Made by a program: the position numbers and the translations under genes
The notes under the pieces: generated by a model
The model's input: the letters and a program-made list of their open reading frames with translations, nothing else
Told to the model about the DNA's origin: nothing
Databases searched by the model: none
Source: an uncultured virus (IMG/VR IMGVR_UViG_3300025372_000013)
Taxonomy: Duplodnaviria > Heunggongvirae > Uroviricota > Caudoviricetes
IMG/VR virus record: IMGVR_UViG_3300025372_000013
Length of the DNA: 64,000 bases
Strand: one strand, 5' to 3'
Shown: positions 1 to 64,000 of the stretch, one piece after another
Position numbering within the stretch: the stretch's first letter is position 1
Layout of the letters: the number at the start of each line of letters is the position of its first letter

Positions 1-203
1 ATAATAACAAGGGTTTCATTGTTTGGGTTATACCCAGCCTTCATAGCCCTAGGCCTTACACCACCAGATGTAGGGGCGTATATCTCTTCATAACCTGGGC
101 CAAAGACTCTGCTGCGGTTAGCATCACGGTCAATAGCAGATATAGTGGATGCATAGTCCTCATAGCTTGCTGGCTTATACCTGCTGCTTCTATATCTGTC
201 CAT
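1..203 (-). CDS. KTSC-like protein, partial (runs off window), paralog of 1479-1997
   Basis: Manual translation MDRYRSS...YEEIYAPTSGGVRPRAMKAGYNPNNETLVI; shares APTS...RA...GY....ETLVI with 1479-1997. Confidence 0.6.
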   Translation of the reverse strand, partial: MDRYRSSRYKPASYEDYASTISAIDRDANRSRVFGPGYEEIYAPTSGGVRPRAMKAGYNPNNETLVI

Positions 204-217
204 AGGCGTAGCCTACC

Positions 218-379
218 TTACTTGCCACCCCAACCGCCGCCTTTAAAAACGGCGGGGGTCGCTTGGAAAATTTTATTCATAGATTGCTGGCAGCAGACAG
301 GAACAGAGTCATCACCGAACTGTTGGTAAATCTCTTGTACGCCTCCACAGACGTTGCACTTGTAGTCGTAGTTTGGCAT
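218..379 (-). CDS. FmdB-family zinc-ribbon protein (53 aa)
   Basis: Manual translation MPNYDYKCNVCG...PVCC...MNKIFQATPAVFKGGGWGGK; MPxYxYxCxxCG and FKGxGW motifs; TAATG coupling to upstream ORF. Confidence 0.8.
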   Translation of the reverse strand: MPNYDYKCNVCGGVQEIYQQFGDDSVPVCCQQSMNKIFQATPAVFKGGGWGGK

Positions 380-591
380 TAGCGGCACTTCATGCATTTC
401 GTATCAACACGGACTTCTCCGTAGTTTACCCAGCTCATCTGACCACAATGGTTGCAGCGGACTTCTACAGTACCACGCTGTTCAACTTCTTCCTTGTGAG
501 TCTTTCTTGCATAAGGCGAAGCAAACACAAGCCACCCCCAAGCTAACAACATTCCACTCAGAACACCTAATACATACATATAGTTCTCCAT
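379..591 (-). CDS. Small membrane-anchored zinc-finger protein
   Basis: N-terminal hydrophobic helix, CNHC and CMKC pairs. Confidence 0.6.
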   Translation of the reverse strand: MENYMYVLGVLSGMLLAWGWLVFASPYARKTHKEEVEQRGTVEVRCNHCGQMSWVNYGEVRVDTKCMKCR

Positions 592-620
592 CTTTTTCGG
601 ACGCCGGACCGGTGTCAGTA

Positions 621-791
621 CTAATCGTGCATCTGTTGATCCCAGTAAGGAATCCCATTCTCATCGTAGTCGCCTAGGCGCTCTAGGAGCTCTGCATGCT
701 CTTCTAGTGTCCTACGAACCGACTCTGCTAACTTCTTATCTCTACGTGCGGCATCAATAGTTTCTTTTGCTTCTTCGTTATCCATCGTCAT
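621..791 (-). CDS. Small hypothetical protein (about 56 aa)
   Basis: Manual translation MTMDNEEAKETIDAARRDKKLAESVRRTLEEHAELLERLGDYDENGIPYWDQQMHD fills the gap. Confidence 0.5.
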   Translation of the reverse strand: MTMDNEEAKETIDAARRDKKLAESVRRTLEEHAELLERLGDYDENGIPYWDQQMHD

Positions 792-800
792 CTTTCTAAA

Positions 801-845
801 ATAAGAAAGCCCCTAGCCACGTATTCGCCGTAGAAACTAGGGGCT
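801..845 (-). terminator. Probable intrinsic terminator after hsp20
   Basis: AGCCCCTAG/CTAGGGGCT 9-bp stem followed by a T-rich tail on the minus strand. Confidence 0.5.
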
Positions 846-866
846 ATGCTAATAGTATAGCGTATA

Positions 867-1382
867 TTACTTGATCTTGATTACCTTTGGCTGTAATTCC
901 TCGGGTAGCTCTTGCTCTAGGGTAATCCTGAGCAGACCATCCTTAAGCTCTGCTCCCTTGACAATGACGTACTCTGCAAGAACGAACTCTTGCTTAAAGT
1001 CACGGGTAGCGATGCCCTTATGGATCGGCTCCTTCTTAGATGCCTCTAATTGGCCTTCTACGGTCAGCTGGAGCTCTTTCACACTAATGGTGATGTCATC
1101 CTTACTAAAACCGGCTACAGCCAGTTCTAGGACGTATGTGTCCTCATCCTTGTAGATGTTGTATGGAGGATAGCTCGCTGTCTTAGCCTGGGCTGCGACA
1201 TGCTTGAAGGTGTCAAATAGAGGATCAAATCCGATTGCCCAACGGTTGAACTGTGGGAATAGCGAAGTAATGGTTACTTCTGCTGGAGTTGTTGGATTTG
1301 ATGATTTATACGGCTTTCCCCATGGATCTGGAAAACGATCGCTATGTGGGTCTTTGCCTGGGTTTTGATATGGGTGTGCCAT
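867..1382 (-). CDS. hsp20: Small heat-shock protein (Hsp20/IbpA family)
   Basis: GFD..F, YPPYNI, ELAVAGF, HKGIA.R.F, A.LKDGLLRI, P..I.I motifs; AAGGAG RBS. Confidence 0.95.
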   Translation of the reverse strand: MAHPYQNPGKDPHSDRFPDPWGKPYKSSNPTTPAEVTITSLFPQFNRWAIGFDPLFDTFKHVAAQAKTASYPPYNIYKDEDTYVLELAVAGFSKDDITISVKELQLTVEGQLEASKKEPIHKGIATRDFKQEFVLAEYVIVKGAELKDGLLRITLEQELPEELQPKVIKIK

Positions 1383-1443
1383 GATTAATTTCTCCTTAGA
1401 CGAAATTAGTTAAGATAGGTAGCCATCCGGCCTACCTGCTACT

Positions 1444-1455
1444 AGTATACCCGAT
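1444..1455 (-). promoter_or_regulatory. Promoter ATCGG-G-TATACT upstream of hsp20
   Basis: -10 TATACT preceded by ATCGG; same motif at 21104, 29453, 38363. Confidence 0.6.
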
Positions 1456-1478
1456 TTTTAGAGTATTTGCTTAACTTC

Positions 1479-1997
1479 TTACTTAAATTCTAGGTTTAGA
1501 TCAGGAAAGCTCGTATATTCGTATCCAGACGCACCTAGGTCATTTAGACCAGATGCAACCAACCACTTACCTGTAGAACCGTACCCTTTGAGATCTTCCC
1601 ACATATCCTCTGTCACATCGTGGTACTTACACATAGGAGGTAGCGCACCGGTAGGATCGTACCTACCCGTCAGCTTATTCTTCTTCACCGGAGCACGGAA
1701 CATGATCACTAGTGTCTCAGAGGCTCTGTGATACCCGCACTCAAGAGCTCGATTACGTTTGTCCTGCTCCCCCGTCTTATCGCTCGTAGGCGCATCTATG
1801 ACCTCAAATGAGCTAGGCCATGCCCCGTATGCATTCCTGATTACCAGGTTGCTAGAGGTATTCCCGCCTTCTTCCTCCTCAGGATCATTGAATTCCTCGG
1901 CAGTTCCGTACATAGCGATTCCATAGGCTTCCCTCTTTAGACGCTCGTCCTCAGGAAGGCTATAGATGCCGTTGTTCTTCTTACGTTTGGATGCCAT
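1479..1997 (-). CDS. KTSC-like domain protein
   Basis: GY....ETLVIMF...Y.DV...W..L....STGKW resembles the KTSC consensus. Confidence 0.6.
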   Translation of the reverse strand: MASKRKKNNGIYSLPEDERLKREAYGIAMYGTAEEFNDPEEEEGGNTSSNLVIRNAYGAWPSSFEVIDAPTSDKTGEQDKRNRALECGYHRASETLVIMFRAPVKKNKLTGRYDPTGALPPMCKYHDVTEDMWEDLKGYGSTGKWLVASGLNDLGASGYEYTSFPDLNLEFK

Positions 1998-2230
1998 GGT
2001 GTAACTCTACCATAGCCACTGCCTATGATCATTGGAAGCCTGGAGTTACCCGCCAATTTTTCAACATGTGACCTACCCCACTTAGGCCACTGCCAACCCC
2101 TAAATAGTCCCAACAGTCAGTGTCGTCTGCCGAAAGTCACGGGGGCAACGGGTTTAAGGGTGGGGGGGTTTAATTTATGCGTGTAACCCATCAGGGGCAG
2201 AGGAGATAGGGAAAGAGGGTTCTCTCTCGC

Positions 2231-2278
2231 TTCTCAGGCGTTAATTGGCGTGTAGGGGTTCGAATCCCCCCTGAGAGC
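2231..2278 (+). ncRNA. tRNA-like element lacking an anticodon arm
   Basis: 7-bp acceptor-like stem TTCTCAG/CTGAGAG, D-like arm GCG-TTAATTGG-CGT, T arm GGGG-TTCGAAT-CCCC. Confidence 0.55.
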
Positions 2279-2323
2279 GGAGCATAGAAATACTATGCCA
2301 CTCTAACAGAGAGGGACTACAAA

Positions 2324-2833
2324 ATGTCCACATCTGCAACCCTGGAAGCACCCGTATCGGTGACCGCTGACTTCAACGCATTGGCTGAGGCTATTGCACA
2401 GAAGTTCAACAATGAGAAGGTCTGGAAGATAGAGACTATTCTTCCGCTTTTCAAGCAGTTCCCCGATAAGACACCGGCTCAGGCTCTTGGTTTCTTTACC
2501 AAGCAAGCCTCTGTGCCGTTCGTCTTTGCGGCTTATTATGTCGCAAAGTCGGGTGTTTCTCCCCGAGTCATCTCAACCGACTTCATCGGTCGCAAGGTTG
2601 ATGACGAGGGTACCCGTGTCTATGAACTCATCAAGGTTCAGGACAATCCGACCTCTATGATTGCGGAGTTTATCCGTGTCAAGAGCGAGGCAGGTAAGCC
2701 AACTGTCAAGCAGTTGCCTAGCCTAAACACCGCTGCCAACGCTATCGAGCGTGCGCTCAAGGCGGTCAGCACCAACCCAGCCGAGGAGGCCCTCCTCAAA
2801 GCCCGTATCAAGGCTTTGGCTGAATCCCTTTAA
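2324..2833 (+). CDS. Hypothetical protein, first gene of the plus-strand cassette
   Basis: 169-aa ORF with GAGGG RBS and a downstream hairpin. Confidence 0.8.
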   Translation: MSTSATLEAPVSVTADFNALAEAIAQKFNNEKVWKIETILPLFKQFPDKTPAQALGFFTKQASVPFVFAAYYVAKSGVSPRVISTDFIGRKVDDEGTRVYELIKVQDNPTSMIAEFIRVKSEAGKPTVKQLPSLNTAANAIERALKAVSTNPAEEALLKARIKALAESL

Positions 2834-2845
2834 TGGGATAGAGGT

Positions 2846-2878
2846 TCTGGGGGTAGCAATGCCCCCAGACCCTTTCTA
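2846..2878 (+). terminator. Hairpin/terminator after first gene
   Basis: TCTGGGGGTA-GCAA-TGCCCCCAGA then CCCTTTCT. Confidence 0.5.
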
Positions 2879-3102
2879 TGCTCATAGGTAGCAGTATCTA
2901 TGGGTATAGATGGGGGACAACCTAGTGTGGCAACACGGTACAGACACCAGCACACTAGCCCTGAGAGAGACCCTCGAGTACCACCTCAAATTAGGCCACT
3001 GACCCTGTAGCCCTCACGCTGTGTAGGCGTAAGACCAGGCTATGGGGTTGGTGGCCTTCTTATTATCAGGTAACTAACACTAATGCTCAGAAAGGAGCAA
3101 TT

Positions 3103-3327
3103 ATGGCAATTCAATTAACACTATCTGCTGAGGACTACTTCAGCATTATCAATGTCCTACGGGACAAGTGTGGTTGCGGTAACTGCGAGAGTGTTATCTC
3201 TCGTATGGAAAGTTCTCGTCATCAGAAAGGTCAGTTCAAGCCTTGTTCTATCTGTGGTGACCCAGCACAGTACAAGGACAAGACAGGCATCTACTGCATC
3301 CTCTGTATTCCTGCACCAAAGCAGTAG
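3103..3327 (+). CDS. Small Cys-rich (zinc-finger) protein
   Basis: AAAGGAG RBS; CGCGNC, CSIC, CILC. Confidence 0.7.
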   Translation: MAIQLTLSAEDYFSIINVLRDKCGCGNCESVISRMESSRHQKGQFKPCSICGDPAQYKDKTGIYCILCIPAPKQ

Positions 3328-3370
3328 AGTTCCCCGCCGAAATTTCGCCCTCTCGGAAAGGAGAGAGAGT

Positions 3371-3604
3371 ATGAGCAAGACAGTATGGACAGTTAACAAG
3401 CCTCCTCGTGTGTATGAGGTGGCTAAGGCTGTAAAGTGTAATTCACCCGAAGTTATCTCCCTGCTCCGGCGTTGGGGATATACCGGCCGGTCTGCCAGTA
3501 GCCGTGTCCCATTGGCTGTGGCGCTGGACTTCCTTACCTACTTTGCCTCCAAGGGCTATGACGAGGTATGTCGTGAGCATACTAATTGGGTGATTACTTG
3601 GTAG
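3371..3604 (+). CDS. Stand-alone IF2_N-like domain protein
   Basis: PRVYEVAKAVKCNSPEVISLLRRWGYTGRSASSRV matches the IF2 N-terminal RVYELAK..G..S..L..L...G....SASS pattern; AAGGAG RBS before ATG 3371. Confidence 0.7.
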   Translation: MSKTVWTVNKPPRVYEVAKAVKCNSPEVISLLRRWGYTGRSASSRVPLAVALDFLTYFASKGYDEVCREHTNWVITW

Positions 3605-3744
3605 CAGCGTCAGTAGATTGTTTCCAACATAAACATTCCCCGCCGATTTTTCCAGGCTGTAGTCTTTGAGGGGTACACAGGTCGCCAAGTGCTGGCGTAA
3701 AGGTAATCCTGTGTGCCCCCTACCCTCTACAGAAAGGAAGAACC

Positions 3745-3852
3745 ATGCTTGCATGGATTATCACCGGACTAATCTGTATGGCTATCGTAGCCGTACTGAT
3801 TGACCAGCAGTACAAGATTGACCAGGAAGATGAAGATTGGAGAGTGAAGTGA
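3745..3852 (+). CDS. Small membrane peptide (35 aa)
   Basis: MLAWIITGLICMAIVAVLIDQQYKIDQEDEDWRVK; AAAGGA RBS; GTGA overlap with whiB. Confidence 0.6.
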   Translation: MLAWIITGLICMAIVAVLIDQQYKIDQEDEDWRVK

Positions 3853-4169
3853 GTGTTACAGCAAGAGTTGATGGTCGAATCCCGGTCTGGACAGACCTAT
3901 CTTGGCAGGATAGGGCTAGTTGCTTGGGAATGGACACAGAGATATTCTACTTCGATCCTAATCTCAAAGGACAGTCGAAAAGAAACAAAGCAAGTGTCGC
4001 TAAGGCTATCTGTGCGACTTGTCCAGTCAAGCTCGAGTGCCTCACCGATGCTGTCGTCAGAGATGATAGACACTCTATTCAAGGAGGTACTACCCCAGAG
4101 GAGCGAGGTTCTCTCCACGAGAGCGTTGCCTGCTGGCCATTAGAGAAGGTGCTAGCGTGTATCAAGTAA
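3849..4169 (+). CDS. whiB: WhiB-family transcription regulator 1
   Basis: W..RASC....TEIFY, AKAICATCPVKLECL, IQGGTTPEER; four conserved Cys. Confidence 0.93.
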   Translation: MSVTARVDGRIPVWTDLSWQDRASCLGMDTEIFYFDPNLKGQSKRNKASVAKAICATCPVKLECLTDAVVRDDRHSIQGGTTPEERGSLHESVACWPLEKVLACIK

Positions 4170-4405
4170 TCACACAGACCAGCACATATGAGGTCAACAC
4201 AAACAACCACACATTCCGCCGTATCCCAGACAAAGGCCCTGGCCTAGTTAGGGACTTAGAGTGGACACCATATATCAGCATTAAACACCCATTCATTGGC
4301 CAACCTATGACCATAGAGTGGTCACTTGCAGGTGTGCGCACAATTCGTACCACAACACCCGTTGTGGACATAGACCTACTGGAAGGAGGGGACAATGAAG
4401 GCTAG
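4157..4405 (+). CDS. Hypothetical protein
   Basis: Overlap-coupled 82-aa ORF. Confidence 0.6.
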   Translation: MYQVITQTSTYEVNTNNHTFRRIPDKGPGLVRDLEWTPYISIKHPFIGQPMTIEWSLAGVRTIRTTTPVVDIDLLEGGDNEG

Positions 4406-4538
4406 ACACAAGACTTGGCAATTTAATAAGTTCTGGTTATCTGTTGGTATAAGCAAGCAGTTTGCTATCAGTATCTATATCAACGAGATATTCGCAGGCA
4501 TTGATATTGGATGCTTCTACTTCTCCATCGAATACTAA
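4395..4538 (+). CDS. Small hypothetical protein (47 aa)
   Basis: MKARHKTWQFNKFWLSVG...; GGAGGG RBS; followed by terminator. Confidence 0.6.
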   Translation: MKARHKTWQFNKFWLSVGISKQFAISIYINEIFAGIDIGCFYFSIEY

Positions 4539-4550
4539 TCTTATGTGAGG

Positions 4551-4596
4551 AGGCGGGGTTGAGCGTGTGAGGGTACGCTCCCCCGCCTGTTTTTCT
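4551..4596 (+). terminator. Intrinsic terminator
   Basis: AGGCGGGG/CCCCGCCT stem with inner GAGCGT/ACGCTC, tail GTTTTTCT. Confidence 0.75.
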
Positions 4597-4857
4597 GTGT
4601 AATGCGATGCCTCCACAGCACACCCGATGAAAATCTCTGTGCTGTGCTGGCTTCGGATTACATAGGTAATCCAGGGTCATACACATCCGCACAAAAGAAA
4701 GAGCGTGGTAGGCGTTGAGCTAAGGCTCCGAACGAAATAGTTACGGCTATCTCTACTAAGGCTGAACCCAACTGGCCGATCCCCTTGTCCTCGTAAGACT
4801 TCGTGGGCTTACACGGCATTGTGCTGCTATCGAGTACTGCGGCATAGTATGCAAATG
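4597..4857 (+). ncRNA. Candidate structured non-coding RNA/leader
   Basis: Multiple stems (CACAGCAC/GTGCTGTG, GGATTAC/GTAATCC, GAGC/GCTC, ATAGT/GCTAT); no credible ORF. Confidence 0.4.
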
Positions 4858-4858
4858 A

Positions 4859-4889
4859 ACTCACAACGCACGGAGAGTATAAACCGTGT
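4859..4889 (+). other. H-type pseudoknot copy 1
   Basis: ACTC/GAGT stem; loop GCACGG pairs with CCGTGT after ATAAA. Confidence 0.5.
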
Positions 4890-4928
4890 ATGCACCAACA
4901 TAAACAACTACACAAAGGAGGGCCAGTA

Positions 4929-5342
4929 ATGGCTAGAATCACCAACCTCATCAACAAGGCTGATGCTCTCAAGCAGTTAAACGCTGCACTGAAGAAGGCT
5001 AACGCTGAGTATGATAAGGACTCCAAAGCATATGTGGCCGCTAAAGCCATCTATGACAAAGAGATAGTTGCATACAACAAAGCCGTTGTTGCAGCCGGTA
5101 TCGCACACCTAAAGTCTGTTGATACCAACAAAGCAAATCAATTCAGTGCTAGGTACGGAAGTACCTTTACACACGTTGACTTCAACGTCAACATTGGATT
5201 GAAAGAACCAAATCTAGACAAGGCACAGCCGCATAGAACTATGATTGAGCGTATTGAGAAGCAGATTCGTTCTGTTTCAATTATGTCCGGCGAAACCTTC
5301 AATGCCAGCATGTTGCATGACGATTTCTTCAACTGCTTGTAA
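4929..5342 (+). CDS. Hypothetical coiled-coil protein
   Basis: AAAGGAGG RBS before ATG 4929. Confidence 0.75.
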   Translation: MARITNLINKADALKQLNAALKKANAEYDKDSKAYVAAKAIYDKEIVAYNKAVVAAGIAHLKSVDTNKANQFSARYGSTFTHVDFNVNIGLKEPNLDKAQPHRTMIERIEKQIRSVSIMSGETFNASMLHDDFFNCL

Positions 5343-5394
5343 TACGGGTAACGCCGGTTGGTTTCTAAAGTTCTTCCTGAGGTAAAAGAACTCC

Positions 5395-5425
5395 TGTCCT
5401 AAGCATGACAAGGCTAAACTGCTTA
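5395..5425 (+). other. H-type pseudoknot copy 2
   Basis: TGTC/GACA stem; loop TAAGCA pairs with TGCTTA after TAAAC. Confidence 0.65.
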
Positions 5426-5426
5426 C

Positions 5427-5499
5427 GCCCTCATAGTTCAATGGATAGAACATCATCGTCCTAAGGTGAGTGTTGCCAGTTCGATTCTGGCTGAGGGCA
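5427..5499 (+). tRNA. tRNA-Arg (anticodon CCT), CCA not encoded
   Basis: Cloverleaf GCCCTCA/TGAGGGC, GTTC/GAAC, TCATC-GTCCTAA-GGTGA, GCCAG-TTCGATT-CTGGC; A20 Arg identity element. Confidence 0.93.
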
Positions 5500-5544
5500 C
5501 GGCACGGAGTGCGGCAGTCTTGTAGACGAAAACCTCCCTCGCCA

Positions 5545-5572
5545 AGAGCTGAGCATCTCTATAAACTGCTCA
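5545..5572 (+). other. H-type pseudoknot copy 3
   Basis: AGAG/CTCT stem; loop TGAGCA pairs with TGCTCA after ATAAAC. Confidence 0.65.
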
Positions 5573-5594
5573 TTACTAATAGAAAGGAGGAACT

Positions 5595-5861
5595 ATGGAA
5601 CCGGAAGACTTGCACGGTAAGTTTGATTTTATAGCCACACCAGAGCACAAGACCAACATCTTGCCACTCAGATGGTTTGCCAATGCTTGCAATCATCTAT
5701 CAAGTTTTGCGATAGAGCGAGCATTAGATCATGAAGACTTTGCCCATTACAACGGCACTGAACTATCACGAGCAGGATATAGATGGTGGAAGATTTGGGC
5801 CATCATCAACATTCCCTACGATAAGTGGGGCACAACCTATCTAGTAGATTGGCATAAATAA
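5595..5861 (+). CDS. Hypothetical protein
   Basis: AAAGGAGG RBS; 88 aa. Confidence 0.75.
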   Translation: MEPEDLHGKFDFIATPEHKTNILPLRWFANACNHLSSFAIERALDHEDFAHYNGTELSRAGYRWWKIWAIINIPYDKWGTTYLVDWHK

Positions 5862-6094
5862 TGCAACCAACACAAACAACCCTCTCACAGATAAAAGCCG
5901 AAGCCGCAAGCCGAGGCAACGTCGTATTCATTGATGATTCCCTACTTGAATCGGCCAAACGATTAGAATTCATTGTAGATGCAGTTGCCCACAAGGGACT
6001 CACCTACAAGGAAGCGTCAGCCTTATGGGCTGATGGCATTGACACTCTGCACACAAGTGTAGAGACAACAACAACCTCCGAAAGGGGCCTATAA
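5861..6094 (+). CDS. Hypothetical protein
   Basis: Abuts upstream stop; 77 aa. Confidence 0.6.
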   Translation: MQPTQTTLSQIKAEAASRGNVVFIDDSLLESAKRLEFIVDAVAHKGLTYKEASALWADGIDTLHTSVETTTTSERGL

Positions 6095-6095
6095 A

Positions 6096-6368
6096 ATGGC
6101 AAAAGGTAAAGGCGGAGTATCAACTCCAAAAGTAAACACATCAGGCGACCGTAAGAACGGTAAAGCCCGCAAGAAAAACCCAGGACCAGCGCAAATGGAG
6201 AAGACAAACTTCACGCATGTCAAGGGTCGTACACTAGCCAGCCACGAAAAGCGTGAGGCTTGGAAGGCCAAAGGTGGTCGTGCTAATCACGAATCAATTC
6301 CCCATTGGAAGACCGGCAAGGTTTACAAAGCACCGGTTCTTTCAGTATTTGCTAAGGCACTTGTATGA
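6096..6368 (+). CDS. Small basic protein
   Basis: K/R/G-rich 90 aa. Confidence 0.7.
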   Translation: MAKGKGGVSTPKVNTSGDRKNGKARKKNPGPAQMEKTNFTHVKGRTLASHEKREAWKAKGGRANHESIPHWKTGKVYKAPVLSVFAKALV

Positions 6369-6673
6369 GCAAGAAGCTTAAGCGCAAGCACATCATTGCT
6401 GCACTTGAGCAGCAAATCCTTGAAGAGCACGACAATCTGCATTGGGATGACCATCAGCACAGTCGTGCATATCACAGCGGGCTTATGGATGGCTTGGGGT
6501 TTGCCCTCAAGTTACTCAAGCCTGACTCAACTGTGCTTCCCCTCACATCAGTGTGGTTCGATGAGCCAACACAAACACACGAGCGTCAGCGTGAGCAACT
6601 TATTGAGATCCAATATGTTGACATGTCAGACCCTATTCCGGTAGGGTTGTTTGAAACAGTGGAGGCACCATGA
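6365..6673 (+). CDS. Hypothetical protein
   Basis: ATGA-coupled ORF. Confidence 0.7.
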   Translation: MSKKLKRKHIIAALEQQILEEHDNLHWDDHQHSRAYHSGLMDGLGFALKLLKPDSTVLPLTSVWFDEPTQTHERQREQLIEIQYVDMSDPIPVGLFETVEAP

Positions 6674-7422
6674 GTTACAAATTACGTTCATACCAATTCT
6701 GGTCTGACTATCTAGACGGTGGGCGTAAGAAATATATGCGCCCACTATACGATTACGGTATGGTCATTGAGAAGGTTAACAAGTTTCAGTTACCTGGCGG
6801 TGACCTACAAATCAAAATCAACTGGGCAGGCAATCTGCCTATTATCCGTGTCCACAGCGATGACTCGTTTACCCTACAAGGTGGTAAAGCTCAGAGTTTT
6901 TGGGGTGGCAGTTGGGATGTTCTTAAATCCCAAGGTGTGCGCTATCGCATGTGGAAATACACAGGCTTGCGTATTTATCAGCAAAACTACCAAATTAAGG
7001 TTGTAGACGTTGATGCAGGCCTTACCCCATCTAAGATACAAGGTTGTCGTCAATGTAAACAAACAGGTAAACAAGACGGTTGGTGTAGTCCAACTACTTG
7101 TTTTGATGGCGACTTCTATGACACACCTAACGGAGATTCTGTGTATGCATGCCCTGAACATCCTGATGCCCAATCACCACATGGATCGTGGCACAGGTTT
7201 CACCTTATAGCGTGCACCCACGGACAAATGAAAGGCCACACACTACCACGAAGCCAAGAGTGTTATTACTGTAAGGGTTCAGGCAAGCGTGACTATGGCA
7301 ACAAACCGATTTCTTTACTCTGGGATGGTTCCCCACTTAGGGTAAAGGATAGAAAGATAGTAAGAACACCCGTAACCGAACTAGAAAGGATGATGACTAT
7401 AAATGTCACCAATAGCTTATGA
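6670..7422 (+). CDS. Protein with DnaJ-type CxxCxxxG zinc motifs
   Basis: CRQCKQTGK and CYYCKGSGK; GGAGG RBS. Confidence 0.7.
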   Translation: MSYKLRSYQFWSDYLDGGRKKYMRPLYDYGMVIEKVNKFQLPGGDLQIKINWAGNLPIIRVHSDDSFTLQGGKAQSFWGGSWDVLKSQGVRYRMWKYTGLRIYQQNYQIKVVDVDAGLTPSKIQGCRQCKQTGKQDGWCSPTTCFDGDFYDTPNGDSVYACPEHPDAQSPHGSWHRFHLIACTHGQMKGHTLPRSQECYYCKGSGKRDYGNKPISLLWDGSPLRVKDRKIVRTPVTELERMMTINVTNSL

Positions 7423-7864
7423 CAGTACAGAGCCTATCAACTCAATGATAACTAGCTCTATCACAAACAGCATGGCAGATCATGCATCGGCAATCAACAG
7501 CATGATGTTACCTAGTACCTTCTTAAACTTTAGCGAAAGCAATAGTAACTACAAGGAGGCGATGATACACCGTTTGATTGACTCTCCTTTGTATCCATTG
7601 CAGCTAATGATTACCGGTGTTAGGTCATCTAAGGATGACTCAGCAAGACTGCGTACCTTTAGTGATTACGCAGCCGCTCTTGCCTATGTTGCCGGCAATA
7701 CAGACATGGCAAGAGAGATTGTACTTCGCAATAATCCTAAGTTAAGCAGCCCTTTTCTTAAGAACATTGCAGAGTCACTATCAATTGGTATCAGTCCTGA
7801 TACCTTTAAAGAGTTACTACGTGAGAGCACAGCAAAAGCAGCCGCTTTTCTGGCTAATGCGTAG
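7403..7864 (+). CDS. Hypothetical protein, possibly DUF4192-like C-terminal helical domain
   Basis: AALAYVAGN...A......NP......L...I.....GISP resembles 12884-13339. Confidence 0.45.
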   Translation: MSPIAYDSTEPINSMITSSITNSMADHASAINSMMLPSTFLNFSESNSNYKEAMIHRLIDSPLYPLQLMITGVRSSKDDSARLRTFSDYAAALAYVAGNTDMAREIVLRNNPKLSSPFLKNIAESLSIGISPDTFKELLRESTAKAAAFLANA

Positions 7865-7906
7865 CCAACACAAACAAACCAACCGCCTGAGAAAGGGAAA
7901 CATTCA

Positions 7907-8200
7907 ATGGCAATAGATGATCCGGTTGAACCTTGGTCAGATGCCCCAGCTCAAGACTATATTAGTTGCGATAGTTGCGGGTATAGCATCGGCAAAGCTA
8001 AACCTTTTACAAAAATCTACAATGTTAGATATCGTGGCTATCAGTACTTTCATGATAGCCACCTAGATTGTAGTGAGGCCTCAGCTAAGGTTAATAGCCG
8101 ACCTCGTATAGTTCTTAACCGCTTTAGAAAGGGACTCAACGAAGTCCTCTATGGAGACATAGAGAGCCAGTTAGTCTCAAATGATATAGCTGATATCTAA
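7907..8200 (+). CDS. Putative zinc-binding hypothetical protein
   Basis: CDSC...FH...DC. Confidence 0.6.
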   Translation: MAIDDPVEPWSDAPAQDYISCDSCGYSIGKAKPFTKIYNVRYRGYQYFHDSHLDCSEASAKVNSRPRIVLNRFRKGLNEVLYGDIESQLVSNDIADI

Positions 8201-8208
8201 TCAGCTAA

Positions 8209-8355
8209 GTTGTTGGTTGGCTAAGCTCACCGCAAAATAGACTGTTAATCCCCGCAACGATCGAGATGAGAATTGCGCACGTTGGTAATTCAATAGGCTG
8301 CTGAGCGGCATGTTATTAGTCACTGTTGCGCATTGGGGGTAAGCCAACCAACAAC
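8209..8355 (+). ncRNA. Structured RNA element closed by a perfect 14-bp stem
   Basis: GTTGTTGGTTGGCT/AGCCAACCAACAAC enclosing CGCAAC/GTTGCG, GAATTGC/GTAATTC, GCTGC/GCGGC. Confidence 0.55.
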
Positions 8356-8373
8356 CCTATTAAAGGAGGTCAT

Positions 8374-8616
8374 ATGTGTCACGAATGTGACGATGAAGGT
8401 TACGATGAAATGAGTTCTATTCCACCTGAAGAGATGGAAGAGTTCATAGATTTTGCATGCCTTCAAGTATCTAAAGTAATAGATAAAGCAGAAGAAAAAG
8501 GATTCCTTTACCAACTCATCACTGAGTGGCCAAGGGAAAGGCAAGCAGCATTCGCTCTTGCTACGATACTAGAGGCCCGACTAAACTCGGCCTGGCAGGA
8601 AGAAGAAGGGGAATAA
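8374..8616 (+). CDS. Small acidic hypothetical protein
   Basis: AAAGGAGGT RBS before ATG 8374. Confidence 0.75.
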   Translation: MCHECDDEGYDEMSSIPPEEMEEFIDFACLQVSKVIDKAEEKGFLYQLITEWPRERQAAFALATILEARLNSAWQEEEGE

Positions 8617-10005
8617 ATGGACATCTCAATGTTCGTTGAATCGTACGAACCAACTATGGGTAACCACCGTCGTCAGATATTGGTGGTCCCTTACAAGGGC
8701 GGTATCAATCTCTACTCTCGTGTGACTGACGGTACTAAGGGTACTCACAATAAGTGGGTATCAACAGACCTAGACACACTAGCCAATGAGGTTAAAGATA
8801 ACGAGCAGACAACTCGTCGCCCTGTTGGCGTGTATGTAACTGCTGCTGATGTGCGTGCTATTGATAGCAAGGGCTATTCTCCAGTCCTTACTACAAAAGC
8901 AGTAGGTGCACACAACAAGTCCATTGCAGAAGCTAAACCTGATGTGATGGATATCGTAACAAGCTTCTACTCTCAAATCGAAGTAGGAGATGATCAACTG
9001 GAGGAATACGTGATAGATAATCGAGCAACAACTAGTCCGCTAGTAGTTCCCGTGCCAACACAAACACTTGATGCCCCGGCCCAACAAGCCGCTCCGTCAT
9101 TCAATGTGTCGCTTGCCACAGTTCCACCAATTCACTTAGCTCAACGCTATGTGCATCGCAAGGTCTACAATGTCGAAGACTTTGCTATCTTTGATACCGC
9201 TCGTGCTGACGGTATCAACGTTCTTATCTACGGCCCAACCGGTCCTGGTAAGACAACTGCTGTAGAAGCGTGGGCCGCAGAGCGTGGCTTGCGTATGGCT
9301 ACAGTGTCCGGCAATGCATCCATGGAGTCACGTCAGTTGTTTGGCGGCTTCATTCCTGACGGCAACGGTAGTTATGGTTGGATTGATGGTCCAGTAACTG
9401 ACGTTGTTCGCAACGGTGGCGTCTTGCTTCTCGATGAGATGAACTTCATCAGTCCCAAGATCTACACCACCCTTTACCCACTAACCGATGGTCGTCGTAC
9501 CATCACCTTGCTTGACCACATGGGCGAGACAATCACAGCGCATCCTGATCTTACGATCTTTGCGACAATGAATCCAGACTATGTAGGTACAACGCCTCTC
9601 AACTACGCAATGCGTAACCGCTTCGACATTCAGTTGATGTGGGATTACGATGATGCCGTAGAAGAGAAGCTTGTCAACAGCAAGGCTCTTCGTACGCTTG
9701 TCAAGTCTCTGCGTACAGAAGCTGCCAAGGGTCAGTACGACACCCCTATCTCTACCAACATGCTGATCGAGTTCAGCGACTTTGTAACCAAGCTTGGTTA
9801 CGACTTCGCAGTCGAGAACTTCATCGCTCACTTTGGCTCTGACGAGCAAGCATCTGTGCGTCTGGTATTCCAGACTCATCAGTACAACATCCAATCTGAT
9901 TTCGGTATTGCACCGAATATAAAGAACGATGAGTCAGAGTCAACACAAACACAGGCCGAACGCTTAAGCGCCTGGGTTGCAACAGCTAATTCAATGTCAG
10001 TCTAA
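8617..10005 (+). CDS. MoxR/CobS-like AAA+ ATPase
   Basis: Walker A GPTGPGKT, Walker B LLLDE, ATMNP, AMRNRF arginine finger. Confidence 0.93.
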   Translation: MDISMFVESYEPTMGNHRRQILVVPYKGGINLYSRVTDGTKGTHNKWVSTDLDTLANEVKDNEQTTRRPVGVYVTAADVRAIDSKGYSPVLTTKAVGAHNKSIAEAKPDVMDIVTSFYSQIEVGDDQLEEYVIDNRATTSPLVVPVPTQTLDAPAQQAAPSFNVSLATVPPIHLAQRYVHRKVYNVEDFAIFDTARADGINVLIYGPTGPGKTTAVEAWAAERGLRMATVSGNASMESRQLFGGFIPDGNGSYGWIDGPVTDVVRNGGVLLLDEMNFISPKIYTTLYPLTDGRRTITLLDHMGETITAHPDLTIFATMNPDYVGTTPLNYAMRNRFDIQLMWDYDDAVEEKLVNSKALRTLVKSLRTEAAKGQYDTPISTNMLIEFSDFVTKLGYDFAVENFIAHFGSDEQASVRLVFQTHQYNIQSDFGIAPNIKNDESESTQTQAERLSAWVATANSMSV

Positions 10006-10016
10006 GGAGGTGGTAA

Positions 10017-11855
10017 ATGTTTAACGACAACATCAACGAGCGTTATCAAGATGTGCGTGACGAGGACACTCAGTTACGTTCTATCCGACTTAACGCTCTA
10101 TGTCGTGTTTACGAGCAAGCTGACAGAGTCATCACCGGTGATCCAGTTATGGTTCACGTAGTGGCTGATGGTCCTGCACCAGCATGGTCAGACGGACAAG
10201 CAATTTACATCAACGCCAGTGAGATCGAAGATATTGATCTCGAAGCGTTATCTCAAGTCAATGGCTTGAATTTCCACGAGCTAGCTCACCATCTGTATAC
10301 TCCCCGCAAGGGTACGGTATTCATGAAGGAAGTTATTGACCGTGGCCTCATGCAAGCAGCCAATATGCTAGAAGATCAACGTATCGAAACATTGCTTGTA
10401 GCACGTTATCCATCAGTAGCGCCGTTCTTAATTGCAACGTGTGCTCGCTATCTAGGTAGTACTCAAGACCAAGCCGAAGGTGTTTATATGCTTCTTCGGG
10501 GTCGTAGGTACTTACCTATTCAAATACGTGAGGCATTCAGGGACTTGTTCTACGAGCCTGCGCTCATCCCTGTCATTGCTGACATCGTAGATCAGTATCG
10601 GTTGCTTGTATTTCCCCGTGATTACGACAAAGCAATCGAGCTTATCCAACGTTGGAACGATGAGGTACTCAATCAGCTGCCTAACCCACAAGATCTTCCC
10701 AAGGGTATGACCGGCTGTACTGATCGTGACGCTGTAAGCAAAGGTCGTCCTGAGCCTGGCAAAGCACAGGAGAAAGATGCACAACGTGCAGCAGGTATGG
10801 GTAAAGCGGAGTCAACAACTCCCAACACAAACAAACCCAGCCAGCCAAAACCAGCGCCAACTAACCAACAAGAAGCACTCGATATGGCCAATGCCAAACC
10901 AACAGACGGTGAGATCAAAGCACCACCATCTATGGCGCCAGGCACCGGTCATCACGAGAGTTTCGGTGGCTTACCTGATAGTGTCCATAATATGCTTGAT
11001 GAAGTTATTGACTCTATCATGTCTAGTAAGGATGTACTACAAGATCTCAAGACCAAGCAAAAAGTAATCGTTGGTGGTGACGGTAAACATACCGATACTA
11101 TCAAGCGTGGTCGTTACGACACAGCGGCTGTCCCATCAGACGCAATGGTTACTTATCGCAAGTTTGCACGTGAGCTAGAACGCTTGCGTGACGAGTGCGA
11201 GCCAGCATGGCACAAGGAAGAAGCTAGTGGCAAGCTCAATGTTCAACGTGTTATTCGTGGCTGCGAGATTGACCAAGCCTTCGATCGTTGGGATGAGGGT
11301 ACAGACGGTACGGATGTAGAAGCTGTCATTCTTGTTGACCGTTCTGGCTCTATGACTGGCGGCAATGACCGTGATGCATCTATTGCATCCTGGACTATCA
11401 AGCGTGCACTAGAAGGCATCGGCGCTCCGGTGACCGTGTACTCGTTTGACGATGAAGCTGAGTTGGCATACAATCGCACAGAGCTTGCCAACAAAACTCA
11501 TTACAAGTTCATCTATGGCAGTGGTGGCACCGAACCTTACAACGCCCTGCTTGCTGCAGAACAAGTTCTTCTATCATCTCGTAAGAAGAACAAAATGCTG
11601 TTCATCGTTACCGACGGTGCCTTCGGCACTAAAAGTGACGAGATCATTGACCGCATGAGTAAGCGTGGCATTCTTACCGCCATGTCTTTAATCATGGGCG
11701 ACAACGACATGCAGTGGTACAAAGACCGCTACAACTACACTGACGACACATTCAGACATGGTGTAGAAGTCTTTGCCCGCATCACCTCAGCTCGTGATCT
11801 CTTGCCATTTGCAAGATCTGTAGTTACCGGAGCAATCAGAAAGAGAGGAAGATAA
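10017..11855 (+). CDS. CobT-like vWA protein with N-terminal HExxH zincin-like domain
   Basis: FHELAH, NMLEDQRIE, MIDAS DRSGS...T...TDG; adjacent to MoxR ATPase. Confidence 0.88.
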   Translation: MFNDNINERYQDVRDEDTQLRSIRLNALCRVYEQADRVITGDPVMVHVVADGPAPAWSDGQAIYINASEIEDIDLEALSQVNGLNFHELAHHLYTPRKGTVFMKEVIDRGLMQAANMLEDQRIETLLVARYPSVAPFLIATCARYLGSTQDQAEGVYMLLRGRRYLPIQIREAFRDLFYEPALIPVIADIVDQYRLLVFPRDYDKAIELIQRWNDEVLNQLPNPQDLPKGMTGCTDRDAVSKGRPEPGKAQEKDAQRAAGMGKAESTTPNTNKPSQPKPAPTNQQEALDMANAKPTDGEIKAPPSMAPGTGHHESFGGLPDSVHNMLDEVIDSIMSSKDVLQDLKTKQKVIVGGDGKHTDTIKRGRYDTAAVPSDAMVTYRKFARELERLRDECEPAWHKEEASGKLNVQRVIRGCEIDQAFDRWDEGTDGTDVEAVILVDRSGSMTGGNDRDASIASWTIKRALEGIGAPVTVYSFDDEAELAYNRTELANKTHYKFIYGSGGTEPYNALLAAEQVLLSSRKKNKMLFIVTDGAFGTKSDEIIDRMSKRGILTAMSLIMGDNDMQWYKDRYNYTDDTFRHGVEVFARITSARDLLPFARSVVTGAIRKRGR

Positions 11856-12046
11856 TGTACACAATCTACGACAGCCTAACAGAGACACTAATAGAGGTGT
11901 TCAACGACTATGAATCAGCACAGATGTTCCTGCTTCATATCTCAGATGAACTAAATGATGGTGGTGCCAATCTTAGTATTGAAGCCATCACTCCTGCACA
12001 CGAGTGGGCTCAAGACAACGGCATAACGTTGGCAGCACTAGCATGA
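11855..12046 (+). CDS. Small acidic hypothetical protein
   Basis: TAATG-coupled ORF. Confidence 0.65.
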   Translation: MYTIYDSLTETLIEVFNDYESAQMFLLHISDELNDGGANLSIEAITPAHEWAQDNGITLAALA

Positions 12047-12195
12047 CAAGCCGGCAAGAAGATCCAGCAACATGGTTTAGTGAGATGTTGAGACAAAGAG
12101 AAATTGATCAGCTCAACACAAACAAAGCCATAGTACACAAGATGCTAATCAAACATGGGGCTGAAGATCTCATCCCCATGCTATTGGAGGACTAA
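12043..12195 (+). CDS. Small hypothetical protein
   Basis: ATGA-coupled; MTSRQEDPATWF... Confidence 0.6.
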   Translation: MTSRQEDPATWFSEMLRQREIDQLNTNKAIVHKMLIKHGAEDLIPMLLED

Positions 12196-12314
12196 TGATC
12201 AAATGCAACTTATGTAAGAACGTGCTAGGTCAAGACGACTCGTACGTAGTTCATAGTCAAACAGTAACGTGTTGGGATTGTTACTTTGGAGATGACACGG
12301 GAGAACGATGGTAA
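12195..12314 (+). CDS. Small zinc-finger protein (39 aa)
   Basis: MIKCNLCK...TCWDCYF; GGAGG RBS. Confidence 0.65.
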   Translation: MIKCNLCKNVLGQDDSYVVHSQTVTCWDCYFGDDTGERW

Positions 12315-12814
12315 ACACATTCCTACCATACGCAGACTTCAAGCAAGTAGCGCAATCCTTAGACGATAGGAGACTCGGCAAGCAACGTGTAGAAGCGTTG
12401 CAAATTCTGAGGGCCAACCTGGGTCTAACTGTAGGGTGGCGCAACCATCCTGCCGCAGTAATGTGGCGAGGGCATGAAGGTCTACTAGCCAAATACACCA
12501 TCACAATATGTAACGAATGGGTAAAACGTGGCTACGTAGATAACACAAAGCAACAGGTAATCGAACTCATGAAACAGTATAACCTCAAACCAATCAAAAA
12601 GCCTTGGTGGCTTGGGGCAAACACATTGCATGAGAGTCATCAGTCAAACTTAAAGCGTAAGCTTCCTGAGCATTACGACTTTGATGTATCTGATGACATG
12701 CCATACCAATGGCCAACACCAGAGGGTACATTCCGTACGACTCAAAAGGATAAGAATGAACCTAAGAAAATCAAAAGAGCAACTAAGAAGATTGTTGGAG
12801 CTGAGGAGATCTAA
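12308..12814 (+). CDS. Pyrimidine-dimer DNA glycosylase-like (MSMEG_6728/DenV-related)
   Basis: TFLPY.DF...A..LD.RRLGKQRVEALQI, GWRNHPA..MWRG, H.SHQSNL. Confidence 0.88.
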   Translation: MVNTFLPYADFKQVAQSLDDRRLGKQRVEALQILRANLGLTVGWRNHPAAVMWRGHEGLLAKYTITICNEWVKRGYVDNTKQQVIELMKQYNLKPIKKPWWLGANTLHESHQSNLKRKLPEHYDFDVSDDMPYQWPTPEGTFRTTQKDKNEPKKIKRATKKIVGAEEI

Positions 12815-12887
12815 CGCAGCTTCAGCAGTACCAAACAAGAAAGCTTACAGCCGTAAGCGTAAACACCCAAAAAAGGAGATAGAGTGA
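12756..12887 (+). CDS. Small basic ArfA-like peptide (43 aa)
   Basis: AAAGGA RBS; RRSNAASAVPNKKAYSRKRKH. Confidence 0.5.
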   Translation: MNLRKSKEQLRRLLELRRSNAASAVPNKKAYSRKRKHPKKEIE

Positions 12888-13339
12888 TAACTACAACCCG
12901 TAAGGAAGCAGTTACTCTCATTGAAGAGAGCATCAATAACATCATTCCTCTTGAAGATGAGAGGCTTGAAAAGGTCATTTACGCAGTTAACAATGACCTT
13001 GCCGTCAGGGATTGGGTCTTGGGCATGCCTAACAGATTTACCTTAGAAGAATCCATTGACTTTGTTAGATATATGGCAGTACATACAACAGCACTGGACA
13101 GTGTGCCATTTATCACAATCAACGCCGTGTTTGAATATGAACGTGGCAACAGAGACAGAGCTATTCTTATGATTGACTATGTTAATGCGGTTAACGATAG
13201 GTACCCATTGGCACAGTTAATTACAAGAACTTTTGATGCAGGCTGGGCGCCAGAAATGTATGCTCAAATGCGTCAAGATTTAGATGACCGGGTAGTAAAA
13301 GACTGCAATGATGAACTAATCGGAGAGGAAGATAACTAA
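12884..13339 (+). CDS. DUF4192-like protein
   Basis: D..VRD motif and YE.G....A.........Y.LA.L.......G..P tail. Confidence 0.6.
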   Translation: MITTTRKEAVTLIEESINNIIPLEDERLEKVIYAVNNDLAVRDWVLGMPNRFTLEESIDFVRYMAVHTTALDSVPFITINAVFEYERGNRDRAILMIDYVNAVNDRYPLAQLITRTFDAGWAPEMYAQMRQDLDDRVVKDCNDELIGEEDN

Positions 13340-13479
13340 TGTCAAACAACATCATATGGCAAGCAGCAATAACAGCAGATATGGTAGAAGACTGGACAGA
13401 GGATGAGATCGAAATGCTCATAGCTGATCTAGATGACGCAGTTAAAGCAACCTATGAAGATTGGGAGCTACGTGACTAA
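13339..13479 (+). CDS. Small acidic protein (46 aa)
   Basis: MSNNIIWQAAITADMVEDWTEDEIEMLIADLDDAV...; TAATG coupling. Confidence 0.65.
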   Translation: MSNNIIWQAAITADMVEDWTEDEIEMLIADLDDAVKATYEDWELRD

Positions 13480-13663
13480 ATACAGAGTAACCATACATGA
13501 GCACATAATCAGTGACTTATGGGTAGATGCAGAGAACAAAGAAGAAGCCAAAGCCGTAGCTGAAGAGCACATATCGGAAGGCTTCAACGGATGGGTTGTA
13601 GATGACATGGCCGGTTGGATTGAGACCGGCAGCATCTATGACGAGTCCGGTGGGGAAGTTTGA
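13472..13663 (+). CDS. Small acidic hypothetical protein
   Basis: GTG start with GGGAG RBS; V.AENKEEA.. Confidence 0.65.
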   Translation: MTKYRVTIHEHIISDLWVDAENKEEAKAVAEEHISEGFNGWVVDDMAGWIETGSIYDESGGEV

Positions 13664-13688
13664 CCAAAACAAACAACTTCGCTATACT
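13660..13688 (+). promoter_or_regulatory. SigA-type promoter
   Basis: TTGACC-17 nt-TATACT; spacer carries a one-mismatch copy of the 12-mer repeat. Confidence 0.75.
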
Positions 13689-13708
13689 AGAAACAGAAGG
13701 GGGTACAA

Positions 13709-13915
13709 ATGAGCAACGAAAGCGATCTCTACGATCTAAAGCTTACTTTCAGAGTAAAGCTTAAGAAGTGGCGCATAGATGATCAGCACGACCCTGACAA
13801 TCAAGAGTGGTGCCTGTGGGTATATGACAGGAACCTACAACAATGGGTACAAACCACTCGTGATTTGGACAGGCCGGGCGAAGAAACAACTATTGAGGCC
13901 ATCCACATATACTGA
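13709..13915 (+). CDS. Hypothetical protein
   Basis: AAGGGGG RBS downstream of promoter. Confidence 0.65.
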   Translation: MSNESDLYDLKLTFRVKLKKWRIDDQHDPDNQEWCLWVYDRNLQQWVQTTRDLDRPGEETTIEAIHIY

Positions 13916-13944
13916 TGGCCTCTGAGACAGGGGGAGAATATGTA

Positions 13945-14181
13945 ATGCAGTTCGCACAATTCACAATCAAAACCAAAGAGATAAAGAAGCTGGTAAACGC
14001 TTTAGAGACTGCAGGCTTAGAGGTCAGCATGACCAATGGCAAGCATCACATAAAAGTTGTTAACCCAGAAACCAGAAAGGTAGTCTTCTTTGGGCAACAA
14101 TCTTTGGGAGACCGAAGAGCCGGCAAAAATATCCTACGGGATCTAAAGAAAGTCGGATTCCACGAACAAATCAACCTATAA
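13945..14181 (+). CDS. HicA-like (dsRBD-fold) mRNA interferase
   Basis: E..KLV..L...G..V......H.KV..P.....V......D.R..KN...DL...G pattern. Confidence 0.65.
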   Translation: MQFAQFTIKTKEIKKLVNALETAGLEVSMTNGKHHIKVVNPETRKVVFFGQQSLGDRRAGKNILRDLKKVGFHEQINL

Positions 14182-14191
14182 GGAGGGCCAA

Positions 14192-14458
14192 ATGGCCAAG
14201 GTAACAAAGACGCTAGAAGTAACACTTACAAAGAACACCTCTGTAGAGAAGGGTGGTGCATGGCTGATGGTAATTACGGATAGCTTTGGTACAAACCACT
14301 CAGCTTGGGCTAACCCATCTGCAGCTAAGCGATATCTAAAAACCTATGTACTGGCAACCACACCACGCAAGTCAATCAAGATGGTGGTGGCCGCTACAAA
14401 CGGTGAGGAAAAGCCAACCCATTTCAAGGGTGAGTTAACATGGAAGGCAGATGCATGA
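14192..14458 (+). CDS. Hypothetical protein
   Basis: AAGGAGG RBS. Confidence 0.75.
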   Translation: MAKVTKTLEVTLTKNTSVEKGGAWLMVITDSFGTNHSAWANPSAAKRYLKTYVLATTPRKSIKMVVAATNGEEKPTHFKGELTWKADA

Positions 14459-14592
14459 TGATGGATATGGAAACCGTACTACCCCGTACTTGCAACATGT
14501 GTCATGGTACGGGGGTTGTCTATTGGGAATCCAATGACGACTTTGATGTAGAAGAATGTGAATGCCAATACAAAGGAGAAAACAATGCCTAA
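14455..14592 (+). CDS. Small DnaJ-type zinc-finger peptide
   Basis: CNMCHGTG...ECEC. Confidence 0.6.
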   Translation: MMMDMETVLPRTCNMCHGTGVVYWESNDDFDVEECECQYKGENNA

Positions 14593-14794
14593 GTTCCGTG
14601 TACAGTTCGATGCAACCCGTCAAGGTACCCTTATCTTTGATGCAGAAGATAGGGAGCACGCATTAGAAATATATAACGGCCTAGTCGAGGGTACAACTTA
14701 CCCCGATGAGATTGACAGCTATGAAGATACAGAAGTATCAGACAGCACATACTATGAGTTAACCGATAATTCCGGCAAACACATAGCTGACTAA
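14585..14794 (+). CDS. Small acidic hypothetical protein
   Basis: AAAGGAG RBS before ATG 14585. Confidence 0.7.
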   Translation: MPKFRVQFDATRQGTLIFDAEDREHALEIYNGLVEGTTYPDEIDSYEDTEVSDSTYYELTDNSGKHIAD

Positions 14795-14807
14795 TATGTT
14801 GGCAAGC

Positions 14808-14845
14808 AAAAGCCCCCGGCTCTTAATTGAGTCGGGGGCAATTGT
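14808..14845. terminator. Bidirectional terminator at convergence of the two gene blocks
   Basis: AAAA-GCCCCCGGCTC-TTAATT-GAGTCGGGGGC-AATTGT. Confidence 0.8.
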
Positions 14846-14870
14846 TTGTGTTGGGCGGCTAGCTATGCCT

Positions 14871-15005
14871 TTATTCGATATCGTCGGCTAACTCGTCTTC
14901 CAAATCTTCGAGGTCATCCTCATCAAAATCGAAATCATCAAATCCATCTTCGAAATCATCTTCGAAGTCTTCGTCATATAGGTCCGGGTTAATCTCGTCT
15001 GACAT
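14871..15005 (-). CDS. Extremely acidic peptide (44 aa)
   Basis: AAGGAG RBS; MSDEINPDLYDEDFEDDFEDGFDDFDFDEDDLEDLEDELADDIE. Confidence 0.7.
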   Translation of the reverse strand: MSDEINPDLYDEDFEDDFEDGFDDFDFDEDDLEDLEDELADDIE

Positions 15006-15013
15006 GTTTCTCC

Positions 15014-17044
15014 TTAGGCGTTATCTTTGATTAGTTTTACTTCACACGCATCCGTAGTGCAATAGGCTTCACCGATCGCATCGAATGCCATACCTGCATA
15101 CACACCGCTCAAATCAATTGGGAAGTGAGTCATGCGGGCTTCTTCGTACTCGTCAGCATTACTCTGAGTGTAAGGCATCTGAGGATATAGCGTATCATCC
15201 ATGGCTAGGAAGGATACGGTCTTTAGTTGACCATCATACATATGCAATACGGTTCCGATTGCATCCGATTCGGTCTTAGGGTCAAACGATACGGTTACCG
15301 AAACAGAGTTATCGGACCAGTACCTCTGAGCAGTGGCAGCAATTGCCATCTTCTCATAGATAGATACTTCCTTCTCAGAACGCATAGCATCTGACTTCAC
15401 TGGGAAGTATACGACAGATGTTCCGTCCGGATCAGAAGCTGATGGCTCAACCTTGTAGTTGGCCATTTTGAACAATGGGAGCATAGGATCGCTATTAGAG
15501 AACCTAATGGTACGCATAAAGTACTTTCCTCCTGGAGTCCAGTGAACTCCTGGGGATTCTCCCGCTAGGATTGAAACTGTTCCTGATGGCTTAACAGTCG
15601 TCATCTTGATTGACTCACGGATTCCAAGCCATTCAGAGTAGCTCTTATCATAACCCTGGATAACTGAGTAACCTTCGTCCATCCAGTTACGAAGCAAGGG
15701 AAGACCCTTCGTATCTGCAAAGTTAGCAATACCTGAGATTGAAGTGCCGATGCGGCGGTTGCGCTGCATGATTGCGTTAGTCTCTTCCCAGTGGGTAGGG
15801 ATGAGAGTTACGGTTTTAGCATAGAGGTACGCAAACTTAAGCGTGCGCTTGAAATCCTCTAGGCTGTCATGACGGCCAATGTAAGTTTCTACCAATGTGC
15901 AGCACTCCATTGATTCCAATGATTGTTCAGCACATGGGTTGTAGCCGGCAGCACGCCAATCCTTGTTGTTGACCGGATCAGCTAGGCGGCCGTACTTACG
16001 TGTGGTGTCCATCCAGATCACGCCAGGCTCACCATTGCGGGCAATACCTTCAATGATCTTTGATAGGTCTTGACCAACCTCTACCTCAACTGAGTTGTTG
16101 GACATCCAACCCCAACCAGGATTGGCAGGATCATAGGAGTTACGCTCTGGGAACATCTCGGCGTTCTTAAGATTAATAAACTCTTCGTCATCCAAACGGC
16201 CAATTAGGAGCTCGGCTGAGCGGCGGACGTTACCGGAGACCACGCATACGCCGATTAGGTTACCGATGTCTGCGATGTCACGGCGAGTCAGCTTTTGGCC
16301 GGCTCTGTTATCAAAGATCTTAGCTAGTTGGTCGTGGAGTTTGATGAGTGGATCGGGTCCAGCCGCAGTACCTCCGAAGGTCTTGATTGGAGTTCCGTAT
16401 GGTCGGATTGCCGAGTAGTCAAATGTAGGCTTCTTCGTATCTGGCTTAAGGTAGCTATTGATGACGGCAGCCGTAGATTCGTACCAGCCTTCTCTGGTGT
16501 CGGGGATGACATAAGTGTCTCCTTCTGTAGGTGCATAGATAGTGAAGTCCTTGTCTGCACCCTTATCGTCAAACCCTACGCCAACTCCCAACATGGATGC
16601 TTCCATGAGGAATGAGAACGGCTTAGCCGGATCGTTCTTGGTCATAGAGCTTGTAGATACAAAGCTGCAGTTCTGCAACGCTGCAGAGTTTTTCTGTTCA
16701 TTAACCTGAGGAGTTCCCATCATCCATAGGCCTCGGCCAGGTGGGGTCCACTTCAGGTTAAATAGTCGGTCGAAAGCTTCTTTGGCTGAGGTGGCAGCCT
16801 TGATATCCGACCATGGAAGTCGGTTCTGTTTTGCGTGGTCTTTCTGAAGGGAGTACATGCCATTGATGACACGCTCACAGACGTCCACCCAAGTTTCCTT
16901 GGTTCCATCCTCCTTAAGACGGGAGTAGGTACGCAAGAAAGTAATTTCCCCAAGAGAGTTGCCAGCAGCATCCTGATATCCCCAAGGTACCTTCTTTGAA
17001 CGGTACGGAGTTACAAAATCATCTGCGAGTTTAAACGAAAACAC
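15014..17044 (-). CDS. nrdJ: Class II (B12-dependent) ribonucleotide reductase, monomeric RTPR type
   Basis: PPGRGLW, LQNC, GNVRRSAE, NPCAEQ, TTVKPSGT, C-terminal CTTDAC. Confidence 0.95.
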   Translation of the reverse strand: MFSFKLADDFVTPYRSKKVPWGYQDAAGNSLGEITFLRTYSRLKEDGTKETWVDVCERVINGMYSLQKDHAKQNRLPWSDIKAATSAKEAFDRLFNLKWTPPGRGLWMMGTPQVNEQKNSAALQNCSFVSTSSMTKNDPAKPFSFLMEASMLGVGVGFDDKGADKDFTIYAPTEGDTYVIPDTREGWYESTAAVINSYLKPDTKKPTFDYSAIRPYGTPIKTFGGTAAGPDPLIKLHDQLAKIFDNRAGQKLTRRDIADIGNLIGVCVVSGNVRRSAELLIGRLDDEEFINLKNAEMFPERNSYDPANPGWGWMSNNSVEVEVGQDLSKIIEGIARNGEPGVIWMDTTRKYGRLADPVNNKDWRAAGYNPCAEQSLESMECCTLVETYIGRHDSLEDFKRTLKFAYLYAKTVTLIPTHWEETNAIMQRNRRIGTSISGIANFADTKGLPLLRNWMDEGYSVIQGYDKSYSEWLGIRESIKMTTVKPSGTVSILAGESPGVHWTPGGKYFMRTIRFSNSDPMLPLFKMANYKVEPSASDPDGTSVVYFPVKSDAMRSEKEVSIYEKMAIAATAQRYWSDNSVSVTVSFDPKTESDAIGTVLHMYDGQLKTVSFLAMDDTLYPQMPYTQSNADEYEEARMTHFPIDLSGVYAGMAFDAIGEAYCTTDACEVKLIKDNA

Positions 17045-17084
17045 ACATCACCCATTTCTATAGTTTTTGGCTTGTTATCAGGTA

Positions 17085-18554
17085 CTACTTATTTAGACTG
17101 TCGTCTATGATCTTACTTACTTCACCCTCATTTAGCCCACCGTTGGGGATCTCCCTCAAGGTGCTTGCCCGGTCTCCGAAGAGAGCGGAAAGCATACCAC
17201 CAGAGGATTGCCGCTGAGCTGTGATCTGGATGAACTCTTTATTTTCTTCTAGCTTCTTGACTTCGCCTACCAATTTAAATAGGCGATCAATCTCTTGACC
17301 GGTGTTAGGATCTGGGTATCCACCGTTCAATTCTTCAGCAAAACGTGCAAAAGCGACCCTAGCGCCCTGCATTTCAATAACTGCGTTAAGCAAACCCTTA
17401 AGTTGTTCTTTAGTCTTTACTTCGACAGGTAGGTTATACGCACAGCTGTTGTTCGGTTTGAACGCCGGACAATTCGACGCAACAAAGCACGTATTGCATT
17501 GTCTGAACGACGAGGTCGTACTTTTAAGGACCGGTACATCACTGATTACATCCCTTCCCATGTCATCTTTTTCCATGATGGTCTTGTTTGAGACGCCAAA
17601 AACAGGCAGCGTCATGGTCTCATTTGGGTCTCTAGGCGTGAAATCTTTCCGCACCTCAACCCCTCTGTTATCAGGTTCTACACCCCTGGTTTCCGCTAAA
17701 CCTGGATCATCCATTGCACCACTGTTATCAGATAACTTCTTACTATTCAAGGACTTCTCCAACTGCAGGTAGGACCAAATAGCGAGGCGGGTTACCTCGT
17801 TACTATCATCATTCATAATCTTGTCGAAGTCGAGTCCGGCCTTCTCGATAATCGCCTTGTAGCGAGGGCGAGCCTGGTCTTTCTGCTTCTTCTGATACCG
17901 GACAAGTCTAGTGCCGTCCCAAACAATAGTCTCACCTCTCATCATTGGGCTGAGCCATGAAAGGGTACTTGCGGTTGCCAGAGGGACCTGACGTAGATTG
18001 TCCGGCTTGGCACACGAGATTCCGTGGAACTCTAGGTCAGGGAACTGACTCAAGAGGGCCCTAGAACGTGCTGACAAGCTCGTATCGTCCTCTAACGACT
18101 CACCAAGCAGTGCGACGTTGGGGAACTGGGATGCAAGGCTGTAGAGGCCTGTATGGCCCGTTTCTTGGTGCCATACAACCGAGTACTTGTCCAGACCAAA
18201 CTCCTCACCAAAGGTTTTCCTTTGGTAGTTAATCCAGTTCTGGCCCAGAGCTTTGGCATCCAGTTCGGTAGCCATGGTAATCCTATCGGCATTGATAGCC
18301 AGGAAGTCCTGGTAGTCAGCCGCATAATCTTCCAGCTCACGTTCCGTCATGTTCAGGTCGTTGACGTTGTGGCCGCCACCATCCAGGTAGATCTTTACAT
18401 AGTCTGGGAAGCGGTCAGCAAGGATATAGTCTTTGGTCTTTGGCAAGCCACGCTTGACTAGACGCCAGTAGTTGATGCTTATGTGTTTAGCCCCGACACT
18501 AGTCAGGAGAGTTCTATGGCTGGGTACTTCTCCTCCCATGAAGATAATGTTCAT
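17085..18554 (-). CDS. Degenerate TGT/DpdA-like TIM-barrel protein with C-terminal Cys-cluster and helical domain
   Basis: IYLDGG, ELD, VVWH, FHG, ..STLSW order follows phage TGT-like proteins; CNTC.....CP......C. Confidence 0.6.
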   Translation of the reverse strand: MNIIFMGGEVPSHRTLLTSVGAKHISINYWRLVKRGLPKTKDYILADRFPDYVKIYLDGGGHNVNDLNMTERELEDYAADYQDFLAINADRITMATELDAKALGQNWINYQRKTFGEEFGLDKYSVVWHQETGHTGLYSLASQFPNVALLGESLEDDTSLSARSRALLSQFPDLEFHGISCAKPDNLRQVPLATASTLSWLSPMMRGETIVWDGTRLVRYQKKQKDQARPRYKAIIEKAGLDFDKIMNDDSNEVTRLAIWSYLQLEKSLNSKKLSDNSGAMDDPGLAETRGVEPDNRGVEVRKDFTPRDPNETMTLPVFGVSNKTIMEKDDMGRDVISDVPVLKSTTSSFRQCNTCFVASNCPAFKPNNSCAYNLPVEVKTKEQLKGLLNAVIEMQGARVAFARFAEELNGGYPDPNTGQEIDRLFKLVGEVKKLEENKEFIQITAQRQSSGGMLSALFGDRASTLREIPNGGLNEGEVSKIIDDSLNK

Positions 18555-19015
18555 TCGAACCTGTTTACATTGCTTCCAAGGTGGGCATCCAACAAGGCGA
18601 GCCTCTGTCGCTCAACCTCAGATCGAAGATCTTCCCACGGCTTTACTTGACGCTTAGTTCTAGTGAATCTTGGATTGGCAAACATCAATGAAGGTACACC
18701 CTTAGAAAGAGCATAGGCACAGTAGTCAGCATCTGCGTCTATAAAGAGCTCTAGCTTACCCTGGCTCATTGCGTAATCAATTTGCCGGTGGCGTAAGTCT
18801 TGACCAGCAAAGAAGTACCTATCATCATAGATATCGGCGTAACCAAAGATCATATTGCTACGAAGCCAGTGATCTGTTTTTTGCTGCGACATGTCGGAAG
18901 TAATGACAGTGCGGTAGTGCTCCGCTATAACACGATAAAGACGAACCCCATCAGGGATTGGATCCCCGACCTCTGTCATTAGGACTCCTTCTAGGGAGAC
19001 CAGTGCTGTTGCCAT
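18551..19015 (-). CDS. HAD-fold protein with degenerate motif I
   Basis: LVSLEGVL in place of DxDGVL; LFIDAD motif IV. Confidence 0.55.
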   Translation of the reverse strand: MATALVSLEGVLMTEVGDPIPDGVRLYRVIAEHYRTVITSDMSQQKTDHWLRSNMIFGYADIYDDRYFFAGQDLRHRQIDYAMSQGKLELFIDADADYCAYALSKGVPSLMFANPRFTRTKRQVKPWEDLRSEVERQRLALLDAHLGSNVNRFE

Positions 19016-19118
19016 TTACATCCTCGTTTTCGTCCAAATGCTTATACTCGCAATGTCTTGCGAGAGAAGCGACCACGTATACTTTGTCACACAGTGCGCA
19101 TTGCCACGGATTAGCCAT
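18951..19118 (-). CDS. Small C2H2-like zinc-finger protein, leaderless
   Basis: MANPWQCALCDKVYVVASLARHCEYKH; TATAAT 6 nt upstream of ATG. Confidence 0.6.
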   Translation of the reverse strand: MANPWQCALCDKVYVVASLARHCEYKHLDENEDVNGNSTGLPRRSPNDRGRGSNP

Positions 19119-19131
19119 GGCTTAATTATAG

Positions 19132-19242
19132 TTACTTATACTTGTTTTCGTTCTTCAACTTCTTAGCTTCACGCTTCTCTTTTAAGCTCATTTTGGCCTC
19201 TTTTTTAGTATTTGCGTTGCCCTTTTGTTCCTTGTTAGCCAC
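19132..19242 (-). CDS. Small Lys-rich peptide (36 aa)
   Basis: AGGAG RBS, GTG start; MANKEQKGNANTKKEAKMSLKEKREAKKLK. Confidence 0.6.
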   Translation of the reverse strand: MANKEQKGNANTKKEAKMSLKEKREAKKLKNENKYK

Positions 19243-20167
19243 GAAGTGATCTCCTAATAAGTGTACTAGTATCTGGTAGCTCCATGCCGTAGAGCTCTCT
19301 TTGTTTACCGGCATTAAATGCAGTTTGACTATCTTTGATGGAGCGTAACGCCTGGATAGCACCAGAGCGCTTACCGGCCTGCCAACGATAGTTGTTGTAG
19401 TCGGCATATCCTTCTCCGACTTTACTAAAGGCAATGTGTCTGCTCTTATGAATATCATCATAGAAAGCAATTGCTTGCTCCATAGCTAACTTGAGCTTAC
19501 GCTCTGCATTAACTTTGTACGCAGGATTTGTTGAGTTGCGAACTTCATTAAGAGCATCTGTGTAGCGCCTAACCATCTCGGCTGCAGCATCTTGATCTCT
19601 CTGAGTACTTTGTTCCCAGGCCCTGCTGTAAGGAGGTTGTGGATTTGCCTCAGGCCTTACGGTCCAGACGTTAGCTGTTAGGTCGTATGCAGCATACGGG
19701 TTGATATCTCTGATATCAGACTGCGGGTTTACATAGTATGTAAGCTCATAGCCTTCCCAATTAGCAGTCTTAGGCATAAGTTCTTTGTTAAACCCATCGT
19801 TAAGCTCTTTTGCAATTTCCTCGTCAGAGAAACCAGAGAACTCTGGATTGGATGAGCGGAATCTAACGTAATTGATTCCAACCAAACAATCTAGGTCACC
19901 CGGCTGTCTTGATGCCTCCCATTGATACGAGACACCAGATCCTGCAAGCCAGACATGCGTCCAACTAGCAGGTGAGGTGTACTGAGTACCTAGGTGATCA
20001 AAGAGCATAGATAGGATGCCTGTACGAACCCAAGGCTTTAATTCATCTCCTTGAAAGAGATTAGGGTCGAGCTCTTTAGAAGGAGCGCTGAAATAGGAAG
20101 TAGACCCCGGTGTAATTACCGGGGTTACTCCTGAAAAGTCTCCATAATCCATAAGCGTATTCTCCAC
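19235..20167 (-). CDS. Pol-beta-superfamily nucleotidyltransferase-like protein
   Basis: LAGS..SYQW...GDLD; LDP.LF...L.P.VR N-terminus; Y.L....W...P. Confidence 0.7.
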   Translation of the reverse strand: MENTLMDYGDFSGVTPVITPGSTSYFSAPSKELDPNLFQGDELKPWVRTGILSMLFDHLGTQYTSPASWTHVWLAGSGVSYQWEASRQPGDLDCLVGINYVRFRSSNPEFSGFSDEEIAKELNDGFNKELMPKTANWEGYELTYYVNPQSDIRDINPYAAYDLTANVWTVRPEANPQPPYSRAWEQSTQRDQDAAAEMVRRYTDALNEVRNSTNPAYKVNAERKLKLAMEQAIAFYDDIHKSRHIAFSKVGEGYADYNNYRWQAGKRSGAIQALRSIKDSQTAFNAGKQRELYGMELPDTSTLIRRSLRG

Positions 20168-20200
20168 CCTAATCGTCGTTACGTCACGGCATAGAGCAAG

Positions 20201-20491
20201 TTACGCTGACGGAGTTGTATCTCCAGCAGGTGGCTGTTGAGCTGCAAGGCGCAATGTTACATATTCTGCAGCAGATTGAGCCTGAAGATCCATAAGGATT
20301 TCTGAGGTATAACGACGAACCTCAATAAGGCTTGCTTCACGTTGAACTGGAATAGTTAAAGCTCCTGGATTACGTTCTACGTATACATTACCGTCTTCTG
20401 TAACCAATACTGCGTAACCAAAGATGATAGTGGGATTAGACGACTCCGCTTCAGGAGTATCGTGTGTGTGGTCTGTGGTCTCTTCTGACAT
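20201..20491 (-). CDS. Hypothetical protein
   Basis: ORF in operon. Confidence 0.7.
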   Translation of the reverse strand: MSEETTDHTHDTPEAESSNPTIIFGYAVLVTEDGNVYVERNPGALTIPVQREASLIEVRRYTSEILMDLQAQSAAEYVTLRLAAQQPPAGDTTPSA

Positions 20492-20499
20492 GTTATATC

Positions 20500-21084
20500 C
20501 TATTCGTATAGTCCGGCTTTTTTACGGTTTTGTTCAACTACAAAGGTCTTAGCAGGGCAGAAATCGCACAGGTACACAGTTGTACTTGCTGACTTAGCTG
20601 CACTTTCAAGACCAATTTCTTTTCGAAGCTCGTCTGTACCCTTAGGTACTAAACGCTTGTTCTTGCTTTTCCAGTCGTAGCAGCCTTCAACTGGACGCAG
20701 GTGAAGATTAAAACACCTCATAGCATCTTCATAGAAGGTCGCTTTAGTAGTATAGTAGTCAGGATCAATATCTGCAAGTCCGCCGCCAACTTTATCACGC
20801 AGGTTTTTGATTACTTGCTTACGAACCTCTGGGCGTGAATAGGTTTTGATACCGATCTTTGATAGAAATCCAGAATGCGGAATGCCTGCAGACTCATGTT
20901 TTTCAATCATAACCTGCAATAAGACGTCATCGTCTGGATGACCTTCGTAATCTGGCAGTTCTTCGATAGTCTTACAGTTATAGCAATAGAGCAGGCGAAT
21001 ATACGGACCTTCGTCCTTGATAGTCGTCCAGGTCTTGCCTTCGTCAGCGGGGTTGGCTCCTCCGCCTAAAATAGGTAGTGACAT
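20500..21084 (-). CDS. Zinc-binding hypothetical protein
   Basis: CYNC, C...H.RP..GC, YLCDFCP; AAGGAGG RBS and promoter. Confidence 0.75.
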   Translation of the reverse strand: MSLPILGGGANPADEGKTWTTIKDEGPYIRLLYCYNCKTIEELPDYEGHPDDDVLLQVMIEKHESAGIPHSGFLSKIGIKTYSRPEVRKQVIKNLRDKVGGGLADIDPDYYTTKATFYEDAMRCFNLHLRPVEGCYDWKSKNKRLVPKGTDELRKEIGLESAAKSASTTVYLCDFCPAKTFVVEQNRKKAGLYE

Positions 21085-21103
21085 TATGCCTCCTTGTGTT
21101 TAT

Positions 21104-21115
21104 AGTATAGCCGAT
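21104..21115 (-). promoter_or_regulatory. Promoter ATCGG-C-TATACT
   Basis: Repeated motif upstream of RBS. Confidence 0.6.
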
Positions 21116-21120
21116 AAAAG

Positions 21121-21795
21121 CTACTTCATCAAATCCTCATAGTTTTCGTCCTCGTAATCGTTATAGAGGTCGTCCATATCAATCATGTTATCGTAGTTAT
21201 TGGTGTCTCTTCCACCCTCTGCAGCAGCCCTCTCAATGACGGGAGATACGTGGTCTGGGGCTAGCTTTCCATAGTCCTTCTGCAATTCTTTGTCCAAAGA
21301 TCCGGCGGTCTCTACCTTCTGAGGCCGGCCTTGGGTGCGAACAGGCTTATGCTCTCCGGTAGCTACGAACAGTTGTTCAGATGAAGAGTTTTTCTGAGCA
21401 ATCTCACGCAGCTTCTTTTCTACACGGGCACGGTTATACGACGCAACATCTGAGCCTATGCGATCAAATTTCTTTATGTACTCTGGGTTGTGCTTTTCTT
21501 GGTCCCAGCAAATAGGGCAAAGATTCTTAACCTGATTTCCAAAACGTGGATGGTTCTCAAAGTGCACAGTAAAATAGGCCTGTGGGTGAGAACGGGAATT
21601 CTTTTCACAGGCTAGGGGCTCTCCTGTAGCTATAGACTTATTCTTTGCCAGTTCTTCAGGAGATATATCTATACCTTGAAAATACCCGCCATTGACAGAA
21701 CTTACGGCTGATTTACCGGTGCCACTTTCAACCGATCCTTTGATACTGTCGCCCTTAACAATATTGCCGGTTGGGTCTTCTTCTGAAATGGCCAT
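21121..21795 (-). CDS. Hypothetical protein
   Basis: 224 aa, LCPIC motif. Confidence 0.7.
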   Translation of the reverse strand: MAISEEDPTGNIVKGDSIKGSVESGTGKSAVSSVNGGYFQGIDISPEELAKNKSIATGEPLACEKNSRSHPQAYFTVHFENHPRFGNQVKNLCPICWDQEKHNPEYIKKFDRIGSDVASYNRARVEKKLREIAQKNSSSEQLFVATGEHKPVRTQGRPQKVETAGSLDKELQKDYGKLAPDHVSPVIERAAAEGGRDTNNYDNMIDMDDLYNDYEDENYEDLMK

Positions 21796-21797
21796 TT

Positions 21798-22172
21798 TTA
21801 ATCCTTTGTTGGGTCATCCATATTGATGATACGCATTACGGACTCATCTCCGGCCCGCATATTACGCTTAATTCTCTGGTCCTGTAAAGAGTGAATAGTA
21901 GCCTCTTGATGGCCCTCTTCAAAATGAGCACTACGACCTAACTCAGCGTTAAGGGCATCTGCATGTCCAGAGTTCTCAATAGAATTATTGACATACTCGT
22001 CTAATGCGCTATGCTTTGGCTCTTCCCATTCTTTTGAGTAAGTAACTTTCTCAGGCTCAAACAAAGCTCCTTTAACTTTATTAAAGGAGTGACGAACCCG
22101 CATACTTCTCGTCATAGGGAAGGGCACTACATTGTTAGGTGTACCCGACTCATCCATCTCAGTAGTTAGCAC
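21798..22172 (-). CDS. Hypothetical protein
   Basis: ORF in operon. Confidence 0.6.
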   Translation of the reverse strand: MLTTEMDESGTPNNVVPFPMTRSMRVRHSFNKVKGALFEPEKVTYSKEWEEPKHSALDEYVNNSIENSGHADALNAELGRSAHFEEGHQEATIHSLQDQRIKRNMRAGDESVMRIINMDDPTKD

Positions 22173-22440
22173 CCATTTGGTTATTGAATACGTCAGCTAC
22201 TGGCATTGGAGAACGTGGCTTTGAAGACACTGACATAGCTGTTGGAGCAACCTTAGCTGGCTTCTCTTGGTCAATAAAATCATAGTTCCAATATGGGTGG
22301 AGATCACGACGGTTAGCCAAAGTGATATCGTCACCGGTGCCTACAGCAACCTCTGTGTTAGGACGGACCTTACGGTACTTACCGTCTGTTGATCCTTCTT
22401 CTAGTCCACCATTGAGTGAACGTGAGTTGTTAACTGCCAT
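22159..22440 (-). CDS. Hypothetical protein
   Basis: GAGGAG RBS before MAVNNSRS. Confidence 0.7.
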   Translation of the reverse strand: MAVNNSRSLNGGLEEGSTDGKYRKVRPNTEVAVGTGDDITLANRRDLHPYWNYDFIDQEKPAKVAPTAMSVSSKPRSPMPVADVFNNQMGANY

Positions 22441-22441
22441 T

Positions 22442-22687
22442 TTATTTCTCCTCTGAGTCGTAGGCCTGGCCATCAGAACCCATACGCATAGTTGTTGATT
22501 CTGGACCAATATCGCTAGGTACCTGCTTGAGTAGCGAATCTAATCTTTGGTTGCTTTTCGCCACGCGGCTGCTGTAGCGACTTGGACTATTTACAATTAG
22601 TTTTGTTGCAGCAAGCTTGCCAGCATCACCATTCATAGAGGCACGAGATGCCTTGATGTTCTTACGGCTTCGAATTGGAAGTCCCAT
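22442..22687 (-). CDS. Small basic hypothetical protein
   Basis: AGGAG RBS. Confidence 0.65.
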   Translation of the reverse strand: MGLPIRSRKNIKASRASMNGDAGKLAATKLIVNSPSRYSSRVAKSNQRLDSLLKQVPSDIGPESTTMRMGSDGQAYDSEEK

Positions 22688-22694
22688 GATTCTC

Positions 22695-22907
22695 CTAATT
22701 TGTTAGATATCTAGTAGGAATATTACCATTTCCGTGTAACGCTGGGTCCTCAATCATTACATTTCTTGAGAGCTCCGTAGGTGGAGCAACTGTAGTGGCC
22801 GGATTAGCCCCTCTAGGGTTAGGAAAGTTAGGGTTTCCAACCAGCTGCATATCTTTTCCCAGGGCGGCTGTCATGGCCACCTTATGAAAAGAGGGAATAG
22901 GGTTCAC
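22695..22907 (-). CDS. Hypothetical protein
   Basis: GTGA-coupled ORF. Confidence 0.55.
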   Translation of the reverse strand: MNPIPSFHKVAMTAALGKDMQLVGNPNFPNPRGANPATTVAPPTELSRNVMIEDPALHGNGNIPTRYLTN

Positions 22908-23068
22908 TTACCATGAGCCTTCTTCTTAGTAGGCGCTGCCTTCTTATCTTTAAGAGATTGCTTAGCCATCTTTGCTTTGGCAGCATCGGCTGGGGTAAGG
23001 ACTTTTAGGTTCTTAACCTTGTAGCCTTTCATATCTTTGCCGTCTGGGCCTTTAACCTTAGATGTCAT
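22904..23068 (-). CDS. Small Lys/Ala-rich protein (54 aa)
   Basis: Manual translation MTSKVKGPDGKDMKGYKVKNLK...KKAAPTKKKAHGK. Confidence 0.6.
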   Translation of the reverse strand: MTSKVKGPDGKDMKGYKVKNLKVLTPADAAKAKMAKQSLKDKKAAPTKKKAHGK

Positions 23069-23238
23069 TTTTCACTCATTCCTTGACGTACACGTTTTTC
23101 AATCTTAGCATTGCGACAGGTGGGGCAAGTAAACCCATCATGACTCTGCATAGCTTCGTAGGGAGTCATGATATGGTCACAGTACTGACATTCCCGGCTT
23201 CCGCCGTAAACGGTATCTGTGTAGACTTCTCTAGTCAC
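23065..23238 (-). CDS. Small zinc-ribbon protein
   Basis: CQYC...CPTC; GTG start. Confidence 0.6.
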   Translation of the reverse strand: MTREVYTDTVYGGSRECQYCDHIMTPYEAMQSHDGFTCPTCRNAKIEKRVRQGMSEK

Positions 23239-23374
23239 TTTGGCCCTTCTTAAAGCTTTCAGTACGGCCCTCTCCCTCTGCTTTCTTAGAGGTACCACGG
23301 TATTCAAATACGATGCCGCTTATAGAACCTTGCTTGGTATCAATAACTCTTTGGTAAATAGGTTGGCTAGCCAT
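23231..23374 (-). CDS. Small hypothetical protein (47 aa)
   Basis: TAATG-coupled MASQPIYQRVIDTK... Confidence 0.5.
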   Translation of the reverse strand: MASQPIYQRVIDTKQGSISGIVFEYRGTSKKAEGEGRTESFKKGQSD

Positions 23375-23733
23375 TACATGTTCCCCAAATCATTACGTGA
23401 GGTGCCTTCATAACCGGCGTTACTCTTTGTGTAATCAACACGCTGTGGCTCATCATAAGCCTCGTTGACGTCCATTACATCCATAATCCCCAGTTCACGT
23501 GTGCGATACCCAAAACGTGGTGGGAATAGGTTCACCTGAGGTAGCGGTGGACGTACGATATCTTGCAATAAAGCTGCAGGCATAGTTAATGAGTAAAGGG
23601 CACGAGTCATTAAACCTTCTTGCATAGAGCTGAAGGGACCCATGTAGTCATAGCGAAGTAGCGAAGGCTCTGGATCCTCGTCAACAATAGGGCGACCCTT
23701 GCTATGATCATAAACTCCGTCTTGACCCATCAT
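23374..23733 (-). CDS. Hypothetical protein
   Basis: ORF in operon. Confidence 0.7.
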   Translation of the reverse strand: MMGQDGVYDHSKGRPIVDEDPEPSLLRYDYMGPFSSMQEGLMTRALYSLTMPAALLQDIVRPPLPQVNLFPPRFGYRTRELGIMDVMDVNEAYDEPQRVDYTKSNAGYEGTSRNDLGNM

Positions 23734-24374
23734 TCTTGAGGCTTCTTTCTAGGACGACCACGTACTGGAGGTTGGTTTGCAACAACCATAAGTCCATGCT
23801 TGACTGGATTGCCAAGATTGTTAGACATAGTAGGAATAGGTTGCTGTGTAGTATCAAGTTCTGCGGAATCCGGTGTGTATGTTCGGGTACCACGTAATAT
23901 AACACTATTTTGATTATGTCTATGTGGTTGGTTTTTTAGATCGTATACGGGAGAACCATTTTTTATAGCAGCTTTTTGAGCTGTCTTGCCTTGCTCTAGA
24001 GTCTTTACCAAAGAGTTATGCCTTTGACCCCAGATTGCTTCATTTAACGCACGTTCGTTATCATCTTTACCGGAATTACGAAGTCTACCAACATAGTCAG
24101 TAAGATCTTCATGGCTGTACCAAATTCTACGGGACTTATTAGTTGTTCCACGAATCTGTACGTGCTGAACCATGTCTTTTTCCCAAGGAATATTTTTAGC
24201 GTTTGGGTGACTAAGCATTAGGTGATCTGCCACTTGCTTAACGTTATACATAGGCATCCCATTGTTATCCACAGGCGGTGGGGCAGCCTCAGTTGCGCCA
24301 AAAGATTGTGCATGCCGTGCAGGGTCAAATCCTGCAGCTTTCCAAGCGCCTTCGTCAATAGCCATTATTGCCAC
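23730..24374 (-). CDS. Hypothetical protein with C-terminal AT-hook-like RGRPRK
   Basis: VRGRPRKK. Confidence 0.65.
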   Translation of the reverse strand: MAIMAIDEGAWKAAGFDPARHAQSFGATEAAPPPVDNNGMPMYNVKQVADHLMLSHPNAKNIPWEKDMVQHVQIRGTTNKSRRIWYSHEDLTDYVGRLRNSGKDDNERALNEAIWGQRHNSLVKTLEQGKTAQKAAIKNGSPVYDLKNQPHRHNQNSVILRGTRTYTPDSAELDTTQQPIPTMSNNLGNPVKHGLMVVANQPPVRGRPRKKPQE

Positions 24375-24907
24375 CTAGGTTTCAAATGTGCGAATGTATC
24401 TGATGTACGTGGATTAAACTCTGCTGGTACATTTGCTGAAATATTAGACTTACCATCATTAACAAGATGAGGTGCCGGTGCAAGCATAGAGAGCGGAGCG
24501 TTCCTACGCATGTCCATAGTAAGAGATCCGTCGTTGTCTACAAGCTGAGGCTTAACTTTAACCCCACGATCAGGCTGCATGTTCTGCGGCCACAAATACT
24601 GTGCGGGATCAATGCGCTCGCCTTTATGAACTCCACGTTGATAGGCACGCTGATTCTGACGGTTCTTAAGAGAATCAAGAACTACATCTGAGACTGCGTA
24701 AGGCTTTCCCTTATCATCTCGACGGGTACGCATGGTACCAAGGTAGCCATCTGGGTATTCAGCTTGGGGAGCACGGCCAACGCCGATGCGTAGGAAGTCC
24801 ATCTCGCTTCGTGGGACAACAGGAGTACCGCCACCACCTGTCGTGGTGTACGCTCCAATAAAACCGCTAGCACCTAAGTACTGCCAGTTTTGATGCGACT
24901 CTGCCAT
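24365..24907 (-). CDS. Hypothetical protein
   Basis: Own TATACT promoter and GGGAG RBS. Confidence 0.75.
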   Translation of the reverse strand: MAESHQNWQYLGASGFIGAYTTTGGGGTPVVPRSEMDFLRIGVGRAPQAEYPDGYLGTMRTRRDDKGKPYAVSDVVLDSLKNRQNQRAYQRGVHKGERIDPAQYLWPQNMQPDRGVKVKPQLVDNDGSLTMDMRRNAPLSMLAPAPHLVNDGKSNISANVPAEFNPRTSDTFAHLKPRWQ

Positions 24908-24945
24908 GTTTACTCCCTTAGACGAGGCTCAGTATACCCCTAAAA

Positions 24946-24975
24946 GCAAAAGGCTGGGGGTGTATTCCCCCAGCC
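24946..24975 (-). terminator. Intrinsic terminator
   Basis: GGCTGGGGG/CCCCCAGCC followed by TTTTG on the minus strand. Confidence 0.75.
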
Positions 24976-24990
24976 AATTACCTAGAGTAA

Positions 24991-25290
24991 TTACTTGGCT
25001 GCTTCTACAGCTGCCTTAGCAACGGCCTTTTGAGCATCTGCTACTGCAGCAGTTGCTACAGAGCTGATGGCTGCAGTAGTAACTGCATCAAGATGCTCCT
25101 TCTTAGCAAGCTCGTTGATTGTACCCTTTGGATTAAACTTAGCGATAAGTGGGCCAACTACACCGACTACGGCTGCAAATGCAATGTGGCGCCAGTGGTG
25201 GTTACCTGTCTGATAGATAGCCACAGCTGCTGCTGCAGTTGCGTAAACGTAGTGCTCAACAAGAGCCTTTTCTGATTGTGGTAGATGCAT
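24991..25290 (-). CDS. Holin-like membrane protein
   Basis: Two hydrophobic segments then ..NP; downstream of endolysin. Confidence 0.55.
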   Translation of the reverse strand: MHLPQSEKALVEHYVYATAAAAVAIYQTGNHHWRHIAFAAVVGVVGPLIAKFNPKGTINELAKKEHLDAVTTAAISSVATAAVADAQKAVAKAAVEAAK

Positions 25291-25527
25291 TTATTTTCCC
25301 TCTGTAGTAGTTACATTGTTTACGTAAGGCGTAACAATATGGGACTCAGCCTGAACATTAGGCTGTGAAGACGAGAAGCTTGGCTGAGCCGTACCTGCTA
25401 ATGCTGCCGATACTGCAAGGCCAATATGCTTGATATCCGGTGCAAAGCCAGATGCGGCCCAGGCGCTAAACCCGGCTGAACTGGCAATTCCCATTGACAC
25501 AGGACTTTTAAAGTTGAACTTAATCAT
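25291..25527 (-). CDS. Small membrane protein (lysis region)
   Basis: Hydrophobic; AAGGAG RBS. Confidence 0.6.
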   Translation of the reverse strand: MIKFNFKSPVSMGIASSAGFSAWAASGFAPDIKHIGLAVSAALAGTAQPSFSSSQPNVQAESHIVTPYVNNVTTTEGK

Positions 25528-25547
25528 CTTTATCTCCTTCTGCTAAT

Positions 25548-25576
25548 AGTATACAAGGTAATACAAGTACTTGCAA
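25548..25576 (-). promoter_or_regulatory. SigA-type promoter
   Basis: TTGCAA-17 nt-TATACT. Confidence 0.65.
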
Positions 25577-25577
25577 A

Positions 25578-25907
25578 TTATGGACGGGTATCGTCTACAC
25601 CCATGTGGTCCATGATTAGCCCCACATGTCTGCGTAGCTCTTCTATGTGGTTGTGGGTAGCCTGGTCTAGCTTTAGATCCTTTGTAATTATGCGCCTATC
25701 CTCATCACCGGACCGGTTTGTAGCATTCAGGATCAATCCAGATAAGAGAATTGATTCCAATGACACTATGAGAGTTAATAGGCCGTAAGGAAATGGCTCA
25801 AAAGGTATGATAACCCAGAAACCCCACCAGAGAATGTGAAATAGAAAAAACCAAGGGGAACCAAAAGATATTGCAGCCCAGTCAGATAGCTTCTGAAACA
25901 ACTTCAT
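25578..25907 (-). CDS. DUF1003-like membrane protein
   Basis: FGS.WF....W, PFPYGLLTL.VSLE.I.LS..IL...NR. Confidence 0.85.
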   Translation of the reverse strand: MKLFQKLSDWAAISFGSPWFFLFHILWWGFWVIIPFEPFPYGLLTLIVSLESILLSGLILNATNRSGDEDRRIITKDLKLDQATHNHIEELRRHVGLIMDHMGVDDTRP

Positions 25908-26776
25908 TAATAGCCTGCCTTTGCTGCCATGGATAGGTATGTATTTTTACCAACGACCCCAGCTTTTTTCTCTGCGGCCAAACCTGGGTACTTAGACTGA
26001 TACACAGGAATCAAAGCTATCTCTTCTTCTGTAAGAACATTGGATACTAAGGTCATTGGGAGTAAACCAGCGTTAGCTAAAGCCCTAGCTACGATCAACT
26101 CAGCTGTTCCCTTAGCCCCAACTTTAAAGGCGCTAGATCCTGGGAAGGGTGGCGCAACAATAACGGTGGTCTTAGTTGTTGGTGTAGAGGTTGTAGTATG
26201 AGTAATACCTGCAGCACCGGCACCTCCTAGAGCTGTAACTCCGGCAACGCCTGTAGCTAAAGCTTTGTTATTAACAGCCTTGCTTGTTGTAGGCTTAACT
26301 GCTCCAGGATATTCTGGGCGAACAATAGCTAATACATAAAGATATGGGCGATGGACACGAAAACAACCATCACCATTAGCAGGGTTACCAGTTGATTTAT
26401 CTGGGCCCGTGTTAAAGCCTATGCAAGTGATTCCATCACGAGAAGCGTTCTCAATAATCTCTACGTGGTCTGCAACACCATTACCTGACCAGGAATAAAA
26501 TACTAGGTCTCCAGGTTGCCCTTCATACTTTCCTACAACACGGCCCTTCTTCTGAAACCATGTTAAACCGGCTGGGCAATAGGAGAAACCTTTTTCAGTT
26601 TGTGCGGCTACCAATGCCGATAAGCCTGCTTGAGCAAAGACCCAACTAACACCCATAGCGCAGTAGCTCTCATTAGGAATACCGTACCAAGTTCCATAAG
26701 GATTCTCGTTGTTTGGACCTTCGATAAAACCTATTTGAGTTTGGGCAATATTTACAATATCCAATCCACTACTCAT
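25907..26776 (-). CDS. Endolysin (CHAP domain plus C-terminal peptidoglycan-binding-like domain)
   Basis: A..QIG..E..N, YCA..VSW, PGDLV, DHV. Confidence 0.85.
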   Translation of the reverse strand: MSSGLDIVNIAQTQIGFIEGPNNENPYGTWYGIPNESYCAMGVSWVFAQAGLSALVAAQTEKGFSYCPAGLTWFQKKGRVVGKYEGQPGDLVFYSWSGNGVADHVEIIENASRDGITCIGFNTGPDKSTGNPANGDGCFRVHRPYLYVLAIVRPEYPGAVKPTTSKAVNNKALATGVAGVTALGGAGAAGITHTTTSTPTTKTTVIVAPPFPGSSAFKVGAKGTAELIVARALANAGLLPMTLVSNVLTEEEIALIPVYQSKYPGLAAEKKAGVVGKNTYLSMAAKAGY

Positions 26777-27200
26777 GTGTTACCTCCGCTGCAGGATCTG
26801 TTCCTGTCTTACGATACCTAAATGTTTCCCAGAGTGGGGCTGGGATCTCGTGGATACCAAAACGTGTACGATGATGAGCCTCACACAAAACCTCAAGATT
26901 TCCTGGGGATTCGATCCACTCCTGGAATTCCTCATCAGTTTCAAAATGTAGGCCAAAAGCCTTCTCAACCTTATGCATGTCCATATTGTTGATTTGGCTA
27001 AACTCTATGTGGCTGTGATGTAGCTCGGGGCCGCCAGAGCACAGGTCATCGTCAATTATGCACTTCCATAGGCCTGCTTTTTTGATTCTAGCTTTTGCCT
27101 GGTTAAACAAATGGTAGTGAGGATCTGACTCACGAGGTTCGTGGGCAGGAATAGAAACAGCAAGGTGCAAGTTCATAGACTGCTTGTGTGCGTCTGTCAC
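26769..27200 (-). CDS. HNH-like protein
   Basis: ELHH...NLEVLCEAHHR....GIH. Confidence 0.65.
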   Translation of the reverse strand: MTDAHKQSMNLHLAVSIPAHEPRESDPHYHLFNQAKARIKKAGLWKCIIDDDLCSGGPELHHSHIEFSQINNMDMHKVEKAFGLHFETDEEFQEWIESPGNLEVLCEAHHRTRFGIHEIPAPLWETFRYRKTGTDPAAEVTHE

Positions 27201-27679
27201 TGGTAGATTAACCTTTCTGCTAGATCTCCTGGGGTTACTATGTATGAAGGTTCATTAATTAGTTTGAATCCTGCTGACTCATATGCCCTAGCAACAAGTT
27301 CTGAACAAATTAAGCCGTCTCTATTTCCTAGCCAAGTCATAAGCCTTGTCTTGCTTCCAAACCTTAATCCAAAGATGCGTAGGAATATAACTAGGATATC
27401 TATAAAACCGTATGGGGTTCCCACAGCTTTTACAGCAAAATCTACAATCTCTTTACGCTGGTCATCAGTTAAAGACTCGTGTTGGTTGTAGGCAGCCCTA
27501 GGGTATCTTGATGCTTTACTTAAAGTGGCTCCAAGAGGTCGAGCCTCAACAATTACGCCGTCAGCTACGCATACAAACGCATGATTCCATCTAGATACAG
27601 TTACTAAACGGATTAAGAAACCAACTATGCCGCTAGTCTTAACTACGCCATAGTCACCGGGACGAGGCGTGTACGACAT
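27197..27679 (-). CDS. Permuted papain-like amidase (YaeF/YiiX, NlpC/P60 superfamily)
   Basis: PGD, WNHA, G.PY, ICSELVA.AY..AG, TPGDL. Confidence 0.88.
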   Translation of the reverse strand: MSYTPRPGDYGVVKTSGIVGFLIRLVTVSRWNHAFVCVADGVIVEARPLGATLSKASRYPRAAYNQHESLTDDQRKEIVDFAVKAVGTPYGFIDILVIFLRIFGLRFGSKTRLMTWLGNRDGLICSELVARAYESAGFKLINEPSYIVTPGDLAERLIYQ

Positions 27680-27981
27680 TATTCTGCCTCTACGTCGTCT
27701 ACGTGTTGTTCGAAACGACCCTCTAATTTAGCAACCTTTAGTGCGATCTTTTCTTGATGTGCCCTAAGCTCTTTAAGAAGAGGAATAATCTCTAGGTTGA
27801 TCTTGTCATTAAGAGATGAGCCGTGGTTTGGGCGTAATTCTGATAGATAGTGCTTGATAACCCAACGGAATGAGAAACCAACAGCACCAATAATAGCCAA
27901 AGCAGCAGAGATACCCTGCAAAATATTAATAGTATTGTTGCTCACAGAGTCTCCTCTAATAGATAAAGCCGGCGTATGCAC
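27679..27981 (-). CDS. Membrane protein with coiled coil
   Basis: TM helix then EL.PN.GSSL.D. Confidence 0.7.
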   Translation of the reverse strand: MHTPALSIRGDSVSNNTINILQGISAALAIIGAVGFSFRWVIKHYLSELRPNHGSSLNDKINLEIIPLLKELRAHQEKIALKVAKLEGRFEQHVDDVEAE

Positions 27982-28023
27982 ATATTGTGCACTACACCGG
28001 CTTATCTGTATCGCTAAACGTAA

Positions 28024-29181
28024 CTACTGAACTGCTAGTCTTGTAGATACAATCTCTTGTCCACGGTACATAGTCTTGCCCTTATGAATATGGACCTGAT
28101 CAAAGTGGAAGCTATCGTCATCCCCGTCTTTAAAGAAGATAACGCTTACTCCCTGTTGCCAGTTTTCAAAGTATTGAAGAGGTTGTCCCTTGACATCAAC
28201 ACCACCTTTAACCGACGGTACAGCCCCATCAACTCTGCAGAGGCAGCCAGGTGAGAACGAGACACTTTTGATAGCCTGATCCCGATCAAAGACAGTTTTG
28301 CTTTGTTGTTCCATACGATGTGTATGACCAAAGAGCGTGGAAATATTTGGATTAGAATTCGCATATTGAGCAGCCGTAGAACCAGATGCATTAGCCCTAT
28401 CACCATGCATAGCACGAAGACGCTTATTAATCCAATGTGCAGCAGCTGGATACCCATCAATGAACTCCACTCCTAATTCATCACAGCGAAGCAAATTCTG
28501 CAAGCTGTTTACCGGCCATGAATCTGGCATGTTAGCTACCTTTAGGCCATATGCTGCAGCAGCATTGTTATTGATGAAGCGGGTAAGGCGCTTATCGTGA
28601 TTACCCTCAAGAAGAATAATACGAGCATCTGCACCAGCCTCAGCACGCTGTTCAGCTAGGAATAGGTGACCACGATCAATAGCCAGCTGTGCGGTGTGCG
28701 CAAAGACAGCCTCTTGTTCGTATGAGCCGTACATAGGTAGGTCTAAGAAATCCCCAAGATTAATTACCTGATCTACAGGGTGGCCATGATCTAAACCAAC
28801 AACCTGAAGCGCCACATCCATAGCGTCTTCATCGTGGAACGGATCTAGCGTACCATCCTCATAACGACGGTAACCAATCTGTGGGTCTGGAAGAGCAACG
28901 GCAACCTTCCAATCACTGCTAATCAAAGCAGGTGTACGAACCTTTGGCTGTACGACTGTAGGTGCTGCCGGCTGAACAGTCTGCCATTTTGGCCCCTCAT
29001 TCCAGGCAGGAGACAGAATAATCTTAGTATCATCTGGGTTATTTGATAGGCTAACCTTACTAATCTTGCCTACATCCTCTGGAGTTAGGCCGTTAGCTTT
29101 AAGAAGCTTTTCAATAGAGTTAATGGCATTAGTAGTAGCAACTTCTGCCTTGGCATCGTTATATGCGTCTCCTAGCGACAT
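28024..29181 (-). CDS. Calcineurin-like metallophosphoesterase
   Basis: PD.Q, LGDFLD, EGNHD, HG, GHTH. Confidence 0.9.
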   Translation of the reverse strand: MSLGDAYNDAKAEVATTNAINSIEKLLKANGLTPEDVGKISKVSLSNNPDDTKIILSPAWNEGPKWQTVQPAAPTVVQPKVRTPALISSDWKVAVALPDPQIGYRRYEDGTLDPFHDEDAMDVALQVVGLDHGHPVDQVINLGDFLDLPMYGSYEQEAVFAHTAQLAIDRGHLFLAEQRAEAGADARIILLEGNHDKRLTRFINNNAAAAYGLKVANMPDSWPVNSLQNLLRCDELGVEFIDGYPAAAHWINKRLRAMHGDRANASGSTAAQYANSNPNISTLFGHTHRMEQQSKTVFDRDQAIKSVSFSPGCLCRVDGAVPSVKGGVDVKGQPLQYFENWQQGVSVIFFKDGDDDSFHFDQVHIHKGKTMYRGQEIVSTRLAVQ

Positions 29182-29402
29182 CCACACTCTCCTAGTCTAT
29201 GAGCACGGAGAGAAGAGATACTAAAAGTAGCCCCGGCATCTTTGTAAAGGTTATATAGATTCTTATTGGAGAACTCATCGTCTGAAATAGACTGATTGAA
29301 TGCGTCTCTATCTGCGCCCTCAAACTGAATGCCCCACTGAGCTACAACACAACGGTTTGCAGCGTTTTCGATCTTTGCTTTTTCGTACAGCCCTTGTAAC
29401 AC
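29172..29402 (-). CDS. Small hypothetical protein (H....C.C tail)
   Basis: HRLGECGC; upstream promoter. Confidence 0.65.
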   Translation of the reverse strand: MLQGLYEKAKIENAANRCVVAQWGIQFEGADRDAFNQSISDDEFSNKNLYNLYKDAGATFSISSLRAHRLGECGCR

Positions 29403-29452
29403 ATTGCCCCCAATGTTTAGATTAACAGGGCCCTGTTACAGGCCCTGCTAAT

Positions 29453-29464
29453 AGTATATCCGAT
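29453..29464 (-). promoter_or_regulatory. Promoter ATCGG-A-TATACT
   Basis: Repeated motif; 16-bp palindrome at 29423-29438 just downstream. Confidence 0.6.
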
Positions 29465-29821
29465 TTAGTAGGAAGTTTCCATTCCTTCAGACCAAGAGTC
29501 CTTCTGACGAATGACTGCTGGGTTTACAATCTTGCCGTTGGCTTGTGTCAAGCCAGCAGCAGGTTCTGTCTGTGGTGCGTAACTTGCCTTGATACCGTAG
29601 CGAGCACCGAGGCGCTCCTGTCCTGAGTAAGGACGGTTGCTACGTGTACCTTGATTCTGTACTGCAGGGTCGCCGGCTGCGGCGTTACCCTTTGGAACTA
29701 GCTTGCCCTTTTCAGGTGTAGCTGAAGGTGTTGTGAATGAAACGGGCTTTTGTCCCATTGGCTCACGAGGTGCACCCACTTTTGCCATACCTGCTAAAGC
29801 TTCTGCTGTTGTATCTGCCAT
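29465..29821 (-). CDS. Hypothetical protein
   Basis: 118-aa ORF. Confidence 0.7.
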   Translation of the reverse strand: MADTTAEALAGMAKVGAPREPMGQKPVSFTTPSATPEKGKLVPKGNAAAGDPAVQNQGTRSNRPYSGQERLGARYGIKASYAPQTEPAAGLTQANGKIVNPAVIRQKDSWSEGMETSY

Positions 29822-29864
29822 GTTGGTACCTAACTGTTAGAGATCTCTTGGTACTAATAATAGA

Positions 29865-30143
29865 TTAACTTACCGAAATTGTAAAGACTATTGCTGAGAT
29901 GTTGCCATCCCTAGACTCTACTGTGGTAAATCCTGGTCGGCAGCTGAGATCTAAACCACGAGGGGCTACATAGCCTCTAGCGATTGCAATTGCTTTTACT
30001 GCCTGGTTTACTGCTGATGCTCCTACGGCCCGGAGCTTTACCTGTGGTGATTCATACAGTGCGTGTGCAATGGCTGATCCTACGGCTTGGGCATTAGATC
30101 CTGCGCCTACACGCAAGAATCCGTCTTCTTTTTCTTCGGTCAC
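29865..30143 (-). CDS. spoVS: SpoVS-family protein
   Basis: LRV...S....V..AIA, A.GA.AVNQAVKAIAIARGYVAP.G.DL...P.F, SAI. Confidence 0.92.
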   Translation of the reverse strand: MTEEKEDGFLRVGAGSNAQAVGSAIAHALYESPQVKLRAVGASAVNQAVKAIAIARGYVAPRGLDLSCRPGFTTVESRDGNISAIVFTISVS

Positions 30144-30194
30144 GATTTGTAGTCCTTTAGGTTCGATTTTTAGTCGCCCACCTAAGAACATATT

Positions 30195-30542
30195 TTACGG
30201 TGTATCGCCGTATCCCGCATCCCTAATTAGCTTTACAAAATCTTCTAATCTAAGGCAGGTCATAAACTCCCCGACAGAAGCCTCTCCTTGGCCGTTTAAG
30301 CGGAGAACTACTACAGGTAAGTCTTTCTCATTAGACCTCTCCTTAAGCTGCTTCATAGCCCCGCTAGGGTTGAAATCAGCCCGTGCCTTTACTTCCCAAT
30401 CAATACCAACAGTACCGGTAATATCAGTGCCAGATCTACCAGCACCCGTACTTTCTGCGAACGGAAAGCCTCGTTTAGCAAGGTACTCAGCTACTAACTT
30501 CTGTGTCCGGTAGCCCCGGTGTTTCCGACTCTGGCTCGGCAT
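30195..30542 (-). CDS. PD-(D/E)XK nuclease, Holliday-junction resolvase-like
   Basis: RG...Q..VA.YL, G.DI, EVK. Confidence 0.75.
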   Translation of the reverse strand: MPSQSRKHRGYRTQKLVAEYLAKRGFPFAESTGAGRSGTDITGTVGIDWEVKARADFNPSGAMKQLKERSNEKDLPVVVLRLNGQGEASVGEFMTCLRLEDFVKLIRDAGYGDTP

Positions 30543-30771
30543 ATAGACCCTCCCGCTTTAGATACTCATCAATCATAGCCTGGTTCTCGGCCATCTGAGA
30601 TTCTAGCAAAGCAATCTCACCGTCTGTGAGCTTGTCCTTGCCCTCTTCAAACATCTGCTTTCCCAAATAATGGGCCTGCATGAAACGAGACATATTAAAT
30701 CGTTCACGGGCTTTTAGAAAGAGCTGCTGCTCCTCAATACGTGCCGCAATTTTTTCCTGGCGCTTACTCAT
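30487..30771 (-). CDS. Hypothetical helical protein
   Basis: ATGA-coupled ORF. Confidence 0.65.
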   Translation of the reverse strand: MSKRQEKIAARIEEQQLFLKARERFNMSRFMQAHYLGKQMFEEGKDKLTDGEIALLESQMAENQAMIDEYLKREGLYAEPESETPGLPDTEVSS

Positions 30772-31250
30772 GTATTGAACCTCCTAGTTCTGGCCCTCAT
30801 GCCTCCACCGTCAGATGTGCGGCGGGTGAGCTCACGAGAAACTAACTGTGAATCCCTCTCAACATTGAGAGTTCTTGTTTCAATGATCTTACGAAATGCA
30901 TACTTGATATCTAGCTCATGCTGTAGATCCTGGATTTCTTGGGTTGCAGAGATCTGGGCCTTAATAAGCGCAACCCTATCTCCCTTAGCTCCGGTCCAGT
31001 TCTTAAGCATGCCTGAAGCTTCAGCGTTATCTAGCGCACGTTGGGCCTCTCTCTCATTGATAATAGCAATAGCTTGAGCACCAGCTAGATGATCATTCCA
31101 CTGAGTAAACTGAACAAAGAGATCCATAAGACCTTCATCATCCAGATCAGTAATGTCACGGGGTAGCGCCGGGATCTCGTACTCAGGCTTTGCAGTCAAG
31201 GAGAAACCTAGCTCGTTAACTGCACTTAATACATCTCTGCTAATGCTCAT
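30768..31250 (-). CDS. Coiled-coil protein, possible UvsY-like recombination mediator
   Basis: Helical protein in recombination cluster; AGGAGG RBS. Confidence 0.5.
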   Translation of the reverse strand: MSISRDVLSAVNELGFSLTAKPEYEIPALPRDITDLDDEGLMDLFVQFTQWNDHLAGAQAIAIINEREAQRALDNAEASGMLKNWTGAKGDRVALIKAQISATQEIQDLQHELDIKYAFRKIIETRTLNVERDSQLVSRELTRRTSDGGGMRARTRRFNT

Positions 31251-32098
31251 TTTGCCTCCTGGAATGGGGCGCAACGTGTGCAACCCTTTTCAATGTTTAT
31301 ACTACAAAGCGGTGGGCGGTCGTTGTTAGCAGCCCACGCTACATCTAGAGCCTTATCAAAAATATCTTTTGTAAACTCTGGATTGTAGGTTACAACAAAC
31401 TCTTTGTATTCTTGATTAGCCTTAAGCTCATAGATAAATACAATCTCTTTGGGAGCAGATTCAAGAAGTCCTTCTTCAACCATTAGATGGCAAAGATGTA
31501 GATATACCTGACCTTGCAGCTGATGAGCACGGAAGGGAGTCTTTATGTTTTTCCAAGCAATCTCTACATTCCCATTGGCCTGCTCCATGATAGCCGGAGC
31601 TTCCATGCGAATACCGCCGGAGCCAATAGACTTGATCTCAATTAAGCAGTCATCCCCAAGACCTCTGATCCAACCATCAGCGTGTCCTCGAATCATGTGC
31701 TTATCGCTACGGAGTGGTACTTCCGTATAGTTCTTAGATAAAGAAACTCCCCAAAGGCGCTCCTCACCAATCAACCAAGTGCCATAGAGCACACCCATCT
31801 CATTAAACCAATTCTGCCACTTGGCGTGGATAGTATGGCCTTCTGCAAAGATAGATGCTAAACGAGCTGTAGGCTTATCCCGTGTTTCTACGTAGTTACC
31901 TTTGAGTGCGTGATACTGTGCAAGAGCGCACCAATCATCTTTAATAATATCGGATGGGTGGATATAGCTCATATCACGATCATCAAAAGGACGTGACAAC
32001 ACATGTCGTTCTACAGCACCCATCAAGCGAGTCTCACGCTTACTGGTTGCTAGGAATGCTTTTAAATCTTTACTGGCAATAGTCTTAGGTTTGCCCAT
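31247..32098 (-). CDS. Cas4/AddB-like PD-(D/E)XK exonuclease
   Basis: HPS....WC, G..IH, GHADG, EIKS, Q.Q.Y, C-terminal C...C..C. Confidence 0.85.
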   Translation of the reverse strand: MGKPKTIASKDLKAFLATSKRETRLMGAVERHVLSRPFDDRDMSYIHPSDIIKDDWCALAQYHALKGNYVETRDKPTARLASIFAEGHTIHAKWQNWFNEMGVLYGTWLIGEERLWGVSLSKNYTEVPLRSDKHMIRGHADGWIRGLGDDCLIEIKSIGSGGIRMEAPAIMEQANGNVEIAWKNIKTPFRAHQLQGQVYLHLCHLMVEEGLLESAPKEIVFIYELKANQEYKEFVVTYNPEFTKDIFDKALDVAWAANNDRPPLCSINIEKGCTRCAPFQEAK

Positions 32099-32423
32099 AC
32101 TTTCTGCCCTCTTTCTCCAACCACTCATCTAGAGTGATCCCCTGTTTCTTAAGCTTACGCTCTACAGCATTTCTCTCCCGATGAGACATGCCGCCAAATA
32201 TTCCATGCTGCTCTGCATTCAGTATAGCCTCTTTAAGGCACTCTTGTCTAACTGGGCAGGGAGGCTTGCCATCCTTACCCCAGCAAATAGCTTTTGCCTT
32301 ATCTGCGATAGGTTTGTACAAAGCTTTGTCACGTGGTGGGAAAAAGATCTCCGTATCTTCACCTTGACACTTAGCGTCATATCGCCAAGTCCATGACGGG
32401 TCATCACTGTAACGCAATACCAC
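32085..32423 (-). CDS. whiB: WhiB-family transcription regulator 2
   Basis: AKC....TEIFFP, AKAIC...CPVRQECL, HGIFGGMS.RER. Confidence 0.93.
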   Translation of the reverse strand: MVLRYSDDPSWTWRYDAKCQGEDTEIFFPPRDKALYKPIADKAKAICWGKDGKPPCPVRQECLKEAILNAEQHGIFGGMSHRERNAVERKLKKQGITLDEWLEKEGRKYGQT

Positions 32424-32426
32424 TTA

Positions 32427-32771
32427 TTAGTCCAATTCGTTGTGGCCCCCCACACCGCTATTGTACATGGCATTTGTTAATTCATGAAAATGGTGCTCCT
32501 GGATAATCACATAGTCTTGTCCATCTAAGTGAAAGGCCAGAACCGGCTCCCTACTATCTAGGATAGCCTCTGTGGTTATCTTGTCCAAGATAGAGGACTG
32601 TATGCTAAAAGACTTCTTACTGGTCCATTTATGCTCGAATAGGTAGTGGTCATTTCTAACGTCACCTTTACGAGACCAAAAGGATCCTGAACCCGCACTG
32701 CGCTGGCCACCCGTTAGGGCAGCCAGACGCTTCTCGTGCTTAAGGGACTGCTTCTGACCCTCACTCTTCAT
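32427..32771 (-). CDS. PD-(D/E)XK nuclease, resolvase-like
   Basis: HE..LA, SG....KGDV, FEHK. Confidence 0.7.
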   Translation of the reverse strand: MKSEGQKQSLKHEKRLAALTGGQRSAGSGSFWSRKGDVRNDHYLFEHKWTSKKSFSIQSSILDKITTEAILDSREPVLAFHLDGQDYVIIQEHHFHELTNAMYNSGVGGHNELD

Positions 32772-33822
32772 CAGGAGACTCCATCATTAAGGCTGGGCTG
32801 TTCTTAAGGGTGTCCATAACTGCAGCGCTAATTTCAGCGCTAAGGTCCAGCTCCTCACGAAGAGAATCAATCAGAGCCTGTGCACCTTGCCACTTACGGT
32901 CCTTGTAGTACATCCAACCACCACGACGCTCCACAATGCCATTTAAGATGGCTAGGGAGACGATCTCTTTACCGGTGTCATAGTTACCGGCATCAATAGG
33001 TCCACCCTCTGAGAAGTAGAAGTCTAGATAAGCAGTCTGCTGTGGGGGATAGGTCTTGTTCTTAATAGTACGGACACGAATCGTTTGCCCCACACGACGC
33101 TTCTCTTGTCCGGTGCCTACCTCGAGCCAATCATCACGCTTTACTTCGCAACGAACGCTGTAGGCGTAGTCTTTTCCAAGACCTCCTGGAGTTGTACGAG
33201 GATCGCCGTGCATGACGCCAATCTTCATACGGTACTGATTGATCATAATGCCCAAGACTGGGCGTTCTGATTCGATAAGGTCACGCTTGGTAGCGGACGA
33301 AACCTTACGGAAGAACTTATTGGTGATTAGAGCTCCTCGTCCCACAGTAAACTCTTCCATGTGCTTCTCGTCTTCTGCACTAGGAACAAGAGCAGGAAGG
33401 CTGTCAATAACAACCATGTCAACCGCTTTGCTTTCCATGAACTGAATAACTGCATCAAATGCATCCTCCATACTGTTAGTTTCTACGATAATTACACGCT
33501 CGGTATCAACCCCGCAAAGTTCTGCGTACTCTGGATCAAAATCTTCTGCAGCAATCCATACAGCTGTGAACTCTGGGTTCTTAGCCTGATTGGCAGCGAT
33601 AGTGCGTAATGCAATAGCAGTCTTACCATGCGACGCTTCGCCAACAAGTTCTACCCAACGGTTCATAGGCCAACCTCCACCAAGAACTACATCCAAAGTT
33701 AGAGATCCGGTAGGAATACGGTTAGGAAGATTGACTTCACTAGCACGAACAACCGTACCAGCACCAAGCTTCTTATTAATGTTTGCAACTACTTTGAGTG
33801 CATCTGGACTGATTACTGACAT
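32761..33822 (-). CDS. recA: RecA recombinase
   Basis: IPTGSL.LD..LGGG.P, GEASHGKT, VIDSL.AL, INQ.R.KIGVM.G.P.TTPGG. Confidence 0.95.
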   Translation of the reverse strand: MSVISPDALKVVANINKKLGAGTVVRASEVNLPNRIPTGSLTLDVVLGGGWPMNRWVELVGEASHGKTAIALRTIAANQAKNPEFTAVWIAAEDFDPEYAELCGVDTERVIIVETNSMEDAFDAVIQFMESKAVDMVVIDSLPALVPSAEDEKHMEEFTVGRGALITNKFFRKVSSATKRDLIESERPVLGIMINQYRMKIGVMHGDPRTTPGGLGKDYAYSVRCEVKRDDWLEVGTGQEKRRVGQTIRVRTIKNKTYPPQQTAYLDFYFSEGGPIDAGNYDTGKEIVSLAILNGIVERRGGWMYYKDRKWQGAQALIDSLREELDLSAEISAAVMDTLKNSPALMMESPDEE

Positions 33823-34208
33823 TATCCGATCCTATCTACTATGATGTTTGGGTTAAATCCACCTGATTGTCCTACTTGCTTGGCTGGGGTGGCAGCGCCC
33901 CCACTACCACCGCCAGGCATTCCTGCACCAGATCCTTGCTGCAACAACGGATAACCGCAGTCATAGCAACGAGCACGGCCAGTACCTTGAGGAGCAAAGT
34001 AATTGCCTGAGAAGCAATTAGGACAGCTCTCGTTATTTCTGGCACTTACTGCCTTAGTCATTGTCTGATCTTTGCTAGGATCATAGGTAATAGGAGCATT
34101 GCCTATTGAAGGTTGATATGGGACACTAGGCGCAGGTCCCGTTGCAGGCGTACTACCTTGAGTAGAAGGGGTACCACCTAGCTTATTTGCCCACCAATTA
34201 CTCGACAC
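33822..34208 (-). CDS. Zinc-ribbon protein
   Basis: CPNC...RCYDCGYP. Confidence 0.7.
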   Translation of the reverse strand: MSSNWWANKLGGTPSTQGSTPATGPAPSVPYQPSIGNAPITYDPSKDQTMTKAVSARNNESCPNCFSGNYFAPQGTGRARCYDCGYPLLQQGSGAGMPGGGSGGAATPAKQVGQSGGFNPNIIVDRIG

Positions 34209-34638
34209 TATACCCTCCCTGTTCTGCAAGTAGTTCTAAGCTAAATAATGTTGATAAGCATGAGATGGTAGATGAGAGAGCCACAAGCCGAAACATCTTG
34301 CTTAAGGACTCTATGTCGTTTAGATCAAACTTTTCTTCGGGAGGAGCGTCGTGCTCCTCAATCATGTACGCTGCCAATGCTATTTTTGAACAGATATCTG
34401 AGTGGGAGTCTATAAAAGGGATTAGGCCTGCAAACCTTTCTAGCCTTTCCTGACTTGCACGCTCTTCCATCTCAGCTACTTCATCTGAAATTGGAGGTAG
34501 GCCCATAGCCTCAGCAATCTCCTCTGCAGGCATAAGCATAGAGTCGTAGATAACCTGACGAATCAACACCGGCAAAGGTATGTGCTTATTGAGGTTGTCC
34601 TCAAACACAACCCTATTCTTCTTTTTGCGACCAAACAT
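34198..34638 (-). CDS. Hypothetical protein
   Basis: TAATG-coupled to polA. Confidence 0.7.
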   Translation of the reverse strand: MFGRKKKNRVVFEDNLNKHIPLPVLIRQVIYDSMLMPAEEIAEAMGLPPISDEVAEMEERASQERLERFAGLIPFIDSHSDICSKIALAAYMIEEHDAPPEEKFDLNDIESLSKMFRLVALSSTISCLSTLFSLELLAEQGGYSVE

Positions 34639-36614
34639 TACTTAGCCTCTCCCCAACGTTGCACAGTTTTAACGTCTGCGATCATAGGGATCTGCAGAGC
34701 ATTGATACCTTCCATAGCCTCACGAATAGCAGCCTCTGTCTCTTCGGCAAGATGGTCGGGAGTTACAGTAACAAGTTCATCGTGAATAGTTAAAATCAAG
34801 CTTGCCTCATCAGGGATAAGCTTGTTAGCCCTGATCATAGCCAACTTAATAAGATCTGCAGATGAACCCTGGATTACCGTGTTAAACGCCTGACGTTCTG
34901 CTCTGGAGCGTTCCCATTGTACATCTGATCTTAGTTCTGGCAGATAGCGGCGACGTCCCATATACGTAACAGCGTACGGAATAGGACTACGGTTCCGGCT
35001 CTCCTTGATTACCTGCTTCTTATACCGGGCAATAGCAGGGAACTTATGAGAGAACTCATCAAGTAACCGGCGTGCTTCAGGAACCGTTACCCCGATAGAG
35101 GTAGCGATCTTGTCAGGTCCCACGCCATACATCATGGCTAAAACCAAAGTTTTGGCAGCAGAGCGATCTACTCCAACTGTGCTGCCGATGGTGGTATAGA
35201 TATCCACACCATCCATATATGCGCCACACAAGATCCTGTCTTTAGAGAAAGAAGCAAGGACACGTGGCTCAATCTGGGAATAGTCAGCAACGACAAGCTT
35301 ATAACCTTCTGGGGCAATAAACAGGTTGCGGATAGCCTTACCGTTTTTAGTACGTGGGTTAGGTACGTTCTGTAGGTTAGGGTTACGACTAGAGAAACGA
35401 CCCGTCTCTGCACCATATTGAATGAAGTCAGTGTGGATGCGGTTCTTAATCATAATAGATTTCTTAGCCACAACCTTAGCTTTACCGCCGGTTGTGCGAG
35501 TAATGTCTCCGCCTAGATATGGAATTACATAAGTAGTAAGAAGCTTGTTAAGATCTGAGTACTCCAGTAGTGCATCTACCAAAGCGTCCTTGCCCTCAAA
35601 CATCTTTATGGCAGGCTCTGATACAGAAAAGTCATTTACCGTAGGCTCGGTGCCGGCATCGGCCCTCTTCTGTCCTGCAGGTGTGAGAACCTTAGGACGT
35701 AGCCCCCGCCCACCATCAGCCTTCTTAGAGAACAAGATAGTCTGCTTCTCTGGAACGCTGTTGATGTTAAAGGCCTTGCCGGCAAACTTGTAGATCTTTG
35801 CCTTAGTGGTCTCTAACTGAACCTCTAAGTCAGCTTTCAATGTAGATAGGGAGTTGACGTCAATGTCTGCACCTCGAAGCTCCATGCGGCAGATAACCTC
35901 AAGAACATCCATCTCAAGCTTAAAGATACCGGCTAGCTTATCGGTACCCAAGTCAGCGAGATACTTCTGGTAAAGCTTCCAAGTCCACTCTGCGTCTAAA
36001 CCAGCATAGGTAGCAACCTCATCAAAGGAGTACGCCTCTACTTCTTTACCTACGCCCTTGACCATCTCGTAGCCAAGCTCACGCTTCAAACAATCGGCTA
36101 GGCCAAGGTGTAGGCTGTTCCTTGTATTAAGAACAAAGGCAGCATTGAGTGTGCAGAAGTAAGGTTGAGCAGGAAGTTCTTTTACATACTTAGTTACGCT
36201 CTGTAGGTCAAACTTTAAGTTGTGGCCGATCTTGAGCTTATCGCCAGTAAACAATGGCTTGAGGGTCTTGAACACTTCTCCAGCAGTAAGTTGTTCTGGA
36301 GCCTCTGTAAAAATCTTAGTGGCCTTACGCTCATCCTTACTGTAATCAGAAGGACGAATAGGCAAACCTTTTAGAATGCGCTCTTGCGCAGAAGGAAGCA
36401 AAGGAAACTCAGTACGAACGTACTCACCGTTTGGATGGCCCATAGGAATAACATCTACACGGCCTTCGGTTGCCATGGCAATCCAAGTAACGATATTTAG
36501 ACGTGGGTCACCTCGGTGATCTCCCACGGTTTCCACGTCAAAGACAAAGGCGTCTTGTGCCATATAAGCGTCAAGAACCTCAGCAAGTTGTTCTGTAGTC
36601 GTAACTATATTCAT
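34638..36614 (-). CDS. polA: Family A DNA polymerase with 3'-5' exonuclease
   Basis: FDVET, HNLKFD, TGRFSS.NPNLQN, DYSQIE, K...L...YG, IQGSSAD, IHDEL. Confidence 0.95.
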   Translation of the reverse strand: MNIVTTTEQLAEVLDAYMAQDAFVFDVETVGDHRGDPRLNIVTWIAMATEGRVDVIPMGHPNGEYVRTEFPLLPSAQERILKGLPIRPSDYSKDERKATKIFTEAPEQLTAGEVFKTLKPLFTGDKLKIGHNLKFDLQSVTKYVKELPAQPYFCTLNAAFVLNTRNSLHLGLADCLKRELGYEMVKGVGKEVEAYSFDEVATYAGLDAEWTWKLYQKYLADLGTDKLAGIFKLEMDVLEVICRMELRGADIDVNSLSTLKADLEVQLETTKAKIYKFAGKAFNINSVPEKQTILFSKKADGGRGLRPKVLTPAGQKRADAGTEPTVNDFSVSEPAIKMFEGKDALVDALLEYSDLNKLLTTYVIPYLGGDITRTTGGKAKVVAKKSIMIKNRIHTDFIQYGAETGRFSSRNPNLQNVPNPRTKNGKAIRNLFIAPEGYKLVVADYSQIEPRVLASFSKDRILCGAYMDGVDIYTTIGSTVGVDRSAAKTLVLAMMYGVGPDKIATSIGVTVPEARRLLDEFSHKFPAIARYKKQVIKESRNRSPIPYAVTYMGRRRYLPELRSDVQWERSRAERQAFNTVIQGSSADLIKLAMIRANKLIPDEASLILTIHDELVTVTPDHLAEETEAAIREAMEGINALQIPMIADVKTVQRWGEAK

Positions 36615-36687
36615 TGCTCTCCCTAAGTTGTGTTAGGGGCCCGTAGAAAGGAGGATAAAACCGGGCCCCCAACATTAATGGACTAGA

Positions 36688-37383
36688 TTAGTTAGCTGCG
36701 ATTTCTCGAGCGATCTCTGCCAACTCAGCCTTTGTAGAAACGTGAAGAGCTTCACGTCCTAGAGGTTTCATTGTCTTGATCAACTCAGCGCAAGCGACTG
36801 GGTCTAGTTGCCATTCCTCAGCGAGGTCACGCTCCTTGACAGGAACGATTGAGTAAGCAGTCTTGGTACCTGTACCAGTCTTACTTACTGCCCAATATAG
36901 ATCAGGACGGTTCAAAGGACCCGTCTTTGGGTTAGAGGCAAGCTTCTCTAACTGACCACATAGGCGTACCCCTACAATCATCATCTGTAGCTGTGGCTCT
37001 TCATCAGAGAGGTTAAGAACTGTGAATGCAAACTTTTGGTCAGGCTTACTTCCCACAGCAATCAGTGGGTCGCCCTCACCAATGCTAATGAAAGACTTCT
37101 TGCCTGGACGGTTAATCCAGTGTTGCATAAACACGTGTGGTTCATCAGAAATGAACTTAATAAGCTGAACATCCTCATCAAAACGGAAGTCAGTAGCAAA
37201 AGTTTTGGTTGTCTTTGCAGTAGCCTTCTTAGCTGCTGCCCAACCTGTTTGGATTACAGAAGATTGCTCAGGGGCTTCGTTCTCATCTTCTTCTGTAAAG
37301 AGATCAACGAGTTCCTCCTCTGTAGGAGCTGCGTACTCGTTAACGTTTGGTACTGCGGTCTTGACTTTAAGTGAGCTGGTCAT
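36688..37383 (-). CDS. Probable single-stranded DNA-binding protein
   Basis: Position before polA; QHW...K...K.GTG..T.Y pattern of phage SSBs. Confidence 0.55.
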   Translation of the reverse strand: MTSSLKVKTAVPNVNEYAAPTEEELVDLFTEEDENEAPEQSSVIQTGWAAAKKATAKTTKTFATDFRFDEDVQLIKFISDEPHVFMQHWINRPGKKSFISIGEGDPLIAVGSKPDQKFAFTVLNLSDEEPQLQMMIVGVRLCGQLEKLASNPKTGPLNRPDLYWAVSKTGTGTKTAYSIVPVKERDLAEEWQLDPVACAELIKTMKPLGREALHVSTKAELAEIAREIAAN

Positions 37384-37443
37384 GTTGACCCTTTCGGTAG
37401 TTGGCTGATATCTAGGACTCTGTCGAGTCCGTACGATAGGTGG

Positions 37444-37911
37444 TTACTCGGTTTCTTGACTATGAATAAGCGTCCATGATTCCATCAATTCAATTGATAG
37501 ATCTGGATGCTTATTCCAGTCAACTCTGGGGGCACCGATGAGGCCCCGGTCTTGGAAACTTTTGATAGCAGATTCAATCATAGCTTTGGAATACATACGC
37601 CATCCTGGCTTCTTTACTCCATCTACAATCATAGACTTGAGACGATAGGGTGCACGTGGTATATAACCCTTGCGTTCCCAAAGTCTTACTGTCACTATCG
37701 GTCTTCCCAATGCTTGGCACAATGACCCAACACTGTAAAGTTCTACCGTCTTTCCATTCGGCAGATTTTTAACCTGTGGACTTGCATCCCAGGAATCTAA
37801 ATTAACTGGCTTCTTAGGAGCTACATCTGGATCTAAAGGACGACGCTTTCTTTTAGAACCAGGATAGTACTCATCCAGGTCCTCAAAGAACTTGTCTACC
37901 TTATCTTCCAT
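37444..37911 (-). CDS. MerR-like HTH DNA-binding protein
   Basis: YSVG.L..ALGR...T.R.WE..G.IP...R.Y. Confidence 0.8.
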   Translation of the reverse strand: MEDKVDKFFEDLDEYYPGSKRKRRPLDPDVAPKKPVNLDSWDASPQVKNLPNGKTVELYSVGSLCQALGRPIVTVRLWERKGYIPRAPYRLKSMIVDGVKKPGWRMYSKAMIESAIKSFQDRGLIGAPRVDWNKHPDLSIELMESWTLIHSQETE

Positions 37912-37912
37912 A

Positions 37913-38344
37913 TTAACCCTTTGCTAAGAACACATATGTTACGCTTTTAGGAAACATCCTGTCAATTTCTTCTTCTGTAAGAAGGCCTTCGTAAAGGCAG
38001 GCCATAACTTCTGCCTCATCTAATACAGGAACCATCTGATAGCAGCGGTCCTGCAATCCCTTTTCTTTTAGAAGGGAGTCTGCAACGTCTGCATCTAGTT
38101 TTTGAGATACTTTGCGCTGGCGTTGTAGGGCAGATACACCATCTACTTCTTCAGGCAACTGGTACCAGAGATGGCCCTTCTCATCTGGCTCGCCCTCAGT
38201 GTCTACTAATTCAATCAGATCTTTTTTCAAAGAATCACGCTGAGCAGACATGTCGTCTACGTTCTTCTTGAGTGTTAAATACGTACGTACTTTGCCCATA
38301 ATCCCTGGGTCTTTTGGATCTTCTTTCTTGATAACCTTTGGCAT
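37913..38344 (-). CDS. Gam/Gp157-like coiled-coil protein
   Basis: N-terminal coiled coil, LDE..V tail. Confidence 0.45.
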   Translation of the reverse strand: MPKVIKKEDPKDPGIMGKVRTYLTLKKNVDDMSAQRDSLKKDLIELVDTEGEPDEKGHLWYQLPEEVDGVSALQRQRKVSQKLDADVADSLLKEKGLQDRCYQMVPVLDEAEVMACLYEGLLTEEEIDRMFPKSVTYVFLAKG

Positions 38345-38362
38345 CTTTTACCCCCTGCCTAT

Positions 38363-38374
38363 AGGATACCCGAT
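38363..38374 (-). promoter_or_regulatory. Promoter ATCGG-G-TATCCT
   Basis: Repeated motif. Confidence 0.55.
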
Positions 38375-38535
38375 TATTCTAGGGATTGCAAATCAGTGTC
38401 AATATAGGCCTTTAGAGCCTCTACAATCACATCTGTGACGGTACGGCTATCCTCGGCTGCTTTAATTTTGACAGCAGACCAGAGCTCATCTGATACCCGG
38501 ATGGTGCGGGTTGGGGTCTTAGGTGCGTTTGGCAT
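38374..38535 (-). CDS. Ribbon-helix-helix protein (53 aa), leaderless
   Basis: MPNAPKTPTRTIRVSDELWSAVKIKAAEDSRTVTDVIVEALKAY; TAGACT 6 nt before ATG. Confidence 0.8.
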   Translation of the reverse strand: MPNAPKTPTRTIRVSDELWSAVKIKAAEDSRTVTDVIVEALKAYIDTDLQSLE

Positions 38536-38544
38536 AGGATAAGT

Positions 38545-40080
38545 CTAGACCGAAACGTTCTCTAAAAAAGCCCTAAGTGTGCCAACAGTTAAATTAACAC
38601 CGCCAGCTTCGTTGATACCCTCACCATCAATGATTGCATTAGCTACCGAAGTTTTTTGAACTAGCATGTCGTGCTGACGTTCTTCAATAGATCCTTCCAT
38701 CAAGAAGTCTTGAATTACTATAGAAGGCCATGTACTAGAAGCACGACGAATTCTTCCATTGCGCTGGATAGCGAGGCCCGCATTCCACGGGAGGTCGTAA
38801 TTAATGAGAAGATTAGCCTGAGGAAGATCCACACCATAGCCACCGGCATCACTAGAAACAAGAATACGACAATCTGGATCAGTTTGAAACCTGACCTTAG
38901 CAGACTCTTTAGCTTTTGCATCCATTTCCCCTGTATATCCCGCCGAAGCGTATTGTAGATTTTCCCTAATTAAGTGAACCATATGTACATAGCTAGTAAA
39001 GATAACTACCTTGTTATTATCATCTTGATCTAAGAAGTTATCTACATACTCTTTCAACGTCTCTAACTTAGTAGACCTTGATATCTTGTCTAGTTTTCCA
39101 GCCTCTTCTAACTCTCCCACATACTTTGAAGTAGCACGAGAGTTTAAAACTAGTTCGGGGTGGTCGCAAAGCATGCGAAGAGCCGTAAGCTTTGACATAA
39201 CCTTTCCTTTTAAGGCATCCATTATGGGATTGGTATTCTCTCCCGAGTAGTGGCTGAACAAATCAAAGGATGACCCAAAAGAGTCTACGGCCTCATCTAA
39301 GTCTTCTAGTAGTTCTCTTGCAATATGCTTATAGAGCTTTGCCCCGGCGCTATCAAACTCTACAAGAATAGGCTCTGCAAAGATAGTATCTGGTAGATAC
39401 GGTGCAACATCTGGATCCTGTTGGCGTTTGCGTACTGACGCCTCTTTCATCTTTGCACTTAAAGTAGATAGGTTACGGTAACTCTGAACCCCACCAAAGT
39501 GATTGCGAACTATAAAGGTTTTATCAAACAGGTCAAAGCGTCCAAGAACCTTCTTATCTACAAACTCCATAATGCTATAAAGCTCTTCTGGCTTACCATT
39601 TTCAATAGGCGTACCTGTCAAAGCAAAGCGAATAGGGCTTTCAAGCTTCTTTACGTATTTGGATCGTTTTGATCTGAAAGATTTAATTGCTGTGGCTTCG
39701 TCGCATACGACAAATCCCTTTGGGAGCCCATTAACTCCGTCATCCCAGTCGTTAACAACTTGCTCATAGTTGAGGATGATATGCGTGTACTTTCCTGAAA
39801 TGGCTTCGGCGTATTGAACTGCCCGCTGTTTCTTCGTTCCATCAATGACCAAAGGACTTGCAGTGCCACCAGTAAACTTCCTAATCTGTTCTGCCCACTG
39901 ATACTTCAGTGAGGATAGACAAATTATGATACCAGGTTCTGTTGGAGCAAGTTCCTCAAGTGCAGCAATTGTTAGAACAGTCTTACCTAAACCAAGATCG
40001 TAGGCAACAAGCATTTTTTTGCGTGCGACCATAGCCTCTACGGCTTCGACTTGGTAAGGTAAGAGTGTTCCTGTAAACAT
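38545..40080 (-). CDS. SNF2-family helicase/ATPase
   Basis: L.PYQ, DLGLGKT, DEAT, LTGTPIEN, GG.GVDL, QR.GRI.R. Confidence 0.93.
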   Translation of the reverse strand: MFTGTLLPYQVEAVEAMVARKKMLVAYDLGLGKTVLTIAALEELAPTEPGIIICLSSLKYQWAEQIRKFTGGTASPLVIDGTKKQRAVQYAEAISGKYTHIILNYEQVVNDWDDGVNGLPKGFVVCDEATAIKSFRSKRSKYVKKLESPIRFALTGTPIENGKPEELYSIMEFVDKKVLGRFDLFDKTFIVRNHFGGVQSYRNLSTLSAKMKEASVRKRQQDPDVAPYLPDTIFAEPILVEFDSAGAKLYKHIARELLEDLDEAVDSFGSSFDLFSHYSGENTNPIMDALKGKVMSKLTALRMLCDHPELVLNSRATSKYVGELEEAGKLDKISRSTKLETLKEYVDNFLDQDDNNKVVIFTSYVHMVHLIRENLQYASAGYTGEMDAKAKESAKVRFQTDPDCRILVSSDAGGYGVDLPQANLLINYDLPWNAGLAIQRNGRIRRASSTWPSIVIQDFLMEGSIEERQHDMLVQKTSVANAIIDGEGINEAGGVNLTVGTLRAFLENVSV

Positions 40081-40619
40081 TAGACAGTAGCCATCAATAA
40101 AGTTTTGATTGCAAACTCTAGTTCTTGAAGAGTAGAGTTGTTGTGTATATACGCATCAAACTCCCAGTTGTCTAGATCGTGCTCTGAAACATGAGAATTA
40201 ACAGCATCCACACCCTTACGTTCTACACGCCAAATTTGAGCACCGGAAAGACGCAAGGTTGTGGCCTCATTTTGAAAACGTACATCAGTAATGACGTAGT
40301 TCTTATCACCCGACATAGTGCGCAAAGCCTTGGTTACCCAAAGCTCTTCATCAATTACTTTTCTAGCACCTACGCCAAGTACCTGCAAAAGGCGGCGAAC
40401 TTCAGGTGCCTTCTTAGCAATCTCCCAACCATCACGATCTACACTGCCACGAAGGTACATAGGCTCACTAGCAACAGTGCTAACAATCGGATTGATTTCA
40501 TAAAGCAAATCCCTAATAGGATCTGCAAACGCAACACGCTCAAAGCCATGGTTATCTACAAGATACTTGGCAACAGTATCTTTACCTGACTGTGCGTAAC
40601 CTGATAGACCAATAATCAT
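40080..40619 (-). CDS. Deoxynucleoside monophosphate kinase
   Basis: IIGLSG..QSGKDT, FADP, RRLLQ.LG, ITDVRF.NE, H.SE. Confidence 0.92.
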   Translation of the reverse strand: MIIGLSGYAQSGKDTVAKYLVDNHGFERVAFADPIRDLLYEINPIVSTVASEPMYLRGSVDRDGWEIAKKAPEVRRLLQVLGVGARKVIDEELWVTKALRTMSGDKNYVITDVRFQNEATTLRLSGAQIWRVERKGVDAVNSHVSEHDLDNWEFDAYIHNNSTLQELEFAIKTLLMATV

Positions 40620-40759
40620 TCTTCCCCCTTTGTTGCTCTACGCTTCATGCAGCACGTGCAGTAGCTGTATGTATATCCTGTAAATGGGCATTGGGTTCCA
40701 GAACCCTCAATATAAGAGTGCCCCCATATATAACACTCAAGCTTATCTAACAACTTCAC
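40616..40759 (-). CDS. Small Cys/His-rich peptide (47 aa)
   Basis: C..WGH...CP.TG...C..C; GTGA and ATGA coupling at both ends. Confidence 0.55.
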   Translation of the reverse strand: MKLLDKLECYIWGHSYIEGSGTQCPFTGYTYSYCTCCMKRRATKGEE

Positions 40760-41724
40760 GCAAAAGCCGCCTCTCCAAATACAGAATGCTTAGCACCCTG
40801 TACACCCAGTATAACATCATCTACCCCCATATCGCCAATATCTTTGGCGTCAGTGGTGTAGTTAAAGAACTTGCACTCTAGCCCGTTCTCACGGATCTTT
40901 GCCAGCATCTCCTTGGATGCTTTAAGACCGGCAGCATCAATCTTTGGATTATCAAACGCAACAATCAAAGTATCTGCAGTACGCATTAGATCAAGCTGAT
41001 CTTTACTAAAAGACGCACCATAAGTTGCTACGCCTCCAGGTATTCCCAATGATGAGAGCTTTACGCAATCAAGAGGAGACTCAACTATGATCATAGGTCC
41101 ACCGGTATAGTTTCCAAAACCAAACAAAGTTTGGGACTTCTTGACACCGGTAGGGCGATTGCGAAATAGCCGGCTAGTCTGCCCCTTTTCCTGCCAACCC
41201 ATAAGCTTGTTAGTAAATGGCTCACGGATCGGTAGGATCCAAGATTCTGCTTTGCTATCCCAGACTACTCCGTAAGCCTCTACGGCCTCCATAGACAATC
41301 CTCGAGATGCTAAGGCCCACTCAGGAGGGGATGTAAAGACTGCCAACCTAGCTTCCGACATCTCAATAACTCTAGGAATAGGAACATACGAATTCTTAGA
41401 TTCCTCAAGCTGCTTGACTAGCAGGTCAAAGTTAACCTCGATATTTTGTCTGAGCCAATCACGGGCAGCATCAAAGTCTAATCTGCCAAACTCTGTTTGG
41501 AACTCATTAATCTCGGCAACAAGAGTAAACAGATTGCCCTTGTATCCGCAGGAGAAACAGTGGTGAACACCGGTCTCTACGTTAACTGACCATGACGGAT
41601 TTGAGTCCGGACGTCCAGTGCGCTCTAAGTGCATTGGACATAGACCCAAGAGCTCGTCTCCCCGCTGGGAAGTTTCAATACCCATGCGGAGTAAAGCACT
41701 CTCTACATCGCCCTCACGATACAT
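40756..41724 (-). CDS. dnaG: DNA primase (CHC2 zinc finger plus TOPRIM)
   Basis: CP.H...PS......HCFSCG; IVE..LD; AFDN; KDIGD. Confidence 0.9.
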   Translation of the reverse strand: MYREGDVESALLRMGIETSQRGDELLGLCPMHLERTGRPDSNPSWSVNVETGVHHCFSCGYKGNLFTLVAEINEFQTEFGRLDFDAARDWLRQNIEVNFDLLVKQLEESKNSYVPIPRVIEMSEARLAVFTSPPEWALASRGLSMEAVEAYGVVWDSKAESWILPIREPFTNKLMGWQEKGQTSRLFRNRPTGVKKSQTLFGFGNYTGGPMIIVESPLDCVKLSSLGIPGGVATYGASFSKDQLDLMRTADTLIVAFDNPKIDAAGLKASKEMLAKIRENGLECKFFNYTTDAKDIGDMGVDDVILGVQGAKHSVFGEAAFA

Positions 41725-41725
41725 G

Positions 41726-41932
41726 TTATTCCTCTTCTGTTGGCCTGTCTTCCATCTTCACATAATCTTCCGGCATATCTACCGGCGTTGGAGCAGTTGC
41801 TCTAGTACCGCAGAGAACGCACTCCATCTCTAGCATGTACATTGAGATCTCATAGTCTTGGAACATACACTGGACATTCCACAGCATTGATCCGCAGGGA
41901 CAAACGTGTGTAGGCTCTCCTGTTATATCCAT
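41726..41932 (-). CDS. Small zinc-ribbon protein
   Basis: G.PTHVCPCG...EC..CG. Confidence 0.75.
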   Translation of the reverse strand: MDITGEPTHVCPCGSMLWNVQCMFQDYEISMYMLEMECVLCGTRATAPTPVDMPEDYVKMEDRPTEEE

Positions 41933-41964
41933 AGCCTCTGTATAGTCTGGCTTAGGAATATCTC

Positions 41965-42213
41965 TTATATTTTTGATAATCGTAACCGCTTTCTTTCTCT
42001 AGGTGTTGTCCCGCCCCAAATGCCTTGTAGCCTAGGGGTTTTCATTGCGTAATCTAGACACTGATCCTTAATCCAACAGTCTTGACAAACCGCTTTTGCT
42101 TTTTCTACCTGATCAAGATCAGAGTAATAGCGAGGAAAGAAAAGGTCTGGGTCTTCATCTAGGCACAACTGGGTGCCATTAAAAGGACTAGATTGGCTGA
42201 CCAAAAGATCCAT
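41965..42213 (-). CDS. whiB: WhiB-family transcription regulator 3
   Basis: C...DPDLFFP, AKAVC..C.....CL.YA, GIWGGTTPRER. Confidence 0.92.
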   Translation of the reverse strand: MDLLVSQSSPFNGTQLCLDEDPDLFFPRYYSDLDQVEKAKAVCQDCWIKDQCLDYAMKTPRLQGIWGGTTPRERKRLRLSKI

Positions 42214-43423
42214 ACTCTTCAAAGCGTCCGCCCTCCCAGTCCCAAAGTAAGTCGCTAGTAGCTGGGCCAGAGTTACGGCTAGCCACGATGCGAAGTTCAC
42301 GTGAGGAATCATCTTCCTCGTCCTGTTTCTGAAGTCCCAAGATAACGTCTGAGTCTTGAAAGAATGATGAGGAGTAACCGATAGAGTCTGCACTTACCTG
42401 TCCCCGCTTCATCTTCCAAAGAAGAACCTGGGTTGAGATAACGATAGGGATGTTCTGCCTCTGCGCCAAACGCTTTAGGTTACGAGTAATGCTGGTAAGT
42501 GCTCCCGGAGTATTTGACTCTCCGCTTGCCTCATCAACCATCAAGTACACGCCGTCTACAAAAACAATATCTGGACGAATCTTTTCGATCTTTGCTTGAA
42601 GTCCTGAGACAGTCATAGCAGAGGAAGAATCCGTAAGATAGAACTTCTGCATGGAGTCCATCTTCTTAAGCGCATCTTTGTACCGGCGTTCTTCGTCAAG
42701 GTTGAGGTTTCCACGAACAAGTCGAGAGTGGGCAATCTTAGCTCGCATTGCATCGTGACGGTGTTGCTGCTCAATGTTGGTCATCTCAAAAGACTGGAAC
42801 ATAGGGACGTAACCATCTTCGTGCACGTTAACAGCAATCTGCATAGCTAGCACAGACTTACCTGTCTTAGGAGGAGCAATGATAGTAATTAGCTGACCTG
42901 GCTGTAACCCGGCAGTAGCTTCGTCAATAGTCTTGAAGCCGGTGCGGTAGCCAAGCAGACCCCCATCACGAGTCTTGATAGACATGTACTCATCAAAGCG
43001 CTTTTCAGGCGCCTCAGTAAGATCTATATCAGAGGTCTGTGCGATGCCCTCGTCAAAGATTGTAGAGATACCTTGAGCCATCTCTGCGATGGCCTTCTCG
43101 TGATCTCCAGAAGCAATGGACTCTGCAGCGTTCTGCACAACCTCAATAGTCTTTTGGCGCTTGCGATATTCAACAAGTTGATCTACAAGATACTCTAAAG
43201 AGTCTTCTACAGCAAGAAGTCGGTAAGTAGGAAAGTTATCCTTTACAGTAACGGCTGTAGGGACCTCTTCATACTTAGTCCAATGTTGCCTGATAAACTT
43301 CCAGACTGCACGATTCTCAGCATTGTAGAACCAGTTGTCTTCTAACCCTGCTTCCAAAGCGGGGATAATCTCTCGAGTTCTTACTACCCTAGAGATCAGC
43401 CTCTCTTCATTATCTGCCGCCAT
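42188..43423 (-). CDS. dnaB: DnaB-like replicative helicase
   Basis: G..TGF..ID....GLQPG, APPKTGKS, SFEM, FVDG..L, LK.LA, QD.D. Confidence 0.92.
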   Translation of the reverse strand: MAADNEERLISRVVRTREIIPALEAGLEDNWFYNAENRAVWKFIRQHWTKYEEVPTAVTVKDNFPTYRLLAVEDSLEYLVDQLVEYRKRQKTIEVVQNAAESIASGDHEKAIAEMAQGISTIFDEGIAQTSDIDLTEAPEKRFDEYMSIKTRDGGLLGYRTGFKTIDEATAGLQPGQLITIIAPPKTGKSVLAMQIAVNVHEDGYVPMFQSFEMTNIEQQHRHDAMRAKIAHSRLVRGNLNLDEERRYKDALKKMDSMQKFYLTDSSSAMTVSGLQAKIEKIRPDIVFVDGVYLMVDEASGESNTPGALTSITRNLKRLAQRQNIPIVISTQVLLWKMKRGQVSADSIGYSSSFFQDSDVILGLQKQDEEDDSSRELRIVASRNSGPATSDLLWDWEGGRFEEYGSFGQPI

Positions 43424-43826
43424 TGTTTGCCCCCAAGTCCATATACCAGTGCCCATAACGTAACCCACGTTCGGGTATATCAATCACATGCTTTACTTCT
43501 GGCCTGTAAGGTAGTTCGGCCACAAGGTCTGCCACAACGTTATATGCTGTAGCGTAATTAAATGGATTAGTACCTAGGTTATCTAAGTCCTCTAGGACTT
43601 CATCCATCTCGGCTTGAGAATAATCAAAGCCAACCAACTCTAAAGAGTAATCGTACGAATCTCTGAATCTCCAGAAGGTAGAAAGAGCTAACCGATTATA
43701 GGTAACCTCTTCTTCAGGAATAGAGATGCCCAGAACCTTTTTAAATGCTGGGCGACGATCTAGGATGCAGTCAAGAGTTACTAAGACTCTCATAGGAACT
43801 TCATTTGAAATGTCGCCCCCTTTCAA
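43410..43826 (-). CDS. Hypothetical protein, possibly degenerate HAD fold
   Basis: VLVTLDCIL...HVID. Confidence 0.5.
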   Translation of the reverse strand: MKGGDISNEVPMRVLVTLDCILDRRPAFKKVLGISIPEEEVTYNRLALSTFWRFRDSYDYSLELVGFDYSQAEMDEVLEDLDNLGTNPFNYATAYNVVADLVAELPYRPEVKHVIDIPERGLRYGHWYMDLGANNGGR

Positions 43827-43828
43827 GA

Positions 43829-44125
43829 TTAGATAACCTCTACCTTTCCGTACTTAAGCAAAAACTTTCTAAAGCTCTCGGGAGTTTCTTTTGCCTCGGC
43901 AGCCTCTTCTGTTGATGCCTTATTAGAAACTTCTACTGGGTATACGCCTTGATTGTTCGACATACGGTTGCGAACAAACTTTACGTGCTTGCACTGATTA
44001 CGAGAAGAATACCCAGGACAATCGCAACGCAGTCTTGTACTAACTACGTTAATGTCTACAAGGTGGACCCCAGTATCAGACAAGAAAAGTTGTGTTGCTT
44101 GCCAGTCGCTCATGGTCTTATCCAT
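43829..44125 (-). CDS. SWIM zinc-finger protein
   Basis: C.CP......CKH. Confidence 0.8.
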   Translation of the reverse strand: MDKTMSDWQATQLFLSDTGVHLVDINVVSTRLRCDCPGYSSRNQCKHVKFVRNRMSNNQGVYPVEVSNKASTEEAAEAKETPESFRKFLLKYGKVEVI

Positions 44126-44801
44126 TCTTTCTACGATCCCCTCCTGGTGCTTTTACTGGAACATCTACAAACGCTTCCGATGCAAAGCTTGCCATCGGAC
44201 TTCCATAGACACCCTCCCACTGATTTAGCGGGACGTTGGTTGTAACAATGGTTGGTAGCCCTGCGTTAAACCTAGAACGTAGCAAAGCATCAAACTGATT
44301 CTCAGACCAACCGCTTGCCGTCCTATATTCTTTGCCTAGGTCATCCAGTACAAAGAAGGGTACGTTATTAACGCCGGCTGCGTCCCCATAGATGCTGTCT
44401 AACTTGAGTTGGACATTTTCATCCATTTCGTCAAATTGAGACTTCTGAAGGCGTAGGAGCTTTGGATAGTCCATAAAGACCCCTACACGTTTTGGAAGCT
44501 TTCCAGGTGTTCCTAGGACCTCCCCTGAGATACCCCTAATCAGGCTCTGAAGGGCCGTAGAGGCGAGAGTAGTCTTGCCGTGACCTGGACTACCCACCAG
44601 CACTAGCCCAACCCCGCAGTTGGGGCTTCCAAGGCTTTTTACAACTTGGCCGTCTAGAACTTGGTTGACCCAAACCTGTACCATCCTCAATGCTGGAGTA
44701 TCCTCAAGATCTGAGAACTCCAAGCCAATGTGCTTGAGTGGGATTCCTGAGTTGAGGATCTGCTGCTTGATGCTTGGAGCAATCTTGCTGATATCAAACA
44801 T
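44118..44801 (-). CDS. DnaC/IstB-like helicase loader ATPase
   Basis: GSPGHGKT, LDDLGKE, R.....PTIVTTN. Confidence 0.88.
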   Translation of the reverse strand: MFDISKIAPSIKQQILNSGIPLKHIGLEFSDLEDTPALRMVQVWVNQVLDGQVVKSLGSPNCGVGLVLVGSPGHGKTTLASTALQSLIRGISGEVLGTPGKLPKRVGVFMDYPKLLRLQKSQFDEMDENVQLKLDSIYGDAAGVNNVPFFVLDDLGKEYRTASGWSENQFDALLRSRFNAGLPTIVTTNVPLNQWEGVYGSPMASFASEAFVDVPVKAPGGDRRKNG

Positions 44802-45724
44802 TACTTACCTCCAAGTAGTCTCAACATCTTCTCCTGATAGATCAGGTCATCGTCTTCTTCGTGTAGAACGGTCTTGTTCTTTACCTGCGCTTGAATTGTT
44901 GGGTAGTAAGCAAAGAAGCGTTGCCACAAAGCTTTGCCCTGACCAACGTTGTGGAGATTGCGAGGATCATTAAAGAACATACGGATTGCTTTCAGTATAG
45001 CGTAATGATCTGTGCCTTCGCCAATTTGCTTGTTAATCCAGGTCGAGATGTACTTGCCATTTACTTGGCCCGTCATATTGGGGGCTGCCTTTTCGGCAAG
45101 GTCATAGAACTCTGCCAGCAAATCCTGCGTAGTCCAGAGCTCTTCTGGAGTATTGATACGATCTCGACTCTTCTTCTGAGCTTTTACTGGCTTCTTGTAT
45201 TTTGCGTTTAGGCGAGCCTGACGGTCTTCAAGCTTACCTACAGCGCCAACGATATCTTCGCCCTTCATGATTGCTAGGCGGCGAAGTTGACTCTTGGTTA
45301 GCGGAGCTTCTTCTTCGTCTCCATCAAGGTTCCAACCCACTGCTTCCTCCTTAAGGGGCGCTTGCGCCCCCATAGATATAACTTCGTTAGAAGTTATATC
45401 TATGTTATTACTAGTATTAGTAGCTATATAGTTGTCTATATACAGGTGCCCTGAAAACCCGGGTTTCACAGAAATCAGCTTTAAAGCCTCATCAGTAAAC
45501 TTAAGCTGAGAGATCCATTGGTTATTATTTCTGACACGGACGGTCTTGATGTACCTAAAGTCCTTGAGTTCATTTATGGCAGCCTGAAGAGCGTCACGGC
45601 CTTCCATGACGTCTTGGCTTTCTCGAAGTTCGTCTGCAGAGATAACCCTACCCTTTTCTGCAAAATGGTAGAACAAAGCTCTGGCCCTAAGCGAAAGCTT
45701 AGGATTTGAAATTGGTGTTAACAT
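44801..45724 (-). CDS. Replication initiator-like protein (N-terminal wHTH)
   Basis: LS..A..L, EGRDA...AI.EL....YI; precedes loader and helicase. Confidence 0.7.
   Translation of the reverse strand: MLTPISNPKLSLRARALFYHFAEKGRVISADELRESQDVMEGRDALQAAINELKDFRYIKTVRVRNNNQWISQLKFTDEALKLISVKPGFSGHLYIDNYIATNTSNNIDITSNEVISMGAQAPLKEEAVGWNLDGDEEEAPLTKSQLRRLAIMKGEDIVGAVGKLEDRQARLNAKYKKPVKAQKKSRDRINTPEELWTTQDLLAEFYDLAEKAAPNMTGQVNGKYISTWINKQIGEGTDHYAILKAIRMFFNDPRNLHNVGQGKALWQRFFAYYPTIQAQVKNKTVLHEEDDDLIYQEKMLRLLGGK
45371..45404. repeat. 15-bp perfect inverted repeat in AT-rich linker of initiator (candidate origin)
   Basis: CATAGATATAACTTC-GTTA-GAAGTTATATCTATG. Confidence 0.6.
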
Positions 45725-45744
45725 ATTACCCTCCTGCTTATAGT

Positions 45745-46020
45745 TTAGCGTCTAGGTATACGGTTTGGCAAACCACGAACCGTTCTAGGATTTACTCCCG
45801 TAAAAAGTTGCTCAACAAGGTATGACAACGTAAGCCCTAAGAAAGTTGAAGCTAGGGAGTACACAAATAAATATTTTGTCCTTGTATCTAAGTTTAGACA
45901 AAACAAAGTAGAAAGTATAAGAGCTGTTAAGCCCCTCCACTTACCGAGATTGATTAGTAGACCTTCCACAGCAGTCAGCAAACATGCTGTGGCTAGTCCA
46001 GAGATAATAATTTGTGTCAT
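45745..46020 (-). CDS. Small membrane protein, leaderless
   Basis: Three hydrophobic segments; TATACT 6 nt before ATG. Confidence 0.65.
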   Translation of the reverse strand: MTQIIISGLATACLLTAVEGLLINLGKWRGLTALILSTLFCLNLDTRTKYLFVYSLASTFLGLTLSYLVEQLFTGVNPRTVRGLPNRIPRR

Positions 46021-46024
46021 GCCC

Positions 46025-49000
46025 TTAGTATACGGGGCGAAGAACTACCCTGTCAATTCCGAAAGCAACAGTGTTGCTATTTCCGCCTGTAGGAGTACAG
46101 GAGACAGATATTACTGCGTAAGCAGCACCGACTAAGTTAGAAGCATAATAGGTGGTTCCCAAGTATGCCCAACGATTTGTCTGAGTAACACTTGCAGTAA
46201 TTGGGGTGTTAGTCGGAGCATTAGTTGTTGCAGTCCAGACAACAGTTCCGGCAGTATTGTAGAAAGTGGTTGTGAGAGTAAACGTTCCTACAGCTGCAGT
46301 TTCTGGACGAACTGCTACAGCTAAGTAAAGTTTGGTGTTACCTGGAATATAAACGTTTCCTGTTGTAATTCCAAAGCTAGATCCAGTTCCCGCACTTAGA
46401 ACTCTTGCATAAGCTTGTCCATGAGAGACGTTGTCTCCAAACAACATTCCTCTTGAAACCTGTCGAGAAAGAGTTGAGTTTACTCCGGTCCAGTTACCTA
46501 GGCTTGATTCAAAGGAAGAGTTTGGAACAAGCGACCCTGTAAGATCTGCATATCCCGGCGTACTAACTCCAGAATCAATTCTCCAGGTGTTGCCTAAAGC
46601 TACCAGAGATCCAATGCTATTCTTAAGACGAGAAGCCTTAACACTATAGTTATAGATGTAGGTTCCCTTACCGCTGTTAATACTCTGTCGCCTTGCAGAC
46701 CAAATAGTCTTTGAAGTAGTTAGAGGATTAGGTACAGCAACAGTAGGGCTTGAGGTAACTAGGAACTGATTAGGAACTCTTCCGTATTCAGCCTGAACTG
46801 CATCTATGTGGAAGTACGTGCTTCCTGTTCCAGTAATAGTAACCCTACCGGCAGTTGCTCCGGAAGCCAAGGTTTGAACTGTGCTAATTCTTGTCCAGTT
46901 AGATGACTGTGCAGCAGGTACTGTAAATGTGCTTGAGCCAATAGTGTATGTGTATGCGGTATTTGCAGCACCACGAACATACGCAGATACCACGACATCT
47001 TCTCCACCAACAGATGTGCCAGAAAGATAGTACGTTCCAGTAATTGTTCCAGTAGTCGTGTATGTTACTGTACCCCATGAGCTGCCATCATAAGCCAATG
47101 TGTATCCATTATCACTGGAGCTTTTGGTAAGAGTTGTTCCAGTTCCTACAGACCAATCTGAGGTATCGGTTTCAAAAGAGCTATTAGACATTAGGTTAGA
47201 GATAACCTTTGTCTCCCAAAGACAGTTGTTGATATTATGATAGGGAGCAGAAGTAGGATCTGCAGGAGTAACCCCGCCATTTCCAGAGTAGTAGTTGTTT
47301 ACCGTAGAAGATGGTTCTAGCATGGTTGCATCTATCCAGAATGATTGGCCAGTTGTTGCATTAGGGAAGTACACAGAGCACTTAGCTAAAGGCATTCCTG
47401 AGTCTTGATCATACTGGGGTGCGATAGCTGTTACGCCAAGTTGGGTAGTGGTTGTGCCGATAGTAGCGTTATTTGTTTGGGTGTAAACAGTAGTTGGGTA
47501 GTACTGACCGTTAGCATCAGAGTAGATTGTTCCACCACTAACCGGGATAATAGACTTACCATTACTAGAGGTTTGATAGCTAGGTTGATTAGAAAACTCA
47601 ATCTGTACATAGGCAGGTTGAGAGGTTGCTGCTGTTATATATGCACTAAAGGTAAAGACAGTTCCAGGATCAACAGGTACCCAGTCACTTACATACCCCA
47701 CATATACGCTGCTGCTTGCATTAGCGGTAGCAGCTAATTTAGCTGAGTAATTACCGTGAACTACGTTTGTTGTATCTAATGTAAGAGTTCCATTTAAACC
47801 TGCCCATGAATGCAGGCTACCTGTAGGGATAAGAGTTACAGAGGACGCTGGACTTTCAAAGTCTGGGTTAGGCAAGTAGTTCTCGCCTTCGCCCCTAATA
47901 GCAACGTGGATAGTTCTTGAATCTTCAAAGTACAAAGATTGGTTAGCTACCTTTAACTGGAAGTAGTCAAAAGCATAGTTAGTTGCTGTTGCTGCTGATG
48001 GGGTTATAGTCAAGATTACTTTAGCAAATGAAGCGTTAATAGGGGCAGTATTGCCTACCAACCCAGCATATGTACTAAACCTTTGCCAAGCAGTAGATGA
48101 GGTTGTTGTAGGGCCAGCCGATGTAGTGCTGATATATAAACCTGTATAGGTATACCAAGCAATTTGGGCAGTAATGGTTGCTGATACCCCGCCAGTTTGA
48201 TGTGTAATATACCCGCTAAAAATGTAGCTGGTACCGGCAGATACAGGAATTCCATAGGTGGTTACGTCTGCAGTTGAAGAAGGCAAGGACATTGTTACAG
48301 GAGTTGTAGACGCTGTGGCTAGTTTAGCATACCCAGTACTTCTAGGAAGAAATGCGGTGTCATAAACCATTGTGGTTGGGTACAGTGTTGCTGGGAAAGA
48401 ACCTGTGTAGTTTCCGTTAGAATCTTTGGTGTATGTGTTTTGGGTAAAGGTTCCGCTGCTTACGTTCCAAGCCCCAAGAGATTCTTCAAATGAAGAATCA
48501 TTATAGGTAAGCATAAGGTTAAGACCTGTAGTAACCATGTTTTCTAAGTGTGTTGCCGCAACGGTATAGTTCTTAACGCCAAGAGGTTGACCCCTATAAG
48601 AAGAGATAACATTTCCTGCAGAAGCCAAAGATCTATGGTAGCTATCTCCCAAAGATGGTTGATAGGTAAAGCCAAAGTCTAAGATCTTAGGGTAAATAAA
48701 TGCATTTGGGGTGTAAGAAAAGTTGTTAGAGTTGGCTAATAGTTCGCCCTCTGTCCTAAACAGATCGTACATAAACGCAAACTGCTGCATTACCTTGTAA
48801 AAAGTGGTGTTGGTATCGCCGGTGTTACCGGAGTTTGGTACGCCTGTCTGGTCAAGAGACTCGGCGTCATTGAACCAAACCCTTGGGATCCAAGAGGATA
48901 TTTGAACTAGAGAGTCCTTGTCTTCTACAATTTTTGCGTAGCTGTCTCCACAGAAATGCCAGATAGATCCGTCAAAAACCCAAATAGAATAGCTAGCTTC

Positions 49001-49330
49001 TTTTCCAATAGAATCATAGTTAATATCTATATAGTTAGCTCCATAACCTAAATATACAGCAGCAGCACCAGTACCGCTAGATGAGTATGGGCCTCCGGCC
49101 AATTTAATTCCATCATTAGGGTTGTCTAAAGTACTTGTATAGCTTTTAACAAGCATCCAGTATGTAGGTGCTGGATCTGAAGCGGGCCAGGTAATAGTGC
49201 TCCAGTTAACAGATACAGTTCCATAGGTTGTAGCCGTAGCAACAACGTTAGCGTTGTAGTACGCTGTTGTATTAGACGCCGTGCCGTATTTAAACCCAGA
49301 GTTATATATCGAGGTATTGTACTTAGCCAT
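46025..49330 (-). CDS. Baseplate/tail-fibre protein with repeated CBM4/9-like modules
   Basis: Repeated N(P/S)SFE...W modules and Y.FS.Y strands; follows baseplate J. Confidence 0.75.
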   Translation of the reverse strand: MAKYNTSIYNSGFKYGTASNTTAYYNANVVATATTYGTVSVNWSTITWPASDPAPTYWMLVKSYTSTLDNPNDGIKLAGGPYSSSGTGAAAVYLGYGANYIDINYDSIGKEASYSIWVFDGSIWHFCGDSYAKIVEDKDSLVQISSWIPRVWFNDAESLDQTGVPNSGNTGDTNTTFYKVMQQFAFMYDLFRTEGELLANSNNFSYTPNAFIYPKILDFGFTYQPSLGDSYHRSLASAGNVISSYRGQPLGVKNYTVAATHLENMVTTGLNLMLTYNDSSFEESLGAWNVSSGTFTQNTYTKDSNGNYTGSFPATLYPTTMVYDTAFLPRSTGYAKLATASTTPVTMSLPSSTADVTTYGIPVSAGTSYIFSGYITHQTGGVSATITAQIAWYTYTGLYISTTSAGPTTTSSTAWQRFSTYAGLVGNTAPINASFAKVILTITPSAATATNYAFDYFQLKVANQSLYFEDSRTIHVAIRGEGENYLPNPDFESPASSVTLIPTGSLHSWAGLNGTLTLDTTNVVHGNYSAKLAATANASSSVYVGYVSDWVPVDPGTVFTFSAYITAATSQPAYVQIEFSNQPSYQTSSNGKSIIPVSGGTIYSDANGQYYPTTVYTQTNNATIGTTTTQLGVTAIAPQYDQDSGMPLAKCSVYFPNATTGQSFWIDATMLEPSSTVNNYYSGNGGVTPADPTSAPYHNINNCLWETKVISNLMSNSSFETDTSDWSVGTGTTLTKSSSDNGYTLAYDGSSWGTVTYTTTGTITGTYYLSGTSVGGEDVVVSAYVRGAANTAYTYTIGSSTFTVPAAQSSNWTRISTVQTLASGATAGRVTITGTGSTYFHIDAVQAEYGRVPNQFLVTSSPTVAVPNPLTTSKTIWSARRQSINSGKGTYIYNYSVKASRLKNSIGSLVALGNTWRIDSGVSTPGYADLTGSLVPNSSFESSLGNWTGVNSTLSRQVSRGMLFGDNVSHGQAYARVLSAGTGSSFGITTGNVYIPGNTKLYLAVAVRPETAAVGTFTLTTTFYNTAGTVVWTATTNAPTNTPITASVTQTNRWAYLGTTYYASNLVGAAYAVISVSCTPTGGNSNTVAFGIDRVVLRPVY

Positions 49331-49341
49331 TTACTGCCTCC

Positions 49342-51180
49342 TTAGGATGAAATACCGCCGCTAGCGTTGATGACTAGGTTTGTAGCAGTTAAGAATGGGA
49401 TCTGATTTGGTGCCAACGATAGGTCACCAGGAAGGACTCCAGCAGAAGGGGTTGAGCCATCTGTACTAAATTGAGTAGGTACAACAGATACTACTCCGCT
49501 TACTTGCTGAAGTGTGCTGATAAGCTGAGACACAGGGATGTTTGCTCCAAAGGAGTTATTGCTGTACTCAAATATTCCACCAGTTCCAAGAACAGCCTGG
49601 TAGATACCTAATACTACATCTGCATTCTTATATGCTGGATTTACCTTAACAGTCAAAGTTAGGTACACAGGAACATATACAGGAGGAAGAATATTTAGAG
49701 TTGTTCCTAGCATGATCTTATCAGTCATGTAGCTAGCTACAGTAGCCTTCAAAGAGTTAGACAGGGAAGTACCTACTACAGAACCCCAAGCGCTGGTAGG
49801 AGTTAGGTTAACGACAGTTCCTGCAACAAACGGATCTAATCCGCCTGTAGTTAGTGCGCCGGTAACTGCACTAGAGATTGTAAATGTATTGGCTCCAGTA
49901 ACTGTAATAGCTTGGCCCTGCAAGTTATATGTGTACGGACGGATTCCTGAAATGTTTACTAGATCGCCTGTAGAAAAGTTGTGTGGATACTTGGTTGTGT
50001 ATGACACAACTGTTCCTGTTCCACCGCTGCCAGAAGTTCCTACGTCAGTAATAATTGCTGAAGGTAGGCCCGGAGTTGGTGAAGTAGATCCTGCGGAAAT
50101 CGGTTGGACGTAAAGGTTTACAGAGGTAAAGACATTTGCTGTAGCTGCTGCCTTACCTACGCCAAAAGCCTGCAAGGCAATATTTCCATAGTCAGCTAAA
50201 GTTACAGCCCTACCTCTAGACCTAAGAGATGCTTGAATCTTTGTTCTAATCTGATTAAGGTTATCCCCGTCAGCTCCGCCAGAAGCAGCTACTGAGTTTG
50301 TAACTGTAAAGTAGGTAGAGACTTGAGGATCTACGTTTCCAGGAACAAAAGAAATTTCAGTAATAGCTCCAGCTAATACGTTTCCTGAAGAACCTACGCT
50401 ACTCCTATATAGAGAGCTGATAAGTTGTCCAGACAAAGGAATTGCTCCGTTAACCCCATCACCAAACTGAATGTTAAGGGTACCGTCAGCGTTCCTAACC
50501 GTAGTAAATACGGTGTCTTTAGGACCTGCCTCTAGTAGGTTATCTTGATATGTCCAGGTATTAAATGCTACTCCCTGCCCTACATAAACATAGATAGAGC
50601 TATCAATAACGCCTAGATCAATAATTGTATATGACTGGTTTGCACTACCGTCAGATGTTCCTAAGCTTAAAGGAAGAGCCTGGTTATAGGTGCTGTCAAT
50701 AAGGTCAGGACGATCCGTATTTACGGTCTTTCCTTCATTAGCGTTTACAGTAACCTGTGCACCAGGCTGAACAGCTGTTGCTGCTTGAGTGGTTTCAAAA
50801 TAAGCTAGAGAATATGGACCATAGGTAAGTGGGGCGATAACCTGCGTTCCCACAGGAAGGGTAACGGTGTTGGTACTTGTATTTGTAAAGGTTACATTAA
50901 CTGTTGCTGGTACAGGTCCACTAGGATGGAAGTCATAAAGAGTGGCAAGGTTCAAAAGACTCTGCGTTTGAATAGCGGTTTGAATTGACGTCTCATTAGC
51001 AGCTCGGTCAAGGTAGTGAGACATGATGTCGCCCATATATGCAAAGGTCTCTACCAATACGTTACCCAAGTCTGAGTAATCGGTAGGGTTCCAATTGGTA
51101 CCTGTAGCTGTGGAGATGAGGTTGATTAGGTCGGCCTTTAAAGAGTTAAAGTCTCTTGAGGTATAGTCAATTTGCGTCAT
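49342..51180 (-). CDS. Baseplate wedge (J/gp6-like)
   Basis: DYTSRDF, D.G..L.E.FAY, FGDG..G..P, GGAD, RAVT..DY. Confidence 0.9.
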   Translation of the reverse strand: MTQIDYTSRDFNSLKADLINLISTATGTNWNPTDYSDLGNVLVETFAYMGDIMSHYLDRAANETSIQTAIQTQSLLNLATLYDFHPSGPVPATVNVTFTNTSTNTVTLPVGTQVIAPLTYGPYSLAYFETTQAATAVQPGAQVTVNANEGKTVNTDRPDLIDSTYNQALPLSLGTSDGSANQSYTIIDLGVIDSSIYVYVGQGVAFNTWTYQDNLLEAGPKDTVFTTVRNADGTLNIQFGDGVNGAIPLSGQLISSLYRSSVGSSGNVLAGAITEISFVPGNVDPQVSTYFTVTNSVAASGGADGDNLNQIRTKIQASLRSRGRAVTLADYGNIALQAFGVGKAAATANVFTSVNLYVQPISAGSTSPTPGLPSAIITDVGTSGSGGTGTVVSYTTKYPHNFSTGDLVNISGIRPYTYNLQGQAITVTGANTFTISSAVTGALTTGGLDPFVAGTVVNLTPTSAWGSVVGTSLSNSLKATVASYMTDKIMLGTTLNILPPVYVPVYLTLTVKVNPAYKNADVVLGIYQAVLGTGGIFEYSNNSFGANIPVSQLISTLQQVSGVVSVVPTQFSTDGSTPSAGVLPGDLSLAPNQIPFLTATNLVINASGGISS

Positions 51181-51182
51181 GA

Positions 51183-51575
51183 TCAGATTCCTGTTGGTCC
51201 GTAGTAGTTAAAGGTAGCAAGGCTAGAAGTTAAAGAGGCAACATCATCATTAGGCAATACAAGGCTTATAGAAACAGTGTCTACGCCTTCAAAGTCAACC
51301 CCCGAAACAGTTACCGTAACATCTTTGATGTCAGGGATCCAAGTTTTAATAGCGGACTTAATAGCCTGTGGTATAGCAAGTTTAGCATCATTATCGTTTT
51401 CAAACAAGGCAGATGCCCAATTTACTCCATAGGTAGGAAGCATAGGTCTTTGCCCTACGTTGGTGCTCAGTAGGGTAAGAACCCTATCAAGATATACTTT
51501 GGTTATGGTTTGGGCCTGATTGACCACACCTGTGTTTGGATCAACGCTATAAGGATAGCTTAGAGCTGCGGTCAT
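51183..51575 (-). CDS. gp25/GPW-like baseplate protein
   Basis: LL.T..G.R.M.P.YG....LFE, AI..W.P. Confidence 0.88.
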   Translation of the reverse strand: MTAALSYPYSVDPNTGVVNQAQTITKVYLDRVLTLLSTNVGQRPMLPTYGVNWASALFENDNDAKLAIPQAIKSAIKTWIPDIKDVTVTVSGVDFEGVDTVSISLVLPNDDVASLTSSLATFNYYGPTGI

Positions 51576-52207
51576 GCTTGTACTCCAATCCATACTGGGT
51601 ATTCAGGGTCCCCAGCAACAAACATAACCCATACAAGTTGCCCTACTTCAGGAACAGTTCTATGAAACGTATGCTCAGGGCGATTTGGGTTAGCTGCTGT
51701 ACCGGCTGTAGTTCCCGGAGCAGATATCCCACTAGCAGAAGTATATGTACTTATTTCTTGAGCGTCAGTAGAACTGGCGTTTGAGTACGGAGATGAAGCA
51801 ACAACTGTAGTGTTAGGGTTGTACATTGGGTGAACAGTTTGATGGGCGTGGTTAAGTTGACCTGTTGCCGACTTAGCTACAACGGTAAGTGCCGGAACAG
51901 TGACAGTTACTGTACCGCCTTGAGGATCTGCGCCGGATGCGCTTGTAGATGTGGTAGTAAGAAGAGCAGCAATCTGACTAGCAGTGTGGGGGTTATGGTC
52001 AGGATGATATGAGTTGTCGGTAATAGGTAAACAGGCCAAAGCCCAGTTAGTTACTTCTCCTCCTGTAGGCTGAGGAATTTGAACTTGAATTCTGCTTCTT
52101 CCGGTAGGGTCTTGGTTATTTATAACCTTGGCTGAGTAGATTCCGTAGAACCGTGTTCGGCCCATAAAGTCCATACCGTAGTCTGTCTCGTTTGGTAGCG
52201 CCATCAC
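51572..52207 (-). CDS. gp5/VgrG OB-fold baseplate spike protein
   Basis: DP....RI.V..P, P.VG..VWV.F..GDP.YPVW.G. Confidence 0.85.
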   Translation of the reverse strand: MMALPNETDYGMDFMGRTRFYGIYSAKVINNQDPTGRSRIQVQIPQPTGGEVTNWALACLPITDNSYHPDHNPHTASQIAALLTTTSTSASGADPQGGTVTVTVPALTVVAKSATGQLNHAHQTVHPMYNPNTTVVASSPYSNASSTDAQEISTYTSASGISAPGTTAGTAANPNRPEHTFHRTVPEVGQLVWVMFVAGDPEYPVWIGVQA

Positions 52208-52821
52208 TTCACAACCTTACTGTTAGTTTTAGACGCCCATTGTACATTCTTTTTAATATTGTTGTTATTGGGCGCCTTTGCCTTGTTAGGGGTAGTTCCA
52301 GGCACTGCAGGAACTGCGGTAGGAGAAATGCCAACGTTTGCGCTATTTGGCACAGAGATTGTCGGAGGTACTAAAGATCTTAGGTTAGGGCTTGTCTTGT
52401 ATTCAGATAAAGATGAACCCGAGGAAGTAAGAGACTGTCCAGCCAAGTCACTTTGAATGTCTCTTTGTTGTGCCCTTGTTGAAGCAGCTGGATCTACATC
52501 CCCAATAATATCTGTACCTACTTCTAACTCCATTAGGTAGTTTGCAGGCCTACCACCAAAACGGTGGGTTATAGATAATACGGTCCAATACCCAGACATG
52601 TTGTTAGGTAGGCCGTCTAAATAAATAGGATCAAAAAGCTTTATGGTTGGGTCAGGAAACAGAACAACAACAGCCCTATGTTGATACCTGTGGTTTTCTG
52701 CATAGTTAGATGCGATGGTTTTAGACTCTGTTAAGCTAGTTGCAACCTCGTGTACATGGTGCTTTTTAAATACAGAGGTAGGTAAATTCTTAGGACTATT
52801 ATTAGAAAAGTTACTAGTCAT
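52204..52821 (-). CDS. C-terminal half of baseplate hub (gpD/gp27-like)
   Basis: DP.I.....I.L.G.....SG.W.V..ITH.F. Confidence 0.65.
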   Translation of the reverse strand: MTSNFSNNSPKNLPTSVFKKHHVHEVATSLTESKTIASNYAENHRYQHRAVVVLFPDPTIKLFDPIYLDGLPNNMSGYWTVLSITHRFGGRPANYLMELEVGTDIIGDVDPAASTRAQQRDIQSDLAGQSLTSSGSSLSEYKTSPNLRSLVPPTISVPNSANVGISPTAVPAVPGTTPNKAKAPNNNNIKKNVQWASKTNSKVVK

Positions 52822-53698
52822 GCTGCACCTTTCCAAATGAAGGAGAGGCAAAGTATTCTGGGTTAGGTATAACAACACCAGAAGTACTGGTCTTTGGAGC
52901 GTTGTATTTGTGTACGCTGTTAAGAACAGTATTTGTTTGGTGGTTTGTTCCAGTAATAACCCGGTCTACCCTAACCCCTGCTTCAGGAGATTGATCTGAA
53001 ATAATTGGGTGGAAAGACAGGATGTCACCTAATAGTTTTCGTTCTCTAGGAACAGCACCAGCATTTTCATCATTAATGTAGTTAAAGTATGGGGCAGAGT
53101 TCTTCTTGCTTTGATAGATCTTGTCCTTAGACACAAAATAGATAGTGGTGTTTTCTGCAAGAAGCGTAAAGCCGGTCTGTTTTGCTAGGCGTCTCAGAAG
53201 CTGCCAAAAGCTTTCTCCAGAATGAACAATGGCTGCACGTTGACGTGGGTGCCTTTGTGTAACCGCCTCAAACCCAAAACGCTGGCAGATCTTAGTTACT
53301 ACCTGGTCTGCAGTAACATTCTTGTAAACCTTTTGCTCAGTGTCTTTTAGAACCCAAGTAGCACCTACACAGATTAAGTCGGTATTTCCACCTTGATGGG
53401 TATTAGTTTGGTCTACGTGGTTTACATAGCCATTCCATACAACTTTTTTCTTTCCAGAAACCATAGTAAAAATAACCGGATCTCCGGATATGATGGCAGA
53501 TCTTTTTAAGAAGGGGTTGCCTTTAAAGTGCAGGACTAACCTGTCATGCTGCTCTATATCTTGATGTAGCTCAGCACCTAGTAAGTGCAGATCCATATCA
53601 GGGGCTTTTGGAAAGGATACAGTAAAAGAAGCTTTGTAGCTTTCAGCTCTCCAAATAAATTGCTGCAGTCCTGGAGACAATGAGTAATTAGTTGCCAT
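52814..53698 (-). CDS. N-terminal half of baseplate hub (gpD/gp27-like)
   Basis: T..QVV..I....G, ES.WQLLRRLA...GF. Confidence 0.75.
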   Translation of the reverse strand: MATNYSLSPGLQQFIWRAESYKASFTVSFPKAPDMDLHLLGAELHQDIEQHDRLVLHFKGNPFLKRSAIISGDPVIFTMVSGKKKVVWNGYVNHVDQTNTHQGGNTDLICVGATWVLKDTEQKVYKNVTADQVVTKICQRFGFEAVTQRHPRQRAAIVHSGESFWQLLRRLAKQTGFTLLAENTTIYFVSKDKIYQSKKNSAPYFNYINDENAGAVPRERKLLGDILSFHPIISDQSPEAGVRVDRVITGTNHQTNTVLNSVHKYNAPKTSTSGVVIPNPEYFASPSFGKVQHD

Positions 53699-53969
53699 AT
53701 GGAATCCTTATTTTAGTGCCAGGAGCTATATGGAATGGGTTTGTAATCTCAGGATTAATGTCCATAATTTCCCACCAAAAATTAGAACCCAACCCATACT
53801 CATGAGCAATTCTTCCTAGGCTATCCCCATCTCGCCACAGGTAATTTACATAGTTAATAGACTGATTACCAGGCCAGTTTCTAAAAACAGAGATCTCATA
53901 ATCTCCTGTGTACTTATTTGGGGTTTGAGCCAAAGGCCCATCATAATAACGAGAGACTCTTTCTATCAT
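53688..53969 (-). CDS. LysM/tail-X baseplate protein
   Basis: SRY, GD.L..IA..Y....WW.I.D.NP, PGT.IRIP. Confidence 0.88.
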   Translation of the reverse strand: MIERVSRYYDGPLAQTPNKYTGDYEISVFRNWPGNQSINYVNYLWRDGDSLGRIAHEYGLGSNFWWEIMDINPEITNPFHIAPGTKIRIPYGN

Positions 53970-55819
53970 GGACTTGTCGCCGTTCCGTTAGCAGCATCCT
54001 GCGCAGCCTTAATCTGAGCAGCTGTCTGACCCTGAAGTGCAGGAATTCTAGAGAAGGTAATACTTACAACGCTTAAGATAGGAACCATTCTTGCATCAAA
54101 GATAACGTGGTTAACACTGAAGTTAGCCATGGAGCCATAATACCTAAGGTTATCGTTAAGGTACAGCCAGCAAGGAACTGCAGTTGTGTACCCAAAATCT
54201 GCGCTTTCCCCTCCCCAACTACCGTTTAGAAGTAGAGGGTTTGCATCAGGGTCTCCATTAAGAACTCGATATAAGAACTCAATGTCGTATTCAGTGCCTC
54301 TATAAATGATGCCTTGTACTTCCTCTGTACTTAAAGAACGTCCGTACAAAGCAGTGTCTGACAAATCTAAGCTTGGGTTTATATTTAGCCAGTAGTTCAT
54401 ATCAGGAATTCTATTGATGTAGATATCAAAGCTAACCTGAGAATTACCGGCAAGAAGTGCCGCAGAGTTCTTTGGCCCTAAAGTCCAGTCAACAGAGTTA
54501 TTGGTCGAGGTTTGGTATATAAAGGTAGTAGGGTTATACATAAACCTAAAGCCCCATTGGTTTACGGTGCCAAGCTTTTTACCTTTACCCGGAGTCACTT
54601 TATTTAAAATAGATGCCCCAAGACTATCTTGAAAGATGCGTCCTCTTTCAAAAGTTGTACCAGACAATTCTGCAAAGGTAGAGCCATTCCACCCATTAGT
54701 ATTTGCAACTCTTTGGGCATACTGAGTATCTCTAGCGTACTTATGTGGAGGTGGATTCCACCTTACTGGATCGGTAGGTGGGTTGTAGGAGACAGCAACA
54801 TCGTTATTTCCTCCGCTATTGCCACCACCGCCTCCACCGGCGCCACCACCACCACCGCCAGTGTTTCCTCCACCATTGTTAGCAGGAGAAGCACAGTCTC
54901 CTTTAGCATAAACAAGGTAGCTTGCAACTAAAGCTTTGTATTTGCTTCCATCTTTATCAGTAATAAGACCGCCTACTTTTGAAGGCTTACCACTTACATC
55001 TGACTGCCACTCTTGGAAAACAACAGTCTTAACTCCAGCTAAGCTAGTGTTTGGGGCCTTGTAAATTCCATGCCATTTCTGGTTGCAGTAGTCCCATACG
55101 TAGTCTCCTACAGGAGGATATGTTGGTGATCCTGTAGGAGCAGTAGTGGTGTTATAAGTAATTGCATTAAGAAATGCGTCTGGAAGGTGAGGGGTTACAG
55201 GTACTTTTTGACCTTTTTGTACAGGAGTTCCTAAAATTGTAGGGTTTACATTTAGGAGCATAGAAGACGATATTGAGTAAGTTCCGTTATCTCCGTTTAA
55301 ACCTCCGCCATTTATGGTGCCGCTTAATGTAAAAGGTGTAGATGAGCTGGCTACATAGGCATTAGGGCTAAGGGTAAACCAGAAAGTATCTCCAGTACCT
55401 TGATGGGAAATGTTTGGTCCAGCAGAAAAAGTGTTGTGGTCAGTATTTACTTTGCCCAAGGTAAACCCGGACACACTGGTTGCATTATGTACAGTAACGT
55501 AACTATTAGTTAGCCAGTAATAGGTACCACCAAAAAGCTGATAGAACCTAATCCTATACTGAACTTGATACCCAATAGGAAGCGTAAATGTTGTAGCTGC
55601 AGGCACAGTCTTGCTTGTAGCTTTGGTATTAGTTTCCCTATACAGGCAATAGAATGATGGAGGGTTATTTGCAATATCAGCCAAGTTAAAAGAAGACGTG
55701 TAGTACACGCCGGCAGTACTGGCGTTGTTTGCTGTAGCTAGATCATTATTAAGATCTACATAGCTCCAGTTCATCCAAGCTTCTATAGTATAAAAGTATT
55801 GATATGTAGGTGTAGGCAT
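53966..55819 (-). CDS. Tail tube initiator-like protein with N-terminal extension and Gly linker
   Basis: F.YNP, Y.G......V.H..F...MVP....V.I.F C-terminal domain. Confidence 0.65.
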   Translation of the reverse strand: MPTPTYQYFYTIEAWMNWSYVDLNNDLATANNASTAGVYYTSSFNLADIANNPPSFYCLYRETNTKATSKTVPAATTFTLPIGYQVQYRIRFYQLFGGTYYWLTNSYVTVHNATSVSGFTLGKVNTDHNTFSAGPNISHQGTGDTFWFTLSPNAYVASSSTPFTLSGTINGGGLNGDNGTYSISSSMLLNVNPTILGTPVQKGQKVPVTPHLPDAFLNAITYNTTTAPTGSPTYPPVGDYVWDYCNQKWHGIYKAPNTSLAGVKTVVFQEWQSDVSGKPSKVGGLITDKDGSKYKALVASYLVYAKGDCASPANNGGGNTGGGGGGAGGGGGGNSGGNNDVAVSYNPPTDPVRWNPPPHKYARDTQYAQRVANTNGWNGSTFAELSGTTFERGRIFQDSLGASILNKVTPGKGKKLGTVNQWGFRFMYNPTTFIYQTSTNNSVDWTLGPKNSAALLAGNSQVSFDIYINRIPDMNYWLNINPSLDLSDTALYGRSLSTEEVQGIIYRGTEYDIEFLYRVLNGDPDANPLLLNGSWGGESADFGYTTAVPCWLYLNDNLRYYGSMANFSVNHVIFDARMVPILSVVSITFSRIPALQGQTAAQIKAAQDAANGTATSP

Positions 55820-58701
55820 TATAGGGCGCTCGCAATCTTATCTAGAACTCCCCTAGAAGTTAGTCTCTGTGACACGGCTTTAACTAACCTTTCAGTCTCT
55901 TCAATACTTCCTTGAGCAATATGTACATTCATATCTAGCTTAATTGTAACATTAGATCTAGCGTTAAAGGTTGCGCTGCTTCCGGTTGATGAGTGTACAG
56001 ACGGAGCATCTGGAGTAGTGCTGATGCCTAGAGAAGCTGGTCCACCACCCTGCCCAATATCGTGGGCAGCAGTTTGAGCTTCCTTAAGATATTTAAGGAA
56101 TGATCCACTTGTATATGTAGACCATGGGTTAAAGTTATGTCCCTTATTACTGATGGTATACCCAGCAGCAGCGTTAAAGCTAGGGTTACGAAGGCGAGAA
56201 CCATCTCTAAATGGCTCGTTATATGCCTTCCAATCTTTAAGAGAACGAACCTGGAATAGACCATAGCTTGGACCCCACTTAGCATCTTGCAACTTTACAT
56301 CGCCTACTGCTCCAGGACGTCCACCAGACTCTGCTAAAGTAATAGCAAAAGCTGTTTGCAAAGCTTTACCCGAGAATCCTTTAGCACTAAGGGTTCTCAT
56401 TAACCCATCTTTACCGCCAGGAATCATCTTTTCATCTACCTGTGGTCCAGAAATACCGGCCATAATATCTGCAGCCTTGCTTGCTCCGACCTTCTTAACA
56501 AGATCAGAGTATGTCATTGCCTTACCAGTAATTGAGTTGCTTAATAGAGACGCAATATCTGTAGATGCGTATTGACCAAGATTAGAGGTCCCATCAGTAT
56601 TTAGGAAGTTAGAAAAACCATTAGATCCAGATTGTGCTGCCTGATGTGATCCTACAGATGTACCTAGAGGTATAGTTGCTTGAGACGTACCTGCGCCAGT
56701 TAAGAAAGGCTTTGGATCAACCCTAACGCCCTTGCTATTCATAACTTCTAAGTGAAGGTGTGGACCTGTAGAGTCTCCAGCTCCAGGAGTTCCTGGCTTA
56801 CCTCCAGAACGACCAATAATTTGACCGGCTTTTACTTTTTGCTTCCTTGTAACCACAATAGAAGACAAGTGAGCATAGCGAGATGAATGATCTCCGTGGT
56901 CAATAACTACATAGTTACCCCAACCTCCACCTTGACCAACAGTAGCAACCACGCCATCTCTAATAGCATATACGGGACTTCCTACGCTTACGCCAAAGTC
57001 AATACCGCTGTGCATACTGCGGCCACCACCACGCTTACCAGGAACAGAAGGCGTTGCTCTCATTCCATAAGGAGAAGTAATTGGGGTAGATTTTGCTACA
57101 GGCAAGGTGTACTTAGTAGGGGTTAGTAAACTCTTCTTACTTCCAGTACCTAAGTTACCGTGATCTGAAGAACCACCGTGAGCAGCCCCTTGAATAAAAT
57201 CTTTTGCAATAGACGCATCTTGAGCCGCAATACCCGCTTCTTCAGCAACAACAGCTGGAGTAGCAGCTCCGCCACTAAATACTTCTTCTCCAGCAATACC
57301 GGCTTCTTCAACAGCAGTTGCGCCCAGCTTAAGAATGTCGCTAGGGTGCCTAAGAACATTCTTAACTCCACCAAACAATCTACCAAAGAATGAAGGTGCG
57401 GCTTTCTTAAGCAAACCCTTCTCAGCAGCCTTTGCTGCAGATTCTGCTACATCCTTTTCCAAGACCTTGGCCTCTTTACCAAACATCTTTTCCAAAGACT
57501 TCATAAGCATCTTGTTGCTTAGCATATTTGCGCCGCCACCTAGCAGGCCACCACCAATTTGTGAGAGCGCATTTGCAGTAGGGCTAGCATTCGGGAATGT
57601 TTCAAGGATTCCCTTAAGCTTCATTAAACCTTGCGTTACCCCTGGAAACTGCTCAGCCATTTTTGTAAGGCCATCAGTAACAGAAGCAGAGGCATTAAGC
57701 GCAGTATCGTATCCCGATACTAGTCCGCCTTGAGTAGCTCCAAGAAGTTTATTCTGAGCTGAGTTATTTCTAAAGTTAGCTGCAAAAGGATTGTCTTTGC
57801 CCATTCCACCCATAATACCTAGGGTGTTATTAACGTCACCAAGATCAGAAGATGTTAGGGCTGATCCCTTTTTAGCACGAAGAACCATAGCATCTTGCAA
57901 CAAAGACAAGAGTTGTTGATTGCCGCCTGCCAAAGCGCTTAAGCTCTGGTAACCCGTAGAGCTTGTGTTCATGAAGGTACCCATAGCATCGCTGGCGCTC
58001 TTTACATGCTGGCCAAAACGGCTATAGATAGAGTTAATAATTGATGTTGGATTTTGCAAGTCGCCGTTTGCATCACGTACTCGAATACCGGCACGCAAGA
58101 AGTTCATTCCATTAATGCCAGCAATGGCGCCCGCAGCCTGCTCGTTACTCATTCCGGTCATGGCACTTAAGCCACCAACTTGACCCATAATTCTTTGAGA
58201 GGTTGCGGTATTAGCTGCATAGCCTGATGAAGCAAGAGCAGCCTGAGCCATAACTGGGCTCATAGCACTTGTTGCTCCGCCGCCTACCTGCTTGTTAGCC
58301 ATAGCAATTGCTTGGTTAACACTCATACCTGAGTAACCGGCATAGGTAGCTGCACCCATGTATTGAGCAACAGCTGAGCCGGTGCTTGGCGCCGCCTGCA
58401 TAAGCGCAGCGCCTGCACCAACTACTCCCATTCCAAGGCCAGCAGCTACGCTGCCAACGCTAAAGGAGCCCATACCAAGTTTACCGCCAGGGGTGTTATT
58501 ACCAACCTTGCCGGTTACATCTTCGGTTTTATCTAGGGCTTTATCCCATTTAGCAATAATGCTATCTACATATTTTTCGACCTGTTGGAAAAGCTTGAGC
58601 ATGTCCTGTGGCAGGTCCTCAAAGGTCTTAGCATCAACGCCAAAATTACCCAGAGCGTCTTCTTCACCGTCTGGGCTAAAGAGGTTACCTATGGCCGACA
58701 T
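55819..58701 (-). CDS. Tape-measure protein with M23 peptidase and lytic transglycosylase domains
   Basis: HSGIDF, YAHL, STGPHLH; AESGG, GLFQ, N...PW.TY. Confidence 0.88.
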   Translation of the reverse strand: MSAIGNLFSPDGEEDALGNFGVDAKTFEDLPQDMLKLFQQVEKYVDSIIAKWDKALDKTEDVTGKVGNNTPGGKLGMGSFSVGSVAAGLGMGVVGAGAALMQAAPSTGSAVAQYMGAATYAGYSGMSVNQAIAMANKQVGGGATSAMSPVMAQAALASSGYAANTATSQRIMGQVGGLSAMTGMSNEQAAGAIAGINGMNFLRAGIRVRDANGDLQNPTSIINSIYSRFGQHVKSASDAMGTFMNTSSTGYQSLSALAGGNQQLLSLLQDAMVLRAKKGSALTSSDLGDVNNTLGIMGGMGKDNPFAANFRNNSAQNKLLGATQGGLVSGYDTALNASASVTDGLTKMAEQFPGVTQGLMKLKGILETFPNASPTANALSQIGGGLLGGGANMLSNKMLMKSLEKMFGKEAKVLEKDVAESAAKAAEKGLLKKAAPSFFGRLFGGVKNVLRHPSDILKLGATAVEEAGIAGEEVFSGGAATPAVVAEEAGIAAQDASIAKDFIQGAAHGGSSDHGNLGTGSKKSLLTPTKYTLPVAKSTPITSPYGMRATPSVPGKRGGGRSMHSGIDFGVSVGSPVYAIRDGVVATVGQGGGWGNYVVIDHGDHSSRYAHLSSIVVTRKQKVKAGQIIGRSGGKPGTPGAGDSTGPHLHLEVMNSKGVRVDPKPFLTGAGTSQATIPLGTSVGSHQAAQSGSNGFSNFLNTDGTSNLGQYASTDIASLLSNSITGKAMTYSDLVKKVGASKAADIMAGISGPQVDEKMIPGGKDGLMRTLSAKGFSGKALQTAFAITLAESGGRPGAVGDVKLQDAKWGPSYGLFQVRSLKDWKAYNEPFRDGSRLRNPSFNAAAGYTISNKGHNFNPWSTYTSGSFLKYLKEAQTAAHDIGQGGGPASLGISTTPDAPSVHSSTGSSATFNARSNVTIKLDMNVHIAQGSIEETERLVKAVSQRLTSRGVLDKIASAL

Positions 58702-58704
58702 ACA

Positions 58705-58851
58705 TCACCGCCTTACACGATCAATAGCTTTATTTATCCAGTTAATTCGTTCTCTAAAAGAAAGAGCACGAATCTCGTTGTAAGTCCACCCAGGATACTG
58801 AAGCGCTAACGCCTCATAGATATCCATAAGAGACTCATAATCTATTTCACC
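58705..58851 (-). CDS. Tail assembly chaperone T-domain (probably reached by +1 frameshift; internal ATG at 58827)
   Basis: Y..LA..YPGWT..EIR.L...ER..W; frame is +1 relative to TTT CGG TGA. Confidence 0.7.
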   Translation of the reverse strand, partial: GEIDYESLMDIYEALALQYPGWTYNEIRALSFRERINWINKAIDRVRR

Positions 58852-59671
58852 GAAAGATATCTGCCAGTGTTAATGGCAGCTTTACCTCCTGATTACAAGA
58901 GGAGCATTCCTTAGATAGTTTGTCGAGTTGTGGGCCAGGGTTGCGGTCTGATATCTGCTGCAAAATATCCCTACGGTCTTTTAGGCTTAGGTTTCTTACA
59001 TCATCTGTTGTAAGTACCGGCCTGCCATTGATAGAGATAATGCAGTGCTTGAGGAGAATTGTATCCAATTCTGCACTAGTTTTTGTGCTTGAAGCTACAA
59101 TAGCTTTCTGAGCAGCACCCTTAGGTAGGGAAATAACAACTTCTCCAGCCTTACAGGCCATGTTAAATTCTAGAGGACTTTCTAATTTCTTTAAGGGAAC
59201 GTCTGTTTCTAGGTCAATCTCAAAAACCTGTTCTTCCCCACACTTTGGGCATGCGCCTGGCCCAAGCTTGATGGTAGAACCAAAGGTCTTATTTCGAATC
59301 TCTAAAAGAACAAGCTCCCTATCTGCAGCGTATAGCTGATCAAGTAAGCCTGGGGTTGCATCTTCATCCCCAATCTTTACTGTTGCTCGTTCTAAGATTT
59401 CCATTAGGGACTTGCCCGCATCTGTAATCCTAGCCAAAGCTTCCTCATCAGCGCCGTTAAGCTCACGCACTTCTACGGTGTCCATAGTGGTGCCTGTGAA
59501 CGGATCAACTACACCAATAAGTAAATTAACTTTTGGGTTAGGAGGAGGGGCCATCTTAGTAGCTGGCCTCTTCTCCTCAACCTTTTCTGCTTGATTTAAA
59601 GCCTCCTGAACTAACCTGTTGGCTAGCTCAGGGTTGGCTTCTGCATTTAGAGTCTGTGTATCTGTAGTCAT
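58847..59671 (-). CDS. Tail assembly chaperone (gp26-like, zinc ribbon)
   Basis: REL.G.DEE, DR...L..IR, CP.CG, PGP, C..C; between tube and tape measure. Confidence 0.8.
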   Translation of the reverse strand: MTTDTQTLNAEANPELANRLVQEALNQAEKVEEKRPATKMAPPPNPKVNLLIGVVDPFTGTTMDTVEVRELNGADEEALARITDAGKSLMEILERATVKIGDEDATPGLLDQLYAADRELVLLEIRNKTFGSTIKLGPGACPKCGEEQVFEIDLETDVPLKKLESPLEFNMACKAGEVVISLPKGAAQKAIVASSTKTSAELDTILLKHCIISINGRPVLTTDDVRNLSLKDRRDILQQISDRNPGPQLDKLSKECSSCNQEVKLPLTLADIFR

Positions 59672-59695
59672 ATTGTTTACCCTTTAGTTAGATTT

Positions 59696-60325
59696 TTAGC
59701 GGTTGATAGCTGGAGCAGTGGTTGATAGGCTTGGAGCATAAGATACTTCAAAGCCTTCATGAACCAATGTCATCTCTTCTACCATAAGTGTGTTTGAACC
59801 GGCATCAAGGTTGCTGTAAGCAAGTGATGTGATCCAAGCATTGTACACCTTGAAACGAAGCGAGGTGTGCTGGGTAGAATCTCCAAGACCTGCCTGTGTT
59901 CCACCGTTACCGGTTGAAGCAGCTGGGTTTGGATGTGATAGGACCTGGATGTCCAAGTCAACACGGAACTCAGAGCCCAAATCGTTTGTTGTGCCTAGAG
60001 TTGGGGTCAAGACTGAGAACAGACGTGACATCCAATCCCAGCTTCCTGACTGACCGATCATAGAACCACGGGTTAGCGTGATTGGTGTAAATGCGGTCTG
60101 ACCAGGGATCTGGTGCACGTTGGTGTTGTATCCACCTTCACGATATGCGATGGTCTCTGTAGCGATGCTAAGACCGGATACAGATACAAAACCCATGCTT
60201 CCAAAGATTCCGCCACTTGATGAGCTAAGCTTTCCAGACTTATCGTTTGGTGAGCTGAAGGTCACAAGGAACTTAAAATTACGGATTGGATCTGTCTGTA
60301 CCGTAGATAATGAGTATGTTGCCAT
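59696..60325 (-). CDS. Tail tube protein (T4 gp19-like)
   Basis: DP.RNF.F, GF..VSGL, YREGG, PG...F..ITL.RG, NAW, E...L.HEG. Confidence 0.93.
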   Translation of the reverse strand: MATYSLSTVQTDPIRNFKFLVTFSSPNDKSGKLSSSSGGIFGSMGFVSVSGLSIATETIAYREGGYNTNVHQIPGQTAFTPITLTRGSMIGQSGSWDWMSRLFSVLTPTLGTTNDLGSEFRVDLDIQVLSHPNPAASTGNGGTQAGLGDSTQHTSLRFKVYNAWITSLAYSNLDAGSNTLMVEEMTLVHEGFEVSYAPSLSTTAPAINR

Positions 60326-60339
60326 TTGTTATATTCTCC

Positions 60340-62100
60340 TTACGCTGTTGCGCTTCCGGTTAGCTGTGACAACTTGACCACAACAAACTCTGCTGGATAT
60401 TCTAGTGCAACGCCTACTTCAATATTTACATAGCCATTTTGGATGGAAGTAAATGAGTTGATAGTAGAGTCACAGATTACATAGTAAGCCTGCGAAGAAG
60501 TTGTTCCACGCAAACCACCCTGCTGCCAATAAGTAAGCAGGAAGCCTCCGATAACCGACTTTAGCTGAGTCCATAGATTTGCATCGTTGTTCTCAAACAC
60601 AGCAAACTGAGTAAGCTGTGAGATTTGCTTCTCGATGTAGATCAATGAACGGCGTAGGTTGATGTAGCGGTTACCTGGGTTATTGGTAAGGGTACGACCA
60701 CCCATGATAACAATACCTGCACCTGGTACGTTGCGGATAGTGTTAATTGGGTTGATAGATGCGTTCAAGCTGTTTAGGTCAGCGTTAGTGAACTGGTACT
60801 CTGTAGAAAGAGCGTTTGCAAGTTGATTCTGTAGACCAGCTGGAGTCTTCTGAGGTCCACGAAGAATGTCGGTTGCAATGTATTGACCTACAACCATTCC
60901 ACCTGGAGCCTGTAGAGAAGTAGTTCCTTGAGCCTTAGTTGCATCTGGAACATAAACCCATGGCCAGTATGCGGCTGCAAGGTTTCCATAGTTACCGCCG
61001 ATGTCAGCAACTGTGTTGACAATCTGGTTCTGAGCAGCGGTAGCTGAACCCATTCCAGCTGGGGTATCAATGACTGCAAATGCATCTGTACGAGTAGAAG
61101 CATAGCTGATTGCATCAGCGTGCATCTGAGCTGTAGTTGATGCTGCGCTTGCATATGGAGCGTCTGCAGCATAAAGAACCAAAGAGTTTCCTACGCTGTC
61201 AAAGTTAGTCCATGCGGTCTTATAAGCAGCTGTGTTAGGTGCTGTACCGTCTGTACCTCCAGCAAGAGTCACTGCTGCTCCACCTGTGTATGGGAACTTA
61301 GCATTGTTTACGTTTGTAACTAGACCCAAAGTGTTAGAGGTAGCATTGATGATAGAGGCCACATAGTTAGGATCTGAAGGATTCATGCTGAGATCAGTAA
61401 ACTGCTCTACAATAGCCGTGCTTGTATTTCCATTGACAGTTACGTTCTGAGTAACAACAATACCAAAGCGGTTTGAAGTACCGGCTGGAACAATCTGAAC
61501 CTGGTAGTTTTGAGACCATGAACCGACGTTATCAGCAGAAAGGGTAAAGCAAACACCTGGGGTTACAGTCGCTGTAGCAGAAGCACCTGTTACTGCTGTT
61601 CCTGTTGCAACGTTTGTAACTGTGAACGAGGTAGTTGTTGGTACAGAACCGATTAGAACACCTGTAAGGTTAAATGCAGTTGTGCTAAGGCCTGTGATGG
61701 TTACTGTCTGTCCTACAGAGAATCCGTGGGCAGTAGAAGTTGTGTAGGTTACTACTCCGCCTGAAGCAGAAGCCGCTGTAACGGTTGCTGTAACGGTTGT
61801 AGAGCCATCAGTAAACGATGCGGAACCAGCAGTTGCGCCAGAACCTGGGACACGGTTTACGTAAAGGTTGCGGCCACCATTTGAGAAGTAATGATACGCA
61901 GCCCATGTTGTTGGGTAAGAGTTGTTTAATCCACCGTAAAGGTTTACAAAGTCACGCCAGGTGCCACAGAGTGTTGGGACAACTGGTCCCTGTGGAAGGG
62001 TACCTGAAAATGCACCACACGCAGCACTGAAGTCTGTTGGTGTGATAGCTTGCTGTAATGCGACTTCTTGGATATACACTCCGGGACGTTGGTATGTCAT
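60340..62100 (-). CDS. Tail sheath protein
   Basis: PGVYI.E, YF.NGG..LY, A.Y.PW, IN.IR, RYI..RR, VFE.N, PAEF. Confidence 0.95.
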   Translation of the reverse strand: MTYQRPGVYIQEVALQQAITPTDFSAACGAFSGTLPQGPVVPTLCGTWRDFVNLYGGLNNSYPTTWAAYHYFSNGGRNLYVNRVPGSGATAGSASFTDGSTTVTATVTAASASGGVVTYTTSTAHGFSVGQTVTITGLSTTAFNLTGVLIGSVPTTTSFTVTNVATGTAVTGASATATVTPGVCFTLSADNVGSWSQNYQVQIVPAGTSNRFGIVVTQNVTVNGNTSTAIVEQFTDLSMNPSDPNYVASIINATSNTLGLVTNVNNAKFPYTGGAAVTLAGGTDGTAPNTAAYKTAWTNFDSVGNSLVLYAADAPYASAASTTAQMHADAISYASTRTDAFAVIDTPAGMGSATAAQNQIVNTVADIGGNYGNLAAAYWPWVYVPDATKAQGTTSLQAPGGMVVGQYIATDILRGPQKTPAGLQNQLANALSTEYQFTNADLNSLNASINPINTIRNVPGAGIVIMGGRTLTNNPGNRYINLRRSLIYIEKQISQLTQFAVFENNDANLWTQLKSVIGGFLLTYWQQGGLRGTTSSQAYYVICDSTINSFTSIQNGYVNIEVGVALEYPAEFVVVKLSQLTGSATA

Positions 62101-62162
62101 TTGAGTTTTCTCCTTAAGAGATTAGGTTGTTAGAAGGGATTAGGTATAGTGGGCCGGGTAGT

Positions 62163-62762
62163 TTACGGAACAAAGGTTGATGTCTGACTTGTAAACGTGA
62201 TGTTAGGGTTGTGTAGTACTTCGTACATTTGGTCTAGCGAATTCTCAAAGATTTCCGCACTAATGCGAACATTAAAGACATTGCTAAACAGGCGCTTGTC
62301 CTGTTCAGTACTATCTCTCTTTGAGAATCCTAATACATCAAGACGACGGATAGTGTTGTCTTGAGGTACGTATAGCTGGCCAAATCTAAGTGGTAGTCTA
62401 CCAAAAGAAAGCAAAGATGCGATGATCTGGCGATCATGGCGGGGCTGACGAGCCCAGGTGCTTACCTGGTAGATAAGGTCTACTGGGATAGGATACCCAG
62501 TACTGTATTCTTTGTTTGAATCTAAAGTGGTGCCATTATCAGGAAGATAGGAGATGGGGATATACCCACGGTGGGCACGGGTAGTATCTTCCTTAATGCC
62601 TACAAGATCAAGGGTGATGTAGGGGTAGGATTGCTGACGAAGTTCTTTGTCAGGCTGCCCATAGAATACGGCAACAGGACGTGAAGGGTTACCGCCATCT
62701 GAAACTGTGATTCCAGAGAGCAGGCTCTTTAGAGCGGCATCTTCATTTAGGATAAATGGCAT
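62163..62762 (-). CDS. Tail terminator/sheath-stabiliser-like protein
   Basis: P.P..L.YQV..W.R; upstream of sheath. Confidence 0.65.
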   Translation of the reverse strand: MPFILNEDAALKSLLSGITVSDGGNPSRPVAVFYGQPDKELRQQSYPYITLDLVGIKEDTTRAHRGYIPISYLPDNGTTLDSNKEYSTGYPIPVDLIYQVSTWARQPRHDRQIIASLLSFGRLPLRFGQLYVPQDNTIRRLDVLGFSKRDSTEQDKRLFSNVFNVRISAEIFENSLDQMYEVLHNPNITFTSQTSTFVP

Positions 62763-62763
62763 C

Positions 62764-63030
62764 TTAGTTCCCCATCATAAAAGTACGTAGGGCAGGGTTA
62801 GGTTGAGTATCCTGGGTTCCATACTCAAGAGTAAGGATCTGATTTTCTAAGTGCTCTGGATAAGAGATTTTATGTCCTTTGCCATCATGGATCATAGAAA
62901 GACTTGAGACTATGTCTGATGGCCAGCCGTAATCAGCAACATGTTTGCGAAGCTTGGCTGTATAAGCGGGAGTTGCTGCTTTCTCCGAGCGCCTAATTGC
63001 GTAGTTGAATACTGATGATAACTTAGCCAC
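62764..63030 (-). CDS. Neck/tail completion-like protein
   Basis: LEYGT...P.P..R. Confidence 0.55.
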   Translation of the reverse strand: MAKLSSVFNYAIRRSEKAATPAYTAKLRKHVADYGWPSDIVSSLSMIHDGKGHKISYPEHLENQILTLEYGTQDTQPNPALRTFMMGN

Positions 63031-63187
63031 GTTTGCTGAGTACCTTCGAAAGCAGATAGCCTACGCCAGCAGATACAGCAATCTTTTTGATTCCTGAACC
63101 CGGCATAATTCCCGCTGCTCCACGAACGAACTCTTCACGATCGGCATCGGTCTGTTGTTCGACCAGCCGTTTAGCAAGGTATAGCAT
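63023..63187 (-). CDS. Small hypothetical protein (54 aa)
   Basis: AGGAGG RBS; MLYLAKRLVEQQTDADREEFVRG... Confidence 0.65.
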   Translation of the reverse strand: MLYLAKRLVEQQTDADREEFVRGAAGIMPGSGIKKIAVSAGVGYLLSKVLSKRG

Positions 63188-63262
63188 CAGAATCCTCCTA
63201 TAGAGGCGTAAGGGTATTTCAGCAGGGTTCCAGATTTCTCTGGCGTCAGGGCAATCATAAAG

Positions 63263-63287
63263 GAAAAAGCCCCCTTGTGGGGGGCTA
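63263..63287 (-). terminator. Intrinsic terminator
   Basis: AGCCCCC/GGGGGCT followed by TTTT on the minus strand. Confidence 0.7.
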
Positions 63288-63292
63288 AATCT

Positions 63293-63472
63293 TTACTTCT
63301 TTTTCTTGATCTTCTTAGCTAATGCCTTGTCCATCTTTTCGTCTTCCTTGCGGGAAGGCTTTTTCTTGTCCATCTTCTTATCCGCAGCCTCAAACTTTTT
63401 CTTTTGAGCTGGGGTCATTCCCTTTTCGAGCTTCTTATCTTGCTCTTTATCGGACTCTTTTTTCTTAGCCAT
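63293..63472 (-). CDS. Lys-rich small protein
   Basis: MAKKKESDKEQDKKL...; AAGGA RBS. Confidence 0.7.
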   Translation of the reverse strand: MAKKKESDKEQDKKLEKGMTPAQKKKFEAADKKMDKKKPSRKEDEKMDKALAKKIKKKK

Positions 63473-63524
63473 TGTTGTCCTTCTTTCCGCAAGAGCAGTT
63501 TTCACACTTGCACTCTTGGGTCAT
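63465..63524 (-). CDS. Tiny Cys-rich peptide (19 aa)
   Basis: MTQECKCENCSCGKKDNNG; starts directly after upstream stop. Confidence 0.45.
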   Translation of the reverse strand: MTQECKCENCSCGKKDNNG

Positions 63525-63620
63525 TTACTTACCCTTTTTTGTTGTAGGCTTGCCAGCTTTCTTCTTGCAGGCACCCTTGCAACCTGGCTTTGAACAGCCA
63601 CAGCCACATGCTTTGCACAT
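63525..63620 (-). CDS. Metallothionein-like Cys/Lys peptide (31 aa)
   Basis: MCKACGCGCSKPGCKGACKKKAGKPTTKKGK. Confidence 0.6.
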   Translation of the reverse strand: MCKACGCGCSKPGCKGACKKKAGKPTTKKGK

Positions 63621-63622
63621 AG

Positions 63623-63814
63623 TTACTTACCCTTCTTGTGAGTCTTGTGCCACTGACGGCCAGCGGCAATACCATCTTTCACAGTCTTAATCTTAGCATC
63701 TTTTTTGGTTAAGTCCATAGTAGGACCCCCACCATTAGGATGGCTTACGATAACGTCGCCCTTTTTGTTCTTAGTGAACTTATGGGTTTTTCCGGCAATC
63801 TTTACTTTTGCCAT
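63623..63814 (-). CDS. Small basic protein
   Basis: TAATG-coupled; K-rich. Confidence 0.7.
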   Translation of the reverse strand: MAKVKIAGKTHKFTKNKKGDVIVSHPNGGGPTMDLTKKDAKIKTVKDGIAAGRQWHKTHKKGK

Positions 63815-63981
63815 TATCCGACCTTCTTGAGCCTTGGGTTCTTCTTCTTGGCTCCCTTTGAAGCTCCTCGTGAAGATGCTGCCAAAATTCGGTCTGCCGC
63901 CTTTTGGGAGACGCCTTCCTTCTTAGCAATCTTTGCAGAAGCTTTTTCAAAGCCGGGATGTTTCTTTGTACTTTTAGTCAT
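63814..63981 (-). CDS. Small basic protein (55 aa)
   Basis: MTKSTKKHPGFEKASAKIAKKEGVS...AKKKNPRLKKVG; TAGGGT 7 nt before ATG. Confidence 0.65.
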   Translation of the reverse strand: MTKSTKKHPGFEKASAKIAKKEGVSQKAADRILAASSRGASKGAKKKNPRLKKVG

Positions 63982-64000
63982 GGTAATTACCCTACGTTAT

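Follow-up and report, generated by a model that had tools for sequence, protein, structure and literature searches.

The window analysed here, a 64,000-nt stretch from an uncultured lake phage, contains a single long rightward gene block in its ORF maps, a cassette of ∼12.5 kb on the plus strand (2324-14794) with leftward genes on both sides. Pfam, PHROGs and tRNA searches assigned to this cassette small ORFs, a WhiB gene, a tRNA-Arg gene, an AAA_5 ATPase, a vWA protein, Pyr_excise and a terminal four-gene sub-operon. The cassette is probably early; its main promoter was looked for and not found. Pfam scans of 141 ORFs (87 in the window and 54 in the part of record G002 that is missing from the window) revealed no NusG-like protein, sigma factor or RNA polymerase, no integrase or known immunity repressor, and no Tus- or RTP-like family. 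The phage is proposed to have a genome of ∼100 kb and to rely on the host RNA polymerase, and no lysogeny genes were seen in it.

One 12-mer, YCAACAYAAACA, recurs throughout the cassette. An exact search of the whole window recovered every position given in the original prediction: ten copies on the plus strand (starting at 3624, 4194, 4895, 5867, 6566, 7865, 9055, 9940, 10822 and 12113) and one on the minus strand (14843-14854), with no exact copy in the remaining ∼50 kb, as had been judged by eye. In a k-mer count this word was the commonest 9- to 12-mer of the window, with CAACACAAACA as the commonest 11-mer on either strand, and 100 dinucleotide-preserving shuffles gave a mean of 0.00 exact copies (maximum 0) against the 11 observed, so that the expected excess over a shuffled background was borne out. 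When one mismatch was allowed, two further plus-strand sites appeared, at 13664 (CCAAAACAAACA) and 50579 (CCTACATAAACA), which brought the total to 13 compared with 1.47 expected. The word contains no G and could be divided into two tandem hexamers, YCAACA and YAAACA, followed by a weak A-W-C-C. The only variants tolerated were C>T changes at position 1 of each hexamer; C>T was observed in no case at positions 2, 5 and 11, which argues against simple RNA-RNA pairing. Gapped alignment of the copies revealed no common flank outside the 12-mer. When 69 non-redundant contexts were profiled without gaps, they showed weak preferences for A at +12 and C at +14/+15 and scarce T up to +22; it was T, rather than G, that was depleted in the downstream flank.

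All 12 copies in the window (sites 1-12, the degenerate one at 13664 included) were co-directional with local transcription. Among the plus-strand sites, site 1 (3624-3635, CCAACATAAACA) lies between genes, with the stop of ORF 3152-3604 19 nt upstream. Site 3 (4895-4906, CCAACATAAACA) falls within a coding frame (frame 2) in the longest-ORF call only; the likelier start, ATG 4932 with an AAGGAGG box, is 25 nt downstream. Site 6 (7865-7876) begins at the first base past the TAG stop of 7403-7864, and ATG 7907 follows 30 nt on. The other copies are read within genes in the two frames that had been claimed, as PTQT or STQT (5867, 6566, 9055 and 9940) or as NTN (4194, 10822 and 12113). Site 2 (4194-4205, TCAACACAAACA) is located within the 5' portion of ORF 4157-4405, 25 nt after the stop codon of WhiB, site 4 (5867-5878, CCAACACAAACA) occupies codons 3-6 of ORF 5861-6094, site 5 (6566-6577, PTQT) lies within a conserved 102-aa gene (6365-6673) at a position retained in relatives, and site 10 (12113-12124, TCAACACAAACA) is inside ORF 12004-12195. 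Site 7 (9055-9066, PTQT) falls in a linker of the AAA ATPase, site 8 (9940-9951, STQT) close to its C-terminus, and site 9 (10822-10833, NTN) in a hypervariable linker of the vWA protein. The AAA and vWA copies had been described as sitting in linker-like segments, and in alignments these linkers were indeed variable and indel-rich.

The two remaining sites are embedded in regulatory elements. Site 11 (13664-13675, plus strand, CCAAAACAAACA) carries a C5>A change and lies, as predicted, in the spacer of a promoter, here a sigma-A-like promoter of the terminal sub-operon (13660-13688, plus strand; TTGACC, 17-bp spacer, TATACT). Its orthologue was an exact copy in 16 of 17 IMG/VR relatives, close relatives among them; these copies start at or one base past TTGAC and end 6-7 bp short of a TAnnnT -10 box, and they represent 16 of the 145 exact plus-strand copies examined, one per genome. 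The C5>A variant was present at this position only in the window and in L016, where it arose independently. Site 12 (14843-14854, minus strand) is the sole inverted copy. It had been placed just past the cassette terminator, and it lies 3 bases from a bidirectional terminator hairpin (14812-14839; 11 pairs, nine of them G-C) between the cassette and a leftward RNR gene. On the plus strand it forms part of the T-rich tail of the cassette terminator, and read leftward it comes after the RNR stop, 3-5 nt ahead of the hairpin in 15 of 15 contexts.

Genome comparison showed that the array is a family trait of large uncultured lake phages. Relatives were represented by 17 IMG/VR loci and 23 metagenome loci, and an identical word and layout were found at every one of them; five of the metagenome loci lie on contigs that are also IMG/VR records or that belong to the window itself. 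In each of five whole records the array occupied one ∼12-kb rightward block with one inverted copy at its end; a single extra copy outside the array was observed, in G005 (72557, minus strand), and the reversed word used as a control occurred 0-1 times. The junction copy orthologous to site 6 was found in all 13 genomes shown, whereas of 16 aligned sequences only four, the window and L001-L003, have site 8 at the corresponding place, so that it was gained in that lineage; L012 has a separate copy in the final codons of its AAA gene. The counterpart of site 10 in the 10 diverged relatives shown was at the junction downstream of the vWA gene, just before AAGGAG. Junction copies in general start 0-1 nt past a stop codon and extend to, or to within a few bases of, a ribosome-binding site, and two genomes (G007 and G008) have a second set of stop codon, word and hairpin.

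The original prediction that the word is a region-wide cis-signal under selection as nucleic acid, and not as protein, was strongly supported by sequence conservation, invariant codons and a frame switch. At site 7, all four motif codons were invariant in 18 AAA genes; only 25 of 250 degenerate columns of invariant residues used a single codon, four of them being the consecutive motif codons, and the adjacent P, L and V codons were freely variable. In 17 of 18 genomes the copy in the vWA linker encodes NTN, whereas L011 keeps the word in a different frame, where it encodes PTQT. Copies were spaced more evenly than at random (CV 0.20-0.30), with p values of 0.0001-0.0013 from simulation in 7 of 10 lineages.

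On the basis of these results, we consider the best explanation to be an operator- or stoperator-like array, through which a DNA-binding protein with an asymmetric site would silence the cassette, and we put its chances at about even. The reader would act on duplex DNA and repress the cassette, and is most likely encoded by the phage. Twelve specified bases plus some five weaker ones correspond to the usual size of a DNA-binding-protein site. A protein bound in the spacer of the strong promoter at 13660 could hinder initiation, and at the other co-oriented copies, ∼1 kb apart, it could stop polymerases that are already elongating. Sites would be placed in minimal gaps after stop codons, or in a tolerant linker where the gene is too long, so that accumulation of the protein might shut off the entire cassette. 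The inverted copy, co-directional with the leftward operon at the shared terminator, may block antisense read-through into the cassette. Of the four mechanisms originally offered, this one fits best, because the sites are asymmetric and transcription-oriented and include a promoter copy and minimal-gap copies. It should be noted that the initial ∼1.3 kb of the cassette, which has no site, and the failure to find the cassette's main promoter count against it, and that significantly even spacing is not predicted by a plain roadblock model. Many sites lie inside genes and the array is confined to about 12% of the genome, which also speaks against this reading.

The closest likeness is with Cluster A mycobacteriophages (L5 gp71 and the TipsytheTRex repressor), whose repressors are reported to recognize asymmetric 13-mers that lie in promoters and in short gaps between genes, point the way transcription runs and no longer function when reversed (PMC9283540). 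Shared features are an asymmetric, transcription-oriented site of 12-13 bp, an early-promoter copy, many copies in short intergenic gaps and dependence on the host RNA polymerase. In contrast, the lake-phage sites are in one ∼12-kb block and not in both genome arms, and their promoter copy fills the spacer instead of overlapping the -35 box. They are also partly intragenic, evenly ∼1 kb apart and invariant in word across lineages. Moreover, the lake phage has no integrase or known immunity repressor detected in the scans above, and no gp71-type protein was identified in it.

As to the reader, several phage proteins had been put forward, and the MerR-like one could be retained as the best candidate: a putative MerR/Xis-like winged-helix protein of 155 aa (37444-37911, minus strand), encoded by the second gene after a TTGACA...TAGAAT promoter at 38402, behind 37913-38344. 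Pfam MerR matched it below the cut-off (E 0.0042), and its Atlas clusters carry the automatic name 'HTH merR-type'. It was 77-99% identical in three diverged genomes; among 28 homologues (69-88% overall identity) residues 76-91 were invariant and gap-free, and residues 70-108 were invariant except for position 75 (V, L or I). Its structure model (pLDDT 78.6) matched mostly MerR-family and excisionase-type DNA-binding domains among the best folds (Z 4.2-5.8), and these matches were weak (Foldseek E 0.018 at best) and of a kind that, by the tool's own warning, can come from a common arrangement. Since the gene belongs to the core, its co-occurrence with the motif is trivial, and among the relatives no lineage with an altered motif could be found for a covariation test. 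The motif shows zero drift even where lineages share only ∼70% protein identity, which would also be in keeping with a reader encoded by the host. A further point against the candidate is that classical MerR proteins bind palindromic sites as dimers. MerR-like winged-helix proteins that recognize asymmetric or direct-repeat sites include D29 Gp36 (PMC12266134), BldC (PMC5859096) and phage excisionases, and the candidate was likewise modelled as a MerR/Xis-type winged helix. In the lytic mycobacteriophage D29, the MerR-family protein Gp36 is reported to bind direct repeats and to repress the genes that lie downstream of them (PMC12266134). As a repressor in a lytic actinophage it is comparable with the predicted reader, but its sites are GC-rich direct repeats in few places, whereas the lake phage has a kilobase-spaced polar array. 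The other proposed readers fared worse: the 2324-2833 protein is unlikely, since G002 has no match to it and those in G003 and G004 are only 28-33% identical, and the cassette WhiB was not universal among the relatives compared.

A G-free word that is in mRNA sense throughout the window and upstream of ribosome-binding sites and a terminator hairpin is also what an RNA-level signal would predict. The copies may be sense-transcript sites of a sequence-specific RNA-binding protein or endoribonuclease, similar in spirit to T4 RegB or RegA, which would time translation and decay of early messages, cut between cistrons and strip the protective 3' hairpin from the RNR message. The ribosome-free position of junction copies between stop codon and Shine-Dalgarno sequence, the leftward copy in the RNR 3'UTR and the second stop codon-word-hairpin set of two relatives all agree with this. 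The word would be missing from transcripts begun at 13660, and that promoter drives a conserved HicA-like protein of the terminal sub-operon (GKHH motif, 78-88% conserved; Pfam HicA_toxin E 0.00038, below the cut-off), which would be a possible reader. However, the copy nested between -35 and -10 boxes in nearly all relatives suggests a DNA operator, and copies within AAA and vWA would lead to cleavage or blockage of long messages of the phage itself. Few proteins, to our knowledge, are precedents for a strict 12-nt code in single strands. Native flanks did not leave the word more accessible than shuffled ones (unpaired probability 0.70 versus 0.73, Wilcoxon p 0.95, in the first 45 of the 84 non-redundant contexts), and the downstream flank is depleted in T instead of G. 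We regard this explanation as unlikely. Several copies ending at the ribosome-binding site also recall the start-associated sequences of Cluster K mycobacteriophages, in which a conserved 13-mer shortly precedes the start codons of some genes, but the lake-phage copies also occur deep in the AAA and vWA genes, in the promoter spacer and before the terminator, and follow distance, not starts. Another reading, rather improbable in our estimation, is a co-transcriptional loading signal, read in the non-template strand of the bubble or in nascent RNA, by which an anti-terminating or terminating factor is reloaded on the elongating polymerase, the ∼1-kb spacing being its run length. Strict sense polarity agrees with it, and the need appears to go by distance and not by gene, given the even spacing and the copies pushed into gene linkers. 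RfaH-ops (ops has 12 nt, the same size as the word) and lambda N-nut are likewise short polar elements of long operons and do not work unless they are in sense orientation, but they occur once or twice in operon leaders, not spread through operons, and depend on a NusG paralogue or N protein, neither of which was found among the 141 ORFs. The promoter-spacer copy is upstream of its own transcription start, and the pre-terminator copy of the leftward operon would be senseless for an anti-terminator. The options of processive antitermination and RNA-protein sites in the original prediction gained nothing.

The idea of a ratchet and stop for stepwise DNA entry, or of a long-terminal-repeat marker, was not sustained and is very unlikely. 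Its model is the first-step transfer of T5, whose first-step region is similar in scale to the early-looking block. But the two IMG/VR direct-terminal-repeat records end differently, one far from the cassette and the other inside it, contigs of public runs span both cassette borders, and contig depth in X1, a crude measure, was alike inside and outside (15.7-16.8 versus 13.8). We know of no sequence-reading mechanism during ejection. A polar barrier or insulator, resembling the Tus-Ter fork trap or the rDNA fork barrier, has a low probability. Its bound protein would let co-directional machines pass and block head-on replication forks or polymerases, the latter being antisense ones from the ∼85-kb leftward block, with the inverted copy playing the opposite part at the convergent end. 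No long block other than the cassette opposes the genome's remaining transcription, polarity switches exactly at the convergent junction, and the many evenly spaced copies resemble the back-ups of serial barriers. However, the promoter-embedded copy is left unexplained, the 11:1 ratio is opposite to the need of a fork trap if the divergent end holds the origin, GC skew does not track the cassette borders, and no Tus-like gene was found in the Pfam scans. A polar word whose orientation flips at the point of convergence is shared with Tus-Ter and other polar barriers and with Chi and KOPS. The latter two are 8-mers enriched across host genomes, whereas the lake-phage word was rare in Actinomycetes: 58 of 401 sampled genomes had any copy, nearly all of them 1-3, and in the one genome with seven copies at least three came from a dispersed repeat.

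Exact copies of the 12-mer YCAACAYAAACA (hereafter the word) were found at 11 sites in a whole-window search, ten on the plus strand within 3624-12113 and one on the minus strand at 14843-14854, and all of them lie at the positions and on the strands listed in the original prediction. Composition does not explain these copies, as had been expected, since no match was present in any of 100 dinucleotide-preserving shuffles of the window. Allowing up to one mismatch gave 13 sites (1.47 expected), the only additions being located at 13664 and 50579 on the plus strand. The most repeated 11-mer of the window on either strand was CAACACAAACA. The word is non-palindromic and asymmetric, and the 11 exact copies plus one degenerate copy (13664) are all oriented with local transcription (12 of 12). 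Gapped alignment of the flanks revealed no conservation outside the word; when 69 non-redundant contexts (the window plus 15 relatives) were profiled without gaps, a weak 3' extension emerged: 51 had A at +12, 42 had C at +14 and 36 had C at +15, and T was scarce up to +22.

The co-oriented copies are carried by a rightward cassette (2324-14794 on the plus strand), in which Pfam and PHROGs identified, besides small ORFs without known function, a WhiB protein (3837-4169), an AAA_5 ATPase (8617-10005), a vWA protein (10017-11855) and a pyrimidine-dimer glycosylase. A tRNA-Arg (CCT) was located at 5427-5500 on the same strand by tRNA and Rfam searches, the Rfam search over the window finding tRNA alone, and a terminal group of four small genes has its own predicted promoter at 13660. 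The initial 1.3 kb of the cassette contains no copy and is occupied by the gene at 2324-2833 and then a hairpin at 2846-2869. Nearly all remaining called genes of the window are leftward, including those for class II ribonucleotide reductase, a queuine-tRNA-ribosyltransferase-like protein, RecA/UvsX, DNA polymerase, helicases, primase, lysis, baseplate, tube and sheath; promoters of the sigma-A type (TTGAC-N17-19-TAnnnT) also precede several of them. Related whole records were used in place of a complete genome of the window phage. One of these, the 100-kb record G002, aligns collinearly with the window (about 87% nucleotide identity), and the 36 kb of it that the window lacks encode capsid, portal, terminase and glycosyltransferases, also leftward. 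In Pfam scans of 87 window ORFs and the 54 ORFs of that part of G002, integrase/recombinase, RNA polymerase, sigma-factor and NusG-like families were all absent, and no PHROG repressor turned up among 59 proteins scanned. Gene content marks this as a large contractile-tailed phage with an actinobacterial host, given its WhiB genes. It shows no lysogeny genes in the ORFs scanned and, as no polymerase or sigma family was found there, must depend on the host polymerase. Public runs containing this phage were freshwater metagenomes, and both cassette borders were bridged by contigs of public runs.

Searches with the AAA protein retrieved 15 IMG/VR loci (68-96% identity), later two more, and 23 metagenome loci, five of which duplicate contigs of IMG/VR records or of the window. 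The word was present in every locus so retrieved (5-12 copies per related locus), all non-inverted copies were on the cassette strand, and each locus that extends to the cassette end contained one inverted copy, the version in locus L015 having one mismatch. In five whole related records (G001-G005, 76-100 kb), 7-11 co-oriented copies and one inverted copy were confined to one block of approximately 11-12 kb, apart from one additional copy outside the block in G005, and the backwards control had 0-1 copies. The word was nearly invariant: the only common changes were C>T at positions 1 and 7, which are the starts of two tandem hexamers (YCAACA and YAAACA), and C>T at positions 2, 5 or 11 was never seen. 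Profile scans of IMG/VR and metagenomes for lineages with a different word gave family members only, all of which had the same word. Among phage isolates, megablast gave no match and blastn gave Brevibacterium phage Cantare alone, with 65% identity across a 489-nt stretch of the AAA gene. The word is absent from Cantare, the nearest isolate, which has a repeat of its own, TTGACACTGTAAA; this occurs on the gene strand in five intergenic locations (L018, 30001-80000) and looks like a promoter family.

Several lines of evidence upheld the proposal that selection acts on the nucleic acid rather than the protein. In the AAA gene, the codons CCA ACA CAA ACA were identical across 18 genes, while the conserved P, L and V residues immediately before them were encoded by 2-4 different codons each. 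Only 25 of the 250 invariant degenerate-residue columns of this alignment were single-codon columns, four of which were the consecutive motif codons. In the vWA gene, the copy lies in an indel-rich linker and encodes NTN in 17 of the 18 genomes, and in locus L011 the word is kept one frame over, encoding PTQT. The second AAA copy (9940) occurred at its aligned place only in the window and three relatives (L001-L003), within a variable tail; therefore, sites have been gained as well as kept. Gaps between successive copies were more even than random in seven of ten lineages (CV 0.20-0.30, simulated p 0.0001-0.0013), which share orthologous sites and do not represent ten independent tests. The evenness was weaker in L007 and L016, both of which have a one-mismatch copy within a long gap, and in L004, for which only four sites were available.

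Naive ORF calls for the window and 15 loci placed 46 of the 131 exact plus-strand copies between ORFs, mostly 0-1 nt past a stop codon, and many further copies no more than a few codons from over-called starts; those in the AAA, vWA and 102-aa genes were genuinely intragenic. At two conserved junctions, the word starts 0-1 nt after the stop codon and either reaches the ribosome-binding site of the following gene or stops some ten bases short of it (for example, TAA-CCAACACAAACA-AAGGAG-N6-ATG). The last plus-strand copy was exact in 16 of the 17 IMG/VR relatives, where its start is at TTGAC or one base past it and its end is 6-7 bp short of TAnnnT (TTGAC-N17/18-TAnnnT). Flanked by both boxes, this copy therefore occupies the promoter spacer of the terminal sub-operon of four genes; in the window and, independently, in L016 it has the change C5>A. 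We infer the activity of this promoter (13660) from consensus. No other copies had -35/-10 boxes at a fixed distance (such boxes accompanied only 16 of the 145 exact plus-strand copies examined, one per genome), and a promoter function of the remaining copies was rejected on this ground. The inverted copy had been placed next to the terminator at the cassette end, which agreed with all 15 contexts: read leftward, it follows the stop codon of the ribonucleotide reductase gene and is separated by 3-5 nt from a conserved G+C-rich hairpin downstream, and on the plus strand it is part of the T-rich tail of the cassette terminator.

This layout resembles the repressor sites of Cluster A mycobacteriophages, which the source describes as asymmetric 13-mers, called operators when they lie in promoters and stoperators when they lie in short gaps between genes, oriented with transcription and losing function on reversal (PMC9283540). 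Because of this match, we consider it most likely, at about an even chance, that the duplex word is bound by a protein acting at the promoter, along the cassette and at the inverted copy. Such a protein would interfere with initiation at 13660, stop polymerases in mid-transcription within the cassette and, on the inverted copy, keep leftward transcription from entering the cassette. Three observations speak for a protein reader over RNA-RNA pairing, namely the 12 strict positions with weak ones behind them, the restriction of C>T to hexamer position 1 (never positions 2, 5 or 11 of the word) and the nesting of the word in a predicted promoter. The stoperator analogy of the original prediction held for the asymmetric and polar site present in many copies (about 13 bp in Cluster A, 12 here), for the copy within an early lytic promoter (here a predicted one, with an exact spacer copy in relatives and the C5>A form in the window and L016) and for orientation following transcription, the layout in G001-G005 being the same as in the window. 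On intergenic placement the picture was mixed, with copies both at junctions and within genes. It failed for genome-wide spread and temperate setting: Cluster A sites occupy both arms of the genome, whereas the word is limited to about 11-12 kb of 89-100-kb records plus the one G005 copy, and Cluster A phages are temperate with a gp71-type immunity repressor (HTH and Stoperator domain), whereas the ORFs scanned here gave neither integrase/recombinase nor PHROG repressor. Even spacing, copies in gene linkers in two frames and a single inverted copy at a convergent terminator also go beyond stoperators. The word further differs from the start-associated sequences of Cluster K, which lie at a fixed short distance from the start codon, as its own distance varies from 10 nt to none and intragenic AAA and vWA copies occur.

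The protein-on-duplex model leaves the even spacing, the intragenic copies and the restriction to one block unexplained, and for this reason three rivals stay alive. The word might act in RNA, as a tag for an RNA-binding protein or a nuclease; however, the copies were no more accessible with native flanks than with shuffled ones (unpaired probability 0.70 and 0.73, respectively, p 0.95, for the first 45 of 84 non-redundant contexts). It might also be a co-transcriptional loading signal, a reading that has against it the lack of a NusG/KOW family in the Pfam results for the 87 window and 54 G002 ORFs. RfaH-ops and N-nut signals, moreover, lie in the operon leader and work with a NusG paralogue or an N-like factor, whereas the copies here are spread through the operon with none in its first 1.3 kb. 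The third rival is a polar barrier to traffic arriving head-on. The even kilobase spacing, together with the presence of the word in linkers in two frames, points to a per-distance requirement outside the known model. Instead of a plain set of operators, a distance-metered polar device could be imagined, in which a protein on the sites, passable from one side only, is needed approximately once per kilobase and shields the single counter-running operon. The head-on traffic would be antisense polymerases or replication forks from the other ~85 kb, and the lone inverted copy would shut the gate at the convergent terminator. We regard this device as unlikely; if true, it would be a phage analogue of Ter or a fork-barrier insulator written into coding sequence.

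Should the protein-on-duplex reading be right, orientation-dependent silencing, best documented in temperate Cluster A mycobacteriophages, would also be used by large phages that seem to be lytic and infect the abundant uncultured Actinobacteria of lakes, where it would switch off one block and not maintain lysogeny. The system is clean for experiments, with one invariant 12-mer, one promoter with a spacer site, one inverted terminator copy and few conserved small proteins, and the word is a ready annotation marker for the phage family and its early block.

A reader should be well conserved because the word is invariant. Against the diverged records G003 and G004, the best-kept small proteins were a HicA-like protein (13915-14181; 78-81% identity), a basic 90-aa protein (6096-6368; 75-80%), an RHH protein (38374-38535; 76-78%), a second WhiB (32085-32423; 86%) and a 155-aa MerR/Xis-like protein (37444-37911; 77-81%). 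The protein of 2324-2833, which had also been proposed as a reader, was poorly conserved among relatives. The MerR-like protein, likewise proposed, appears to be the best candidate on the following findings taken together, its fold matches being weak. Its Pfam MerR match (E 0.0042, 17.3 bits) was under the cut-off of 28.2; Atlas feature matches of 0.96-0.97 were to viral clusters auto-named HTH merR-type; and Foldseek with the structure model (mean pLDDT 78.6) placed MerR proteins at the top (E 0.018-0.1). Most of the best 20 VIA matches (Z 4.2-5.8) were MerR-family or excisionase-type domains. Across 28 homologues (69-88% identity), residues 70-108 were invariant except for position 75 (V, L or I), with residues 76-91 invariant and gap-free; the second HTH helix and the wing fall within this segment. 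Counting downstream from a TTGACA...TAGAAT promoter at 38402, the gene comes second. In the lytic mycobacteriophage D29, a protein of the MerR family is described as binding direct repeats and repressing downstream genes (PMC12266134). As 37444-37911 is a core gene, its co-occurrence with the word proves nothing, and the reader may instead be host-encoded. Searched against PDB sequences, the HicA-like and MerR-like proteins gave no match or chance-level matches only, and an Atlas search with the basic 90-aa protein gave no usable match. The 88-aa HicA-like protein contains GKHH, matches phrog_2089 and, below the cut-off, Pfam HicA_toxin (E 0.00038), is kept at 78-88% identity throughout the family and belongs to the sub-operon whose promoter contains the word; the 88-aa beta-rich protein that follows could be its partner.

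A scan with the MerR-like protein (best 80 of 417 contigs) reached a more distant clade (G006-G008) missed by the AAA scan, in which the same word was found in the cassette and beside the same kind of terminator. Each complete genome of this clade has four extra copies. Two are in sense, one of them after a stop codon and before a hairpin, and two are antisense (of about 10 copies per genome in G006 and G007), both exact and both in peptides common to these two genomes. One antisense copy (G006 37392; G007 38135) encodes the baseplate peptide VYVGQGVAF, which is conserved in the window too; the window orthologue, the one-mismatch copy at 50579-50590, likewise antisense in the baseplate-wedge gene, encodes VYVG, and a synonymous change breaks the word. 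The other (G006 21233; G007 53638) lies in a clade-specific 171-aa gene, encodes WVHVCV and is kept despite diverged flanks. The antisense copies may be coding look-alikes, probably so for the baseplate one, and are given little weight for or against any reading. Two further records, G009 and G010, had zero copies, but they are ~54% fragments, probably short of the cassette.

Host polar words of the Chi or KOPS type are enriched in the host chromosome. For the present word, 58 of 401 sampled Actinomycetes genomes, a sample that may not include the true host, had any copy, nearly all of them 1-3 (one each in G019 and G275, on which the result does not depend), similar to the backwards control; in this sample the word was at chance level, with no enrichment. 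An unrelated actinomycete of 69% G+C (G234; L160, G234:C1:2874000-2884000) had seven co-oriented exact copies within 45 kb. All three copies fetched lay inside a longer dispersed repeat with repeated flanks, in sequence unrelated to the phage, and this cluster looks like a sequence coincidence, not a phage system. A cluster in G022 was also in unrelated sequence, with repeated flanks common to two of three copies. Among the matches listed by one literature search for the 12-mer string, there were unrelated primer or eukaryotic contexts only and no phage description.

Some other features of the window were also observed. The cassette gene at 6670-7422 encodes a conserved 250-aa Cys-rich protein without a family match, in which two CxxCxGxG-like motifs recall the zinc fingers of DnaJ. 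Upstream of the first cassette gene, a tRNA-like minihelix at 2226-2282, uncalled by ARAGORN and Rfam, has a 7-bp acceptor-like stem (CTCTCAG...CTGAGAG) around a perfect T-arm GGGGTTCGAATCCCC, and could be a tRNA-like leader element or an attachment-site remnant. The queuine-tRNA-ribosyltransferase-like protein (17085-18554; phrog_887, E 1e-54, no Pfam match) adjoins the reductase and may be a DpdA-type enzyme of 7-deazaguanine DNA modification. Finally, TATACTATTAGCA occurs in three minus-strand copies (847-859, 25541-25553 and 29446-29458) ahead of leftward genes or hairpins; it has a -10-like TATACT with a conserved ATTAGCA after it, any -35 box being weak at best, and may mark a second promoter class.
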